Both the position numbers and the translations under genes were made by a program. A model generated the notes under the pieces. That model did not search any database. It was not told the origin of the DNA and worked only from the letters and a program-made list of their open reading frames with translations. 64,000 bases of DNA from an uncultured Verrucomicrobiae bacterium (lineage in GTDB: Bacteria > Verrucomicrobiota > Verrucomicrobiia > Chthoniobacterales > JAFAMB01). The DNA lies in the NCBI GenBank assembly GCA_963762565.1, contig CAVXLD010000003.1, positions 96,001 through 160,000 of the forward strand, given 5' to 3'. Below are positions 1-64,000 of the stretch, in pieces (position 1 is the first letter of the stretch; every line of letters begins with the position of its first letter).

Positions 1-149
1 CACAATCGCGGGCGAAAACTTCGATCAGATTCGATAAATAGCAAGAAAAGCCTCTTTCGGAGGCGTGGCGTCTTAGCTTAGCAGCCAAACCTTCATCGGT
101 GGCGATGGAGAGAAATGTTTTTCTGGGAAAACCCAGACCATTGTCCACC

Positions 150-518
150 TTAAACGCTCGCGCCCGGATTTTTTTGTCTTGCTTGCCCACGTTTATCAAG
201 AAGCTCCTGAAGATGGGATGGCTTCTTAATGACCCACGCGCGGCACCCATCATCAGCCAGCGAGGTGGGCTCACCAAGCGACTCAAGGTTTTTTACCTTT
301 CCTTTGGTACAAGACACCAAGCTCATGTGGTATTCTGGTTTGTTTGAGCCATCCGCGTACCTGATTTCTGATGCTATTTCGTAGGCTCTCGTTTCGAGGC
401 TGATTTTTCTGGCGTTAAGGTCGGCCACCGCCGTGTCCGGGATTTCGATCATCAGGACGAAACGTGGCGAATCAGGACGAAGACCTCGTGAAAATTCAAC
501 TCGCATGAGAGTGGGCAT
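150..518 (-). CDS. hypothetical protein
   Basis: 122-aa ATG ORF, co-oriented with the neighbouring GH gene; no recognisable motif. Confidence 0.5.
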   Translation of the reverse strand: MPTLMRVEFSRGLRPDSPRFVLMIEIPDTAVADLNARKISLETRAYEIASEIRYADGSNKPEYHMSLVSCTKGKVKNLESLGEPTSLADDGCRAWVIKKPSHLQELLDKRGQARQKNPGASV

Positions 519-616
519 TATAAATGCGATGGTCGTCTAGCGTTGTCTCAGAAGCAAGTCGGGGACAAAAAGTCTGGTCAAAGGCTTTTAAGAGCCGGCA
601 CACAGAAAATATCCCA

Positions 617-1582
617 TCAACGGCGGGTTTGGCTGGAATGCGCCCATCTTTGCGCCGCAGCGTCTAACAGCAAGTAAAAGGCTTGGCCCTCCGCCGCGAC
701 GCCGGGCTTATCAAAATGCGGCGATCCGCAAACACCCTGCACGAGGCCGAATCGGTCCACTTTGCCAGAAACGGCCTGCTTAAGCGAGCGTGCGGGTTCT
801 TCATATTCGTCGGGCAGCCACCCCGTAGCCAACCCACGATAAATGGTGTAGGCCAACATTTGCGATAAATTCACCTCCATGAAGCTTCCGGGATCATCGA
901 CAACATCGTGAAACAGCCAATCAGACCGCTTGTATTCTAATAAGGAGTCAACGAGCGAGCGTGTGATCTGTACTAGTTCTTGTTTTTGCGAGGACATTGT
1001 TTCAGGCAGCAGGTCAATTGTTCTAGCGAGCCCGGCGGCAGCCCAACCGTTTCCGATGCCCCAAAAGTCTTTTCGCACGAACGCCTGCTTTTCGTCGTCC
1101 CATCGATGACTGAACAGCCCTCTTTGCTGGTCAAACAACGCGGTCCGATAGCCATCGATTTGACGGAGCGCTTCTTCCGGATGGCCCGCGGCTGCCAGAT
1201 ACGGCGGCAGCATATACATGGAGTCAATCCAAAATTCCGGACGATTCGGAGTGTGATACACCACTCCATTATGATTTCGGGGCGCTGATTTGAGCGCCCA
1301 GTTCAAGAGGGAGTCACACGCATCTCCCAGATCCTTATCGTCCGTTTCCCGAAAGGAAAAAATCAATGTTTCTCCGACGCTGCACGGATCGGTTATCCCT
1401 TCGTCCGGACGGATCATGGCGGGGCGGCCGTCCGGCATTCTGCGGTTAGCGGCTTCTTTAGCGAGTGCGATGACCACATCGCGGTCGCCCTGTTCGAAAA
1501 AAGCATCCATCGCGACGCCTTGTTCCCATGAATTCCGCTGCATGGACAACAGGGCCAGCTTTACCAGATCAATCGTTTTCAA
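617..1582 (-). CDS. glycoside hydrolase family 88/105 (unsaturated glucuronyl/rhamnogalacturonyl hydrolase-like)
   Basis: Motifs WEQG, WIDSMYM and FWGIGNGW are typical of GH105/GH88 (alpha/alpha)6 enzymes; TTG start. Confidence 0.85.
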   Translation of the reverse strand: MKTIDLVKLALLSMQRNSWEQGVAMDAFFEQGDRDVVIALAKEAANRRMPDGRPAMIRPDEGITDPCSVGETLIFSFRETDDKDLGDACDSLLNWALKSAPRNHNGVVYHTPNRPEFWIDSMYMLPPYLAAAGHPEEALRQIDGYRTALFDQQRGLFSHRWDDEKQAFVRKDFWGIGNGWAAAGLARTIDLLPETMSSQKQELVQITRSLVDSLLEYKRSDWLFHDVVDDPGSFMEVNLSQMLAYTIYRGLATGWLPDEYEEPARSLKQAVSGKVDRFGLVQGVCGSPHFDKPGVAAEGQAFYLLLDAAAQRWAHSSQTRR

Positions 1583-1641
1583 AAAGAGGATCCTTTCGGG
1601 GCTGATAGATTTTAGCGTAGGGCTCGCAAGCTCACCCTAGC

Positions 1642-1947
1642 AGACTGTTGAAAAACGGATAGGCGACGAGGTTTAGCCGCGAAGCGGCGATTCATGATAG
1701 CCTAGGGCGAAGCCCTAGGAATAAGATAATAAGGGGTTTAGCGCTGAAGGCGCGTATCAATTTTGCGTGCGTGCTTCGATCCTGTTGCCTGGCCAAACGC
1801 ATATCGGGGCCGCGCCGATAATTGAAACGCACCTTCAGTGCGTGGCCCATTTTCAATGGGTTCCTAGGGCTCCGCCCTAGGCTATCATGAGTCGCAACTT
1901 CGTTGCTAGAGACTATGCGTCGATGAGGCTCCGTTTTTCAACAATCT
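1642..1947. mobile_element. non-autonomous MITE-like element with a nested long inverted repeat
   Basis: Terminal IRs agactgttgaaaaacgga (1642-1659) and tccgtttttcaacaatct (1930-1947) match at 17/18; internal arms 1675-1762 and 1820-1908 are reverse complements. Confidence 0.65.
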
Positions 1948-2093
1948 TAGAATCCGTTCGCGCCAGCACCTGCGTACAAATCCCGGTGGACCAATACCTT
2001 AGTCCAATAGCATCAGGCGCGGCCGAATCGTACGGTCAGTTGCTTCTAGGCGTAAGCGTCGGCTGCGCAATCAAATGTATCTCTGTCTCCGAT

Positions 2094-4034
2094 ATGAACT
2101 TTGGCGAACTCCCTTCCGAAGGTGATCATCCGGCTAACCCCGGCCGCAGCAGCCGCCGCGAATTTCTCGGTCGGACCATTCGCGGCGGAGCCCTGTTTGC
2201 TGCTTCCTCGGTCCTCGGAAAAGAGGCTTCCTCACCTGAAGAACGGACTAAGTCTCAACAGACCGATTTAACTCAAGACCGGTCTCGGCCGGCTGGCGCA
2301 ACCACCGCTGATCTTTTGGTCGAGAAGTTAGTTGAATGGGGTGTACAGGTGGTTTTCGGCCTCCCCGGCGATAAGATTGCGCACGTCATGGACGCAATCC
2401 GGCGGCGCCAAGACGAAATTCGCTTCATCCTGGTCCGTCATGAAGAAGGTGCTGCTTTTATGGCGGGTGGTTACGCGAAGGTTACGGGTAAGTTGGGCGT
2501 TTGCCTCAGCACAGCAGGCCCGGGAGCAGTGCACCTACTCAACGGGCTTTACGATGCCAAATTCGATGGAGCTCCGGTCTTGGCCATCACCGGCGCGCCG
2601 CCTCGCGCGCTATTGGGCACCCGATTTACGCAGGGCGTGGATACGATCAGCCTGTATGAAGACCTCACGAGCGGAGTTTACAACGAACTGATTACCAGTC
2701 CGTACCATTTGCTTTTGGTCGCGGACACTGCGCGCCGCGCTGCCCTCGCGTATCGAGGGGTAGCTCATCTCAGTTTTCCTATCGATGTACAAACCAAACG
2801 GCTTGCTGATGACGACGAATCGCTTGGCGCGGATGTGCAGCCGGCCTCGGCGTCGAGTTGGGTGCCACAGGTCGAGGCGCCCGCACCCGATGCGGTCCGG
2901 GCAGCCGCCGATTTGCTCAACGCCGGACGCCGTACCGTCCTTCTGGTTGGTCAAGGTGCACTCGGGGCGACCAAGGAGGTAGAGGCCGTCGCAGCCCGCC
3001 GGGCCGCGCCGGTGGCCAAAGCGTTTCTTGGTAAAGCGGTCATTTCCGACTCTTTTCCGTACTCCACGGGCGGCATCGGAGAGTTTGGCACCACGGCTTC
3101 ATCCGCAGCCATGCGGGGCTGTGATACTTTGCTCATCGCCGGCTCAACTATGCCCTGGTTACACTACTACCCCAAGCCCGGACAGGCTCGCATTGTGCAA
3201 ATCGACCGTGACCCGACGCGCCTCGGGCTGCGTGCCGCCGTTGATGTTGCCATCGTGGGCGACGTGCGTCGGACGCTGGCGGATTTGCTGCCGCTCTTAG
3301 AGCCGCAAACAGATCGCACTTTTCTTGAACAGATCCAAGCCAAGATGAGCGAATGGAATGAGGGATTGCATCGGATCGAGACGAGTTCAAAACTGCCGCT
3401 CCAACCGCAATTTGTGGCGCGTCAGTTATCAGAGCTGCTCGCTCCCGATGCCATAATTACCTGCGATTGCGGAGCTAACACGTTCTTTGCTGCCCGCCAT
3501 ATCTCCATGGTGACAACCCAGAAACTGGTAGCTGGCGGAAACCTCTCCACCATGGCGTGTGGACTCCCTTTTGTGATCGGCGCACAATTCGCCTATCCGC
3601 AGCGGCAGTGCGTCGCCTTCGTGGGGGACGGCGGCTTTACCATGTTGATGGGAGAATTCGCCACCGCAGTAAAGTATAAGCTTCCGATTAAGGTGATCGT
3701 GCTGAAAAACGATCACTACTCACGGATAGTTAGCGAGGATCAGACACTCGGTATTCCACCGTTCGGAACTGAGCTACAACCAATTGACTTTGTCCGATTC
3801 GCCGAAGCCTGTGGAGGCGCCGGTTTCGCCTGCGCGCGGCCGGAAGAGGTGCGCCCTGCGCTTGAGGCGGCTTGGCGCATCGCGGACCGGCCGGCATTGG
3901 TGGAGGCGACGATCGACAACGACGCAGATGTATCTCCGCCGGATGAATACCTTTCGAGAATCTTAAAAGGCACTTCGTTCTCGTCCTCGTCGTCGTCCTC
4001 GTCCTCGAATCCGACACGCGGAGCGATGGAGTGA
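2094..4034 (+). CDS. thiamine-pyrophosphate enzyme, pyruvate oxidase/PoxB-like, with N-terminal twin-arginine-like segment
   Basis: VFGLPGD, VRHEEGAAFMA, AGPGAVHLLNGLYDA and the TPP motif GDGGF...KND; start moved to ATG 2094 because ATG 1887 lies inside a repeat. Confidence 0.88.
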   Translation: MNFGELPSEGDHPANPGRSSRREFLGRTIRGGALFAASSVLGKEASSPEERTKSQQTDLTQDRSRPAGATTADLLVEKLVEWGVQVVFGLPGDKIAHVMDAIRRRQDEIRFILVRHEEGAAFMAGGYAKVTGKLGVCLSTAGPGAVHLLNGLYDAKFDGAPVLAITGAPPRALLGTRFTQGVDTISLYEDLTSGVYNELITSPYHLLLVADTARRAALAYRGVAHLSFPIDVQTKRLADDDESLGADVQPASASSWVPQVEAPAPDAVRAAADLLNAGRRTVLLVGQGALGATKEVEAVAARRAAPVAKAFLGKAVISDSFPYSTGGIGEFGTTASSAAMRGCDTLLIAGSTMPWLHYYPKPGQARIVQIDRDPTRLGLRAAVDVAIVGDVRRTLADLLPLLEPQTDRTFLEQIQAKMSEWNEGLHRIETSSKLPLQPQFVARQLSELLAPDAIITCDCGANTFFAARHISMVTTQKLVAGGNLSTMACGLPFVIGAQFAYPQRQCVAFVGDGGFTMLMGEFATAVKYKLPIKVIVLKNDHYSRIVSEDQTLGIPPFGTELQPIDFVRFAEACGGAGFACARPEEVRPALEAAWRIADRPALVEATIDNDADVSPPDEYLSRILKGTSFSSSSSSSSSNPTRGAME

Positions 4035-4105
4035 TGGAGCGTTGGAGTACTGCGCTAAGTCCGAAACGCACCCGCGTAGCGGGTTCGAGAATCTGAAGCA
4101 GTGCA
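3973..4105 (-). repeat. family A repeat (GAGGACGAGGACGACGACGAGGACGAGAACGA core)
   Basis: Related copies at about 12610-12737, 15245-15412, 18839-18910, 21418-21444, 43457-43635, 45939-46100, 60680-60900, 61475-61730 and 63709-63828. Confidence 0.85.
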
Positions 4106-4156
4106 GCGCTAAAGGCACTCGAGTGAGAGCGATACTCGCATTTAGTGCCGCCAACA

Positions 4157-4577
4157 TTACTTGACCGATTTCAGCAAACTCTGCCGCACGGCCTTGATCT
4201 CGCGTAGAAGTTTGCGCAGATCCGCAAGAGAAAGGCCACTCGCCGCGAGAATACATTGCGGGATGCCGCGGGCTTTCTTTTGCAGGGCGCGGCCGGCATT
4301 CGTCAAGCGAACTCGGACCTGGCGTTCATCGGCAGGATCCCGGTTGCGGCTAAGATACTCGATGGCCTCGAGGCGCTTGAGGAGCGAGGGTACTCGATTC
4401 TAGAAAGAGGGTTTCTCCCAGTTCTCCGACGGTTTGGTCGTCTTTGCCCCAAAGGGAGAGCATCACGAGATATTGCGGATAAGTGAGACCGAGCTCGTCG
4501 AGAAGCGGCTTGTAGACCCGATTGAAGGCGTGCCCAGCCGAGTAGACGCTATGTAAAAATCCGCTGCAAACAGACAA
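4157..4577 (-). pseudogene. ohrR: OhrR-like MarR regulator, frameshifted, 5' end lost
   Basis: VYSAGHAFNRVYKPLLDELGLTYPQYLV...ESSTL, a frame change near 4385, then LLKRLEAIEYLSRNRDPADERQVRVRLT...SLLKSVK and stop at 4157. Confidence 0.8.
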
Positions 4578-4602
4578 TCGGGATGGTTACCAGCATTTCC
4601 CT

Positions 4603-4845
4603 AGTCCAGGAGATATTACGGTCGAGGTTCGAGACTCGGGACCGGGCCCCGATCCGGAACATCTCAATCAACTTTTCGAAGCCTTTTATACGACGAAACC
4701 TCAGGGTCTCGGCATCGGCCTAACGATCAGCCGGACGATTGTGGAAGCTCATGGAGGACGCCTCTGGGCGAAGCCGAACGAGCCACGCGGAGCGGTCTTT
4801 CAGTTCTCGTTACCAGTCCGGAGGTTGGTGCGGACATATTCATAG
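4603..4845 (+). pseudogene. C-terminal HATPase_c fragment of a sensor histidine kinase
   Basis: Manual translation VEVRDSGPG..LFEAFYTTKPQGLGIGLTISRTIVEAHGGRLWAKPNEPRGAVFQFSLPV shows the G1, F and G2 boxes; no N-terminal part; absent from the ORF track. Confidence 0.85.
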
Positions 4846-4894
4846 GTGCAGGAGTTCAGGAGTTACAGGGGGAGTCAGGGGGCCACTATTTTGG

Positions 4895-5821
4895 CTATCC
4901 GGTTGCTTCGAGTTCTTGCAGAAGTGGCGGCCGGTGAGACCCGGCCTGCTTGGCGGCGGCTATGAAATTTGTGGTCGATGTCGAACGCTTCGACTTCCTG
5001 TAGGCGATACCCACAATGAGCGGCGGGGGCGAAGGACGAAGGGGGCGAAACTTTAGTCGCGGCCCGGCGAAGCAGGTGAGGGCTTGTGACACTAGGGCGA
5101 CGCCCCGACCCCCCTCGAGTGCAGCGATAAGGCTGGTGGCGCTGTCGAATTCTTCCGCAATTTCTGGCGGGCGATTCAGCGGTGCAAACACGCGGTCAAT
5201 AATTTCGTGATAATCGGGATACTCGGAAAGCGTGACCGCAAGAAGACGTTCCTTTGCGATTTGTTCCAATCCGACTTTGCGCACGCGCGCCAGTGGATGC
5301 GCCGGATGTACGGCCAGACAGAACGGGTAGCGCTGCAGTTCCTCAAAAACCAAGCCGGCTGTGACTTTGATTGATAGCGACTCCAGCAGCGCAACCTGTA
5401 ATGTTCCGTCGACTAGACCAAGAAGCATTTCTTGAGTCGACAAATCGTGAAGCCCCACCTGTACGCCGGGACTAGACTCGTGGAAATATTTCAGAGCACG
5501 CGGAAGAAGTTCCACCGCTAATGAAGGCGCGTAGCCGACCTGAATCTCGCCGCGCTGTCCACTGCCAACGATTTTCGCCGTTTGCACCGCATCGTCCACT
5601 CGCTGCAGTGCCGCGCGCGCCTCCGGTAAGAACGCTCGCCCGGCATCGGTCAGCCGCAATGCTTTGGCGCTGTGCTCGAACAGGGCAACGCCAAGTTCGT
5701 CTTCGAGATCCCGAATTTGGCGGCTCAATGGAGGTTGCGAGACATGCAGCTTCGCTGCCGCGCGAGTTATATTTTGCAATTCCGCAACAGCAACGAAGTA
5801 GCGCAGATGGCGGAGTTCCAT
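4895..5821 (-). CDS. LysR family transcriptional regulator
   Basis: MELRHLRYFVAVAE...SQPPLSRQIRDLEDELG HTH; start placed at ATG 5821; divergent from the ycaC cluster. Confidence 0.93.
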   Translation of the reverse strand: MELRHLRYFVAVAELQNITRAAAKLHVSQPPLSRQIRDLEDELGVALFEHSAKALRLTDAGRAFLPEARAALQRVDDAVQTAKIVGSGQRGEIQVGYAPSLAVELLPRALKYFHESSPGVQVGLHDLSTQEMLLGLVDGTLQVALLESLSIKVTAGLVFEELQRYPFCLAVHPAHPLARVRKVGLEQIAKERLLAVTLSEYPDYHEIIDRVFAPLNRPPEIAEEFDSATSLIAALEGGRGVALVSQALTCFAGPRLKFRPLRPSPPPLIVGIAYRKSKRSTSTTNFIAAAKQAGSHRPPLLQELEATG

Positions 5822-5997
5822 TTCGGCAGCATATCTGACGGGTATGGTTAGCCAAGCAACAAAGTAATTTTCCCTTTCATCGGCGGGGGCTAGTTCTTTC
5901 CTTAGGACAGTCGTCCCAAAGCAGCGGGCGTCGGCTATTGCCGGCACGGTCGAACGTTAGTTCAAATGGATAGCTAGTTGGTTGTAGAAAAGAAACA

Positions 5998-6081
5998 ATG
6001 AGTCGATACCACAAACTCTATACTCCGAAAGACAGCGCTATTTGTCTTCATCGATCACCAACCGCAAATGACATTTGGCGT
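5998..6081 (+). pseudogene. degenerate duplicate of the first ~28 codons of the ycaC-like gene
   Basis: Closely matches 6307-6389, with a 1-nt insertion (gctatttgtc vs gctattgtc). Confidence 0.8.
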
Positions 6082-6306
6082 AAGGCGATACTAAATTTCG
6101 TAAGTTCGGGATACCGTACCGTGTCGACAGGTTCAACTTTAGTGCGTAAGTCTCTGCTGTAGAGGCACTAACCGTGCGTTAGAAATGCTTGGCACGCAAT
6201 GTGATGAGCGCGTTCTACACATAGCTAAACCCCAGAAGCATCGTCGCAGGGCAGACCCTGCCACCAAAAAGTTTAAATTATCAGAACTACTAATAAATCG
6301 CAGACT

Positions 6307-6984
6307 ATGAGCCAATACCATAAACTATACACCCCGGAAGACAGCGCTATTGTCTTCATCGATCACCAACCACAAATGACATTTGGCGTTGCCAGTATTG
6401 ACCGAGCTTTGCTCATCAATAATGTGACGCTGCTTGCCAAAGTCGCCAAGGAATTCGGCGTCCCAGTAGTCCTCACCGCCGTCGAAACGGAATCCTTTAG
6501 CGGTTATGTTTGGCCTCAACTTCTCAACGTTTTTCCAGGACAACCCGTCATTGAGCGAAGTTCCATGAATTCCTGGGATGAGCCCGGGTTCCGGGCAGCG
6601 ATCGAGGCTACCGGTAAAAAGAATATCCTCTTGTGCGGCCTCTGGACCGAGGTCTGCGTGACCTGGCCAGCGATCGAGATGCTCGGCGCCGGATATAACA
6701 TTTACGTGGTTGAAGATTGTTGTGGGGCGACTTCCCCGGCGGCTCACGAAGCTGCTTTGTCGCGAATGGTGCAAGCGGGCGCAGTCCGACTGACGACGAT
6801 TCCGGCATTACTCGAATGGCAGAGGGATTGGGCCAAGCGCGAACACTACAATCAGTTGATGGATCTATTGAAGCCGCAGGCCGGCGCCTACGGGGTCGGC
6901 GTGGAATACGCCTACACCATGGTTCACCACGCTCCGCAATCGGCTGCGAAACCGCAAATCGTGCCGAAGAAAGCTGCTCACTAG
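6307..6984 (+). CDS. ycaC: YcaC-like isochorismatase-family hydrolase
   Basis: FIDHQPQM, RSSMNSW, GLWTEVCV, LLEWQRDW. Confidence 0.9.
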   Translation: MSQYHKLYTPEDSAIVFIDHQPQMTFGVASIDRALLINNVTLLAKVAKEFGVPVVLTAVETESFSGYVWPQLLNVFPGQPVIERSSMNSWDEPGFRAAIEATGKKNILLCGLWTEVCVTWPAIEMLGAGYNIYVVEDCCGATSPAAHEAALSRMVQAGAVRLTTIPALLEWQRDWAKREHYNQLMDLLKPQAGAYGVGVEYAYTMVHHAPQSAAKPQIVPKKAAH

Positions 6985-7002
6985 CATTCACCGAGAGCTT
7001 TC

Positions 7003-8841
7003 ATGAAGCAGATTGCTGACCTTATCCTGCAAAATGGGCGAATCACGACGCTCGATTCACAGTACCCTTCGGCTACCGAGGTTGTGATTGTTGGCGACAA
7101 AATTGCCGGAGTCGACAATTCCGCAGAATTCGAGCGAGGGCCGCAGACGAAAGTCGTCGACCTAAAAGGACGAAGAGTGATTCCTGGTCTCTATGATTCG
7201 CATCTGCACGTCATTCGCGGCGGTCTAAATTACAATATGGAGCTGCGTTGGGAGGGGGTACCTTCATTGTCCCTCGCTTTGGAGATGCTGCGTGCGCAAG
7301 CTGCCAGAACACCTGCACCCCAATGGGTGCGGGTGGTGGGGGGATGGACTGAATTTCAGTTCGTTGAGCGGAGAATGCCAACCTTGGAGGAGATCAACGC
7401 CGCCGCACCGGATACACCGGTCTTCGTTCTCCATTTGTACTGTCGGGCCTTGCTCAATCGTGCGGCACTGAAGGCGTGCGGCTATACGAAAGATACGCCC
7501 AATCCACCGGGAGGCGAGATCATACGGGACAAGGCTGGTAATCCGACCGGTATGTTGGTCGCCCGTCCCAATGCAGCGATCCTCTACGCCACGCTCGCCA
7601 AGGGGCCGAAACTTCCACCAGAATACCAGTATAATTCCACCCGGCATTTCATGCGGGAGCTCAACCGTCTCGGAGTAACCAGTGTATGCGACGCAGGAGG
7701 CGGATTTCAGAATTATCCAGAAGACTACGAGATCATCCAACAACTTCATCAGCGCGGTGAGATGACGGTTCGCATCGCTTACAATCTTTTCACCCAAAAA
7801 CCAGGCGGTGAGTTAGAAGATTTTGTGCGCTGGTCGAAGGTCGTTAAGCCGGGCCAAGGTGACGACATGTTCCGATGCAATGGAGCGGGGGAAATGTTAG
7901 TTTTCTCGGCGGCAGATTTCGAGGACTTCTTGGAGCCACGCCCTGACCTTCCGGAAAAACTTGAGAGCGAGTTAGAGCGCGTTGTTCGCTTTCTGGCCGA
8001 AAATCGATGGCCGTTCCGGATCCACGCGACCTACGAGGAATCGATCGACCGTTTCTTGAACATCTATGAAAGGGTTAATCACGATGTGCCTCTCGATGGG
8101 CTGCATTGGTTCTTCGATCATTGCGAGACGATATCGGATCGCAACATCGAGCGAGTGAAAGCACTCGGAGGCGGGATCGCCATTCAACATCGGATGGCGT
8201 TCCAAGGGGAATACTTCGTCGATCGCTATGGTGCGAAAGCGGCTCAGCGTACCCCGCCTCTGCGGCGCATGTTGGAAATGGGCGTACCGGTTGGAGCCGG
8301 CACTGACGCCACTCGAGTCGCCAGCTACAACCCTTTCGTTTCCCTGTATTGGATGACGGCGGGAAAAACCGTGGGAGGACTTCAGCTTTATCCGAATAAC
8401 GCATTGCTCTCGCGGGAAGAAGCGTTACGTCTCTACACTCAGGGCAGCACCTGGATGTCTCGGGACGAAGGAAAACGCGGCGCAATCTCGCCGGGTCAAC
8501 TAGCAGATCTAGCCGTCCTGAGTGACGACTACTTCGCGATTCCCGAAGAGGAAATAAAATCGCTCGAGTCGGTGTTAACTATCGTGGGTGGGAAGGCAGT
8601 TTACGCAGCCCAGGAATTTAAACCACTCGATCCAGATGATCTTCCGGTGATGCCAGATTGGTCACCGGTTCGTCACTATCCGGGATATTGGAAACAGGAA
8701 CACGAGTTGCACATGCATGGCTGTTGTGGGCATGAGCATCATGGAGAGCAGGCGGCTCGACGCAATCCCTCAAATATACCGCAGTGGATGCTTGGACCGC
8801 GCGGTCTTCTCGATGGCGGCTGCGAATGTTTTGGCTTCTGA
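7003..8841 (+). CDS. YtcJ-like amidohydrolase (amidohydrolase_3)
   Basis: PGLYDSHLH, FRIHATY, FFDHCE, GTDATRV; Cys/His-rich tail. Confidence 0.9.
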   Translation: MKQIADLILQNGRITTLDSQYPSATEVVIVGDKIAGVDNSAEFERGPQTKVVDLKGRRVIPGLYDSHLHVIRGGLNYNMELRWEGVPSLSLALEMLRAQAARTPAPQWVRVVGGWTEFQFVERRMPTLEEINAAAPDTPVFVLHLYCRALLNRAALKACGYTKDTPNPPGGEIIRDKAGNPTGMLVARPNAAILYATLAKGPKLPPEYQYNSTRHFMRELNRLGVTSVCDAGGGFQNYPEDYEIIQQLHQRGEMTVRIAYNLFTQKPGGELEDFVRWSKVVKPGQGDDMFRCNGAGEMLVFSAADFEDFLEPRPDLPEKLESELERVVRFLAENRWPFRIHATYEESIDRFLNIYERVNHDVPLDGLHWFFDHCETISDRNIERVKALGGGIAIQHRMAFQGEYFVDRYGAKAAQRTPPLRRMLEMGVPVGAGTDATRVASYNPFVSLYWMTAGKTVGGLQLYPNNALLSREEALRLYTQGSTWMSRDEGKRGAISPGQLADLAVLSDDYFAIPEEEIKSLESVLTIVGGKAVYAAQEFKPLDPDDLPVMPDWSPVRHYPGYWKQEHELHMHGCCGHEHHGEQAARRNPSNIPQWMLGPRGLLDGGCECFGF

Positions 8842-8996
8842 ACCCGCCTTCGCCAAGCCTACGGCGCGGCAGGCTACGAAATCACAACCGCGAATTAACA
8901 CGAATAAGAAACGCGAATGCACACGAATTTGAACCGCCAATCCATCTGTTACGGCGCGGCAGGCAGCGAAAAATTGCAGGCAAAATCCAACCACCT

Positions 8997-9719
8997 ATGA
9001 AAAACATCTTTGCAGTTGGCGCATTGCTTCTTGTCTATGCAGCGGCTTTTGCTGCGGATAACACCGCACCGGCCGAAAAGACTTTCGACGGGCCGCATGG
9101 CTTGAAGGTTTCAGTCAAAATGGCCGGCCCCTATTCAGAACCGGCCGATCTCCAAATTATCTGTCTCTTCAAACACAAGCCCGACGGTGACACCTACCAG
9201 GGAGCCGCCAAAGATACCGATCAGCACTTGCATGGCTTACTCTCCGGGTTGCGAAATCGTGATGAGTTTGTCGGCGAACTCGGAGAAACAATCCTTTTCA
9301 CCCCGTCCGCAGGCTCAATTCCTGCCAAGCGTTTTATGGTGATTGGGTTGGGCGACGAAAAAGATTTGTCGCTGGATTCACTCCGGGTAGTGGGGCGCAT
9401 CGCGGCTCGCGAAGCCGTTCGACTTCAGGCCAAGCACGTTGCTTGGGCGCCCGTCATTCGGGATGAAGGCAACAGTACTATCGACGTCGGCGAAGGTGAC
9501 CGGGTTTTTATCGAGCAAATGCTTTCCGCATATGACACGGAGAAACGTCTCCAGGAGCAGGAACTCGCGCCCAATTTCAGTATAGAGGATATCGTCATTG
9601 AAGCGGGACCGACGTTCTTCGAGAGCGCTGCAAAACAAGTCCACGAAGGTATTGAGGCCATGGCTGCGCAAGTGGCTCGGCGCAGCGCCACTCCCTATGC
9701 CTCCGCGACGATGCAGTGA
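8997..9719 (+). CDS. secreted protein resembling the isolated N-terminal domain of M17 leucyl aminopeptidases
   Basis: Signal-peptide-like MKNIFAVGALLLVYAAAFAA; FVGELGETILF..IPAKRFMVIGLG; no catalytic M17 domain. Confidence 0.65.
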   Translation: MKNIFAVGALLLVYAAAFAADNTAPAEKTFDGPHGLKVSVKMAGPYSEPADLQIICLFKHKPDGDTYQGAAKDTDQHLHGLLSGLRNRDEFVGELGETILFTPSAGSIPAKRFMVIGLGDEKDLSLDSLRVVGRIAAREAVRLQAKHVAWAPVIRDEGNSTIDVGEGDRVFIEQMLSAYDTEKRLQEQELAPNFSIEDIVIEAGPTFFESAAKQVHEGIEAMAAQVARRSATPYASATMQ

Positions 9720-9739
9720 AACGAGGGCGGTGGCAAACC

Positions 9740-9920
9740 GGGAGGGCGCGCGTCCTCGCGCGCCGCGACGACGTGCCATAACCCAAAGATGCATTTCGCC
9801 GGTCGTTGGAATACGTGCTCGGCTCCGTTAACGACGGATCGCGAGGGTCCGACGTCGCCGAAGCTGGGAGAAAAGGAACCAGGAAGAGAAGGCTATGTCG
9901 GACAGGCAGCGATCCCTCCC
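9740..9920. repeat. family B REP/MITE-like element (GGGAGGGCGCGCGTCC...GCGATCCCTCCC)
   Basis: Other copies at 14137-14257, 14285-14365, 21241-21419, 37087-37210, 50794-50974, 60545-60674 and 62325-62507; ends are imperfect inverted repeats. Confidence 0.85.
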
Positions 9921-9963
9921 GGGCGGTGGGCCGGCATTCAATCTGACAACGAAGGCCGCGAGC

Positions 9964-10743
9964 GTGACTAACCCACAATTACCATTTGCCCGAATCCTTC
10001 GAGACAGCCTGCTCGAGCTGGTCCTGACTTTTCTCATGCTTTTTGGCGTGGTCAGCATCGTCAGGTGGGTAATCGGGCCTTCACTGATTTCTCAAATGGT
10101 GCCGGACATCCATGCGGAGCTGTTGATCGTGGGTGTGGCCGTAGGGATCCTGATAGCCGGGCTGATCCTCAGTCCACCGGGAAGGATGAGCGGGGGACAC
10201 ATGAATCCAGCCATCTCTCTTGCGATGTGGCGATTCGGTGTCTTCCCTGGAGTTGGTGTAGTGCCCTATATCATCGCCCAGCTGCTCGGGTCCGTTCTTG
10301 GAGGGGTAGCAGCCCGTGTGGTCTGGGGTCCGGTCGTAGCAGCAGGGCCTGTTGCTTACGCGGTGCTACAGCCCGGACCAGGTTGGTCGACCGTGACACT
10401 GTTCACGGCGGAGACCGTCAGTATGGCGATCATCGTTCTGCTGGTAGGCTCTTGTCTGGCAGTTCCCCGGCTTGCCCCGCTTGTCCCTTGGATTGTAGGT
10501 GGAGCGATCGGAATAGCGATTGCGGTGCTCGGCACCTCCACTGGGGGCAGCGTGAATCCGGCTCGCCAATTTGGGCCGGCTACGCTGTCGAGCCAGACAA
10601 ATTTTCTTTGGGTGTATTTGCTTGCCCCAATGGTGGGGGCGTTACTTGCCGCATGGCTGCGGGAGATTATTCAACGACATCGAGAGGTACTAACACATAG
10701 GCTATGCGGAACTAATCGCGATGGCGGCGCATTATCGGGTTAA
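9964..10743 (+). CDS. aquaporin / MIP family channel
   Basis: SGGHMNPA and GGSVNPAR, multiple hydrophobic helices; GTG 9964 preferred because ATG 9895 lies in a repeat. Confidence 0.9.
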   Translation: MTNPQLPFARILRDSLLELVLTFLMLFGVVSIVRWVIGPSLISQMVPDIHAELLIVGVAVGILIAGLILSPPGRMSGGHMNPAISLAMWRFGVFPGVGVVPYIIAQLLGSVLGGVAARVVWGPVVAAGPVAYAVLQPGPGWSTVTLFTAETVSMAIIVLLVGSCLAVPRLAPLVPWIVGGAIGIAIAVLGTSTGGSVNPARQFGPATLSSQTNFLWVYLLAPMVGALLAAWLREIIQRHREVLTHRLCGTNRDGGALSG

Positions 10744-10774
10744 AAGACGAGCGAAATGTGTAATGGATATCTCC

Positions 10775-10856
10775 CGCCCCTTCGGGGCGGACGTTTTTTT
10801 CGTCGATACCCGGGGTTAAAACCCCGGGCTGAGTTCTATAGTCCCTTTGGGACAAA
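10775..10856. repeat. palindromic REP-like repeat (family H)
   Basis: cccggggttaaaaccccgggctgagttctatagtccctttgggacaaa; reverse-complement relative at about 60424-60470, partial copy at about 20045-20065. Confidence 0.6.
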
Positions 10857-10894
10857 CCGGAAGGCGTCGGTCTTCCAAGAATCTGCTAAGTCCG

Positions 10895-12409
10895 GTGAAA
10901 GCTTTCGCTAATTTCCCACTGATCTTGAGCGCGTCCGCGTCGCTCGCACTGATCCCAAGCGCAATGGGCGCCCAACCGGCCCTTAATAATTCGTTGTCGG
11001 TTCAGGACACTGCGATCCAACCGGAGTCAATCGTTTCGGGCTACCCAGTCTCACCGACTTATACTCTTTTGCGCTACGATGAAGATTATAGCTTCCTGGC
11101 CAATCCAGCCAATCGAACTGAGGCCCTGGATCTGATAAAATACATCCCGCTTTTTGACTGGGGTCAATTTTACTTTGTCTCTCTTGGTGGCGATATCCGC
11201 GAACAGTATGAGTTTATTGAAAACGATAACTTCGGGTTAGGTTCTGTAAATAACCACGGCTACTGGCTGCAGCGTATCATGCTGCATAACGATTGGCATT
11301 TCGGGCCGTTCTTTCGCGCCTTCGTACAACTTAAAACGTCCGAGGAAGAAGGACGGCAACCCGGGCCGCGCCCAATCGATCGAAAACGGCTCGACTTTAG
11401 TCAAGCGTTTGTCGATTTCAGTTATCCTCGAACAAATCTGTCGGCGGACACGAGTTGGCTCAAGCTTAGACTCGGGCGACAAGAGATCGATTTTGGGGAC
11501 GAAAGACTCCTGGCCGTCCGTGAAGGGCCGAATTCTGAACAGAGCTTTGATGGTGCTCGCCTGACTCTTAACTCGCCCCAAGGCCGGGTGGATCTCTTTG
11601 CGCTACGGGTTGATGCGGACCGATCCGGTTACTTTGATAACGATCCAGGTTGGAGTAATGAGACCGTCTGGGGTCTGTATTCAACTTTTCCTCTGACGAC
11701 CAAGTCCACGGCGGCGGCGTTCAATAACATCAGTTTGGACCTGTTTTATATTGGGTTTCAACATAGCGATGCGAGGTTTAATGAAGGTATTGGGGACGAG
11801 GTTCGTCATTCAGTCGGTGGACGACTATGGAGAGCGCACCACATCAACGGACTCGATTTTAACCTGTTTGGCGTTTACCAATTTGGAAGCTTCGCTGGGA
11901 GGCAGATCAGCGCGTTCAGCGCCGCGATTGATGCCGGGTACAAGCTGTTCAATCTTCCGTGGGCGCCCAGAATCGCTAGCAGTCTGCAGATCTCGAGCGG
12001 CGGTGGTAACGGACGGTTGGAGACCTTTAATGCGATGTTTCCGGCGGGTTATTACTATGGCGGGAGCTTGGTGGGACAGATTGGTCCGGCCAACGCGATC
12101 ATTGTCCAGCCAGAACTCGACTTACACCCTACGGCAACTTTAGGCGTCTATCTGAAGACCTTGTTCGTTTGGCGCGAGGATACCGCTGATGGATTATACA
12201 ACACACCCGGTGGGGTAATCGTTCCGGGCTCGAGCAACAACCGGCGATACGTCGGGGCATCGCCTGAGCTACTTGTTACCCAGCAAATAGGCAGACATCT
12301 GTCCATTTCCCTAAGCTACTATCATTTCTCTCGAGGAGGATTTCTAACCAGCCAGGGGGGAACGAAGGATGTCGATTATTTTTCTACTTGGATGAGCTAC
12401 ACTTTTTAA
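10895..12409 (+). CDS. alginate-export-family outer-membrane beta-barrel protein
   Basis: LRYDEDYSFL, RLGRQEIDFG..REGPN..SFDG, terminal aromatic residue (YTF); start approximate. Confidence 0.85.
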   Translation: MKAFANFPLILSASASLALIPSAMGAQPALNNSLSVQDTAIQPESIVSGYPVSPTYTLLRYDEDYSFLANPANRTEALDLIKYIPLFDWGQFYFVSLGGDIREQYEFIENDNFGLGSVNNHGYWLQRIMLHNDWHFGPFFRAFVQLKTSEEEGRQPGPRPIDRKRLDFSQAFVDFSYPRTNLSADTSWLKLRLGRQEIDFGDERLLAVREGPNSEQSFDGARLTLNSPQGRVDLFALRVDADRSGYFDNDPGWSNETVWGLYSTFPLTTKSTAAAFNNISLDLFYIGFQHSDARFNEGIGDEVRHSVGGRLWRAHHINGLDFNLFGVYQFGSFAGRQISAFSAAIDAGYKLFNLPWAPRIASSLQISSGGGNGRLETFNAMFPAGYYYGGSLVGQIGPANAIIVQPELDLHPTATLGVYLKTLFVWREDTADGLYNTPGGVIVPGSSNNRRYVGASPELLVTQQIGRHLSISLSYYHFSRGGFLTSQGGTKDVDYFSTWMSYTF

Positions 12410-12846
12410 AGCAGTAGCTTCAAGTTCTGCGCGAATCAAAGCGTTCGGCGTTTGGCGTTCGGCGGGCGAGCAATGTGGGCGTAGCCGGACGATGGCACAG
12501 GATGCCGCGAATCCGCGCTGCGACCGAATGGGACCCGCCTCCGCCAAGCCTACGGCGCGGCAGGCTTTATAGGACCTATGGGACCTATGGGTCATCCTAT
12601 TAGTCCCATCAGTATCTCCAACCCGCTACGCGGGTGCTTTTCGGACTTGGCGCAGTACTCCAACACTCCCACACTCCATCACTCCGCGTGGCCGGATTCG
12701 AGGACGAGGACGACGACGAGGACGAGAACGAAGCGCCTTGTGAGTCCTATAGGTCCCATCCGCTCGCAGCGCCAAACGCCAAACGCCGAACGCCACGTTA
12801 TTTATGGGACAGGACACCAAAAGTAGGATTAATAGATCCGAAGCTC

Positions 12847-13446
12847 ATGAAGATTCCTATTTGGGTCGTCACACTCTTTCTGTTTGTCTGCGACGCGACT
12901 CTCTTGTTTGCTCAGAGTTCATCCCCAAGTCCGGCGCAGGCTCATCTGCCCGATCTTAAATCGCATCCAGATTGGCCAAGAGCGAATGAGGCCGATGTTG
13001 CCACCATCGAAAGTACGGTGCGAGCGTTCTGTGACGCGATTTCAGCGCCGGCCGGAGGAAAATTGAATCGGGATCGTTTGCGTTCCTTATTCGTGCCCGC
13101 AGGACGCATCGTTGCGAGTCGTCCCCCAGGCTCTTCCCGAGCTGCAGATGTGATATTTCTATCGCCCGACGAGTATGCGGATATCTCTGACTCTCAGACC
13201 GTTTCCAAGGGATTCTTCGACCGCAATCTGGCTAACCAAATCGAGCGCTTCGGCGTCATGGCGCACGTCTACTCAACCTACGAGTCGCGCTTCGATCCCA
13301 ACAGTACCAAGCCCGTGGCACGCGGCATCAAATCATTTGAGCTATTAAACAGCGACAACCGTTGGTACATCGTCCAGATGTACTGGGATTCAGAACGGTC
13401 CGACAATCCAATTCCTGATCACTATCTGCACGACAGCGTTGAATAG
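12847..13446 (+). CDS. secreted NTF2-like hypothetical protein
   Basis: Signal peptide; FGVMAHVYSTYE..RGIKSFEL..RWYIVQMYWD pattern. Confidence 0.7.
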   Translation: MKIPIWVVTLFLFVCDATLLFAQSSSPSPAQAHLPDLKSHPDWPRANEADVATIESTVRAFCDAISAPAGGKLNRDRLRSLFVPAGRIVASRPPGSSRAADVIFLSPDEYADISDSQTVSKGFFDRNLANQIERFGVMAHVYSTYESRFDPNSTKPVARGIKSFELLNSDNRWYIVQMYWDSERSDNPIPDHYLHDSVE

Positions 13447-13526
13447 AGGTCGCCCAATTATCTTTCACACAGAAGGCCACAGAGGTAACCGCGAATGGAC
13501 ACCAAGGGACGTAAGAAGAGAAAACG

Positions 13527-13610
13527 AACCGCAGATTAACGCAGATGGACGCAGATCGGGGTCAATGGCGTAGTCGAAGTCCAAGCCGAAATCTGCGTCC
13601 ATCTGCGGTT
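13527..13610. repeat. family F palindrome (AACCGCAGAT..ACGCAGAT / ATCTGCGT..ATCTGCGGTT)
   Basis: Inverted arms; a longer copy with ~60-bp arms at 39139-39457. Confidence 0.75.
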
Positions 13611-13689
13611 AGGTTTTCCTTGGCGTTCATTTGTGCCTATTCACGGGTGCCTTTGTGGCGTTCTGTGTGAAGACAGAGGAGCAAATGCC

Positions 13690-14076
13690 ATGACTAAAAC
13701 AGATCTGTCCGCCATTTACGGAGACTATATCGACTGTCTTAATAAGCAGGACTGGCAGAGGCTGGAACAGTTCGTTCACGACGAAGTGTACTACAACGGA
13801 AAGCAGATCCGCTTACAAGGCTATCGCAAGATGTTGGAGGGAGATTTCGAGGAAATTCCTAATCTTCGTTTTAATATCCAATTGCTAATTTGCGACCCGC
13901 CTTACATAGCAAGCCGGCTGGCATTCAACTGTTCTCCAAAGGGAAACTTCCTTGGCCTCCCGGTAAGCGGGAAGAGAGTTTCTTTTACCGAAAACGTTTT
14001 CTACGAATTTCGAGCAGAAAAGATTTACGAAGTGTGGTCGGTAATAGATAAGGCAGCTATCGAAGCGCAGATCTAG
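13690..14076 (+). CDS. SnoaL-like ester cyclase
   Basis: YIDCLNKQDW, ASRLAFNCSPKG, KIYEVWSVIDKAAIEAQ. Confidence 0.85.
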   Translation: MTKTDLSAIYGDYIDCLNKQDWQRLEQFVHDEVYYNGKQIRLQGYRKMLEGDFEEIPNLRFNIQLLICDPPYIASRLAFNCSPKGNFLGLPVSGKRVSFTENVFYEFRAEKIYEVWSVIDKAAIEAQI

Positions 14077-14441
14077 GAAGGCAAACTATTTCTCATCGGC
14101 GCTCTGCGCGGAGCCACGCGGTCTCGGTGCAATTTGGGGAGGGCGCGCGTCCCCGCGCGCCGCGAGGATGTGCCACAGCCCAGGGCGTATTTTCGTCGGT
14201 GATTAAAACAAGTGCTCGGCTTCGTTAACAACGGATCGCGAGGACGCGATCCCTCCCGGCGATGGGCCCGTGGTTACGTATTCGGGGAGGGCGCGCGTCC
14301 CCGCGCGCCGCGAGGACGTGCCATTCCTCAAAGGTGTATTTTCGTCGGAGGACGCGATCCCTCCCGGATGTAGGTCCGTATTTGTTAGGAGGACGAGAAC
14401 GAAGCGCCGAACGCCGAACGCCGAACGCCAAACGCCAAACG

Positions 14442-15077
14442 TCACGAAACTCGCCGCCAGGACGGTTGCGTAGGGTCCACGAGACGGATGTCCACTGGGC
14501 CCTCGCCGAAGACCGCGATGATCACTGGCTCTTTTCCTTCGGCGGGCACACCGTCGTAGTGCCAGGTGCGTGCGTGGCGCAGAACAAATCCTCCGGCGCG
14601 AACCGGTACGGCCTGTACGGGAGTGAAGTCCGAGCCGCTGTTGACCCACCACGTTCCGGACAGAACCACGCAGATACGGTCCGTTCTGTAGTTGTGTGGC
14701 GCACTGAACCAGCCCGGGTTCCACTTCATCAAGACCAGGTATGGGCCGGGCTTGTTCAGGTCGCCATACATCATTGCCATCTCGCCGCTGCCGGAAGGCA
14801 GACCTTCCCACGGCTTAAATTGAATCTCGTTTGGCTGTACGACGAAAGTTTCGTTCGGACTGATTGGGCCGGCTTGGGCTTCCGAACTGGCAAGCTCCAG
14901 CAGCAAGCCGGCGATAGGTCCTCCAACCAGGCCGAGTAAGGCAGTACCCAATGCCATTCGGCGAGTAACGTATAAGGCAGACGCGCTTGGGTCTGCGGTG
15001 ACGGATTGTTGACTATCCTGCAAGGCATGGTTAGTGCGGAGGCTTCCCGGCTTCGTGTTAGCGATCTTGTTGGACAT
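14442..15077 (-). CDS. cupin-domain protein with Tat-like signal
   Basis: TRRMALG leader; SAPH..DRICVVLSGTWW..HYDG cupin motifs. Confidence 0.8.
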   Translation of the reverse strand: MSNKIANTKPGSLRTNHALQDSQQSVTADPSASALYVTRRMALGTALLGLVGGPIAGLLLELASSEAQAGPISPNETFVVQPNEIQFKPWEGLPSGSGEMAMMYGDLNKPGPYLVLMKWNPGWFSAPHNYRTDRICVVLSGTWWVNSGSDFTPVQAVPVRAGGFVLRHARTWHYDGVPAEGKEPVIIAVFGEGPVDIRLVDPTQPSWRRVS

Positions 15078-15580
15078 GGAATTCTCTTTTCTAACTTAGA
15101 ATTCCACTGTTTCACGTTTCCCAGCTAGTACCGCGACGGGTGTTTATTTCCCACTCGAACGGGTAGGGGAGTTCGCCCGATATGTGTCTTGCTGGGCAAA
15201 TAGGACCAAGGCGAGAAAACCGGCTAAACGCGCACATTGACACGCGCCTTCAGCATCTCCAATCCGCCAAGGCGGATGCTTTTCGGACTTGGCGCAGTAC
15301 TCCAACACTCCACACTCCCCGCCCGCAACGCTTCGCGTAGCGATGCGGGCGGGCATCACTCCGCGTGCCGGATTCGAGGACGAGGACGACGACGAGGACG
15401 AGAACGAAGCACCTTGTGAGCGCTAGACCGTTTGTCGTCGCAATCCTTGGGCTTCGCCCACTTCATAAGCAAACCTCTCGGCTGGAACGGTGTAACGATG
15501 GGAGTATGCAAGAGTGGGTAAAATGGGGTCCCAAAACGTCGAAGCTCCGCCGGCAATAAGGGCCAATGAGGCTACGAACA

Positions 15581-15620
15581 AGATTATACTTATCATCCAA
15601 ACAGATTATGTATATAATCT
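15581..15620. promoter_or_regulatory. candidate TetR operators
   Basis: Palindrome agattatgtatataatct (15603-15620) and a weaker agattatacttatcatcc just upstream of the tetR start. Confidence 0.5.
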
Positions 15621-15645
15621 ATGGTAGTCAAATCAGTTTTCCGTT

Positions 15646-16257
15646 ATGGGCTATTCACAAGATCAGAAAATTAAAACTCATGACCGTATCGTCCGCACCG
15701 CCTCCAAACGTTTCCGCGAGAAGGGCCTTGCCGGCGTCGCCATTGCCGATCTGATGAAAGAGATCGGCCTTACCGTTGGCGGCTTTTATAAGCACTTCGA
15801 TTCCCGCGACGATCTGGTAGCCGAATCAGTCAAGGCCGCCACCGGACCCTTGCAAAAACAATTGTTGGCGGCCGAGTCGGGCGAGGCCGCGTTGACCTAC
15901 GGTAGCCTGGTCGATTCCTATCTGAGCGAGGCTCATCGTGATCATCCCGGCACCGGATGTCCGGTAAGCGCACTGGCATGCGACATCGCCCGAGGCAGTA
16001 AACATATTCGTTCTCTCCTGACCGAAAAGGTCAAAAGCAGTCTCGAGCTGTTTGCAAATTTGCTGCCTCCCGAGGAAAGCGCAGCCCGACGAAAAGCGAT
16101 CCTCACCGTGTCCGCATTACTTGGGGCCCTTGAGCTGGCGCGGGCGGTGTCGGATCAAACACTGTCCGATGAAATATTGGAATCGACGCGGGAGGCACTG
16201 CGACAACTCGTCAGCGGAGACGGCGAAAGCCATGTTACTTATGGGACAGGACACTAG
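15646..16257 (+). CDS. TetR/AcrR family regulator
   Basis: IADLMKEIGLTVGGFYKHFDSRDDL HTH; GCP motif; last codons and stop lie within a MITE end. Confidence 0.9.
   Translation: MGYSQDQKIKTHDRIVRTASKRFREKGLAGVAIADLMKEIGLTVGGFYKHFDSRDDLVAESVKAATGPLQKQLLAAESGEAALTYGSLVDSYLSEAHRDHPGTGCPVSALACDIARGSKHIRSLLTEKVKSSLELFANLLPPEESAARRKAILTVSALLGALELARAVSDQTLSDEILESTREALRQLVSGDGESHVTYGTGH
16219..16257 (-). repeat. solo left end of the CTAGTGTCCTGTCCCATAA MITE
   Basis: Reverse complement of 29818-29856. Confidence 0.85.
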
Positions 16258-16277
16258 CAACAGGCCGGGTCCTGGGA

Positions 16278-16820
16278 TCAGGTGGCGTGATGGGGCAGGC
16301 CAAGCATGTGGCGAGCCTGTGCTGAGGTAGCGATATCGGCGCCGAGCGCCTCAACGATGCCGCGAACCTTTGTGACCATTGCCGCGTTGCTCGACGCGAG
16401 CACGCCGCGGGAGAGATAGATGCCGTCCTCGAGACCGACACGGACATGCCCGCCGGCGAGATAGCTCTGGGTCGCCGCGGTGAAGACACTCCGGCCGATG
16501 CCGATCGCGGTGAACTGGGCGCCTTGCGGTAACAGGGATCTGGCGTAGAGCACCGTCTCTGGCAACGGCTGAAAGCCATATTTCACACCCATGACGATGG
16601 AGCAGAGCGGGGCCGGATCCAGCGTGCTATCCGCGATGAGGTCTTGCAGCAGGGCGATGTCGCCGGAATCAAACAACTCGATCTCCGGTTTCACTCCGGC
16701 CTCGCGGATGATGCGCGCCATGCGGCGCACGTTACGCGGCGTGTTGATGACGACCTGGCCGGCGGAATTCATCGTGTTGAGGTCGAGTGTGCAGATGTCG
16801 GGCCGCAGCGCTGTGATTGC
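16278..16820 (-). pseudogene. C-terminal half of a beta-keto acid cleavage enzyme (BKACE/DUF849)
   Basis: LRPDICTLDLNTMN, VKPEIELFDSGD, GGHVRVGLEDG; the N-terminal HxH region is missing and the remnant abuts the dioxygenase stop. Confidence 0.75.
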
Positions 16821-16825
16821 GCCCT

Positions 16826-17767
16826 CTACTTGATCGGGGGAATCGGTCGCTTGGCCTCGCCCGGTTGCATGATCAAGCTGTATTCAAGAGTGTACCAGGG
16901 CGCCTTCACTTCTGGCGCTGGCGGCGTCTCATTCGCGTTGTGGCGGAGATAGCGGCCAATAAGATCTTTGGTGACACCAAACACCACATCGCTTTCCAGG
17001 CGTTCGTCGTCATCGACGAAGACCTGGGTGATCAGTGTCTTGTAGCCTGGCTTGAAGCCGAGGAAATGAAGATGGGCCGGGCGGTAACAGTGGCGCTGCT
17101 GGGCACGCAGCATTTCCCCCGTTGGTCCGTGTGTCGGCACAGGGTAGCAGGCAGGCTTGACGGAGCGGAACCAGAATTTCCCGTTTTCATCAGTATAAAA
17201 CCGCCCCCGCAGATTCATGTCCGCTTGCTCCGGGTCCTGGTTCTCGTAAAAACCGGCGGGCGAAGCCTGCCAGACATCGACCTCTGCCCCCTGGATCGGC
17301 TGACCATCGGGATCTGTGACGCGGAGGTTAGCGAATAGCTCGGGACCGGTCGTGGGCGAGCGCACGATGCTACGGCCGTTCGGCGTTTCAGGTGAGTTGT
17401 CGCGCCAGAACGGCCCGAGCAAGGCGGCGGCGGTTTCCGTCGGGCCTTTTCCGCCATTGTTCATGAGGACAACAAGGGTGGAGAACCCGACTGCATCGGC
17501 GAAGAGAATGCCCTCATTGTGGATGTCAGTGGTGGCCTTGCCGATCCGGTTGAGGAAATCGATCGCAAAATCGTACTCGTCCTGCGTCAGCCGCACCTCG
17601 CGGGCGAAAGCGTGCAAGTGGCTTACGAAAGCGGTCATCACCTCCCGCAGGCGTGGGGTCGGAGCGCCCGACATGGCGCGAAGAACGATTTGGGTGACGT
17701 CGTCGATATTTTCGATGATACCGTAGGACGGCACGGGCCCCGGCGGGGATGGCATATCTGGTTTCAT
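16826..17767 (-). CDS. intradiol ring-cleavage dioxygenase (hydroxyquinol/catechol 1,2-dioxygenase-like)
   Basis: LLGPFW, VDVWQA..GFYENQD, YPVP, RPAHLH iron ligands. Confidence 0.9.
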   Translation of the reverse strand: MKPDMPSPPGPVPSYGIIENIDDVTQIVLRAMSGAPTPRLREVMTAFVSHLHAFAREVRLTQDEYDFAIDFLNRIGKATTDIHNEGILFADAVGFSTLVVLMNNGGKGPTETAAALLGPFWRDNSPETPNGRSIVRSPTTGPELFANLRVTDPDGQPIQGAEVDVWQASPAGFYENQDPEQADMNLRGRFYTDENGKFWFRSVKPACYPVPTHGPTGEMLRAQQRHCYRPAHLHFLGFKPGYKTLITQVFVDDDERLESDVVFGVTKDLIGRYLRHNANETPPAPEVKAPWYTLEYSLIMQPGEAKRPIPPIK

Positions 17768-17864
17768 CGTATACCTCCGATGTTTCGCTAAGGGTGCTGC
17801 AAAATAAATGGTGTATCCGTTCGCAACCGCATCCTAGCAGTTAGATAATTTGGATAACATTAAC

Positions 17865-18833
17865 ATGCGAGCGCTAAAGTTTTTTGAGACTGGCAGTTTG
17901 GATAATCTGCGGGTTGAGGAGGTGGCATCGCCAAAGCCGGCGGCAGGCGAGGCTTTGGTGCAGGTGAAAGCGGCGGCTATCAATCCCAGCGATGTGAAGA
18001 ACGTGCAGGGCAAGATGCACGAGACCACGGTCCCGCGAATTCCCGGACGCGATTTTGCCGGGATCGTGACTGAGGGGCCGGATGCACTCTTGGGTCAATC
18101 CGTGTTCGGTTCTGGTGGGAATCTCGGCTTCGGGCGGGACGGCAGTCACGCGGAGTATGTCGTCGTCCCTGCGACAGGAGTGCTTCCGTTGCCGAAGAAC
18201 CTGAGTTTTGCTGAAGCCGCGGGAATCGGCGTAGCCTACATCACAGCTTGGGCAGCGGTGGTCAACGCCGCGCAAATCCAGTCGGGAGAGACGGCGTTAA
18301 TCCTGGGAACGACTGGCGCCGTTGGAAGTGCGGCCGCTCGCATTGCACACAAGTTCGGAGCGCGGGTCATTGGTACTTCCAGAAAAGCCTCGGACATACC
18401 CGCTTCCGGTACGCTCCCGGTTGATGATTGGATCAGTCTTGAGGGCGTTGATCTAGCCACCGAAACGAGAAAGCTGACTAACGGCCAGGGAGCCGACGTG
18501 TTGTTGGACGTGGTTGGTGGACCCATGTTTGAAAAATGTCTCGCCGCTCTGGCTTTGCGTGGACGCCAAGTGTCGATCAGCTCGGGTTCGCAGCCCCGGG
18601 TAAGCTTCAATCTCGTGGATTTTTATCACAACGAATCGAGGCTGCTGGGGGTGGATTCGCTCAAACTCGGTTTCGAGGAGACGGCCGAAATTCTTCGCCA
18701 GCTCACCCCGGGGATCGAGTCTGGCATCTTTCCTGCCCCGCGTGCTGAAACCTTTTCATTGGAGGAAGGGCCTCGGGTTTATCGAGACATTGACGAGTCC
18801 AAGATCAAAGGTAAACCGATTCTGGTTCCGTGA
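17865..18833 (+). CDS. MDR-family quinone oxidoreductase-like protein
   Basis: AAINPSD, IPGRDFAG, GTTGAVG. Confidence 0.85.
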   Translation: MRALKFFETGSLDNLRVEEVASPKPAAGEALVQVKAAAINPSDVKNVQGKMHETTVPRIPGRDFAGIVTEGPDALLGQSVFGSGGNLGFGRDGSHAEYVVVPATGVLPLPKNLSFAEAAGIGVAYITAWAAVVNAAQIQSGETALILGTTGAVGSAAARIAHKFGARVIGTSRKASDIPASGTLPVDDWISLEGVDLATETRKLTNGQGADVLLDVVGGPMFEKCLAALALRGRQVSISSGSQPRVSFNLVDFYHNESRLLGVDSLKLGFEETAEILRQLTPGIESGIFPAPRAETFSLEEGPRVYRDIDESKIKGKPILVP

Positions 18834-18967
18834 AGGCCCTTCGTGCTCGTCCTCGTCCTCGTGCTCGAATCCGGCCACGCGGAGTATTGGAGTGATGGAG
18901 TATTGAAGCGATGCGCTATCTTGGAGTTGCACCTGATGGAGAAAACACTAGGGAGTCTAATTGAACC

Positions 18968-19942
18968 ATGGATCAAATCGACACTGCATTAGCTCAAGCT
19001 GCTCGGAACGTTGTGGAACACTGTCTGGCCATCCAAGCCGGCGAGATCGTCTCTATTGTAACCGACAGCGGTGCTCCCGAGCGGATTGAGATTGCCCGCG
19101 CTTTTTGGGAACAAGCTCGAGGCAAAGGAGCAGAGGTGATTTTCGCTGAGATGCTCCCGCGCAAGACCAGCGGTGAGGAACCGCCGGCGCCAATCGCGCA
19201 ACTCATGGCAGAAAGTAACGTCGTTCTTTGTCCAACGACCAAGTCGCTTTCGCATACCCGAGCGCGCCGGAACGCGTCCGCGCGAGGCGCACGGATGGCT
19301 AGCCTGCCAAGCATAACCAAAGAAATGATGATCCGCTGTCTGGCGGCCGATTATGGAAACATTGCTGCTCTCACCAAACGTGTCGCCGAAAAGTTAAGCC
19401 GAGGCTCAAAGTTCAAAGTTGAGAGCGAGCTCGGCACCAGCCTTGAACTGGAACGCCAAGGTAGGACTGTGGGCGCCGACACCGGGCTGCTGACCCAACG
19501 AGGAGAGTTTGGCAACCTACCGGCGGGTGAGGCTTTCTTCGCACCCATGGAAGGCACGACGAATGGCAAGCTTGTGTTCGATGGATCGGTCGCCGATCTC
19601 GGCAAACTAGCGGAGCCGATCGAATTGCAGGTCGAAGGCGGTATTGCCCGGATCGTCTCAACCTCGGCGGCGTCCCAGAGGCTTGAAGGCTATCTCGCTG
19701 CCCAAGGGCCCGATGCCTATAACATCGCTGAGTTGGGAGTAGGCACTAACGATCGGGCAATCGTCTCAGGTTATATTCTAGAGGACGAAAAAGTTTTAGG
19801 TACTGTCCACATCGCTCTCGGTAACAACGCGGGGATGGGAGGCACTGTAAACGTACCCATTCATCTCGACGGCCTCATCCGGAACGCCACGCTCTTCGTC
19901 GATGGTGAACTGGTTCTGGATAAAGGTACGCTCGTCGTTTAG
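18968..19942 (+). CDS. M29-like aminopeptidase
   Basis: GNLPAGE, IAELGVG, EDEKVLGTVHIALG, HLD. Confidence 0.85.
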   Translation: MDQIDTALAQAARNVVEHCLAIQAGEIVSIVTDSGAPERIEIARAFWEQARGKGAEVIFAEMLPRKTSGEEPPAPIAQLMAESNVVLCPTTKSLSHTRARRNASARGARMASLPSITKEMMIRCLAADYGNIAALTKRVAEKLSRGSKFKVESELGTSLELERQGRTVGADTGLLTQRGEFGNLPAGEAFFAPMEGTTNGKLVFDGSVADLGKLAEPIELQVEGGIARIVSTSAASQRLEGYLAAQGPDAYNIAELGVGTNDRAIVSGYILEDEKVLGTVHIALGNNAGMGGTVNVPIHLDGLIRNATLFVDGELVLDKGTLVV

Positions 19943-20451
19943 CGAGAACCGGATCGGCGTTCGCACAGGAGGACAGAAAGATCACAGAGAAATCTTTTTG
20001 AACAGGAGCTAACAGAGGAAACGGAGGTTAATGCTCCTCCGGATTTTGTCCCGAAGGGACTGAATGAATGCAGGCGTCGTTTCGGTAGACCCCTGGGTCG
20101 TGGCTCGCATGGCGATTCCGGCAGTTCGGACAATTAGCAACTAGTAACGGTTAGTCCGTGGTTCTGTTCACTCATTCACTTATGAATACCGCAAAGCTGC
20201 CACGAGAGCAGAACCCATATCTACTGACCGGCCGAGGCAAGAAGAAAAAGTGGTTTTTTCTACGTTGGACTTCTGCGGTCAGAAAGGTGCGTTGAGCTCA
20301 GCCTGCGAATCTGTGACCGCGATCATCGCCCGCACCGACCACCCGAACAGGGAAGCGTTATCTTGCTGCCGGAGCTTGAAAGCATTCATCTCCGATGAGC
20401 GATTGAAGTAGGTATCCGGTGACGAAGGGCGGGCGGCGCCAGTTGAATATA

Positions 20452-20500
20452 TGTATTGACATCGATATAATATGCGTGGATAGGAGTGATATCGATACAG
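20452..20500. promoter_or_regulatory. candidate repressor sites upstream of azoR
   Basis: Two related imperfect palindromes, tgtattgacatcgatata and gtgatatcgatac, in an AT-rich promoter region. Confidence 0.4.
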
Positions 20501-20567
20501 GGAAGTCATGCTGAAAGCCGCTAGTGCGGCTTTCACTTTATCATCTAACCACAATTGAAGTAGCTTT

Positions 20568-21188
20568 ATGCCTACATTGCTCCATCTCGATGCTAGTCCA
20601 CGCGGCGATTTTTCGATCTCTCGTCAACTTAGCCAAGCAGCGGTAGCTGCCTGGAAAACCAGATATCCCGGTGGAAAAATCATCGAAAGAGATCTCACTA
20701 AGACCGAAATGACCTTTGTCGATCTCGACTGGATCATGGGCGCGTTTAGTCCACCGGACCAGGTGGCGGACGATCACAAGAGGGCGTTGGCGATTTCAGA
20801 CACGCTCATCGCGGAATTATTGGAGGCCGATGAGATCATAGTTGGTACCCCTATGTACAACTTTGGGGTGCCAGCCGTGCTGAAAGCGTGGATCGACCAC
20901 GTCGTGCGAGCAGGAAAGACTTTCCAATATGGCGCCTCGGGTCCTGAGGGACTGGCCAAAGGTCGAAAAGTGCTAGTGACAATTGCGAGCGGTGGCGTTT
21001 ATGACAAAGCGTCCGGCATGGAAAGCTATAACTACGTAACGCCTTATCTTCGGCTCATCCTCGGCTTTATTGGGATCACTGATGTAACCTTTGTTCACGC
21101 GGGGGGAACGATCCAAGTAGTTCAAGGAAAAGTGTCACTCGAAGAGTTCATCGCGCCGCTGCTTGAGCAGATCAAGGCCGCTGTGTAA
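20568..21188 (+). CDS. azoR: FMN-dependent NADH-azoreductase
   Basis: SPRGDFSISR, PMYNFGVPAVLKAWIDHVVRAGKTF, SGG. Confidence 0.92.
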   Translation: MPTLLHLDASPRGDFSISRQLSQAAVAAWKTRYPGGKIIERDLTKTEMTFVDLDWIMGAFSPPDQVADDHKRALAISDTLIAELLEADEIIVGTPMYNFGVPAVLKAWIDHVVRAGKTFQYGASGPEGLAKGRKVLVTIASGGVYDKASGMESYNYVTPYLRLILGFIGITDVTFVHAGGTIQVVQGKVSLEEFIAPLLEQIKAAV

Positions 21189-21444
21189 AGCGGCCATAGC
21201 GGCCATGGCGGCCATCGCGGCGGTCGCGCGTTGCAATTGAGGGAGGGCGCGCGTCCTCGCGCGCCGCGAACAGGTCTGCGTTGTGAAGCTACCTAAAACG
21301 TTGGACCTGGTCTCTCGCGGGGCTTCGGTAAAGACGGATCGCGGGGATCCGACGTCGCCAACGCTTGCAAGAAAGACCTGCAGAGAGAAGGCTGTGTCGG
21401 ACAGGCAGCGATCTCTCCCGGATTCGAGGACGAGAACGAGCGCC

Positions 21445-22059
21445 TCATCGGCGGGCACCGTACCGTAGGCCGTCTACCAGTAGAGCTACCAAGCGCCGGG
21501 CGAGCAATGGATCGCTATCGCCAGCCGGCGAACTGAGGCGCGCGACCGCTTTTAATAGGTCGTCTGGTTCGACGCCGGGGCGCACTTCGCCGGCCGCAAC
21601 GGCTGCTTCAAGCAAGCTCTGGAGTGCGGGCCGGAGTCGCTTTTGAAAGTAGGCGGGTAAATTGTCATATGCCGGGTCGCCCGAATGCAGAGCTGCTGCC
21701 AGTCCGCGTTTTGCGGAAATGAAGTCGACGTAACGCTGCATCCATCGAGCTAGCGCTTCCCCGGGTTCATGTTTGCTCGCCAGGATCGCTGCCGCGTCTG
21801 CGCAGCCATCGACCTCACGGCGAAAGACAGCCACGATCAGGTCCGAGCGCTGCGGAAAGTGCCGGTAAACCGTGCCGATGCCGACGCCGGCTTTCTCGGC
21901 GATTTCTCGCACCGGAGCATCCACGCCGGACCTTGCGAACACCATCATGGCCGAGCGGAGCAGCGTATCAAAGTTGCGTTGTGCGTCGGCGCGCAGGCGT
22001 CGCTTGACGCCATCACGGGCCTCCGAGTCATCCCCTTGTTTTTGCGTCTTCCTTTTCAC
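21445..22059 (-). CDS. TetR family regulator
   Basis: LRADAQRN, IAEKAGVGIGTVYRHFP; GTG 22059 preferred because 22086 lies in the divergent promoter. Confidence 0.9.
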   Translation of the reverse strand: MKRKTQKQGDDSEARDGVKRRLRADAQRNFDTLLRSAMMVFARSGVDAPVREIAEKAGVGIGTVYRHFPQRSDLIVAVFRREVDGCADAAAILASKHEPGEALARWMQRYVDFISAKRGLAAALHSGDPAYDNLPAYFQKRLRPALQSLLEAAVAAGEVRPGVEPDDLLKAVARLSSPAGDSDPLLARRLVALLVDGLRYGARR

Positions 22060-22070
22060 CGGATCACCGT

Positions 22071-22117
22071 TTGACAAGCGGAACATTGTTCCGTATAAAG
22101 TGGAAGGCTGTTCCGTT
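22071..22117 (+). promoter_or_regulatory. sigma70-like promoter with a TetR operator in the spacer
   Basis: TTGACA (22071-22076), 17 bp, TATAAA (22094-22099); palindrome cggaacattgttccg at 22079-22093; second weaker site tggaaggctgttccg. Confidence 0.7.
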
Positions 22118-22178
22118 TATCCTCTTTAACACAGGTGGACGGTGTTGGCCACACAACGATTTAAAAAAGGAGATTACT

Positions 22179-22937
22179 ATGCAGAACAAACCCGTCGCTC
22201 TGATTACCGGGGCAAATCAAGGGATTGGCCTCCAGATCGCAAAGGATCTGGCCGCAAAGAACTTCACTGTCCTGGTCGGCTCGCGGGACTATGCGCGAGG
22301 AGAAGAAGCGGTCAAGACGATCGAAGGAGAGGCCCATGCCCTCCAGCTCGACGTGACGGATCAGGCTTCCATCGCTGCCGCGGCGGAGCGCGTCCGGAAC
22401 GAGTTTGGCCGCCTCGATGTGCTCGTCAACAACGCGGCCATCACGCATACGCGACGGCTGCAGCCGGACGAGACCGTCCAGGACTACGCTAAGTCGACCC
22501 GCCCGAGTGTTGTGTCGCTCGATGAAATGCGTGCAGTGTTCGAGACCAACGTATTCGGTGTCATAGCCGTTACCCAGGCACTGCTGCCGCTCCTGCGCGA
22601 GGCGCCGGCGGCGCGCATTGTCAACGTGTCGAGCGGCGTTGGCTCGTTGACACGGAACTCGGACCCGGCCTACCCCTACCGCTCGATTTTCGGCCCCGTG
22701 TATCCGGCCTCGAAGACGGCTCTCAATTCTATGACCGTCGCCATGGCGATCGAGTTGGAGTCGACCGGGATCAAGGTTAATGCTGCCTGCCCGGGTTACA
22801 CCAAGACGAAGCTCAACAACTATACGGGCACGCGGAGTGTCGAGGAGGGAGCTCATGAACCCGTGCGCCTCGCGCTCCTAGACGCGAACGGTCCGACCGG
22901 CACGTTCTCGAACGAGGACGGACCGCTGCCGTGGTGA
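22179..22937 (+). CDS. short-chain dehydrogenase/reductase
   Basis: TGANQGIG, NNAA, YPASK; AAGGAG RBS before ATG 22179. Confidence 0.92.
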   Translation: MQNKPVALITGANQGIGLQIAKDLAAKNFTVLVGSRDYARGEEAVKTIEGEAHALQLDVTDQASIAAAAERVRNEFGRLDVLVNNAAITHTRRLQPDETVQDYAKSTRPSVVSLDEMRAVFETNVFGVIAVTQALLPLLREAPAARIVNVSSGVGSLTRNSDPAYPYRSIFGPVYPASKTALNSMTVAMAIELESTGIKVNAACPGYTKTKLNNYTGTRSVEEGAHEPVRLALLDANGPTGTFSNEDGPLPW

Positions 22938-22941
22938 GGAC

Positions 22942-23120
22942 AGGAGCTAGGAGCTAGGAGCTAGGAGCTAGGAAGCGCGCATTCAGAATTGCGAACAAAA
23001 CCGGGAGCTGTAAGCGCGGCCTGATGAGTCCCGACAATCTTATAACGCCCATCGTGCCATGTCGCTTGTGCTGACCTAGCCCCAGCGCCTCTCCTAGCTC
23101 CTAGATTCTAGCTCCTATCT
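22942..23120. repeat. AGGAGCT heptamer tandem repeats in inverted arrangement
   Basis: (aggagct)x4 at 22942-22969 and the complementary tcctagctcctag run at about 23092-23116; also at 46117-46140. Confidence 0.7.
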
Positions 23121-23506
23121 CCTTTAGCCATCTGAGCGATCTCTTTTTCGAATGGATCAGTGGTGAACGCCCGGACCTCAACGGTCTGTCCAACGTCTAG
23201 TCCAGGACATCCTTTAGCCGTCTCCACCGCTTCCTCTAAACTGGTTGCTTGAATAACAAAGAAGCCTGCAACCGCTTCTTTCGATTCGGCAAACGGCCCA
23301 TCGATCACCATATTCCTGCTCGCCAGGGTTTTTCCGTTGGTCTCGAGAGGGCCACCGCTTTTCAACTTGCCCTCTCTGACTAGTTGGTCGGCCCAGGCTG
23401 TGAATCGATTCATGCTTTCTTCGATCACCTCAGGAGCCAGGCCTTGGTACCAAGCGTTATTGCGGAACAATAATAGGTATTCTGAAGCGGGCGGATTTGC
23501 GCTCAT
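23108..23506 (-). CDS. YciI/DGPF-domain protein
   Basis: YLLLFR, DGPFAESKEAVAGF, AKGCP, VEVR. Confidence 0.88.
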   Translation of the reverse strand: MSANPPASEYLLLFRNNAWYQGLAPEVIEESMNRFTAWADQLVREGKLKSGGPLETNGKTLASRNMVIDGPFAESKEAVAGFFVIQATSLEEAVETAKGCPGLDVGQTVEVRAFTTDPFEKEIAQMAKGDRS

Positions 23507-23623
23507 AGGTCTATCGGCTGGTTTTTCAGCAGGAATCGCTTGCTGAGAGACCCCGAATGATCCCGCTAAGGATTGCGGTAATCACCGATTGTGAATGATT
23601 GGTACTCAGATGCGGTACTAGTC

Positions 23624-24580
23624 TTACGGACAGCACCTTCCAATCTTGGCGTACAACCGCATCTTTTCGAGCATGCAATTCGCTATTGTCGCGAGAGAAC
23701 TTAACTGTTGCATATTAGCTCGCGTGAAACGCTTCGGCTTTCTGTGCACAATACACAGCGCACCGACAGCAACTCGATCCTGCGCGAAGAGGGGAACGCC
23801 AGCATAAAATCGGACATCTTCTCTGAATCCCGGATGGTTTCTCCATTGCTGGTCCCGTCTGGCGTCCTGAATTACAACTGGCATGCGCAGGGCGGCAACA
23901 TGCGCGCAAATAGAACAGTCGAGAGGCATCTCGGATTTTGAACAGCCGTAGTGGGACGCGAACCACTGGCGATTACGATCGATGAGCGTAATCATTGCGC
24001 GATCCGTACGAAAACTAGCTGCGGCGAACTCAGTAAGGGCGTGGAAAGCCCCGGGCACAAGGGAGTCGAGGATCTCGTACTCCTGCAGGGCCTGATAGCT
24101 TCGCTCTGCCGCCTCCAGAATCGTGGCGTCGTCACATGGATAAGTGCAATAAGACAGCTCCAGAGCAGGCTTGCCAAATTCGCCACCAGGGCGATTGGAA
24201 AAACGAATTTCGTTACCGTCTAAATCTAGGGCGCAAAAGTTTAGAACTCCGAACGGTTTACTAGTCAGCTGCCCTCTCAGGCGCATGCCCCGCGTCCTCA
24301 GTCGATCATAAAGAAAAGCGGCATCCGGGCAGAATAAGGTGACTGAAGAGCGCTCAAGGTCGGGCCGGGTCGTTTCTTTCAAGGTTACGCGCATTTCTCC
24401 TAAGGCTAGCTCCAAGGCGTTAGGGCTCTGCCGGATCCACTCGAAGCCCAACCCTCGCACGTAATAATCGGCCGAGTCGGTGAGGCTACTAACCAATAAC
24501 TCGCCAGCAACTGCGGCGTTCTGACTTTCAAACTTAGCCCAATTTGAGAAAGATAACTCTTGTTTCGACGGCATCGCCAT
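23624..24580 (-). CDS. VOC/glyoxalase-like plus GAF domain protein
   Basis: N-terminal YYVRGLGF..KPFGVLNFCALDLDGNEIRF; C-terminal GAF LIDRNRQWF..SICAH..RFYAGVPL..VGALCI; start uncertain. Confidence 0.7.
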   Translation of the reverse strand: MAMPSKQELSFSNWAKFESQNAAVAGELLVSSLTDSADYYVRGLGFEWIRQSPNALELALGEMRVTLKETTRPDLERSSVTLFCPDAAFLYDRLRTRGMRLRGQLTSKPFGVLNFCALDLDGNEIRFSNRPGGEFGKPALELSYCTYPCDDATILEAAERSYQALQEYEILDSLVPGAFHALTEFAAASFRTDRAMITLIDRNRQWFASHYGCSKSEMPLDCSICAHVAALRMPVVIQDARRDQQWRNHPGFREDVRFYAGVPLFAQDRVAVGALCIVHRKPKRFTRANMQQLSSLATIANCMLEKMRLYAKIGRCCP

Positions 24581-24812
24581 AGGAGAACCGCAGTGAGCGT
24601 AAGATATCCAATCGAATTTAAAACACTTTTTGGTGACGCCGCCATATCCAACGGTACTCACTATAATCCCAGGAATCACTGTAAGAAGACCCGTGCCTGA
24701 GCCGGCTTCGGTCCGCTCGGAAAGCGCCACCGACTCGGCAGTTCCATCACTGATCACTCCCGCACGCATCGCTAAGCGAAGCATTGCGGGCGCGGCCATC
24801 ACTCTGGGGCGT

Positions 24813-25289
24813 TTATGGTGTGTCCAGTCTTTTGCCGCTAACCTGATCGTCGTCGCTGTCCCTCACGTTCCAATTCTGATCCAAGAATTCGACGTGACAC
24901 CCCTTCGAGATAAAGTCGTTCCCTGACTCGGACAAGGTCAAAGTGCTGCTGACTCGCATGTATCCGTTCACTGCGCCTTCCTTCAAGAGAACCGCATAGA
25001 AAGTCAGTTTGAAATCTCTGTTGCCCGCTTGAGCCCATCGCCCGAACCCAGGACCGCGTTGATCTGCCAGGCCGGCGACATCAATCTTGCTATTGCCAGT
25101 CGTGGTAAAACTGCCGTCCCCGCCGAAAATGGCTAAACTTAGTAAAGGCGGTGGTGCTACCCCGCCAGCCTCTATCTTTACTTCCCACACGCCCGTTAAT
25201 GTCTTTCCCTCGGTTGACTGAGCGAACATCGTGATCGGATTGGTCAAGAACAGAAGAGCTAACCAAATCAGAGGCTTCCTGAGTCTCAT
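24813..25289 (-). CDS. secreted hypothetical beta-rich protein
   Basis: Signal peptide; LTGVW and GFGRW strand patterns. Confidence 0.65.
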   Translation of the reverse strand: MRLRKPLIWLALLFLTNPITMFAQSTEGKTLTGVWEVKIEAGGVAPPPLLSLAIFGGDGSFTTTGNSKIDVAGLADQRGPGFGRWAQAGNRDFKLTFYAVLLKEGAVNGYMRVSSTLTLSESGNDFISKGCHVEFLDQNWNVRDSDDDQVSGKRLDTP

Positions 25290-25361
25290 ATTTTCTTAGC
25301 AGAAATAGACCGAACACTGCTTCGGGCAAATAGCCACTCCGCGCGAATTGGAAAGGACCAC

Positions 25362-25403
25362 TTACAGGTTTCAAGTTACAGATTTCAATATTTGACATCT
25401 GTA
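25362..25403. promoter_or_regulatory. candidate TetR operator upstream of the AKR-tetR operon
   Basis: Direct repeats ttacaggtttcaa and ttacagatttcaa, plus inverted repeat tacagatttcaa-tat-ttgacatctgta. Confidence 0.5.
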
Positions 25404-25435
25404 TAAACTAGGGCTATTAGCGGGGCAAAGCATAA

Positions 25436-26356
25436 ATGAGTAAACCACGAATGAATACTTCCAAGCTTGGCGGTCAGTTCACCTTTTCTGGTACGTCGCT
25501 CACCGTTCGGCCCATGGGCTACGGCGCCATGCAGCTAGCCGGACGCGATGGAAACAAACTCGTCTGGGGTCCGCCCCGCGATATCGACGGCGCCATTGCC
25601 GTGTTGCGTGAGGTGGTGGCCAGTGGTGTCAACCATATCGATACCAGTGATTTTTATGGTCCGCATATCACAAACCAGCTTATCCGGCGCGCGCTCCATC
25701 CGTACCCGGAAGATCTGGTGATCGTCACCAAAGTCAGCGCCCGCCGGGGTGCAGATGGCTCTTGGATTCCGGCCATGTCACCCGAAGAGCTGACTCAGGC
25801 GGTGCATGATAATTTGCGCAATCTCGGGCTCGACGCGCTCGATGTGGTGAACCTGCGGAGCATGTTCGACGTGCATGGACCGGCCGAGGGATCGTTGGAG
25901 GGGCCGTTGAGCACGCTGGCCGAGCTCCAACAGAAGGGCTTCATTCGTCACATCGGTCTGAGCAACGTTACCCGGAAACAAATCGAAGACGCGCGAAGAA
26001 TGGTCGAAATTGTTTGCGTGCAGAATGCGTACAACGTTGCTCACCGAGCCGACGATCCGTTGATAGACGAACTAGAAAAACAGGGCATCGCTTACGTGCC
26101 GTTCTTTCCGCTCGGTGGCTTTAACCCCTTGCAGTCGTCGGCCTTATCCGACGTGGCTCAGAGCCTCAACGTGACGCCGATGCAAGTTGCTCTTGCTTGG
26201 TTGTTGCAGCGTTCCTCGAATATGCTGTTAATACCGGGCACCTCATCGGTGGAACATCTGCGGGAGAACCTCGCAGCTGCTGAATTAACGCTTCCACCCG
26301 ATGCTTTGACGGTGTTAGATCAGCTCGCTAACCAGACCGAAGCGGCGCAACCTTGA
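25436..26356 (+). CDS. aldo/keto reductase
   Basis: GYGAMQL, HIDTSDFYG, IGLSN, IPGTSS. Confidence 0.92.
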   Translation: MSKPRMNTSKLGGQFTFSGTSLTVRPMGYGAMQLAGRDGNKLVWGPPRDIDGAIAVLREVVASGVNHIDTSDFYGPHITNQLIRRALHPYPEDLVIVTKVSARRGADGSWIPAMSPEELTQAVHDNLRNLGLDALDVVNLRSMFDVHGPAEGSLEGPLSTLAELQQKGFIRHIGLSNVTRKQIEDARRMVEIVCVQNAYNVAHRADDPLIDELEKQGIAYVPFFPLGGFNPLQSSALSDVAQSLNVTPMQVALAWLLQRSSNMLLIPGTSSVEHLRENLAAAELTLPPDALTVLDQLANQTEAAQP

Positions 26357-26994
26357 GTTCGAATCGTTCAACAATTCTCACTCGCGACCGCATTGTGGCC
26401 ACCGCCGAGGATGTGTTGCGGCGGTTCGGCCCGGAAAAAGCCACGGTGGTCGATGTGGCGCGGGCGCTTGGCGTGAGCCACGCCGCTGTTTACCGGCACG
26501 TAAAGACCAAAGCGGAACTTCGGGATCTGGTCGTTCAGCGTTGGGTAGACGAGACGATGCCTCCGCTCCGGGCGGTCGTAGCCCGGCCGGGTCCGGCGCC
26601 GAAGCGTCTTCGCCAACTCTTCGATACCTTGATTAGCATCAAACGAAGGCGGGCAGCAGCTGATCCCCAGCTCTTCAGCGCTTACCGATTGCTCTCGGCC
26701 GGAGCTCAATCCATCGTCGCCGCTCACGTGGACGAACTAGTCCAGTTGGGGGCGGCGATCATTAACTCCGGAGTTGAAGAAGGTACCTTTCGCCAGGTCG
26801 ATCCGGTGGCAGCGAGTCAGGCGATCCTGTTTGCAACGTTTCCGTTCCATCACCCAGCCCACGCCATGGAGTGGACTAATCCAAAGCTCGACAGTGTGTA
26901 TGAAGATATCTGGCGTTTACTCATGGAAGGGTTGAGCCTGGAAAAGAACCTTCGGGTAGCAAAGAGAAAAATTAGCTCTAACCGATTTCAGTAA
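26353..26994 (+). CDS. TetR family regulator
   Basis: ATVVDVARALGVSHAAVYRH; 4-bp overlap with the AKR stop. Confidence 0.9.
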   Translation: MSSNRSTILTRDRIVATAEDVLRRFGPEKATVVDVARALGVSHAAVYRHVKTKAELRDLVVQRWVDETMPPLRAVVARPGPAPKRLRQLFDTLISIKRRRAAADPQLFSAYRLLSAGAQSIVAAHVDELVQLGAAIINSGVEEGTFRQVDPVAASQAILFATFPFHHPAHAMEWTNPKLDSVYEDIWRLLMEGLSLEKNLRVAKRKISSNRFQ

Positions 26995-28346
26995 AGATCG
27001 CCTCCGGTATGCGATGAGGCGTTGTAGAATGTTTTCACCGCATCGTAACCCTTAAACAGCTTTCGGGTGATGTTCGGATTGCTGCCGCCGTAGAGGGATT
27101 GATCCACGCTACTAGTGACACCGAACCCGGCCTCATCATAATAGCTGCCGGCGAGAGAACCACCCATGAATTCACCATTCGGGCCACCTTGCTGAACACT
27201 GGGGTTGTTGGCTTTGTAATATTCATCCGACCATATAAAAACAAATCCGCCCACGCACACTTGGGCCGATTTCGCGCCGATATTGGCGGTAATTGCATTC
27301 CATACTGAGGTCAGGAAGTCCGCGACAGGTAGGGCATCGTAATAAGGATTGCCGGCGCCCATTTGGCTTTTCGGCACATCATCAAGATTTTTGATGGGCA
27401 ATACGCATTCTGTCCCGTAGTTGGGGGGAGCAGGCCTGGTGGTGTGAGGCGTGCCCCATTCGCCGATGATCAAGGGCTTTATCACACCTAATGAATTCAT
27501 TACCTGCGCGTACTGGATAAAAGGCGAGCCGCTGCCGGTCCCGCCAAAATATGGACCGCGATAGATGTTGATGGTCCATGCGTCAATATTCTTGAGTTTG
27601 CCCGACTGTTCGCCCTTTACGATGGCCGGCCAACTTGCTTCCGGCGTGAAGTTGTCGTTGGTCGCAGTCGTGAGGAACGGTTTCTTGCCCTGGCTGAGAC
27701 CAGCGGCGTTCGCTGCATCGATCAATTTTCCGAAATTGGTCCAAAACTGCGCGTTGCCGGTTACGCCATCGTAGATCTCATTGCCAATCATGTAACCAAC
27801 AACCGCCGGGTGCGTGACCGTGCTCTTTACGAGTTTTTCGTACGCCGTGATGTAACCGTCTAAACCCGATCCGCCGTCCCTGATCACGCCGCCCTGGGTG
27901 TAGGAAAACATCATCACATAAATGGGTTCGTTTCCGCCATGGTAGCAGTAGTCGAGAAATTGTTTCCAATTCCCGGCTGTGCCGGGGTTTCCCGCGTTAA
28001 GGTCAGGATTCCCGGCATACAACTTGATCATGTTGACGCCGGCCGCACGCATGTTATCGACGTCGGATTTCCAAACGTTCTTGTAATAGGGTATGAAATA
28101 ATCGCCGTAAGGCATAAACTTTGGCTCCGCGCCAGTCGGAACGGGCGCGTAGTTCATCCCTTTAATGGCAAAAAGCTTTCCGTCGATCTTCAGGACGAAT
28201 CCGGATGTCGTAACCGTGGTGTCGGTTTTTATGCTTTCTCCGTATGCGCTGATGACGAAGAAACCGAGCAGAATTGCAACACTCGCGCAGCAAGATGTCG
28301 TAATGGCGATCCACGTCCTCGAGGTCCCTCGAATTGGGTGACTCAT
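26988..28346 (-). CDS. secreted clan GH-A-like glycoside hydrolase (TIM barrel)
   Basis: IKGMNYAP, GVNMIKLY, IGNE (acid/base), IIGEWG (nucleophile), GGFVFIWSDE. Confidence 0.75.
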   Translation of the reverse strand: MSHPIRGTSRTWIAITTSCCASVAILLGFFVISAYGESIKTDTTVTTSGFVLKIDGKLFAIKGMNYAPVPTGAEPKFMPYGDYFIPYYKNVWKSDVDNMRAAGVNMIKLYAGNPDLNAGNPGTAGNWKQFLDYCYHGGNEPIYVMMFSYTQGGVIRDGGSGLDGYITAYEKLVKSTVTHPAVVGYMIGNEIYDGVTGNAQFWTNFGKLIDAANAAGLSQGKKPFLTTATNDNFTPEASWPAIVKGEQSGKLKNIDAWTINIYRGPYFGGTGSGSPFIQYAQVMNSLGVIKPLIIGEWGTPHTTRPAPPNYGTECVLPIKNLDDVPKSQMGAGNPYYDALPVADFLTSVWNAITANIGAKSAQVCVGGFVFIWSDEYYKANNPSVQQGGPNGEFMGGSLAGSYYDEAGFGVTSSVDQSLYGGSNPNITRKLFKGYDAVKTFYNASSHTGGDLY

Positions 28347-28740
28347 AAATAATGCGGGTTAGGGGGGGTGGTTAACTGCGGGGCCGCCGTTTTACGTGGG
28401 GGCGGAATCGCTGTCAAGCATATATATTGCAAACATGGAATTTATAGGCGTTCGATTGCTTTTTTCAGGGAAGCAACATCCTTGGCGCGAGGCGTTAATG
28501 AAAATTGCCAGGCAGGAAAACGCGGCGCTATTGGTTTGCGTTCAATCAACGCTGTACGGCAAAGACATATCAACCATTGCTCCAAACGGCGAGTCTGCTT
28601 TGTTAACTAACGGCGGTACAGTTGCGAATGGTGAGACGTTAACGATTATTCAGATCCGGGAGTAGCCTCGGTTAGCGAAAGGGCAAAGAAAAAAGGATTC
28701 ACAGAAGATCGCTAAGAACACAAAGGAAAACTGATCGCGA

Positions 28741-29232
28741 ATGACGAAGTTCTGGCTGCTCAGCTTGGTGTTGGCTTACGGTTTGGCCCACTCGGTCTAC
28801 AGCGAATCGGTCCCTGCGGATTTACATCCGGACCCGAAGCTCAGTCCGCGTGATGTGGTTGAGTTCCAATTGGCGGCGCTGCGCGCGAACGACGTTCCCA
28901 CCGCTGACGCTGGAATTGAAAAGACGTTCCGGTTTGCCTCTCCTGAGAACAAAGCAGCGGTCGGGCCTCTTGAGCATTTCACCGGCATTGTACATGGGCC
29001 ACAGTATTCTTCGCTTATAAATGCCCCCGAAAGCTCGGTACTCAAAGTGGCTATCCAAGACACTAGGGCCCGTGTACTCGTGCGGGTTATGAGTGCGGGC
29101 GGATCCAAGGTATACTATGTCTTTATCCTCTCGAAGCAGACAAAAGGCGACTACATCAACTGCTGGATGACAGACGGAGTCTTGCCACTAGATGAAACCG
29201 AGAAAAGCGACGAACCGGGAACAGCAATTTAA
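28741..29232 (+). CDS. DUF4864-like secreted protein
   Basis: VVEFQLAAL, FRFASP, CWMTDGV. Confidence 0.7.
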   Translation: MTKFWLLSLVLAYGLAHSVYSESVPADLHPDPKLSPRDVVEFQLAALRANDVPTADAGIEKTFRFASPENKAAVGPLEHFTGIVHGPQYSSLINAPESSVLKVAIQDTRARVLVRVMSAGGSKVYYVFILSKQTKGDYINCWMTDGVLPLDETEKSDEPGTAI

Positions 29233-29720
29233 TCGGATTCGTACGCCAGCTCGACTGCTACCGTCACTGATTTTAACTTGTTTGCGTCCTCGGTCGGCAA
29301 AGTGAGCTCATGCCACGCATCGATCGGGGAATTGGGCGGAATCATGTTAAATGATCCTTCTTCGTCCGGGCAACATATCCACCGGGTCTCGGTTTTGATG
29401 GGTTTACGGTTCTGGTCAAAATAGGTGAACTGAAGCTTGAATGCCCGGATCCAAACTTCAGTACTGGCCGTCCAGTGCATCCGGATCAATTGATGGTCGT
29501 CTCTGGTATCGTTGGTCACTTCAGTGACCCTCGCATGAACCTGATTTGCTACGTTGTAATAGTTGGCTTGGTCGCTATCTAGTTCAGCTGCAACCTCGTC
29601 GGTAGCTTCTTGTATCCGTCCTGCGTCTTCGTCAGTGCTATTCTTGGGGACGACAGTGACAGCGGATAAGAGAGGGACAATCGCGGTGGCGCTCAGCAAC
29701 GCGATCAGGACGTTTCTCAT
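29229..29720 (-). CDS. secreted hypothetical protein
   Basis: Signal-peptide-like N-terminus; 163 aa. Confidence 0.55.
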   Translation of the reverse strand: MRNVLIALLSATAIVPLLSAVTVVPKNSTDEDAGRIQEATDEVAAELDSDQANYYNVANQVHARVTEVTNDTRDDHQLIRMHWTASTEVWIRAFKLQFTYFDQNRKPIKTETRWICCPDEEGSFNMIPPNSPIDAWHELTLPTEDANKLKSVTVAVELAYESD

Positions 29721-29817
29721 AGAAGAAAAATCTCACGCAAAGACGCAAAGACGCAAAGGTAAGACGGGGGAAAAGTGATTGGTGATGGGAGAGCGTAGAC
29801 CATTTCAAAACTAACGC

Positions 29818-30096
29818 CTAGTGTCCTGTCCCATAAGTAACATGGCTTTCGCCGTCGGTCAGTTGGCTGTTTTTCAAGGCGCGAGCGAAGTGCCCATATC
29901 TGGTTCATACGGGTCGAGCGAGCAACGCGGAAAAACAGCCAACTGGCCACGGCCCGGAGGGTTGCGATGAAAATGGGCCGGCGGCTGCGTTGCTCGTCGG
30001 TTACGTATCGATCTAGATATGCGCCCTCCTCGCGCCTTGCCGGCGGCCCATTTTGATCGCAACGAAAGCCACGTTATTTATGGGACAGGACACTAG
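29818..30096. mobile_element. complete 279-bp MITE
   Basis: 34-bp TIRs ctagtgtcctgtcccataa(g/a)taac(a/g)tggctttcg matching at 32/34; no transposase. Confidence 0.85.
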
Positions 30097-30233
30097 CATC
30101 TCTCCAATGCGGCTCCTCTCCTGCCCGGCTCCGCGACTACCGATCACCTTTCACCTCTCTTAACCTTTGCGCCTTTGCGTCTTTGCGTGAGATTTCTCTG
30201 TGCCTTTTAGCAGCTAATCCGGTTTTCAAACTT

Positions 30234-31383
30234 ATGGGCATCGAACCCTTCACTATCCCTTTCTCGCAACCGGCAGTGGACGATCTCCGTGATCGATTAC
30301 GGCGAACACGTTGGCCGGATGAAATCCCAGGAGCCAATTGGGAGTATGGGGTGAACTTAAGCTTTCTGCGGCAGATCTGCGAATACTGGCGAGACCGTTT
30401 CGATTGGAAGGCTCAGGTCGAAAGATTCTCAGCGTTTCATCATTATCGGTACTCGTCAGAAGATCTTGGGATCCACTTCATTTATGAACGGGGTAAAGGC
30501 CCCGCGCCGATCCCGTTGATCCTGACCCATGGGTGGCCTGGATCATTTGTTGAGATGATGCGCATCATTCCATTGTTGACAGACCCGGCCAGCTACGGCG
30601 GGAGGTCGTCAGATGCGTTTGACGTGGTGATTCCGTCGCTACCCGGCTACGGGTTTTCCGACCGGCCAGCTGTTACCGGTGTGAATGTGTTTCGCGTTGC
30701 TGAGTTGTGGACGGGTCTTATGAACGAACTCGGGTATAAGCGTTTTGCCGCCCAGGGAGGGGACCTGGGTGCTGGGGTGAGCACGGCCCTGGGACTGCGT
30801 CACCCTGATCGCGATCATGGCTCTTCATCTGAACTACATTCCCGGTTCTTACCGGCCGTTTCTGGAGCCGAGCGCAAAACTCACTTCAGCAGAAGAAGAG
30901 TTCTTTAAAGTGCTAGGCCACTGGGCGGATGAACGGGGCGCTTACTCCCATGTTCAGCGAACACGACCGCAAACGGCCGCTTACGGGCTGAACGATTCCC
31001 CGGCCGGGTTGGCCGCCTGGATTCTGGAAAAGTTCCGTGAGTGGTCCGATTGCGACGGTGACGTTTACCGCAGATTTACACCGGACGAACTCTTAGCGAA
31101 TATAACACTCTATTGGATGACGCAGACGATTCACTCCTCGTTCCGCCTGTATTTTGAGGGCAGAAAAGCTCCGCTCCAGTTCGGTAAAGGGGAATTCATC
31201 CATGCGCCCACAGCTGTCGCCCATTTTCCCAAAGAACTGCCTTTCCCTCCTCGGGGCTGGATCGAGCGTGGGTACAACGTGCAGCATTGGACCGAGATGC
31301 CTTGCGGAGGCCATTTCGCGGCCGCAGAAGAGCCGGAGCTTCTGGCCGAAGATCTTCGGGCATCCTTTCGCCGGTTTCGGTGA
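30234..31383 (+). pseudogene. epoxide hydrolase (EHN plus alpha/beta hydrolase), frameshifted
   Basis: HGWPGSF and QGGDLG in one frame; HLN..LNDSPAGL..GGHFAAAEEP in another; extra base near 30813. Confidence 0.8.
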
Positions 31384-31384
31384 A

Positions 31385-31439
31385 GGCGGCCCATTTTGAT
31401 CGCAACGAAAGCCACGTTATTTATGGGACAGGACACTAA
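31385..31439 (+). repeat. solo right end of the MITE
   Basis: Matches 30042-30095; shorter or degenerate ends at 12792-12817 and 44600-44650. Confidence 0.85.
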
Positions 31440-31444
31440 TGTTC

Positions 31445-32005
31445 TTAAGCGTCCTTGTGCCAGATTTGGCGGGCAGAGGTTTGGTCTGGTTCTGCGCCGA
31501 GCTTTAGGCTGTAAGCAACCTCTATGGTGTTGCCGTCATCTGTCAGCGCCCTTTTGATAATCAGTTGGCCGTCTTTACCCTGTTTGGTTCTGATCTGATG
31601 AGTCTCGACGAGTTGTCTTTTGTCCTTGGACCAAGTCGTTTTAGCGTTGACGGAAGTCGCTCCCAAGAGTTGTAGGGCGCTTGTGTCACTGCGTCCGTCG
31701 AGGTAAAGGGTCTGATTAAAAGCGAAGGCAGGTCCGCGGGCTTCTATCGTCAGCACGTCGTCACTTTGACGCAAGATGGCCTTAAGCTTGGTCCAGGCGG
31801 CGTATTTTCGGTCGATGAAACTGGCTCCGAGGTGGCTCATCAGCGTGTCGAGTGAACTTGACGCTCTCAAGTCCAGGGTCCAGTTGCCGCTGAAATTGGG
31901 TTTGTCCGATTCAGCCGGCTTGGGTGCAGCGGAAGTGTGTAGTGGGCCGAAAACAACGAGCCAGGCGATAGCGGACAGCGAGCTGAGCAGGAGGTACCTC
32001 ATCAC
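31445..32005 (-). CDS. secreted hypothetical protein
   Basis: Signal peptide; PNFSGNWTLD lipocalin-like first strand. Confidence 0.65.
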   Translation of the reverse strand: MMRYLLLSSLSAIAWLVVFGPLHTSAAPKPAESDKPNFSGNWTLDLRASSSLDTLMSHLGASFIDRKYAAWTKLKAILRQSDDVLTIEARGPAFAFNQTLYLDGRSDTSALQLLGATSVNAKTTWSKDKRQLVETHQIRTKQGKDGQLIIKRALTDDGNTIEVAYSLKLGAEPDQTSARQIWHKDA

Positions 32006-32119
32006 AGGGGGACTTCTCTTCTATCTGATGTGCTAGTGAAAGTAAATGCGCGATTTCACGGCAAAGACAAGCCGCGGATGGACTTAGATATTGCGCAGAT
32101 AGACTCACGCGAAGGCCTC

Positions 32120-32428
32120 CTATTGTTCGATAACCAGGTCGAGATGGAGACAACGTGCGTCGAAGTGCTTTAAGAGTTCCTTCGCCCTTGGGGCGACATG
32201 GGCCGCCTCATAGTCGTCGCCGGCGAACCTGCGAATAGCGTCGACGGAAGAGAAACGGGTTATGGTCACAAATTCGATTTCGTCTCCGACATTGCGCCGG
32301 AGAACGGACACGCCGTGGTAACCGTCGATTTCTTTAAGAGGAGGCAGAAAAGTGGAACGAAGAAACTCTTCGTAGAGATCTGCGTTCTGCTCGTTGGCGG
32401 CCCAGCCGCGCCAAAGTCTCGCGATCAT
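32120..32428 (-). CDS. antibiotic biosynthesis monooxygenase (ABM)-like protein
   Basis: MIARLWRG, FVTITRF, IRRFAGDDYEAA. Confidence 0.8.
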   Translation of the reverse strand: MIARLWRGWAANEQNADLYEEFLRSTFLPPLKEIDGYHGVSVLRRNVGDEIEFVTITRFSSVDAIRRFAGDDYEAAHVAPRAKELLKHFDARCLHLDLVIEQ

Positions 32429-32558
32429 TAGAGGAAGCTAGCCGCGAGCAGGGTAGAAGACAAACGAGTGGGGGGTTGGAGCGGTGGAGTAGTGAAGTGT
32501 TGGAGCGTTGGAGCGTTGGAGTATTGGGTGGCGCGGATCGACCGAACGAGCGCGCGGA

Positions 32559-32827
32559 GCTTTCGCCGTCGGCCAGTTGGCTGTTTTTCAAGGCGCGAGC
32601 GAAGCGCCCATATCTGGTTCATACGGGTCGAGCGAGCAACGAGGAAAAACAGCCAACTGGCCACGGCCCGGAGGGTTGCGATGAAAATGGGCCGGCGGCT
32701 GCGTTGCTCGTAGGTTACGTATCGATCAAGATATGCGCCCTCTACCGCCAGTCCGGCTCGGACCGCCTTGCCGGCGGCCCATTTTGATCGCAACGAAAGC
32801 CATGTTATTTATGGGACAGCACACTAG
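32559..32827. mobile_element. second MITE copy with a truncated left TIR
   Basis: Near-identical to 29845-30096, plus a small insertion. Confidence 0.85.
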
Positions 32828-33199
32828 GTTACTGCTAACGCTCTTAGTAATCTCGTAAGGTTAACCCGCCCCATTTGACCCTCTCGCTTTGTTTGCAAAA
32901 CTGGTCGCAGAAGTCTTTGGCTCAGACCGAGTTTTGGGTATCGTCGGTTGTTAGCATCACCTCCAGGATTCAGTAGCTACTCGTATGGATACGCGCCTTA
33001 ACCTCCGACGGGCGGATCTGCCCGCATACATGGTTAGTTATTGCTGTGGCCCGTTGCTGGTTGTCTGCAACCTCCTTCTGATAGTGGTCCCAGCGACGAG
33101 AGCCGCTAACCAGTTGCCTGCAGTCACGGTTACCGGTCGAGTCACACCCACTCCCACGCCCCATGGCGACGAGCCTCAGCGAGTCGCGCGAGTCGCTCC

Positions 33200-33739
33200 T
33201 CAGCGCGCCGTGGCGCCGAGTTCTCCTAGATGGCGGAGTACGATGCGGTGGGTTTCGGCCGCAAAAGCTTTCAGGTCGGGGTTAGAGCCGCCGATGCTTT
33301 CCTGTTGGAATGCGGCGCCATCAATATGATGGATCTGTTCCATCGCGTGCAGGTAGGCAGCATCGAATGCCGCTCCGGATAACGCGCTTAGTTTATCGAG
33401 ACGCGCCTGAAACTCGGCGTTGAGCGCAGTGGGGAATTCCATGCCGTTGGCTTCCATGATCGATTTTAGTTTGTTGCCCACCAGGGTGTGATCATGTTCC
33501 TCTGTGTTGGCTTGATCCTGGAGGTCCTGGGTTGTGGCTTTAGTTTCAGCAACCTTGGCCAGTTCGATTTCAAACATTCCACCTTGGGAAACCTTGGCGA
33601 CAAACGCTTTATCGGCCGCAGAAAAAGTATTGTCCGCGTAACTCGTGGATGCAGCGGCCACCAGCAGCATGCTGCTGAACGCACAGAAATAAAAACGGGA
33701 ACGGGTCATTGAAAACGTACTAGAATGATTCGCGATCAT
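33200..33739 (-). CDS. DUF4142 family protein
   Basis: DKAFV..GGMFEIELA..DH, LSGAAFDAAYL, LKAFA. Confidence 0.8.
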   Translation of the reverse strand: MIANHSSTFSMTRSRFYFCAFSSMLLVAAASTSYADNTFSAADKAFVAKVSQGGMFEIELAKVAETKATTQDLQDQANTEEHDHTLVGNKLKSIMEANGMEFPTALNAEFQARLDKLSALSGAAFDAAYLHAMEQIHHIDGAAFQQESIGGSNPDLKAFAAETHRIVLRHLGELGATAR

Positions 33740-33850
33740 ACGAAATGAGGGAATAAGTTAGGGGTTAAGGGTCGGGTTCTGATTTTACTTTTACAACACA
33801 CTGGAAAACGATGTTCGTAATGGGAGGCAGGTAGCTCGCCGAGACTCGCC

Positions 33851-33948
33851 AATAGCAAATAGAAAATAGCAAATAGCAAAGGGGCCCTCGAGCTATCCAA
33901 CGCGGTTTAGCGATCGCATTTGCTATTTGCTATCTGCTATTTGCTATT
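33851..33948. repeat. TAGCAAA heptamer inverted array (family C)
   Basis: (tagcaaa)n followed by (tttgcta)n; similar at 47349-47448, half copy at 54049-54070. Confidence 0.8.
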
Positions 33949-33971
33949 CGACGAGCCTCAGCGAGTTGATC

Positions 33972-36263
<2,292 letters not shown>

Positions 36264-36284
36264 TCAGGGAATCCCACTGTTCCA

Positions 36285-36321
36285 ATACATATTTCCCATT
36301 GGGACTATAGGCGTTACCTAT
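36285..36321 (-). promoter_or_regulatory. OxyR-type binding site upstream of katG
   Basis: Minus strand ATAG-N7-CTAT-N7-ATGG-N7-GTAT versus the consensus ATAG-N7-CTAT-N7-ATAG-N7-CTAT. Confidence 0.75.
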
Positions 36322-36330
36322 CGAAGTTCA

Positions 36331-36538
36331 TGGATCCTAAGGCGTACCAGAGGACCAGCGGAGGGACGCGGCATTCACGCTTGCTATGCCGAGTGCGCTG
36401 CGACCTAAGAATGAGCGCAGCGTTTTCTTGTGCCACAACCGCGACGCCCCGACTAATGTGCTACGGCGCTTGAGGTTGCACGTTTGCCGGTCTGGTCACG
36501 CGATCCAGGGCGCCACACCAATGCGGCTCCCCTCCGTC
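36331..36538 (-). repeat. structured ~210-bp element homologous to 56466-56733
   Basis: Shared blocks ggagccgcatt, gaccagacc..caaacgtgcaacctcaa, tcggggcgtcgcggttgtggcaca, cttaggtcgcag and tcctctggtac. Confidence 0.8.
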
Positions 36539-36582
36539 CTCGGCCATGGATGACGACGGATCAATAGACCGACCGAACTGCC

Positions 36583-36951
36583 CTATCTCGCGCTTTTTTT
36601 TGGGGTCAGGCCTTCCTCGAGGTAGGATTTCAGCACCAAAGCACTATTGTGGTCGGTGTCATGCGCGCTGTACAAGAGCGTGATGTCGCCCTGTTGAGCG
36701 GCGTCGAACAATGGTTGGCAGGCAGCCCGGTTACCGGCCAGCTCGGCCCGGTACCGGCGTTGGAATTCTTTCCATTTGGCGGGATCATGGCTGAACCACT
36801 GACGCAGCTCGGTACTAGGCGCTACCTGTTTGCACCAGGCTGTCATATGTAAGGCTTCCTTTTTCATCCCGCGCGGCCAAAGACGTTCCACAAGGAATCG
36901 AGAACCGTCCTCTTTCGCAGGCGGGTCATAGACTCGTTTAATGCTGATCAT
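36583..36951 (-). CDS. DUF488 (YeaO-like) protein
   Basis: MISIKRVYD, LVERLWPRG, APSTELRQWFSHD. Confidence 0.88.
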   Translation of the reverse strand: MISIKRVYDPPAKEDGSRFLVERLWPRGMKKEALHMTAWCKQVAPSTELRQWFSHDPAKWKEFQRRYRAELAGNRAACQPLFDAAQQGDITLLYSAHDTDHNSALVLKSYLEEGLTPKKSAR

Positions 36952-37255
36952 AAGCTTTACTCTTGGTTGGCATTTCAGGTCTGCCGCACGGCCACGAATC
37001 GCTAGCGCCGCCTTGGTTAGTGCACTGCCAGAACTTCTCAGCGCCCTAAAGCAGCTCAAACCCGGTGGGGCCGCAGGGTTCAGATCGGGGAGGGCGCGCG
37101 TCCCCGCGCGCCGCGAAGATGTGCCACGACCCAAAGGCTTATCTACGTTTCGCATTCGCAACATGTCCTCGCCTTCGGTAACAACAGATCGCGAGGACGC
37201 GATCCCTCCCTAACGGTGGGCCTGGCTCAATCCAGGGACGAAGTGGCTTTCACCC

Positions 37256-38278
37256 TCAACCTTCCATCATAAGAACAACGCGGAAGCGAACCTTGCCGCT
37301 GTGCATTTGCTCATAGGCTTCCTTGACGCTGCTAAGAGGAAATTTCTCGATCATGGGATGCACATCGCTCAGCGCACTGAATTCTAAGGTGTCCTGAGAA
37401 TCGTGGGCGGAGCCGGAATACCAGCCCGAGATTCTCCGGCGGCCCATCAATAACGGAAACATGCCCACGGTGAGCGGATCGTTGGGCGCAGCCGGAATCA
37501 AGAGATTGCCATCTATGCCCAATCCAGCAACCACGTCGGAGATCGCCTTAGCGTTGGGAGCGGTCGCCAGGATCACACGCGCGCCGCCGAGCTTCTGCAA
37601 TTCAGCCACCGTATCGAGAGCCGCCGAATCGATGTAATGATGCGCACCGAGTTTTCTCGCGAGCGGTTCCTTGTCCGCGCCACGTCCGAGCGCCACGGTT
37701 TTGAACCCCATTTTGCGAGCGTATTGAATACCAAGATGGCCGAGGCCGCCAATCCCCTGCACAGCAACGACGTCGCCGGGACGCGCGCCGGAGTGACGCA
37801 AGGCGTTAAAGACCGTCACACCCGCGCACATGAATGGTCCAGCTTCTTCGGCCGGTACCTGGTCCGGAATGGCCGCGAGTGCTTCCTGCGGTGCGATCAC
37901 GTATTCGGCGTAGCCCCCATCGTAGTCGATCCCAGTTATCTTGCGATTAACACACATGGTGAAGTCGCCACGCCGGCATTCCTCACAAACGAAGTCGTGG
38001 CCGCCATGCCAGCCGACGCCAACGCGATCGCCAGTTTTCCAGTTCGTGACTCCGGCCCCAGGAGCGTCAACGCGGCCAGCAATTTCGTGCCCTGGCACCC
38101 GCGGATACTGCAGGCCCGGCCAGAAACCATCTTTGACTATCGCATCGCTGTGACAAATGCCACAGGCTTCCACCTTTATTCGCACCTGGCCGGCGCTTGG
38201 TTCGGGAATATCCCGTTCAACCAACTCAAAATCGCCGCCTGCTTTGCTAATCTGCGCCACTGTCATTTTCGTTTTCAT
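37256..38278 (-). CDS. zinc-dependent alcohol dehydrogenase
   Basis: CGICHSD, PGHE, GIGGLG, GKVRFRVVL. Confidence 0.92.
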   Translation of the reverse strand: MKTKMTVAQISKAGGDFELVERDIPEPSAGQVRIKVEACGICHSDAIVKDGFWPGLQYPRVPGHEIAGRVDAPGAGVTNWKTGDRVGVGWHGGHDFVCEECRRGDFTMCVNRKITGIDYDGGYAEYVIAPQEALAAIPDQVPAEEAGPFMCAGVTVFNALRHSGARPGDVVAVQGIGGLGHLGIQYARKMGFKTVALGRGADKEPLARKLGAHHYIDSAALDTVAELQKLGGARVILATAPNAKAISDVVAGLGIDGNLLIPAAPNDPLTVGMFPLLMGRRRISGWYSGSAHDSQDTLEFSALSDVHPMIEKFPLSSVKEAYEQMHSGKVRFRVVLMMEG

Positions 38279-38416
38279 AAGGCTTAGCTTTTCAACCGTG
38301 CTATCTAAGGGTTTGAGAGAAGAGATCGAGTCAACTACTTCATCTTCATCTTGGATCAGCGTGGGGACCAGTCATTTAAGCGGGTAGATCACCATGATAT
38401 GTTTTACTGCATCGCG

Positions 38417-39151
38417 ATGAAGGACGGCGTCCCAAAAAATAAGTTTGGCAACTCTGACCATCGTCCTCCGCCGATGTTCGTCGCAGATCACCTTGGTCTG
38501 GATTTCCTCAACTCGATTGGGACCCCAGTAGAAGTGGTTGTTGAGTGGATTGCCAATGGAGAGGACCTTTTGGCCTGGCTGCTGGAAGCGAAGCTTATCG
38601 ACTCGACCCAAGTGGAGGTTATCCGGGCAAACTCATTCCCGGGGGAACTCAACGAAGTGGCGGCCCAAGCGCGTGCCTTACGCGAATGGTTTCGCGGCTT
38701 TGTTCTCTCACGCAAGGGACGTCCCTTGACCGCCAAAGTATTGAGTCAGCTGGAACCGTTAAATCGGGTACTGGAGCGCGACGAAGGTTACGGAGCAATT
38801 GTCCCTAGATCTGCTGGTCGCGAGAAGCCGCCAGCTTCGTCTGGGTTCGAGTTGCGGCGTCTGCGGCGCTGGGTCACACCGAACGCCTTACTTCTGCCGA
38901 TCGCGGAGGCGCTGGCTGATCTGGTCTGCTCGGAAGATTTCTCTCTGGTGAAAGGATGCGAGGGCAAAATCTGTACCTTCTTATTTCTCGACCGCACGAA
39001 CGGACGTGCCAGACGTTGGTGCAGCATGGCGGTCTGTGGTAACCGGGCAAAACAGGAAGCTCATCGGCAACGCGCCGTAAAGAGACGCAAATCGCCAGCT
39101 AGATCGGGAATGAACACGAAAGCGAAAAGAAAGACTTCAACCGCAGATTAA
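38417..39151 (+). CDS. ABATE / CGNR zinc-finger domain protein
   Basis: LGLDFLNS; CEGKICTFLFLDRT..RRWCSMAVCGNRAK. Confidence 0.9.
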   Translation: MKDGVPKNKFGNSDHRPPPMFVADHLGLDFLNSIGTPVEVVVEWIANGEDLLAWLLEAKLIDSTQVEVIRANSFPGELNEVAAQARALREWFRGFVLSRKGRPLTAKVLSQLEPLNRVLERDEGYGAIVPRSAGREKPPASSGFELRRLRRWVTPNALLLPIAEALADLVCSEDFSLVKGCEGKICTFLFLDRTNGRARRWCSMAVCGNRAKQEAHRQRAVKRRKSPARSGMNTKAKRKTSTAD

Positions 39152-39501
39152 TCCGCCGCCGCTTCGCTATGGCGCGACACAGGCGCAGATGTACGCAGAT
39201 AGGATGCTCGTCGCGCTAATCGATAGAGCGAAACCGGTCGTTGGATCGACGAACGCCGGAAAACGGTAAAGATCCGCAGATTACACAAATTGCGCAGAAT
39301 TCGCTCAGGGGCTGAGTTAGCACCGCGAGTTAAAGGAGAACGTGTCGCTATGACAGACGTATTTTTATCGCCAGGCCATATCAAAGGTCAGAACGAAATC
39401 TGCGTTTATTTGCACCTGTCGCGCCAAAGCGAAGCGGCGGCGGATTCATCTGCGGTTGGGTTTGAGTTTCTTTGTTTTCGTGGTCCCAGAGGCGATCTCT
39501 G

Positions 39502-39550
39502 TAACATTTTTCGGGCCAATAACTGTGTTAATATCATGTAAGAGGTTATT
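39502..39550. promoter_or_regulatory. two overlapping TAAC-N21-GTTA palindromes
   Basis: 39502-39530 and 39520-39548 (the latter extends to AATAAC..GTTATT). Confidence 0.6.
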
Positions 39551-39710
39551 AGACATTAGTGGGCGGGGACGAAAATTCGTAGGTACCAAAATTCGAACCA
39601 CGGTCACTTTGGATTGAGTCAATGCTCGGCTAGATCTGCGGAGCATACGGATCAATCGAGTTAACTTTGGCATGAAAGATGTTGGTGGATTCATGCGTGA
39701 AGATGAACCT

Positions 39711-39743
39711 AATAACCTGTAGAAGATTTCGAGAAAGGTTATT
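39711..39743. promoter_or_regulatory. AATAAC-N21-GTTATT palindrome
   Basis: aataacctgtagaagatttcgagaaaggttatt, upstream of the hydrolase. Confidence 0.65.
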
Positions 39744-39925
39744 GACTGGTCTATCTGGAGCGAGGAGAAGTACCGCTGAGATGAAAACGAATGTGGCTAC
39801 TGAGCTCCTAAGAACAGGATTTCTGAAAAGAGTTGTTCCGGCTGACCGGCGTGGGCGTTTCGGCGACACCAGGGAGGCTCAGACCGTTGTTCGCTCGCAC
39901 AACTGAATCCACTGAACAAACCACC

Positions 39926-40816
39926 ATGAATACATCGAACCTTCCAACCATCGGGCTCCACACTGTCGAGGCCGACGGAATCAAGATCTTTTACCGAGAG
40001 GCAGGACCGGTTGACGGTCCCGTGCTTTTGTTGCTGCACGGTTACCCCACGTCTTCACACATGTTTCGGCATGTGATGCCGCGGTTGGCGTCCTCGTTCC
40101 GGTTGATTGCGCCGGATCTCCCCGGCTTTGGGTTTACCGAGGTGCCGGCTGCGCGGCAATACCAGTACACCTTCGACGATCTCGGGGTCACGATTAACGC
40201 GTTTGTGGAGGCGCTGAACCTGAAGCGCTATGCTATCTACGTGTTCGATTACGGCGCGCCAACCGGCTTTCGCCTTGCTATGGCTCATCCCGAACGGGTT
40301 GCTGCGATCATATCGCAGAACGGAAATGGTTATGTGGAGGGCCTGGGCGACGCTTGGGATCCAATCAAGAAATACTGGAAGGATCCGAGTCCCGCCAATC
40401 GCGAAGTGCTTCGCCAGTTTGTCGGTTTCGAGGGAACGAAGTGGCAGTACGTCCATGGAGTGAGCGATCCATTGTTGGTTGAGCCGGAGGCATACTGGCT
40501 GGATACGGCTCTGCTACAGCGTCCTGGTAACGTCGAAATTCAACTCGACCTTTTCCTGGACTACGCCAGCAATGTAAAGTTGTACTCAACATTCCAGGAA
40601 TACTTCCGTGAATATCAACCGCCGCTGCTGGCCGCCTGGGGAAAAAACGATCCGTTCTTTATTCCGCCTGGCGCCGAGGCATTTCGCCGAGATATCCCGT
40701 CTGCAAAAGTAGTCTTTTACGACACGGGCCATTTCGCGCTGGAAACCCATGTACAGGAGATATCCGATGAAATTCGCTCGTTCTTAAGCGAGCTAGTCCA
40801 GACCGGGAAGTTCTAA
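39926..40816 (+). CDS. alpha/beta hydrolase (epoxide hydrolase/dehalogenase-like)
   Basis: LLHGYPTSSHMF, VFDYGAP, DTGHFALE. Confidence 0.9.
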   Translation: MNTSNLPTIGLHTVEADGIKIFYREAGPVDGPVLLLLHGYPTSSHMFRHVMPRLASSFRLIAPDLPGFGFTEVPAARQYQYTFDDLGVTINAFVEALNLKRYAIYVFDYGAPTGFRLAMAHPERVAAIISQNGNGYVEGLGDAWDPIKKYWKDPSPANREVLRQFVGFEGTKWQYVHGVSDPLLVEPEAYWLDTALLQRPGNVEIQLDLFLDYASNVKLYSTFQEYFREYQPPLLAAWGKNDPFFIPPGAEAFRRDIPSAKVVFYDTGHFALETHVQEISDEIRSFLSELVQTGKF

Positions 40817-40881
40817 GCTTCTGTTTCTGTGCGATTCAGTGATCGCCTCATTGGCGTGACTCAGCTGGCCGGTCTCTCGGT

Positions 40882-41418
40882 ATGCCGGTTCTTGGGTCTA
40901 TTTCGGTGAAAAATCGGCTGGTTATCGAGCGGGTTGTTTCCGAGTTGTATGAACCCGTGTACCGGTTCGCCTTGTCCTTGACCCACAGCGAAGATGACGC
41001 GGCGGATCTCACCCAAGAGGCCTTCTTAAACCTCTGCCAGCGAAACGAGCAAGTGCGGGAACCCGACAAAATCAAGTCCTGGTTATTTACTACCCTTCGT
41101 AGAGCAGTTTTTCAGACGGTGCGCAGACGGCGTTCGCATCGTGAGGTTGAGCTGAACGCAAATGACCAGCCGCAGTCGAGGGATGATCCAACCGGAACGC
41201 TGCCCGTGGATTCCCGTGTGATCCTATGTGCACTATCCGAGCTGGGGGAGGATTATCGGACTGTGCTGGAATTGTTTTATGTCGCGGACCTCTCGTACAG
41301 GGAAATATCAACCACCCTGCAAATACCGATTGGGACGGTCATGTTTCGGCTGTCACGTGCTAAAGAGCAACTGAGAGGCGTTTTAACGAGTGTAGAAGCG
41401 CGCCGGCAGATCAGCTGA
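40882..41418 (+). CDS. ECF RNA polymerase sigma factor
   Basis: DAADLTQEAF, IKSWLF, SYREIS..IGTVMFRLSRAK. Confidence 0.85.
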   Translation: MPVLGSISVKNRLVIERVVSELYEPVYRFALSLTHSEDDAADLTQEAFLNLCQRNEQVREPDKIKSWLFTTLRRAVFQTVRRRRSHREVELNANDQPQSRDDPTGTLPVDSRVILCALSELGEDYRTVLELFYVADLSYREISTTLQIPIGTVMFRLSRAKEQLRGVLTSVEARRQIS

Positions 41419-41475
41419 TTTCCGAAGCCGTCGGTGTTTTGTCAGCTTGAAAGCAGGTTATGGGCGGCTTTGACC

Positions 41476-41508
41476 AATAACTATACGGAACAGCTCGCAA
41501 AGGTTATT
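41476..41508. promoter_or_regulatory. AATAAC-N21-GTTATT palindrome
   Basis: aataactatacggaacagctcgcaaaggttatt. Confidence 0.6.
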
Positions 41509-41734
41509 TCGATTTGTGTTGGGTTGTGAAAACTAATGAGTCGACAAGCTTAGACAAGACTTTGTCCATGTCGGTTCGGAGACACAGTAGACGAAAGTCC
41601 GTAAGTACGAACCGTCGTACGAGTCGGAGCATGGCATCTTGGAGGCATAATCATCTGATACCCAGGCAAAATCGAGCCCGAGGGTATAAGTTGGCATGTA
41701 ATCTGTTGAAGGTTTCTCAGTTTGACACGGATAG

Positions 41735-41767
41735 AGTAACTGTACCAAGTATAATGGAAAAGTTACT
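41735..41767. promoter_or_regulatory. AGTAAC-N21-GTTACT palindrome covering a TATAAT
   Basis: agtaactgtaccaagtataatggaaaagttact, upstream of the hydrolase-SDR pair. Confidence 0.65.
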
Positions 41768-41920
41768 AAAAGAACGATCGATAACGATTCACAGCGACCG
41801 TGCTGGCCACCGGAACCCGTATGAAAACCCCGTTGACATGCGAAGGCGGCGGCGGTCTGGAGCTGGCGAGCGTGTTGTGATTCAGTTTCAGCCTACAACG
41901 GAATAAAGAGTAAACAGAAT

Positions 41921-42622
41921 ATGAGTGCATTTTCTAACAAAGCGACGGTAGTTCTCGTCCACGGGGCATGGGCGGATGGCAGCAGTTGGAGTCGGGTTGT
42001 GCTGCCTTTGCTGAACGACGGTCTGGAGGTGATATGCGCGCCGATCCCGCTAACGTCTCTATCCGAAGATATTGCGGCCTTAGATCGGGTTCTAGAGCGC
42101 ACTGAAGGTCCAGTATTGCTGGCTGCGCACGCGTATGCCGGTGCGGTAATCGCGGGAACAAAAAACGAGCGAGTCAAATCGTTGGTGTATATCGCAGCGC
42201 TCGCTCCGGATGAGGGCGAGAGCGTGTCTGACGTATTCTTTCGCGAGCCGCCTCATCCACAGGCTCCTCACGTGCAGCCGGATGCGCACGGTTTGATTTG
42301 GATGCCAGACTCGGGGTTTCTGAACGCCTTTGCCCAAAATGCTTCGAAGGAGGTGAAGGCTATAAATACCGCGGTGCAAAGGCCGTTGTCTGTCCGTTGC
42401 ATTCAAGAGCCATCCCCGAAGCCAGGTTGGAGATCGAAGCCTTCCTGGTTCCTGATCGCGACTGAAGACCGTATGATAAATCCAAAGACTCAGCAGTTCA
42501 TGGCTGAACGTATGTCCGCCAAGATCAGGGTGAGAGCGGTCGATCATACTCCGCTCCAGACAGCGCCCGAAGAAGTAGTTGATATCATCCGAGAAGCCGC
42601 CGGCGAAACGCTGATCTCTTAG
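41921..42622 (+). CDS. alpha/beta hydrolase family protein
   Basis: VLVHGAWADGSSW; AHAYAG (Ala at the usual nucleophilic Ser position); DRMI; DHTP. Confidence 0.85.
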   Translation: MSAFSNKATVVLVHGAWADGSSWSRVVLPLLNDGLEVICAPIPLTSLSEDIAALDRVLERTEGPVLLAAHAYAGAVIAGTKNERVKSLVYIAALAPDEGESVSDVFFREPPHPQAPHVQPDAHGLIWMPDSGFLNAFAQNASKEVKAINTAVQRPLSVRCIQEPSPKPGWRSKPSWFLIATEDRMINPKTQQFMAERMSAKIRVRAVDHTPLQTAPEEVVDIIREAAGETLIS

Positions 42623-42664
42623 TCGGCCCGGAACATCGGTCAGCGAAATAAAGGAAAAGCAAGA

Positions 42665-43435
42665 ATGAAAGAGGCAGTTGCGATAGTCACGGGTGCGAGT
42701 CAGGGAATTGGCCGGGCCACAGCGATGCGCCTGGCGAAGGATTTCTCGGGAGTGGTTCTTGCCGCTCGCAATGCGGAAGCGCTCCGGGAAGTTGCGGCTG
42801 AGATTAAGGAGAGTGGAGCTGAATCGCTGAGCGCCGCGCTTGATTTACGGACCAAGGAGTCCGCTGAGAATTTAGTGAACCAAACGCTTGCTCGGTTTGG
42901 AAGGATCGATGCCCTGGTCAACATCGCTGGGGCAGTACCACAGATCGGTCTCTTCGAGATGACGGACGAGCAGTGGCAAGACGGCATGGAGTTAAAGTTC
43001 CATGGGGCTCGCCGGTTGACGATCTCAGCTTGGGACGCTCTTAGAGCCTCACAAGGGTCGGTCGTTCTGATGTCCGGGAGTGCGGCTTTAGATCCGAAAC
43101 CTGGCTTTGCTGCTGTGGCCGCCATCAACGCCGCCATCATTGCCATGGCCAAGGCGTTTGCCGAGCAAGGCATAAAGGACGGGGTGCAAGTTAATAGCCT
43201 TGTCCCGGGGCCAGTAATGACTCACCGCCGGAAGACTTTTATGGAAAAATGGGCGCCGGCCCATGGAATGACAGTTGAGGAAGCCACGAAGAAGTTTCCC
43301 GCGGAGATAGGTATTAGCCGTTATGGCGCGCCAGAAGAGGTCGCTGACTTAATCGCCTTTCTGGTGTCTCCGGCGGCGAAATGGCTGACCGGAACTTCAG
43401 TCCGCATCGACGGTGGGGAGATTAAAGGGATTTGA
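42665..43435 (+). CDS. short-chain dehydrogenase/reductase
   Basis: TGASQGIG, VNIAG, TGTSVRIDGG. Confidence 0.9.
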   Translation: MKEAVAIVTGASQGIGRATAMRLAKDFSGVVLAARNAEALREVAAEIKESGAESLSAALDLRTKESAENLVNQTLARFGRIDALVNIAGAVPQIGLFEMTDEQWQDGMELKFHGARRLTISAWDALRASQGSVVLMSGSAALDPKPGFAAVAAINAAIIAMAKAFAEQGIKDGVQVNSLVPGPVMTHRRKTFMEKWAPAHGMTVEEATKKFPAEIGISRYGAPEEVADLIAFLVSPAAKWLTGTSVRIDGGEIKGI

Positions 43436-43686
43436 GATTACTGGCAGTACTCCATCGCTTCGTTCTCGTCCTCGTCGTCGTCCTTCCGACTTCGCCAACG
43501 CCTGGTTGTGGAGCGCGCCTCGCTTGCGAGGCCGACTTCGGGAGGTAGGTAACATAGAGCGTGGGCTTCGTCGGACAGGCTGTTCTCGAGTGCGGGCTTG
43601 CGGATCATGGAGTACTGGAGTGTTGGAGTATTGCACTGGGCTGTCGTTGATCGACTATCCGCGGGTGCGGTGTTACACACAATGTA

Positions 43687-44217
43687 ATGCCGAACATGGA
43701 GATCCTTCTCACTTGTACCGTCTCTCTCCTGGCCGCGATTGTTGGCGGATGGATTGCCGGAAGATACGCCCTTCGCGCACAGAACCAAGCGGCAGAACAT
43801 CAGCGCCGGAGAGATCTAGAGGGGGAGCGTCGGGCGGTTAACAGCATCCTTCAGGCGATCGGAACCGAACTAACCGTCCTAAAGCACGACTTCTTAGACA
43901 GATTGCAGCAAGCCGACGACGCGCAAGAGTTGGCTTTTCAGATTCGCGGACCGTTATCGAGGAATTATTTCGCCGTTTTCGAATCGAATGCTGCGATGCT
44001 TGGAAAAATCGAGGACCGAGTTTTGCGGGAGAACATTATCCGTACGTACGGGTCTGCCAAAAGGCTATTTGACCATTTAAACTACTATTCCCGACAAAGT
44101 GATACCGGAGAAAACGCCAAACTGGAGGAGTTAGAGCAGAAGATAAGAGTTCAGATTGCAGCGATTCAAACAATGGTATCGGACGTGCAGAAAATGACCC
44201 TAAAATATCCCGTTTAA
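43687..44217 (+). CDS. hypothetical membrane-anchored protein
   Basis: N-terminal TM helix followed by a helical region. Confidence 0.6.
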   Translation: MPNMEILLTCTVSLLAAIVGGWIAGRYALRAQNQAAEHQRRRDLEGERRAVNSILQAIGTELTVLKHDFLDRLQQADDAQELAFQIRGPLSRNYFAVFESNAAMLGKIEDRVLRENIIRTYGSAKRLFDHLNYYSRQSDTGENAKLEELEQKIRVQIAAIQTMVSDVQKMTLKYPV

Positions 44218-44268
44218 GAAAACCGGCGTCATACCCGTTCCCAAAGGGAATTGCGTTCCCAGAGGGAA

Positions 44269-44595
44269 TTAATGTCTTCTGGGGAGGCCTTCGCCTTCAA
44301 AGGGATACCCGCCGTCTTCCCAATCCGCGATGCCTCCCGGATAGTGCAACACATTTTTGAAACCGTGTTCGACGAACTGGTGATAGACCAGAACGCTGGC
44401 TGTGCAACCAGGGTTGGAGCAGTAGACGATCAGTTCCACCTTCGGGTTGAGCGTCTGAAAAAACGCTTTTTCGAACCGAATCGAACCCGGGATTCGCTTT
44501 TCGCGAAACATCCACTCGTCCAGACAATTCACCAGCGTGAATTCGTCTCTTCGGTCGATCTTCTGCTTCAGCTCCTCGCGATTGATGGTATTCAT
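44269..44595 (-). CDS. rhodanese-like protein
   Basis: RIPGS, IVYCSNPGC, YPGGIADW. Confidence 0.85.
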   Translation of the reverse strand: MNTINREELKQKIDRRDEFTLVNCLDEWMFREKRIPGSIRFEKAFFQTLNPKVELIVYCSNPGCTASVLVYHQFVEHGFKNVLHYPGGIADWEDGGYPFEGEGLPRRH

Positions 44596-44850
44596 AGGCC
44601 TAATCTCCTGTCCCATTAATAGCATCGCTTTCGTTGCGATCAAAATGGGCGGTAGGGCGAGGCTCCCGTACGACCTTGAACTCTCTGCAGGGGAAATGAC
44701 CTGGCCGAATCCCAAGGTGTGCGACCGTTCTTCGCGTGCCGAGCCGTGGGTTGCGCCACCCGCGGCTCGGCAGCCTAGTTTTCAATATTGTGTATTCCCC
44801 TAATGCACATTAATAATCGCGCTTCAGACTGTTAATCTTTGCTTCAAAGA

Positions 44851-45861
44851 ATGAAAGACGCGCGCTCCACGCTGACGAACTACCTGGTAAATAAAGAAGA
44901 CTCTCGGGTGCGGCCCTTCAGGTCCGGGGTAGGGAGAAAAATCGGTCGGCGAGAAAGACGCATTCGCGGTTGGTTCGCCACCTGCGCTTTGTTTCTGCTC
45001 TGCTGGGGCGTTCCGGTTCACGCGGGATGGCTAAAACCGGACATCGATTACTCGAATTACCAAACACCCTTGGCGGATCAGGTCGTGAACCGGATTAGGG
45101 CCAAGATCTTAGCTCGCCTGGGACCGGGAGAGAGCCGGCAAGACCGCTATTTCATCATTCCTTTCGCTTACCAGGACAGAAACCATAGGCCCGACTCTTC
45201 GCACTCCTTCATCTCGGTGATCCGCGTGTTCGCCGATCAAAAGGAACCCAAGTACACCCCGGGATTAAGACGAGGGAAGGATACGAACCGAAAATTTGAG
45301 GCATTTACCATTAGCTGGGTACCGCACGATTTCCTCACGAATACGCACCTCTGCGTGTTCGATCGACTTGGCAGCCGCATCTTTCCGAGCCTGGAGACAT
45401 GTTCGCCCGTCGCCGGAAGAAACTGCAACCTGTTTGAGACACTAAAGCTAGCGGTGAACGAGAAAGTTGCAGTGGGAATGTGGGGACCTTACGAGATCAA
45501 GAAAGTGGGGTTTGATCTTGGAGTGAGAAGGAAACAGCTGCTCGACGAAGGAAAAATCCGCTATATAGCCGATGACCGTCTTTACCGTAAGGACGGGGTG
45601 GCCATCAATTGTTTCCATGCGATGGGGAACCTGGAACAGCTTTATCCTAATGGCGGATTTTTAGGTTCAGGTTGGCAGATGTGGGGGATTGATGGGACAG
45701 CTAGAATTCTGATCGAGTATACTAAGGCTGCTCGTTACACTGGCCTGATTCTCGAGCCGGTCGATTATAAGAAAGATCTCTACGGATTCGTGTACGCACC
45801 AGCACCCAATAGCTTTGGTGTTTATAATCCGTTCCGCAACGCCACTGCGTATCATGATTAG
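44851..45861 (+). CDS. secreted hypothetical protein
   Basis: Long ORF with a signal-like segment ending VHA; start uncertain. Confidence 0.65.
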   Translation: MKDARSTLTNYLVNKEDSRVRPFRSGVGRKIGRRERRIRGWFATCALFLLCWGVPVHAGWLKPDIDYSNYQTPLADQVVNRIRAKILARLGPGESRQDRYFIIPFAYQDRNHRPDSSHSFISVIRVFADQKEPKYTPGLRRGKDTNRKFEAFTISWVPHDFLTNTHLCVFDRLGSRIFPSLETCSPVAGRNCNLFETLKLAVNEKVAVGMWGPYEIKKVGFDLGVRRKQLLDEGKIRYIADDRLYRKDGVAINCFHAMGNLEQLYPNGGFLGSGWQMWGIDGTARILIEYTKAARYTGLILEPVDYKKDLYGFVYAPAPNSFGVYNPFRNATAYHD

Positions 45862-46144
45862 TTCGTGTCCAGGAGGGACGATAGGATAGTAGCGACTCGA
45901 GTGTGGAGCTAGCACCTGGCAGACGCGCACCCAGGGGTTCGTTCTCGTTCTTTCGTCGTCGTCCTCGATGAGCGTGTGAGCAGTATCGATGTCGCAAACC
46001 CAGGCGTGTTCGCGAAGATTGCATCGCAGGCAATTCGAAAACGTTCGGAGAAAACGCTCGCTCATCGAGGACGAGGACGACGACGAGGACGAGAACGATT
46101 CCGGCCAAAACGCCCGTCCTAGCTCCTAGATTCTAGCTCCACTG

Positions 46145-47320
46145 TCAGTCCTCCCAGGGAAGGCCAACATAATTTTCGGCCAACGCGGTGGCTGCGGCAG
46201 AGGACGTTGTCAGATAATCTAACTCTGCTAACTGGCGTTTATATTCGAACGCATCATTATGATCGAACCGGTGCATCAGGCTGGTCATCCACCAGGAAAA
46301 CCTCTGTGCTTTCCATACTCTTCGCAGACAACGGTTAGAATAGGAATCCAATAGAGAGCTCTGGCCTTTTTGGTAGAAACTGACCAGAGCTCGGGCTAAC
46401 AACCAAACATCACCGACGGCAAGATTCATACCCTTAGCGCCGGTGGGCGGAACTACATGAGCGGCATCGCCCGCCAGAAATAAACGGCCGTATTGCATCG
46501 GTTCGGCAACAAAGCTTCTCATCGGGGTCACACTCTTCTGAAGAATCGCTCCGCGCCGGACGCGTTTGTCTCCGGGAAACGCGAGGCGCTTTTCGAGGTT
46601 CTCCCAGATCCGGTCATCGGACCACAGCGATAAATCTTCATCCGGGCGGCACTGAAGGTAAAGCCGGGTAATTTTCGGCGATCGCATGCTGAAAAGCGAA
46701 AACCCGTCCTCATGATTTGCGTAGATCAGTTCTTCCCAGCTCGGCGCCGCTTCCGCCAATATGCCCAACCAGGCAAACGGATAAGTCTTCTCAAAGAAGG
46801 TTAGTGTCCCGTGCGGAACTGCTGTTCGCGACACGCCGTGAAACCCATCGCAACCGGCGATCCAATCACAAGTGATCTCCTGGTTCTGTCCTTGATAACG
46901 AAAACTGACTCTGGGTTGGTTGGTCGCGGTCCCGTGGAGAGCAACCTCCGTCACCTCGAAGAAAATCTGGCCGCCGCGACTAATGCGGGCTGCGATCAGA
47001 TCTTTTACCACTTCGTGTTGCCCGTAAACCATGATTGCCTTCCCCGTAAGACTCGTGAAATCAATCCGGTGAAGCCGACCGGAAAACCCCAGGTTAATTC
47101 CTCCATGCGGCATCGCTTCTTTTTTCATTCGGTCTCCAATCCCACAGTCAGACAGGAGCTGCGCTGTCCCATGCTCGAGCACACCCGCCCGGATGCGCGA
47201 CTCAACGTACGAGCGGCTTTTATCTTCCAAGACGATCGATTCTACGTTCTCCAGCGAAAGCAGGTGGGAGAGTAGTAGTCCTGCAGGTCCGGCTCCAATG
47301 ATCGCGACTTGTGTGCGCAT
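46145..47320 (-). CDS. pobA: 4-hydroxybenzoate 3-monooxygenase
   Basis: GAGPAG, RIRAGVLE, VYGQ, GDAAHVVPPTGAKGMN, AENYVGLP. Confidence 0.96.
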   Translation of the reverse strand: MRTQVAIIGAGPAGLLLSHLLSLENVESIVLEDKSRSYVESRIRAGVLEHGTAQLLSDCGIGDRMKKEAMPHGGINLGFSGRLHRIDFTSLTGKAIMVYGQHEVVKDLIAARISRGGQIFFEVTEVALHGTATNQPRVSFRYQGQNQEITCDWIAGCDGFHGVSRTAVPHGTLTFFEKTYPFAWLGILAEAAPSWEELIYANHEDGFSLFSMRSPKITRLYLQCRPDEDLSLWSDDRIWENLEKRLAFPGDKRVRRGAILQKSVTPMRSFVAEPMQYGRLFLAGDAAHVVPPTGAKGMNLAVGDVWLLARALVSFYQKGQSSLLDSYSNRCLRRVWKAQRFSWWMTSLMHRFDHNDAFEYKRQLAELDYLTTSSAAATALAENYVGLPWED

Positions 47321-47494
47321 ACGCCAGCTCGCCTGAGGCTCGCTGCCGAAATAGCAAATAGCAAATAGCAGATAGCAAAAGAGGCGCCCGAACTATCGGG
47401 CGCTGGTTGGCGGATCAATTTGCTATTTGCTATCTGCTATTTGCTATTCGGGGACGAGCTTCGGGTAAGTAGTGAAACATGTTATCAGTAGGTA

Positions 47495-47905
47495 TTATCT
47501 AGAGTCTGGCGCCGCCGAGTCGGTCGGACCCAATCTCTCTGCGATCACTTCTTCAGCAGCGTGAATTGCTGCGTTCGCGCCGGGTAACCCGCAATAGATG
47601 CCGGCGTGAAGCAGAAGTTCGCGGATTTCTTCAACGATTACCCCGTTATTTAGGGCCGCTCGAATATGCATCCGAAACTCTGGTTCGCGATTAAGAGCCA
47701 CTAACATTGCGAGCGTGATCAGGCTGCGTTCGCGGCGAGTTAACCCTGGCCTTTCCCAGATCTCGCCCCAGGCATACCGGGTAATAAACTCCTGGAACGG
47801 CCGGTTAAAGTCGGTCAGTTTCGCGTCCGCACGCCGAACATGCTCATTTCCGAGAACCGCGCGCCTGGTCTTTCGGCCTTGGTTGTAACGCTTTTTTTCG
47901 TCCAC
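47495..47905 (-). CDS. pcaC: 4-carboxymuconolactone decarboxylase
   Basis: RRAVLG..HV, FQEFITRYAWGEIW, AGIYCGLP. Confidence 0.93.
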   Translation of the reverse strand: MDEKKRYNQGRKTRRAVLGNEHVRRADAKLTDFNRPFQEFITRYAWGEIWERPGLTRRERSLITLAMLVALNREPEFRMHIRAALNNGVIVEEIRELLLHAGIYCGLPGANAAIHAAEEVIAERLGPTDSAAPDSR

Positions 47906-47906
47906 G

Positions 47907-47963
47907 TTAATGATCCTTCAATAGAAAATCCAAGACGGCGCTGGCGAAGCCACGGTTATGCAT
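47907..47963 (-). pseudogene. probable internally deleted pcaD relic (18-aa mini-ORF)
   Basis: GGAG RBS; MHNRGFASAVLDFLLKDH between pcaB and pcaC. Confidence 0.5.
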
Positions 47964-49323
47964 GCTTCTTCTCCGGATCGGGTCGCTGGGACGTTAGGCG
48001 CAACACCCGGTTAATAAACTCATCCGCAGCGCCAAGCGCGTTCTCGGGAAGAAAGATCCGGTCAAGTGAATTTTGATCCAGCCATTTGGTGATGCTCGGA
48101 TCCTGTACCAGGACCTCATGCAAATGCAGCTCTTTCTGCTTGGCGCGTTGGCAGGCCAGCTTGATCACGCGATCGGCTTCCGGTTTGCCGACATACTGCG
48201 CCAGGCGAACCGAAACGTCTTCAGCATAAACCAACCCGTGCGTCGCATCGATATTCTCGCGCATTCGAGCTGCATCAATTTTTAAGCCGGAGAAAAGAGC
48301 ATTCGCATTTTGAACAGCTCCGCCGGTTAAACGGAGCATTTCGGTCAGCGGCCCCCATTCGCTATGCCAATGACCAACGGCTCGTTCATGTTCCTGCACC
48401 ATCGAAGCCGCCATCGTAGCCAGCAGCCCTGGAATCCGGGTGCAGGCGGCGATGATCATTGTCGGCGCGATCGGATTTCTCTTGTGCGGCATGGCTGAAG
48501 AACCGCCCTTGCCCTCGCCGCCTTCTTCAACTAACTCGCCGACCTCGGTCTGCATCAACAGCGCGGCGTCCATTGCAATCTTGTTCAGGCAGCCGGCCAG
48601 CATAGCCAGGCTCGCTGCAATCTCGAGTAACCGATCACGGGCTGTGTGCCATGTGATGACGGGTTCGGCCAGTCCCAAGCGTTCCGCCAGTCTGGTCAAC
48701 ACCGCTAACCCTCGGTCCCCGCTCGCGGCCAGCGTACCTACGGCGCCGCCGAACTGTAGAACTGTCGCAGACGTGCGCGCTCGCCTGAGATGTTGTCTGC
48801 AGCGGATCAGCTGATCGAGCCAGCCGGCGACTTTGAATCCAAAAGAAATTGGGCGGGCCTGCTGGAGCAGGGTCCGGCCTATCATCACGGTTCCCCGGTG
48901 TTCGCCTGCGAGGCCCGCCAGCCGGTCCTGCAAACGGCCCAAACCATTGTCTAACACGAACAGTGCCGCCTTGAGCTGCAGCATCTCTGCGCTGTCGATG
49001 ACATCTTGACTGGTGGCTCCAGCGTGCACATGATGTGCCGCTGCTCCACCGGTTTCGCCAGTTTCGCGCACCAGGGCGGTTAATTCTTTCACCAGGGGAA
49101 TGGCGGGGTTACCTGCATTTTTGGCTGCGGCGATAATCTTTTGTTGGTCGATTCGGGCCTCGTCGCATACGCGGGTGATCAGACTTGCTTGCTCAGCAGG
49201 AATCAATCTAACGTCCGCCTGCGCCTGAGCGAGAGCCGCTTCGAACCGCAACATCGCTCGGATGATCGCTTCATCCGTCAAGAGCGCCTCGATTTCGGAG
49301 TCCGTGAATAGTTGATCGAACAT
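47956..49323 (-). CDS. pcaB: 3-carboxy-cis,cis-muconate cycloisomerase
   Basis: HAGATSQD, GRTLLQQA, GSSAMPHKRNP. Confidence 0.93.
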   Translation of the reverse strand: MFDQLFTDSEIEALLTDEAIIRAMLRFEAALAQAQADVRLIPAEQASLITRVCDEARIDQQKIIAAAKNAGNPAIPLVKELTALVRETGETGGAAAHHVHAGATSQDVIDSAEMLQLKAALFVLDNGLGRLQDRLAGLAGEHRGTVMIGRTLLQQARPISFGFKVAGWLDQLIRCRQHLRRARTSATVLQFGGAVGTLAASGDRGLAVLTRLAERLGLAEPVITWHTARDRLLEIAASLAMLAGCLNKIAMDAALLMQTEVGELVEEGGEGKGGSSAMPHKRNPIAPTMIIAACTRIPGLLATMAASMVQEHERAVGHWHSEWGPLTEMLRLTGGAVQNANALFSGLKIDAARMRENIDATHGLVYAEDVSVRLAQYVGKPEADRVIKLACQRAKQKELHLHEVLVQDPSITKWLDQNSLDRIFLPENALGAADEFINRVLRLTSQRPDPEKKHA

Positions 49324-49341
49324 AACGGCCGTGAAAGGCTC

Positions 49342-49935
49342 TCAGAAATCGAAGAAGACGGTTTCACCCGGGCCCTGCAGAATCACGTTCCACACGTAGG
49401 AGTTCGGATCGGAAACTTCGGGTCGAGCAAAAAGGGTGGAGCGGCGTGCTGGCTCGATCAATTTCACTATTTCATCGGTGTTATTCCGCTCGTCTCCCAG
49501 GAAATAAATCCGCGTAACTAAGCGATCGAGTAATCCCCGCATAAAGATCGACACATTGATATGGGGTGCTTGTGGGACCCCGGTCGACGAAGGCACCGGA
49601 CCCGGTTTAACGGTGCGGAATATGAAAGTTCCATCCGGGTCTGTTGGACACCGGCCGAAGCCGCTGAACCCTGGTTCGAGCGGTTTATCCTGCTCGTCTT
49701 CCGGGTGAACATATTTTCCGAAACTGTTCGCCTGCCAAATCTCAATCACTGCATCCGGCACGGGCAATCGATCCGCATCCAGGATCCGGCCCTGCACTGT
49801 GATGATGGTCCCGGCTACACCAGGAACTGTGAGGTCAGTCTGGTAAAGATCCTCAAAACCAATCTCGAAGAATGGACCGACTGTTTGCGAGGCTGCGAGT
49901 AGCAGTAGTGCATTGCCCGGAGCGCGATCGGTCAT
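49342..49935 (-). CDS. pcaG: protocatechuate 3,4-dioxygenase alpha subunit
   Basis: SQTVGPFF, EIWQAN, QAPHI, ETVFFD. Confidence 0.95.
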   Translation of the reverse strand: MTDRAPGNALLLLAASQTVGPFFEIGFEDLYQTDLTVPGVAGTIITVQGRILDADRLPVPDAVIEIWQANSFGKYVHPEDEQDKPLEPGFSGFGRCPTDPDGTFIFRTVKPGPVPSSTGVPQAPHINVSIFMRGLLDRLVTRIYFLGDERNNTDEIVKLIEPARRSTLFARPEVSDPNSYVWNVILQGPGETVFFDF

Positions 49936-50642
49936 GGGCGGTTCTCCATCGGAGTGGCAAGTCGACCCCGCAATACGATGTCAAATTTGAAACTGAGCGC
50001 CTGCTCCGGGATGGTGGTCTGCCAGTCAAAGACCGAGATTAACCGTTGCCGGGCGGCTTCGTCGCGGATGCCGTTGAAAATTGGATCGAAAGGAATCAGC
50101 GAATCCCCCGGAAAATACATCTGGGTTACAAGGCGGGTAGCGAAAGCGGGACCAAACAACGAAAAATGAATATGAGCCGGACGCCATGCATTCGGATGAT
50201 TCCGCCACGGGTACGCGCCTGGCTTAATGGTAAAAAACTGATAGCGGCCTTCGTCATCCGTGATGAGCTGCCCTTTGCCGATAAAATTTGGGTCCAGCGG
50301 CGCGTCATGCTGATCGACGCGGTGCCGGTAGCGTCCGGCTGAATTGGCCTGCCAGATTTCAAGCAGCGTATGGGGGAGTGGTCTCCCGTCTTCATCGAGG
50401 ACTCTGCCCGAGACCAGGATCTTCTGTCCCAGAGGAGGGGCATCGCCGTGCAGGGTTAAATCGGCGCCAGCCTTAAGCTGATGCGCTTGGAAGCGCGGAC
50501 CGGTGACCTCCGAAAGAGTCTGCGGGATAGGTACCAGCGGCTGGCTGGGCGCACGTTTAACCGAAGAGATATAATCCGGGTGGAGATGGGGTGGGTGAAC
50601 GCCGAGAACAGGTTTTCGATAGGGACGAAGCGGGGTAAACAT
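49932..50642 (-). CDS. pcaH: protocatechuate 3,4-dioxygenase beta subunit
   Basis: GRYRH, PGAYPWRNHPNAWRPAHIH. Confidence 0.96.
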   Translation of the reverse strand: MFTPLRPYRKPVLGVHPPHLHPDYISSVKRAPSQPLVPIPQTLSEVTGPRFQAHQLKAGADLTLHGDAPPLGQKILVSGRVLDEDGRPLPHTLLEIWQANSAGRYRHRVDQHDAPLDPNFIGKGQLITDDEGRYQFFTIKPGAYPWRNHPNAWRPAHIHFSLFGPAFATRLVTQMYFPGDSLIPFDPIFNGIRDEAARQRLISVFDWQTTIPEQALSFKFDIVLRGRLATPMENRP

Positions 50643-50658
50643 GGTCGTAAGCTCGGAT

Positions 50659-50673
50659 GTTCGTTAAACGAAC
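50659..50673. promoter_or_regulatory. PcaR-type operator upstream of pcaH
   Basis: GTTCG-TTAAA-CGAAC. Confidence 0.7.
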
Positions 50674-50990
50674 GCCTGTACGATAGCCGCCAAACAGGCT
50701 GCGGCGTTCTCTCCTACCTGTCAAACGCGAAATATCGCATACCAATCTGCCTGTGCAGTAGATAATGCACAGGAAATGATCGGCCCAAGATCCGGGAGGG
50801 CGCGTGTCCCCGCGCGCTGGGAAGGCGGTGCAACAGATGAGGCGTCGATTAACCCTGGGTTTGGGAGACGCCGGGCTTCGCGAACGGCGGATCGCGAGGA
50901 TCCGCCGTCGCCTAGATTGCGTCCCATTATTTCCCTGTTCGTGCAGGCTATGGCGGACAGGCAGCGATCCCTCCACGATGGCCGACTACC

Positions 50991-51821
50991 TCAACCAAGA
51001 TGGCCGAGACAGGAAGAAATATTCTTGGCGGCTCTCTGTAGAATCGGCAGGAATTGCTGCAAGAGTTCGGTTTTAGACGTACGCGGCGCCTGAGTGCCAA
51101 TATTGATCGCAGCCACCGCTTTGCCGCCTCTGGAAAAAATCGGTACCGCTAACGAACGCAGGCCTATTTCCAATTCCTGGTCCACTAACGCGTATCCCTG
51201 GCGGGCAACAGTCTTCAACTCTTTGCGCAGCAGCTCGGGCTGGCAAATGGTCCGTTCAGTGAACCGGCTGAGGACGGCGATTTTGAAATAGTGTTCGAGC
51301 GCTTCCGGCGGCAAGTTAGCCAATAGAGCTCTGCCCATAGAGGTACAGAACGCGGGCAGCCGGCTGCCAATGCCTATGGATACAGACATGATGCGCCGCG
51401 TTTGGACCCGAGCGACGTAGACAATGTCCTGGCCATCCAAAACCGATGCCGAGGATGATTCTTTCGTCTCGTGGGTGACTTCTTCGAGGAAACGCTCCGC
51501 GATCTTGGGCAATGAAAACGAGGAAAGATAAGCGAACCCAAGATCGAGAATCTTAGCGGTGAGTCGAAAATATTTTCCATCGGTGGTGACATATCCTAGT
51601 TGCACCAGCGTGTATAAGAAGCGCCGGACGACAGCGCGCGCCAAGCCGGTTCTCTCTGCGACTTCGCTCAAGGTCAACGCGTCCGGATCACGCAGGCTAG
51701 ATCGAGCCTGCGGTTTGAGGTCTTGGACACCGAACGCTTTGATGATTTCAATTCCTCTAGCCAGTGAAACGACAAAATCGGGGGTAGCAGCAAAGGATGG
51801 AGGAGAGGTCTGCTTGGGCAC
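50991..51821 (-). CDS. pcaR: IclR-family regulator (PcaR/PobR type)
   Basis: FVVSLARG, GLARAVVRRFLYTL, GSRLPAFCTSMGR, DQELEIGLRSLAVP. Confidence 0.9.
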   Translation of the reverse strand: MPKQTSPPSFAATPDFVVSLARGIEIIKAFGVQDLKPQARSSLRDPDALTLSEVAERTGLARAVVRRFLYTLVQLGYVTTDGKYFRLTAKILDLGFAYLSSFSLPKIAERFLEEVTHETKESSSASVLDGQDIVYVARVQTRRIMSVSIGIGSRLPAFCTSMGRALLANLPPEALEHYFKIAVLSRFTERTICQPELLRKELKTVARQGYALVDQELEIGLRSLAVPIFSRGGKAVAAINIGTQAPRTSKTELLQQFLPILQRAAKNISSCLGHLG

Positions 51822-51866
51822 GTATCTAGAGGTTGTTCTGGATCCCGTAGACCGAGCGGCCGGGCC

Positions 51867-51881
51867 GTTCGGTATTCGAAC
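51867..51881. promoter_or_regulatory. PcaR-type operator upstream of pcaR
   Basis: GTTCG-GTATT-CGAAC. Confidence 0.6.
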
Positions 51882-51954
51882 TTAGGAACCCCTTTTTCTT
51901 AGTTGAACCGGGGGCTCGGAGCAATCGAAAAGCGAGGTCTCCTGGCGCCTTGGC

Positions 51955-52009
51955 TTGACAACCTGGGCGGCCCGAATACGATTTTCGGACAACTGTTCGT
52001 TATACGAAC
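51955..52009 (+). promoter_or_regulatory. pcaIJ promoter with a PcaR-type operator
   Basis: TTGACA (51955-51960), 16 bp, TACGAT; GTTCG-TTATA-CGAAC at 51995-52009. Confidence 0.65.
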
Positions 52010-52018
52010 GGTAGCGGC

Positions 52019-52173
52019 ACAGAAAATTTCTTACAGAAGCTAACGAAGCAAACAAAGGGCTAAGGTGACAGGTTTCTGCGCCACTTTTGACCTCTTTCCT
52101 TCGTTATCTTCGTTACCTTCTGTAGAGAACCTCTGTCTTGTGGCCTTTGTGATCTTCTGTAAAAAAGATTCTT
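52019..52173 (+). repeat. ~155-bp direct repeat, copy 1
   Basis: Highly similar to 53124-53279. Confidence 0.85.
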
Positions 52174-52271
52174 GGGACGCAAATGCCGACCCGCAAGCAT
52201 CGACCTGCTTATGACGAAGCCCCATTTTCCGCACCCAATCTCAAGTGGGCGTTACTCATCTCCTGAGTACC

Positions 52272-53093
52272 ATGGCTAAAATCCTCCCACTGGCCGACGC
52301 GGTCGCGGAACTAGTCAACGACGGCGATCGGGTGGCTTGCGAAGGATTCACCCACCTAATTCCGTTCACAGCCGGACACGAAATCATCCGGCAACAGAAA
52401 AAGAACCTGACCCTGGTCCGTCTGACACCGGACCTCATTTACGATCAAATGATTGGGATGGGGATTGCAGCCAAATTGGTGTTCTCCTGGGGAGGTAATC
52501 CGGGCGTGGGTTCTCTTCACCGCCTGCGCGACGCGGTAGAACAACAATGGCCGGCAAAGCTTGAGATCGAAGAGTTCAGCCATGCCGGCATGGTACAAGC
52601 CTACAGTGCCGGTGCGGCCGGTTTACCTTTTGGAATTCTCCGCGGATTTACCGGAACGGATCTACCTAAAGTGAATCCGAAGATTAAGTCTATCACCTGT
52701 CCCTTTACTGGTGAGATCCTGGCAGCGGTTCCTGCCATTAGGCCCGACGTTGCCGTGATCCATGCTCAAAAGGCCGATCGGGAAGGCAACGTCCTGATCT
52801 GGGGAATTATCGGAGTGCAGAAAGAAGTCGTGCTCGCTTCCAAACGCGCGATCGTGACTGTCGAAGAAATTGTTGACCGGCTTGAGCCGCCTCCAAACGC
52901 CTGCGTATTACCGAGTTGGGTGGTCTCGGCGGTTTGTTTGGCTCCAGGAGGAGCGTATCCGTCGTACGCGCAAGGTTATTACGAGCGGGACAACCGCTTT
53001 TATCAAGCGTGGGATGAGATCAGCAGGTCACGCGAAGAATTTCTGAGCTGGATGAAGCTCAACGTCCTGGCAGGTTCCGCAACACCCAAATAA
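52272..53093 (+). CDS. pcaI: 3-oxoadipate CoA-transferase subunit A
   Basis: EGFTHLIPF, FSWGGNPGVGSLHR, PSYAQGYY; pca cluster context. Confidence 0.88.
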   Translation: MAKILPLADAVAELVNDGDRVACEGFTHLIPFTAGHEIIRQQKKNLTLVRLTPDLIYDQMIGMGIAAKLVFSWGGNPGVGSLHRLRDAVEQQWPAKLEIEEFSHAGMVQAYSAGAAGLPFGILRGFTGTDLPKVNPKIKSITCPFTGEILAAVPAIRPDVAVIHAQKADREGNVLIWGIIGVQKEVVLASKRAIVTVEEIVDRLEPPPNACVLPSWVVSAVCLAPGGAYPSYAQGYYERDNRFYQAWDEISRSREEFLSWMKLNVLAGSATPK

Positions 53094-53123
53094 AGCACAC
53101 ACAAACCACAGAAGGGCACAAAG

Positions 53124-53279
53124 ACAGAAAATTTTTCACAGAAGCTAACGAAGCAAACGAAGGACTGAGGCGAGAGGTTTCTGTGCCACTTTTGACCTCT
53201 TTCCTTCGTTATCTTAGTTACCTTCTGTAAAGAACCTCTGTCTTTGTGGCCTTTGTGATCTTCTGTAAGAAAGATTCTT
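53124..53279 (+). repeat. ~155-bp direct repeat, copy 2
   Basis: Ends immediately before the AGGAG RBS of pcaJ. Confidence 0.85.
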
Positions 53280-53284
53280 AGGAG

Positions 53285-54067
53285 ATGGACTACACAGCAG
53301 ACGAGATTATGACGGTTTCGGCGGCGCGAATGCTTCGGGACCAGGCAGTTTGTTTCGTCGGGATCGGGCTTCCCTCGAAGGCCGCTAACCTGGCCCGACT
53401 AACCCATGCTCCTGACCTTGTCCTGATTTATGAATCCGGGCCGATCGGCGCCAAACCCTCGGTTCTTCCTCTCTCGATCGGTGACGGCGAACTTTCGGTG
53501 ACAGCGGATACGACGGTTTCGACCGGTGAGATTTTCAGCTTCTGGCTCCAGGGCGGAAAAATTGATGTTGGATTCCTCGGCGCCGCCCAGATTGATCGAT
53601 TTGCAAATATCAATACTACGGTAATCGGGAGCTACGAGCATCCGAGGGTTCGATTGCCCGGCGCGGGCGGTGCTCCGGAAATCGCGGGTTCAGCCGGGGA
53701 GGTTTACCTCGTGCTAAAGCAGGCCCGCAAGACGTTTGTTGAACGCCTGGATTTTGTGACCTCGGTTGGTCATGGAGACGGTGGCGACTATCGGAAGCGC
53801 CTCGGCTTGCCAGGAAAAGGTCCGGTTGTAGTCATCACCGACCTTGGAATTTTTTGTCCAGATCAGAACACGCAGGAACTAACCCTTGCGAATATTCACC
53901 CGGGCCAGGAAATCGACGAAATTCGCGCAAGAACGGGCTGGGACCTGAAAATATCGGAGGATCTACGGTTAACTCAGCCACCAACCGAAGAGGAACTGGC
54001 TGTGCTGCGGGAACTTGAGCGTCGCACGGCGGAGGCGCACGGTTTGAGAATAGCAAATAGCAAATAG
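53285..54067 (+). CDS. pcaJ: 3-oxoadipate CoA-transferase subunit B
   Basis: FVGIGLP, LIYESG, GAAQIDRFANINTT, RLPGAGGAPEIA. Confidence 0.88.
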   Translation: MDYTADEIMTVSAARMLRDQAVCFVGIGLPSKAANLARLTHAPDLVLIYESGPIGAKPSVLPLSIGDGELSVTADTTVSTGEIFSFWLQGGKIDVGFLGAAQIDRFANINTTVIGSYEHPRVRLPGAGGAPEIAGSAGEVYLVLKQARKTFVERLDFVTSVGHGDGGDYRKRLGLPGKGPVVVITDLGIFCPDQNTQELTLANIHPGQEIDEIRARTGWDLKISEDLRLTQPPTEEELAVLRELERRTAEAHGLRIANSK

Positions 54068-54258
54068 CAAAAAGGGCGCTTGGTTTACGGGCCAATTCAC
54101 GAAGCGGCTCTGACAGCCGTCGCATCGGGGTTTTCGCCAAGAAAGATTGGACTTTTTTCTTGAACTCAAGCACCGCCATCTGCGATGGTCCCGCCGAGCT
54201 TTAAGCGGTCACGGAACCGGATGGCCGTGATTCCCCCCAGTTTTTAAAAGAGTTACCT

Positions 54259-56436
54259 ATGTCACGTTGTCGGCCGGTGGCGCGACGTTTTTCCCTCGGT
54301 CGCGCTTTGGGAGTCTTAGCAGCCTCTATGTTGGCTGTTAGCAGTTTGATGGTTTCGGCATTCGCCGAGAATAATGGTGTTTCTCTGGCGCCTCAGCTAG
54401 GATGGAGCAGTTGGAGCTTTGTCCGAAGAGGCCCGACGGAAGCGATCATCAAAGCGCAGGCTCTGGCAATGCACCAGAATCTGCAATCCAGCGGGTTTCA
54501 ATATGTCAATCTCGACGATTTCTGGTACCTAGATCCGCGGGTCACGGTGGACGCTTACGGTCGTTGGGTTCCTGATCCCATAACATTCCCGGACGGAATG
54601 GCGGCGCTCGGCGCCTACATTCATAGCCTGGGACTGAAATTCGGGATGTATATCACGCCTGGTATTCCCGTGGCCGCCGTTAAGGCGAATACTCCGATTG
54701 AAGGCACTCACTATACGGCCAAAGACATCGCCGATGTTCCCCAATATGAGATCAATTACAATTTCGGCAACGTTAACTATTATATCGACTTCACCAAGCC
54801 GGGAGCACAGGCATTCATTGACTCCTGGGCTAAACTTCTTGCGTCTTGGGGTGTCGACTACATAAAATTGGACGGGGTAGGAACTTGGGATGTCCCCGAT
54901 GTGATTGCCTGGTCGCAAGCGCTAAATAAGAGCGGGCGAGAGATTCATTTTGCTCTTTCTAACTCGCTCAGTCTGAATGCGGCGACCACTTGGGAAGCGT
55001 ACGCCAATAGCTGGCGTATCACTGGCGACGTTGAGTACTATCACAGTTCGGTTTATCCGCTGACAAGTTGGAGTAAAGTCCTCAATCATTTTCAGTCAAT
55101 GCCGCAGTGGACTGCGTTTTCGGCCCCTGGCCGCTGGCCGGATCCGGATTCATTAGAGATCGGAAACGGGTCACTGGACGGAATAAATTCGGACGGCAGC
55201 GCGTTCACGCAAAACGAACGGCAAACGCTGTTCAGCTGGTGGTGTGTTACGGCAGCGCCCCTCATACTAGGAACTGATCTGACCAGTAATACCGATTCCT
55301 ACGATTACTCCTTGCTACATACTAGTGAGGTGATCGCGGTTGATCAGGCGGGGGTCCAGGCAGCTCCGGTGGTGGATTATTTGAATAGCGATCCGAATGG
55401 GACTCAGCCTGAAACCTGGCGGGCTAAGGAAGCTGACAGCAGTTTCGTCGTTCTGGCATCCAATCCGTCAGGAAATACGCAGACCGGGACAACCGTTTGG
55501 TCGCTCTTTGGCATCCCAGGACCGGTAATGGTCCGCGACCTCTGGAACGGAGTTAACCTCATCGGAACCCCAAATGAGGATGGCGGATACCAAATTCCGG
55601 GTCCGCTGCCTTTCAGCCTTTCGGCATATCAGAGCCAGCTCCTAAAGGTGACGCCTATGGCGCCGATAACGCAATATCTGGTGAACGGCCCGAATTCGCA
55701 GCTGCTGGGTTCAGCTGTGTATGCGCAAGCCAATACTTGCAGCGACGGTACCAAGGCAAGCTACATTGGAAATGGGGGATCGATCGTATTCGGGAATGTT
55801 TATGCAGCAAAGGCCGGCACCTACACCCTCTCGATTCTGTATTTCACAGATCCGGCTCGCCCCAGCACAATCAGCGTTAACAATGGAGCGGCGGTGACCG
55901 TAACGTTTCCTAGCACCGGCTCTTTTTCGACGCTTGGGGCGATCACTCAGCCGGTGCTGCTCAACGCCGGCTACAATACGATAACGATTTCCGGGTCTGG
56001 CGGTTCCTACGCGCCTGACATCGATTCGATCACGGTCCCAGCAACCACCACTCAGTACCTGGCAGACGCGGCGAAATTTACCGGCAAGGACGTCGCAATC
56101 GTCGCCTCGCCTGAGGGCACCGACGGAAAGAAACTCTCGGTTAGCCAAGGAGGCAATTACACGGTTACGTTTGACGTGTCCATTGCCAGCGGTGGAGCTC
56201 ACTCACTGTTGATATTGTATCTCTCCGGGTCGGCGGCATCGGCTGATATCAAAGCCAGTTCATCAAAAGCGGTGGTTGTGAATTTTCTTTCGACGAGCGG
56301 CAATCCGGGAAATTCGGATGTCGTTGGCGTAGCCAATGTAAATCTGGACCTCCGGCAGGGTTCGAATACGATCACGATTTCTTCGGTTTCCAAAGAGACG
56401 GCTCCTGACCTTGATTCAATCATCGTGGTCGAGTAG
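54259..56436 (+). CDS. secreted GH27 alpha-galactosidase-like protein with C-terminal CBM35/CBM6-like modules
   Basis: LGWSSW, YVNLDDFW, WGVDYIKLD, SWRITGD, WPDPDSL, APLILG; two beta-sandwich repeats ending APD(I/L)DSI. Confidence 0.88.
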   Translation: MSRCRPVARRFSLGRALGVLAASMLAVSSLMVSAFAENNGVSLAPQLGWSSWSFVRRGPTEAIIKAQALAMHQNLQSSGFQYVNLDDFWYLDPRVTVDAYGRWVPDPITFPDGMAALGAYIHSLGLKFGMYITPGIPVAAVKANTPIEGTHYTAKDIADVPQYEINYNFGNVNYYIDFTKPGAQAFIDSWAKLLASWGVDYIKLDGVGTWDVPDVIAWSQALNKSGREIHFALSNSLSLNAATTWEAYANSWRITGDVEYYHSSVYPLTSWSKVLNHFQSMPQWTAFSAPGRWPDPDSLEIGNGSLDGINSDGSAFTQNERQTLFSWWCVTAAPLILGTDLTSNTDSYDYSLLHTSEVIAVDQAGVQAAPVVDYLNSDPNGTQPETWRAKEADSSFVVLASNPSGNTQTGTTVWSLFGIPGPVMVRDLWNGVNLIGTPNEDGGYQIPGPLPFSLSAYQSQLLKVTPMAPITQYLVNGPNSQLLGSAVYAQANTCSDGTKASYIGNGGSIVFGNVYAAKAGTYTLSILYFTDPARPSTISVNNGAAVTVTFPSTGSFSTLGAITQPVLLNAGYNTITISGSGGSYAPDIDSITVPATTTQYLADAAKFTGKDVAIVASPEGTDGKKLSVSQGGNYTVTFDVSIASGGAHSLLILYLSGSAASADIKASSSKAVVVNFLSTSGNPGNSDVVGVANVNLDLRQGSNTITISSVSKETAPDLDSIIVVE

Positions 56437-56465
56437 ACCCGGTTGGGACTGCACCCATCGCCGAA

Positions 56466-56733
56466 ACGGAGAGGAGCCGCATTCCGCGCTCTATCATCGC
56501 CGGCGTTCTTCCATACACGACGCTCCGCGTCTCAAGCATGTATTATCTGCGGCTCCCTTGATCGCTTGACCAGACCCCCAAACGTGCAACCTCAAACGGC
56601 TTGGTACGGTCTTCGGGGCGTCGCGGTTGTGGCACAGGACAAACGTTGCGCTTACTCTTAGGTCGCAGACGCGATCGGTATAGCAACTCTGAATGCAACG
56701 CCCCTCCGTTCCTCCTCTGGTACAGCTCAGGAT
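56466..56733 (+). repeat. structured ~270-bp element homologous to 36331-36538 (reverse strand)
   Basis: Same conserved blocks plus a ~60-bp insertion; imperfect IR ggagaggagccgcatt / aatgcaacgcccctcc. Confidence 0.8.
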
Positions 56734-56890
56734 GCGAACCAGACCTATAACACGGTATAGGATTGTTAGTTACAACCTCGAATCATGCGTTTCGCGGCTT
56801 CTTTTTGTTCGACGATCGAAAATTCTCGCGTTCGTCCCTTGCTCCGCGAGTGGGCACATCTAGACTGAAGGGAACTCCCGATATCTGTAC

Positions 56891-58963
56891 ATGAATGCGA
56901 CCGAATTGAACGTAAACGAGTCCGTCTCAGGAGCTGAAGAAACGGTAAGGCCGACGCCTGAGGGATTAATTCTTGCCGAAATTACAAACACCGTGACGCA
57001 GTTTAATGTCGAAGACATTCTGCAACGGCTGAAAGCCTTCGCCCAGAGTCTGAAGCAGCATCCTAAATCGTCACGGGACCACGCCGGCGATGTAGCCCTG
57101 CCGACCGTGGGAATTATTGGGATGGGCCGGTGCGGAACGAATATCGCCATCGACCTGGCCAATCTGGTGTACGAACAACGGAAGATTGGAATAAAAGAAC
57201 TATCACGTCGTGGGCGCGCCATGGCAAAGCGCCAGTCGCCCGCTGAGAAAAGATCGGAATCAAGCCATACTCGATCTGCCAACGGAAAAGCGGACGCGCC
57301 TTCATTCTGGGAACGCCTCTTTGGAGAAAAATCTGATCGTGATCAGGTGTTTCTGGTCGACCCAGTCATTCTCACGGCCGACCTGGACGGGGATACCACG
57401 CAAAGAATCAAGGTGGCGAATCCGACGCTTACCCAAGGCGCGCTCAGGTTCGGGATCACGGAGCTCGATTGGCTTAACCGGGGCGGTGCTGGCAATATCC
57501 CCGTCGTAGGACATTATTTGGCGACCTTGGCGCTCTTGGCCGAGGCAAAACCTGAAACGCCTTGGGCTCGCCACCGGAGCTACCTCGTCGATTCTTCCGG
57601 GTTGGCGGCCAATGCCTCCCGCCTTTTTTTCTATCTATTTAGCGCGGGCGGCGGATCGGGATCCGGTATGGCGCCGGTGTTTGGCCGGGCTCAACAACAA
57701 GCCCGAATGGTCAACGTAAAGCGGCAACGCCCAACCGGGCAGTCAACGCGGGAATATACAGAGGCGCTGTGCAGCGTTGGTGTCGCTGTTCTTCCGGATA
57801 TTTTGAGGACCGCGCATTCCCAGCATTACAACGCTGGCCGCCTTTTGTGCGAGTACTTGGCTTCGCTGAATCGCTTCGAACAAAGCTTCGATCCCGCGAC
57901 GGGCATGCCGCTACCGACATTTAATTGTTTGTTACTGGTGTCGAACACGGTGGTTCATCACGCGCTTGGTGAACGCTTTTCTTCCGAAATATACGCGGTC
58001 AAGGCTGAGCAGCTCGCGAACAAATATGTGGCTCGGCAACTCTTTAACCTGCTGACCGCACAAGCGTTGGTCGAAGATTATCGGATCACGGATCCAAAGG
58101 TAATTCCCGCAATGAATGCGGCAGGCATCAGTCTCGATGATACGACGAAGCTTGATATTAACGACTTGGAGAATTCGTTAAGCGGCACAGCCGTGATTGG
58201 GTACGCCGAGCAATTCGGGCATGAAGATTTCGGACAGCTGTTCCTGCGAGCGGTTTCTCCTGCCTCGTATAATTCGGACAATGAAGTTTTTGAAGGTATT
58301 AGCCTGCTTCCAAACAAATTTGAGGATTACCAGGCGACAATCGAGGCCTGCCGCAAGAATAACTCGATCGAACAGCTGCGAGACTTGGCCTTGTTTGGAA
58401 AAGCTTTGTCCGTAGTCGCAATTGTGTCGGCTCCACGGTCAGAACTATTTGAGCAATACAATCTTCGCAAGGTGCATGAAAATATAGAATCGCTTTTTCC
58501 GAACGCGACGATCAAGCGTTATGCGCTCATCTTGGGTGCTTCGGAGAATTGTTCCTTGACCCTGATTATTTCCGGCAGTGCATGTCTGGTGCCGGACGCG
58601 TTGTTTGCCATTCGAAATTATATCTTTGGTTGCTTCGTCGCCGACAACGGGCAACAGGAGCGTTTCACGCAGGTATTTAACCAACTTATGTCGAACCGTC
58701 AGTTTGAGCCTGGCGAGTTGGCTTCGATGCTGCGAGACAAAGAATCGCTAGACCCGATCATTGTGGGTATGGGCAGCCAAGGAGCCTGGCGCCGGCGGAA
58801 ACAAGAATTGGAATTGAGAGCTCAAAGCTTAAACCCGCGCAATGTCCCAAATAGTGCGCCGCCAGTAGTCGTAGAAGATGTTCTGCTTTCGAGACAGGAG
58901 GTAATCGACGCGTTGGAGTACATACATAGGGTGAGCAGTTTCCATAGACCGGTGACGGTTTAG
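56891..58963 (+). CDS. divergent tubulin/FtsZ-superfamily GTPase
   Basis: T1 IIGMGRCGTNIA, T3 GGAGNIPVVG, T4 FSAGGGSGSG, T5 GVAVLP, T6 LLVSN, T7 KLDINDL, followed by AVIGYA. Confidence 0.85.
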   Translation: MNATELNVNESVSGAEETVRPTPEGLILAEITNTVTQFNVEDILQRLKAFAQSLKQHPKSSRDHAGDVALPTVGIIGMGRCGTNIAIDLANLVYEQRKIGIKELSRRGRAMAKRQSPAEKRSESSHTRSANGKADAPSFWERLFGEKSDRDQVFLVDPVILTADLDGDTTQRIKVANPTLTQGALRFGITELDWLNRGGAGNIPVVGHYLATLALLAEAKPETPWARHRSYLVDSSGLAANASRLFFYLFSAGGGSGSGMAPVFGRAQQQARMVNVKRQRPTGQSTREYTEALCSVGVAVLPDILRTAHSQHYNAGRLLCEYLASLNRFEQSFDPATGMPLPTFNCLLLVSNTVVHHALGERFSSEIYAVKAEQLANKYVARQLFNLLTAQALVEDYRITDPKVIPAMNAAGISLDDTTKLDINDLENSLSGTAVIGYAEQFGHEDFGQLFLRAVSPASYNSDNEVFEGISLLPNKFEDYQATIEACRKNNSIEQLRDLALFGKALSVVAIVSAPRSELFEQYNLRKVHENIESLFPNATIKRYALILGASENCSLTLIISGSACLVPDALFAIRNYIFGCFVADNGQQERFTQVFNQLMSNRQFEPGELASMLRDKESLDPIIVGMGSQGAWRRRKQELELRAQSLNPRNVPNSAPPVVVEDVLLSRQEVIDALEYIHRVSSFHRPVTV

Positions 58964-58984
58964 TGTGCTCGGCTAGCCGCGCAC

Positions 58985-59027
58985 GTGAGAAGTGAGAAGT
59001 GATAAGTGATTGGTGATTGGTGATTGG
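58985..59027 (+). repeat. GTGAGAA/GTGATTG heptamer tandem run
   Basis: gtgagaagtgagaagtgataagtgattggtgattggtgattgg; shorter runs near 29775 and 61436. Confidence 0.7.
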
Positions 59028-59061
59028 GTACGAGGCGCGAAAGAAGCTTATGGGCCTGCAG

Positions 59062-59793
59062 TTAGGCCACGAGATCTTCGTCCCATTTTTCGGCTGTTAC
59101 CGGCACCTTCCCAGCGATCAAGTCTGCGAATGCGAGCAAAGTTTTAAGCGCATCACCGACTGGATAGTAGAAGGCGTCCCAATGCTCGCTGTCTTCGCCG
59201 TCGTGGTTTGGGATGACATAATCGAAATGCCAAGCGTCTTTCAATTCGGTGTATGCGCTTGTCGCGCGGCGTTCGATGTTTTCGAGATCCTTCAGGGACA
59301 AAGTCCCTTTTTGCCGTTGGGTGCGCCGCAACAGCTTGTGACGCATCACATCGGTCAGAAAATCCGGCAACGAGACGTTGCGTGATTTCAAAAATACGAT
59401 CTCCGCGCGCGACAGGGGCGAGAGAAAAACGGTCAGCAGATTCACTTTTGCCGTCAGCGCTTCCTGCAGTCTCCGCCCGACAAAAGGATTGCCCTCGAAA
59501 AAGAGCTCGCCCGTCGCAGAGGCCCGATCGAGATCACTTAAATCGACGGCTTGCAGGTCTCCTCGCACATCAAGAACAATAAAATTTTCTCGTTTGCGGA
59601 AGGTTTCGATTTCTTCTCGCGGTCGGAACCAATAGTCTTTGCCATCGATTTCGCCGGGTCGGGGGGAACGACAATTGTAAAGCACGAGCTTGCGCAAACT
59701 CGCGGCTGATTCGGGATAAAATTTTAAGAACGCGTGGTGAAGCGGGCCTTTGCCGACACAGGACGGACCGGAAAGGATAATGAATCGTCCCAT
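59062..59793 (-). CDS. guanylate-kinase-like P-loop kinase
   Basis: LSGPSCVGKG, RSPRPGEIDGKDYWF, VFLSP, FDYVIPN. Confidence 0.8.
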   Translation of the reverse strand: MGRFIILSGPSCVGKGPLHHAFLKFYPESAASLRKLVLYNCRSPRPGEIDGKDYWFRPREEIETFRKRENFIVLDVRGDLQAVDLSDLDRASATGELFFEGNPFVGRRLQEALTAKVNLLTVFLSPLSRAEIVFLKSRNVSLPDFLTDVMRHKLLRRTQRQKGTLSLKDLENIERRATSAYTELKDAWHFDYVIPNHDGEDSEHWDAFYYPVGDALKTLLAFADLIAGKVPVTAEKWDEDLVA

Positions 59794-59901
59794 GTAAGAA
59801 ACAGAGCTAGGCTAGATCAGGATTCAAGCGCATAGTTGCCCCGGCTCAATAGCTCCGTAACGTAAAACCGCCGACATTTTTGCGACGGTCTGAGGCAACA
59901 T

Positions 59902-60402
59902 ATGAGCAATACGGAATCACTGAAAAAGCTCGTTGGGAATTGGTTGATCGATGTGCAACGGCGCGGGGCTGAGCTCTACGCCGAGAACCAGGCAGATGAA
60001 GCGTTGTACCTTTCGTTTGAAGGACGGGATCTACTGCGATTCGCCGTCAGGATCGATTTCGTGGCTCAGGAAATAATGGTGCACATTAATAGCGCCGCGC
60101 TGAGCACCGCTAAGCGCGAAAGTTTTATATTAAATGAGGAGAGTCTTCGCTCGCTGGCGAAACAAATGTGTCCCGTTCGGGAAGGACAGGCGATTATTTC
60201 TGTCTATGTTCTCGCCCGGCTGGCGATTATGTGCCACGCCTATCAACGCTTGTTGGAAGAATACGACCGGGAACACCACATTCATACATCAACACATACG
60301 GTGCAGGAGATCGAAGCTGATCTGCGCGAGTGTCTGACTCCTGAGGAACAGCAAAGGACCGAAAATCCTTTCTTACGACAGAAGAGTGAAGGGGTGAAAT
60401 GA
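59902..60402 (+). CDS. hypothetical protein
   Basis: GAGG RBS, ATG start, 166 aa, no known motif. Confidence 0.65.
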   Translation: MSNTESLKKLVGNWLIDVQRRGAELYAENQADEALYLSFEGRDLLRFAVRIDFVAQEIMVHINSAALSTAKRESFILNEESLRSLAKQMCPVREGQAIISVYVLARLAIMCHAYQRLLEEYDREHHIHTSTHTVQEIEADLRECLTPEEQQRTENPFLRQKSEGVK

Positions 60403-60964
60403 GTCCTATAGTCAGGGAGGTTTTTTGTCCCGAAGAGACTACAGGACTCAGCCTGGGGTTTTAACCTGGCTAAAGCCCTGGGTTACGCGATTAACAAATG
60501 CGCCCTGAAAGCACTTCCAACCCCGCCTTATCGGGGTGCAATTCGGGGAGGGCGCGTCCTCGCGCGCCGCGAGGACGTGCCACCACCAAGCGGCCTATTT
60601 TCTTCCGGGATCAAAACACGCCCCCGGTTTCGGTCACGATCCGGCAGGTGCCGGGCGAGGACGCGATCCCTCCCGCCTCGTGCGCCTTCAGCATCTCCAA
60701 CCCCGCGTCCGCGGGGTGCTTTTCGGACTTGGCGCAATACTCCAATACTCCAACACTCCGCGTGGCCGGATTCGAGGACAGCCTGTCCGCCGTAGCCTAG
60801 AGGCTCCATGTTGCCAACCGCTCGAAGTCGGCCTCGCAAGCGAGGCGCGCTCCACAACCAAGGAGTCGGCGAAGGCGGAAGGACGAGAACGAACGAAGCG
60901 GGAAGATAATGTCTTGGGAAATTTGAAAGAATTGCTCCAGATTGTGTCTATTCCGTAGCGATCC

Positions 60965-61417
60965 ATGAAAGACAAACTCATCATCGTCGTCGATCTTGGT
61001 CTAGTCAGGGCGTATCGAATTGAGCTGAGTCCACAGCGAACTCCGCGCCTACAACAGCTCCAGCAGGTGGTGCTGGATGAGGCGCATAGCCGGATAAAGG
61101 ATCGAGTCACGGATTTTGCGGGCAGACATGGATCACCAACGCAAAAAAGTCGGAGTGCGCCAAAGGCGGATGACCAAAATCTTAAGCTCGAATCCAAACG
61201 ACGTCTGATTCGTCAGATTGCTGTCAGGATCACCCAGATCATCCAGCAGAATGCCAAGAACGGATGTTGGTTGGCTGCGCCGAAGGAAATCAATTTGCAA
61301 ATACTGAACGAATTACCTCCGGCGGCCCGAGAGCGGATCCAGAAGACTGTGCCATGTGATTTTACCAAGCTTAGTCCCGCGGAGGTGCTGGAACACTTTC
61401 TGGAACGGACTGTGTGA
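60965..61417 (+). CDS. host-attachment (AtsE-like / release-factor-fold) family protein
   Basis: LIIVVD..RAY, VTDFAGR, WLAAP, DFTK. Confidence 0.7.
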   Translation: MKDKLIIVVDLGLVRAYRIELSPQRTPRLQQLQQVVLDEAHSRIKDRVTDFAGRHGSPTQKSRSAPKADDQNLKLESKRRLIRQIAVRITQIIQQNAKNGCWLAAPKEINLQILNELPPAARERIQKTVPCDFTKLSPAEVLEHFLERTV

Positions 61418-61865
61418 CGAGCGTCCGCTCGTCACGTGAGAAGTGAGAGGTGAGAAGTGGGGGGTTGCAAAATCGTTCTCATCCTCGTCGTCGTCCTTCC
61501 GCCTTCGCCGACTCCTTGGTTGTGGAGCGCGCCTCGCTTGCGAGGCCGACTTCGAGCGGTTGGCAACATAGACCGTTGGCTACGGCGGACAGGCTGTCCT
61601 CGAATACGCGTCCCAGCTTCAAACGCATTGAATTTCCCCAGGTCCATTCCCAGCGCGCCGTCCTGGGTTCGTACCGTGGGAAGAACGGATTTTTCGAGGA
61701 CGAGGACGACGACGAAGGACGAGGACGATTTCGGCCTATTACAGGCCTCAAAAGCTGCTGACATAGGGCTGTCATCGTGGCCCTCTACTGTGGCGAAGCG
61801 AGCGATTGGACGGGAATAAATAGCCCCAGTCGTTCGTATAACACCTTGAGGATCAGGAGACAGCC

Positions 61866-62252
61866 ATGATGAAAGAAGACGCAACAATACTAGTGGGCCG
61901 GCAGCGAAAGCGTGAGAATTTGAACGGCCTCTTCGTATTGTGGCTATTGATATTAGTACTCGCGTTGGTCGGCGCCATCGTAGCCGCGAGCAGCAACGCA
62001 CCAGTGATCTGGATGTTGGCGTGGCCAGCGCCGTTGATTGTGATCTTTACAGCCGCCAGGTTTATCGGTGAAGGGTTCCACACGCGAGATGGGGTCCTGG
62101 TTTTCGGACGGCCGATGACAACACATCCAAATGTTCCGCTCGCCGGCGCCGTTGATTCGGCAACGAGCCGTCATGTTGTTGAGGGACGGAAGGAATTAGA
62201 GAAACGCTGGCACGAACAAAAGCGAAAGTTTGGCCCATACCTAAGGCAATGA
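61866..62252 (+). CDS. hypothetical membrane protein
   Basis: AGGAG RBS; two TM helices. Confidence 0.55.
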   Translation: MMKEDATILVGRQRKRENLNGLFVLWLLILVLALVGAIVAASSNAPVIWMLAWPAPLIVIFTAARFIGEGFHTRDGVLVFGRPMTTHPNVPLAGAVDSATSRHVVEGRKELEKRWHEQKRKFGPYLRQ

Positions 62253-62543
62253 GCACCATGTAGAAAGATGGTTACCCGAAGAACGGATTCGGAGTGCCGC
62301 TAAAGCTTGTTTGAACCCGGATCCGGAGGCGCGCGTCCCCGCGCGCTTTTTTTTTGCGCGTGCCATCAGACGAAAGGCCTCGGTTGGTTCTCGGTTTGGA
62401 ACCTGCCGCGCTTCGGAAACGGATCGCGAGGATCCGACGTCGCCAACATCTCGAAGAAAAAGAGCCTCAAAACAGAAGGCTATGTCGGACAGGCAGCGAT
62501 CCCTCCCCTTGCAAGAGACCGCACTCCACACTAGTGGAACGTC

Positions 62544-63698
62544 GTGGTTTGTATAGATAACGCCCGGGTAATTCTCGAGGATCAGGTGCTGCAGTCAGGA
62601 TGGGTGAGCTTTGAGTCTGGTTTCATTGCAGGAATTGGGCAAAGTGCTCCCATCCAGACGGACGAGGATATCGACGCCCGGGGTCTTTTTTTGTCCCCTG
62701 GGTTCATCGATCTCCATATTCATGGTGGACGGGGGTTTGATTTTCTTGACGCAACTCCGGAGGGATTCGCTGACGCGGCCTCATTTCATCTGACTGGCGG
62801 CACCACATCGCTCTGCCCAACCGCAGCCACTGCGACCTACGAGAGGTTCGAGTCCGTGATCTCGCGGTGGCAGCAGGCCCAATCGCTAACCCGTTGCCGG
62901 CTCTTCCCGCTACACTTGGAGGGGCCGCATTTGGCTCGGGGGAAAGCGGGGGCGCAAGATCCCAGCTTGATGAGACCGCCCACTAAGGCCGACACTCAGT
63001 GGGTCCTTACCCGTGCGTCCGCGATCTCTCAGATCACGATAGCGCCGGAGTTACCAAACGCCTTAGAGTTTATTTCGGCAGCCTCTAACGCCGGCATTCG
63101 CATGAGTGCAGGCCACACCGAAGCGACTGGAGAGGAGGTTCAAAAGGCGGTTGAAGCTGGTCTCACGAAGGTGACCCATCTCTTTAATGCGATGTCGTCA
63201 GCTACAAAAAAGGGGATTTTTCGGCAGCCTGGCGTGCTGGAATATGCTTTGGCCGACGAGAGCCTGTTTTGCGAGTTGGTTGCCGATGGGTTTCACGTTC
63301 TGCCCACGCTCACGCGGATGGCGTACAACGCAAAAGGACCCGATCGAATTGCGTTGATTACCGACGCATTGGCTGGGGCAGGGCTGCCGGTTGGCTATGA
63401 ATTCCGCCTGGGCCGCCTCGACTGCAAAGTCAGTGACGGCTTCGGGATGCTGGCGGATGGATCCGCCTTGGCCGGAAGCCTGGCGCGAACCATCGATCTG
63501 GTCCGATTTATGGTGCAAGTGGTCGGTCTTCCGCTGTTCGAAGTGGTTCGGATGGCGAGCCTGACTCCCGCTCGGGTCCTGGGTAAGGAAAAGCTGTTCG
63601 GCTCTATCGCTAGAGCGAAAAACGCTGATTTAGTCCTGTTCGATGACGAGTTCAAAGTACACGGGGTCTGGGTCGGCGGGAAACGGGTGGTTGGATAG
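62544..63698 (+). CDS. nagA: N-acetylglucosamine-6-phosphate deacetylase
   Basis: PGFIDLHIHG, HLEGP, GHT, THLFNAM, ADGFHV, ITDA, LAGS. Confidence 0.93.
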   Translation: MVCIDNARVILEDQVLQSGWVSFESGFIAGIGQSAPIQTDEDIDARGLFLSPGFIDLHIHGGRGFDFLDATPEGFADAASFHLTGGTTSLCPTAATATYERFESVISRWQQAQSLTRCRLFPLHLEGPHLARGKAGAQDPSLMRPPTKADTQWVLTRASAISQITIAPELPNALEFISAASNAGIRMSAGHTEATGEEVQKAVEAGLTKVTHLFNAMSSATKKGIFRQPGVLEYALADESLFCELVADGFHVLPTLTRMAYNAKGPDRIALITDALAGAGLPVGYEFRLGRLDCKVSDGFGMLADGSALAGSLARTIDLVRFMVQVVGLPLFEVVRMASLTPARVLGKEKLFGSIARAKNADLVLFDDEFKVHGVWVGGKRVVG

Positions 63699-64000
63699 CG
63701 GTTGGCTGTCGTCCTCGTCCTTCCGCCTTCGCCGACTCCTTATTGAGGAGCGCGCCTCGCTTGCGAGGCCGACGTAGAGCGGGTGGCGATATAGAGAGTG
63801 GGCTATGGCGGACAAAGCTGTCCTCGAAAAGACGTGCCGCGTTGATCCTCCGAGCGTGTCCGCGAAGCCGCGACCTGGAGGGGAGCCGCTTTGTAAGATG
63901 GCAGGTCTAGATTGTTGGCAGCCACCGAAAGCCTTCGGGGTTAGACAGGCGGCTCCCGGGAATAACCCAGCGTACCATTTGTACCCAACGCTACCTGACC

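Follow-up and report, generated by a model that had tools for sequence, protein, structure and literature searches.

The gene and its surroundings

The window, that is, the whole stretch of 64 kb analysed here, carries on its plus strand a gene for a 690-aa protein of the tubulin/FtsZ superfamily, whose stop codon occupies positions 58961-58963 (Table 1). The start, MNA, is common to the protein and its orthologues at 78-97% identity, and comparison of the gene with three orthologues yields a dN/dS of 0.07-0.085. This marks the ORF as a genuine gene on which purifying selection acts strongly. Both the ORF and every motif listed in an earlier note on this DNA were recovered in place from the ORF list and the translation. 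The GC content is even throughout the locus; near the gene, promoter and terminator scans gave signals that did not exceed shuffle expectation, and no Rfam families were found. The source genome is of the Chthoniobacterales type, within the verrucomicrobia.

An alpha-galactosidase gene (54259-56436) lies upstream across a gap of 454 nt, and a guanylate-kinase-like gene (59062-59793) is convergent downstream, so that the gene forms a single-gene unit. The genes around it are of the ordinary metabolic kind; neither mobile nor defence genes occur within 64 kb. Genes of the fts, mur, btub and bklc types are likewise absent from the 64-kb window, in agreement with the earlier note, which had reported neither an ftsA/ftsQ/mur context nor a btubB/bklc partner. 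Among the 76 neighbourhoods compared, neighbours are common within genera only and none is common across clades; for example, the Pseudomonas and Alteromonadales homologues are located in stable, genus-specific housekeeping synteny. Two candidate links were rejected. The guanylate-kinase-like neighbour is common only to near-identical verrucomicrobial contigs and is absent at a further locus (L003), and the small ORFs flanking the Pseudomonas homologues (clusters 8, 46, 148 and 50) are rich in Arg, Ala, Ser and Pro, match nothing in Pfam and probably represent artefacts of simple ORF calling on GC-rich DNA.

Fold, loops and extensions

Table 1. Coordinates of the gene and of the features along its product
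Feature	Residues (aa)	Position in the window	Strand	Basis
FtsZl2-like tubulin/FtsZ-superfamily CDS	1-690	56891..58963	+	ORF list and translation, ATG start
N-terminal extension: disordered head, then helices 23-37 and 40-53	1-68	56891..57094	+	AlphaFold secondary structure and pLDDT
GTPase (nucleotide-binding) domain, strand S1 to helix H7	69-392	57095..58066	+	Foldseek to FtsZ/CetZ/tubulin; sub-threshold PF00091
T1 loop, GMGRCGTNI	77-85	57119..57145	+	Motif in translation; family conservation
Charged disordered insert between H1 and S2, family-specific	96-155	57176..57355	+	pLDDT, charge
DLD after strand S2, candidate T2 loop	164-166	57380..57388	+	Position in model
T3 loop, GGAGN	198-202	57482..57496	+	G199 41/41, G201 40/41
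T4 signature loop, GGGSGSG	253-259	57647..57667	+	PF00091 and hhalign matches centred here
S5 end, T5 loop and H5 start, VLP...HYNAGRLL	300-319	57788..57847	+	Strand 294-301 and helix 310-332 in model
S6 end and T6, LVSN	349-352	57935..57946	+	N352 41/41, S351 40/41
Core helix H7, including ANKYVARQL (376-384)	365-391	57983..58063	+	Long helix in model; N377 41/41
FtsZ/tubulin-type C-terminal domain: T7, H8, mixed alpha/beta sheet	402-565	58094..58585	+	Isolated model and Foldseek
T7 loop, LDINDL, DxxD acidic pair	421-426	58151..58168	+	Family conservation
C-terminal helical extension	566-690	58586..58960	+	AlphaFold helices

The AlphaFold model of the protein has a pTM of 0.82 and a mean pLDDT of 76.5. 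The whole model gave at least 500 Foldseek matches to the PDB at E<=1e-3, and among the matches listed, all are FtsZ, CetZ, tubulin or TubZ, the best being 1w59_A (E 6.4e-11), CetZ2 (4b45_A, TMt 0.75) and S. aureus FtsZ (TMt 0.76). With the C-terminal half modelled separately, Foldseek ranks 1-50 are all FtsZ, tubulin or CetZ (best 2r6r, E 7e-5); since this half retrieves FtsZ and tubulin by itself, the predicted two-domain tubulin/FtsZ fold is complete. Against the BFVD there are eight matches at E<=1e-3, each either named as phage tubulin/FtsZ or nameless, and PhuZ appears at rank 10 (E 4e-3). The tubulin/FtsZ-like fold claimed by the earlier note is thus what AlphaFold and Foldseek predict in both domains, rather than a fold of another kind.

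Tubulin kinship is barely detectable from sequence alone, and the fold search is unambiguous. The HMMER check that the earlier note had proposed gave a match to PF00091 below threshold only (19.4 bits, against a gathering cutoff of 33, with the T4 region alone covered), and none to PF13809. Weak PF00091 matches were found in 15 of the 20 family members searched (best E 3.1e-5). Searches of PDB chains by sequence, with the single protein and with a profile, returned nothing relevant; hhalign of the family alignment with E. coli FtsZ aligned the T4 loop alone at a probability of 3.9%, and NCBIfam holds no model for the family. In a homologue search with E. coli FtsZ, all of the matches listed are at least 98% identical to the query. 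The listed features exceed chance, because of the low dN/dS, the weak PF00091 matches in the relatives and the unambiguous fold search taken together.

Residue conservation was scored over 41 full-length family representatives. According to the model, Foldseek and the motifs, T1 to T6 follow in canonical order on a nucleotide-binding fold, and H7 is followed by a second domain with an acidic T7 (isolated C-terminal model; D422 and D425). In T1, G82 is invariant (41/41), while C81 and G79 are each kept in 40. The DLD triplet, a candidate T2 loop by its place after S2 in the model and by its likeness to the tubulin motif, retains D164 in 41/41 and D166 in 33, with N in seven. The T4 glycines G254, G255, G257 and G259 are each present in 41/41, and position 256 is occupied by T (28) or S (13). 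Within the T5/H5 stretch, where VLP occupies aa 300-302 and HYNAGRLL aa 312-319, P302, G316 and R317 are found in all representatives and N314 in 38. As for T7, D422 is kept in 40 (E in the other) and D425 in 39 (one E, one Q); AVIGYA is located at aa 433-438. Consequently, the intact GTPase loops and the T7 DxxD described in the earlier note are not only present, they are kept family-wide. The GxCG of T1, the acidic DLx of T2, the GGG[ST]GSG of T4 and the YNA-type T5/H5 look closer to tubulin than to FtsZ.

Three additions to the core had also been claimed, and each could be located. The N-terminal extension, put at about 70 aa, agrees with a first core strand beginning at aa 73 in the AlphaFold model, and its two helices align across the 20-row family alignment. 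The charged, low-complexity insert after T1 contains 15 K/R and 8 D/E at aa 96-155, a net charge of +7, and is disordered at aa 114-154 (pLDDT <50 in the AlphaFold model); it includes a short aromatic/basic motif, PSFWERLFG (aa 137-145), with an equivalent in 20/20 alignment rows. The C-terminal extension, estimated earlier at about 130 aa, amounts to about 129 aa of helical structure beyond the last strand (555-561) of the AlphaFold model. Its helices span aa 568-582, 586-601, 608-613, 632-647 and 668-683 with mostly high pLDDT, and W633, K637, E641 and Y677 are conserved in the 20-row alignment.

Membership in a wider FtsZl2 family

The FtsZl2 family was named in 2010 by Makarova and Koonin, who described it as restricted to Proteobacteria, conserving T1, T4, T6, T7 and H7, unlike FtsZl1, and having no conserved gene neighbourhood (PMC2875224). 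The present family conserves all five of these elements (alignment, 41 representatives), ends in about 300 aa of mixed alpha/beta structure that contain no coiled coil (model, aa 402-690) and shows no conserved neighbourhood among the 76 compared. Proteobacterial matches of the window protein, from Agarivorans, Shewanella, Aeromonas and SAR86, have E values between 1e-79 and 3e-85 and cover 89-95% of the query; its full-length identity to gamma- and betaproteobacterial homologues is 29-33%. In their conserved blocks, the proteobacterial homologues agree with the published FtsZl2 rows (PMC2875224, supplementary file 2), a likeness judged from the printed alignment blocks, with homologues rather than PFL_1302 itself being scored. 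The genera with homologues also overlap the published FtsZl2 list, including Pseudomonas, Psychromonas and Laribacter.

In an unrooted tree without an outgroup, the window protein is located in a distinct 100/100 clade of Verrucomicrobiota, Bacteroidota and metagenomic sequences, beside the classical proteobacterial clade, and the family as a whole shows a patchy distribution across Verrucomicrobiota, Bacteroidota and Pseudomonadota. Sequence places the window protein within the wider FtsZl2 family, and by the tree it apparently lies outside the classical proteobacterial subclade. That it is a stand-alone member of the FtsZl2 branch with a tubulin/FtsZ fold, identity and fold taken jointly, appears highly probable to us. 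Two descriptions in the earlier note have to be amended accordingly. The protein is an orphan in having no partner genes, while its relatives are encoded on at least 568 genome stretches; and the little-studied lineage does exist, while it is not a new one, since it was named FtsZl2 already in 2010 (PMC2875224). The searchable literature holds no experimental work on FtsZl2 since that year.

Some relatives carry additional domains. For example, P0052 (29% identity) consists of a KGGVGR-type AAA fragment, a TIR domain and an FtsZl2-like module, in this order, and P0056 and P0087 have an XRE-type HTH at the N-terminus. Such TIR and HTH fusions are found in side clades, and in the unrooted tree the TIR-fused forms and the window protein fall into different deep clades. 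The latter contains no effector domain and gave only a chance-level match in PADLOC; a search for longer, fused forms of it found none, which is weak evidence.

Proposed mechanism, alternatives and relation to known systems

In the tubulin/FtsZ superfamily, conserved T7 acids and nucleotide loops are expected for hydrolysis that is trans-activated across a longitudinal interface. By analogy, the most likely mechanism predicted for the window protein is GTP-dependent head-to-tail assembly. GTP would be bound by the N-terminal domain; subunits would join head to tail, with T7 (D422 and D425) of one reaching into the nucleotide pocket of its neighbour; and this insertion would turn on hydrolysis, giving dynamic GTP-dependent protofilaments. 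Such a polymer may be tethered, regulated or bundled by the family-specific additions: the helical hairpin at the N-terminus, the charged disordered insert that bears the SFWERLF-type motif, and the bundle of helices at the C-terminus. Its cellular role is probably not septation. On this analogy we lean slightly towards polymerisation driven by GTP, the cytoskeletal role proposed in the earlier note being a putative one, and the explanation as a whole, an FtsZl2 member that assembles head to tail in a GTP-dependent manner, is put forward with moderate confidence as the best one.

Could the tubulin scaffold serve a protein that does not polymerise? In this case it would be a GTP switch or a small regulated oligomer, and T7 would act in a closed dimer or have a structural role. 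Such a reading, which we consider less likely, has in its favour a strong divergence from every polymerising family characterised so far, together with the long inserts and the roughly 200 aa of additional structure at the two termini of the model. Inserts of this size could obstruct the standard longitudinal contacts, and both the 2010 authors (PMC2875224) and a 2011 review (PMC3160578) warned that FtsZ-like filaments might not be formed by these divergent FtsZl families. However, both T7 aspartates and all nucleotide loops are nearly invariant among the 41 representatives, and the C-terminal domain, which bears the lower interface, is kept according to the isolated C-terminal fold search. 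These observations favour the polymerising reading.

A component of conflict or defence, by analogy with STAND NTPases an NTP-driven assembly platform that would sense an invader and then oligomerise, is suggested by the TIR fusion of P0052, by the HTH of P0056 and P0087 and by the patchy distribution of the family over three phyla. We regard it as improbable for the window protein, given the lack of an effector domain and of a notable PADLOC match, the metabolic surroundings free of mobile and defence genes, the housekeeping synteny of the Pseudomonas and Alteromonadales homologues and the location of the TIR-fused forms in another deep clade. A TubZ/PhuZ-like tubulin for DNA segregation or positioning, left by an integrated plasmid or phage, is very improbable: phage tubulins and TubZ do occur among the structural matches, although FtsZ and CetZ outscore them, the GC content does not change across the locus, and neither a tubR/tubC-like partner nor phage or plasmid genes lie within 64 kb. 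Finally, verrucomicrobial FtsZ is reportedly unusually divergent (PMC9871819), yet a highly diverged divisome FtsZ of the organism is hardly credible here: the 64-kb window shows neither a dcw cluster nor ftsA or ftsQ, the protein has no FtsZ_C domain, its classical relatives are those of Pseudomonas, Alteromonadales and Laribacter, and conventional FtsZ is typically present alongside the FtsZl families (PMC2875224).

Several points extend what was known of FtsZl2, which is among the most divergent branches of the superfamily. Its range reaches past Proteobacteria to Verrucomicrobiota and Bacteroidota; the C-terminal region previously described as 'unknown' is modelled as a regular FtsZ/tubulin second domain plus extra helices; the residues of the GTPase site and of T7 are under as tight a constraint as in relatives known to polymerise; and TIR or HTH domains are fused to some members. 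A wider and rather doubtful reading predicts that FtsZl2-like proteins form an autonomous, single-gene module of GTP-driven polymerisation in at least three phyla. Here, the conserved SFWERLF-type motif of the disordered insert and the helices bundled at the C-terminus would be a built-in tethering or docking element, TIR (NADase-type) or HTH outputs would have been wired on in side clades, and the window protein, lacking an effector, would stand for the ancestral scaffold. If so, tubulin-type polymerisation would be a switch for signalling or immunity rather than a cytoskeleton. The question raised, whether a partner-less tubulin homologue polymerises and to what end, is clear and biochemically inexpensive, and the Pseudomonas homologues of FtsZl2 are genetically tractable.

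Compared with known systems, the window protein lacks the defining features of canonical FtsZ, BtubA/B, TubZ and PhuZ, from which the earlier note had rightly set it apart. With FtsZ and CetZ it shares the two-domain fold (TM up to 0.76, target-normalised), the T1-T7 order and the acidic T7, whereas it is about 350 aa longer, has no detectable sequence similarity beyond T4 and lacks an FtsZ_C/CetZ_C Pfam match, the dcw-cluster context and the C-terminal peptide that binds FtsA/ZipA. Eukaryotic tubulin and BtubA/B also have the same fold, and their structural alignment is longer (about 610-630 columns), running into the C-terminal helices; however, the tubulin-normalised TM is about 0.56-0.60, the rmsd exceeds 10 A, no PDB tubulin chain is matched by sequence, and the gene is single, with no bklc-like neighbour. 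TubZ and PhuZ resemble it in the tubulin-like fold and, if the predicted assembly holds, in being single polymer-forming genes outside septation, but they are encoded by plasmids or phages together with adaptor or centromere partners and their structural scores are weaker (PhuZ only at rank 10 in the BFVD), while the context here is chromosomal and metabolic throughout the 64-kb window.

The two families of the 2010 paper come last. FtsZl1 (Tubulin_2, PF13809) likewise has a highly divergent tubulin-superfamily GTPase domain. It differs in its coiled coil and alpha-helical C-terminus, in its vWA/GTPase/OmpA operon and in the lack of a recognisable T6-H7; the window protein has both T6 and H7, a globular alpha/beta C-terminus, no PF13809 match and no vWA, GTPase or OmpA neighbours. 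From FtsZl2, of which PFL_1302 of Pseudomonas protegens/fluorescens Pf-5 is the type, it is distinguished by an identity of 29-33% only, by its separate 100/100 clade, by a host from Verrucomicrobiota as against the published range of Proteobacteria, and by GGGSGSG instead of GGGTGSG in T4. The likeness to FtsZl2 covers the length (about 650-760 aa), the variable insert between T1 and T4, an alpha/beta C-terminus of about 300 aa that is free of coiled coils, the absence of conserved neighbours and a common series of motifs, namely GxGRCG, DLD, GGAGN, GGG[ST]GSG, NxGR, SN and LDxxDL.

Gene, motifs and family assignment

The protein of 690 aa (Table) had been taken in the earlier note, from the sequence alone, for an orphan, divergent member of the tubulin/FtsZ superfamily. 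The ORF and all the quoted motifs are found in the translation, both quoted nucleotide ranges being exact. The claimed N- and C-terminal extensions and charged insert are also real according to the AlphaFold model and residue counts. That is, the first core strand begins at aa 73, aa 114-154 are disordered within the basic insert aa 96-155 (15 K/R vs. 8 D/E), and the chain continues beyond its last beta strand for about 129 helical residues.

This ORF is a real gene. The sequence search retrieved about 36 proteins, 78-97% identical over their whole length, from Chthoniobacterales/Verrucomicrobiota-type metagenome assemblies, and the pairwise dN/dS against the orthologous loci L001-L003 is 0.07-0.085 at dS 0.6-1.6 (L004 was omitted, as the gene is incomplete there). 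Among these orthologues, S1-T1-H1 is wholly conserved, identity reaches 0.95 in the GTPase core and C-terminal domain, and substitutions cluster in the insert and the N-terminal extension, where identity falls to 0.75-0.76. Although the insert is otherwise variable and disordered, it holds a short aromatic/basic amphipathic motif, PSFWERLFG, a possible membrane-targeting helix or docking peptide. The motif occurs in 20/20 members of the family alignment A1 (for example, as RWIKRSL, SFMERL, SFIQRLF, NFISRFF or MFRWIV).

Table. Features of the window, in window coordinates
Feature	Residues	Position (nt)	Strand	Source or score
ATG-started tubulin-like ORF	690 aa	56891-58963	+	ORF list, translation
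T4 GGGSGSG	253-259	57647-57667	+	translation
T7 LDINDL	421-426	58151-58168	+	translation
Insert motif PSFWERLFG	137-145	57299-57325		
Guanylate-kinase-like gene	243 aa	59062-59793	-	Pfam Guanylate_kin
Protocatechuate/beta-ketoadipate-type cluster		46145-54067		
Host_attach/baeRF-family-12 gene		60965-61417		
Intergenic repeat, copy 1		60767-60892		
Intergenic repeat, copy 2		61485-61608		
Intergenic repeat, copy 3		63709-63814		
Acido-Lenti-1 sRNA motif		1675-1719	-	Rfam, 46.4 bits
Acido-Lenti-1 sRNA motif		1863-1907	+	Rfam, 43 bits
Acido-Lenti-1 sRNA motif		10809-10854	+	Rfam, 37.2 bits

Of the two Pfam families proposed for an HMMER check, PF00091 does match, over T4, but below threshold (19.4 bits vs. 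a cutoff of 33), and PF13809 does not match. Nothing meaningful was found in NCBIfam or PADLOC, and no PDB chain was matched by sequence with either the single protein or the family profile as query. When the family alignment was compared with E. coli FtsZ by hhalign, T4 alone was aligned, with a probability of 3.9%. When 1.84 billion cluster representatives were searched with a profile, no more than 179 proteins matched at E<=1e-3, many being fragments; since canonical FtsZ and tubulin would have swamped so short a list if reachable, the family is, judged by sequence, a closed and isolated group. The proposed distinctness from characterised families is borne out.

Gammaproteobacterial matches (Agarivorans, Shewanella, Aeromonas, SAR86) reach E 1e-79 to 3e-85, covering 89-95% of the protein at 31-33% identity. 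When genomes were scanned, one for each species, at least 568 stretches proved to encode relatives. The 80 loci kept comprise 75 from Pseudomonadota (Pseudomonas and allies, Alteromonadales, Psychromonas, Laribacter), four from Verrucomicrobiota and one from Saprospiraceae; one Geminicoccaceae and one Bacteroidota protein are further named relatives. Consequently, the protein is not an orphan in homology, although it is one in partner genes, none being conserved between clades.

Makarova and Koonin (2010) defined FtsZl2 from PFL_1302 together with eleven more proteins of gamma- and betaproteobacteria (PMC2875224, available part). In their supplementary alignment, the FtsZl2 rows read identically to the proteobacterial rows of A1 at three blocks, namely T1 with flanking residues, GGAGNAPI-LGQYLAK, and the residues around GGGTGSGMASEFGLAQQ. 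Since these rows agree, the window protein is assigned to FtsZl2 as a divergent member, by the indirect route of the block match of its proteobacterial relatives.

A maximum-likelihood tree was built from 54 rows (42 proteins and 12 loci), with near-identical verrucomicrobial proteins, fragments and the other 68 loci set aside; it has no outgroup, and the midpoint root serves for drawing only. In this unrooted tree the window protein, metagenomic proteins and the Saprospiraceae locus make up a clade (8 rows, 100/100) that stands apart from the tight proteobacterial clade (15 rows, 100/100).

Predicted fold and conserved residues

The AlphaFold model, based on 20 family sequences, has a mean pLDDT of 76.5 and a pTM of 0.82. 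Foldseek gave at least 500 PDB matches at E<=1e-3, and those listed are all FtsZ, CetZ, tubulin or TubZ, the best being M. jannaschii FtsZ (E 6.4e-11). TM scores normalised to the target are 0.75 for CetZ2 (4b45_A), 0.76 for S. aureus FtsZ, and 0.56-0.60 for tubulin over about 610-630 alignment columns. Among viral models, eight match at E<=1e-3, each either bearing a phage tubulin/FtsZ name or nameless, and PhuZ comes at rank 10.

The available part of the 2010 paper reports no detected similarity over the roughly 300 aa of the C-terminal region (PMC2875224), and aa 402-690 were therefore modelled separately (25 sequences, pLDDT 78). Among the matches listed, ranks 1-50 are all FtsZ, tubulin or CetZ, with Aquifex FtsZ the best (E 7e-5); about 150-165 columns are aligned with FtsZ and up to about 290 with tubulin. 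Since this region alone retrieves these proteins, the predicted FtsZl2 fold is a complete two-domain tubulin/FtsZ fold with a C-terminal helical extension. The tubulin-like fold suggested in the earlier note was thus recovered for both domains.

Conservation was assessed in 41 full-length proteins (>=560 aa; fragments dropped) from the best 150 50%-cluster representatives. G82, D164, G199, the T4 glycines, P302, G316, R317, N352 and N377 are invariant (41/41), and C81 is kept in 40. As for the T7 acids, D422 is found in 40 (and E in one) and D425 in 39 (E in one, Q in one). The GTPase loops and T7, described as intact, are therefore near-invariant as well. T1 (GxCG), the acidic DLD after S2, T4 (GGG[ST]GSG) and the YNA-type motif look nearer to tubulin than to FtsZ.

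Most likely, as predicted from conservation and fold, the window protein undergoes the GTP-driven head-to-tail assembly standard in the superfamily. GTP would be held by T1-T6 and H7, and subunits would join head to tail, each active site being completed by the T7 aspartates of the neighbouring subunit. Tethering or regulation may fall to the N-terminal hairpin, charged insert and C-terminal helices. A less likely, rival reading is a switch that does not polymerise, against which the joint near-invariance of the T7 acids and the nucleotide loops speaks.

Fused relatives and gene neighbourhoods

Some relatives are fused to other domains. P0052 (29% identity), a member of a third 100/100 clade, carries a KGGVGR-type AAA fragment, a TIR and the FtsZl2-like module in that order. 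P0056 and P0087 have an XRE-type HTH at the N-terminus, the former adjoining the proteobacterial clade. These fusions hint that the module may drive signalling or immune outputs, and a conflict-system scaffold is a further, unlikely rival reading. The tubulin-containing conflict systems of Kaur et al. (PMC7159879, available part) are associated, as FtsZl1 is, with vWA and GTPase genes, and are a different family from the present one.

Neighbourhoods were compared for 76 sources, the window and 75 loci, five loci being left out because ORF clustering had missed the gene there. Neighbours are common within genera only, and none is common between clades. For example, RapA, an MFS transporter and an MHYT-GGDEF-EAL protein lie upstream and DUF2288 downstream in Pseudomonas; the neighbours are ETF and ETF-QO in Alkalimonas and Rheinheimera, sucCD and pfk in Agarivorans, acetyl-CoA synthetase and a pseudouridine synthase in Colwellia, and an RDD protein and LptF/G in Alteromonas. 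Verrucomicrobial contigs share an alpha-galactosidase and a guanylate-kinase-like gene, L003 having neither. This agrees with the 2010 statement, in the available part, that FtsZl2 genes occur without associated genes (PMC2875224).

In the window, the alpha-galactosidase, with CBM domains, lies 454 nt upstream, and the guanylate-kinase-like gene is on the other flank, convergent as in L001 and L004. Its product exceeds the typical Gmk length, and the Pfam match covers the N-terminal 70 aa only. The locus has an even GC content, and the rest of the 64 kb encodes ordinary metabolism. The protocatechuate/beta-ketoadipate-type cluster includes an FAD-dependent hydroxylase, an IclR regulator and CoA-transferase A and B subunits, together with gamma-carboxymuconolactone-decarboxylase-like and lyase-like ORFs and two dioxygenase subunits, the decarboxylase, lyase and dioxygenase names being from translations only. 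Copies of the intergenic repeat (about 125 nt), which resembles a REP- or MITE-type element, flank the Host_attach gene; one pair is inverted and 97% complementary over 88 nt. The three Acido-Lenti-1 matches all exceed the gathering score.

Division, cell-wall, btub/bklc, phage and plasmid genes are all absent from the window, as the earlier note had held for ftsA/ftsQ/mur and a btubB/bklc partner. This speaks against the two remaining and least likely rivals, a tubulin segregating a mobile element, although phage tubulins are among the structural matches, and a divergent divisome FtsZ. Separately, in the betaproteobacterial locus L041 (Laribacter sp.) a phage-integrase-family gene (2640-3794) lies two genes upstream of the FtsZl2 gene, the sole mobile-element marker among the Pfam-scanned neighbours.

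Standing of the lineage

A 2011 review gives the function of FtsZl2 as unknown and its distribution as proteobacterial (PMC3160578, available part), and a 2023 phylogeny, as far as its accessible text goes, excluded divergent 'FtsZ-like' sequences, described as carrying a Tubulin_2 domain (PMC9871819). In the searchable full-text literature the family name or one of four of its locus tags occurs in four papers, those of 2010 and 2011 among them, six further FtsZl2 locus tags are not mentioned, and a search there for newly described bacterial tubulin homologues gave nothing relevant. The window protein belongs to a lineage that is uncharacterised, as had been supposed, but not new, having already been named FtsZl2 (PMC2875224, available part). 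Compared with the 2010 description, the predicted two-domain fold with a helical extension is a small advance.
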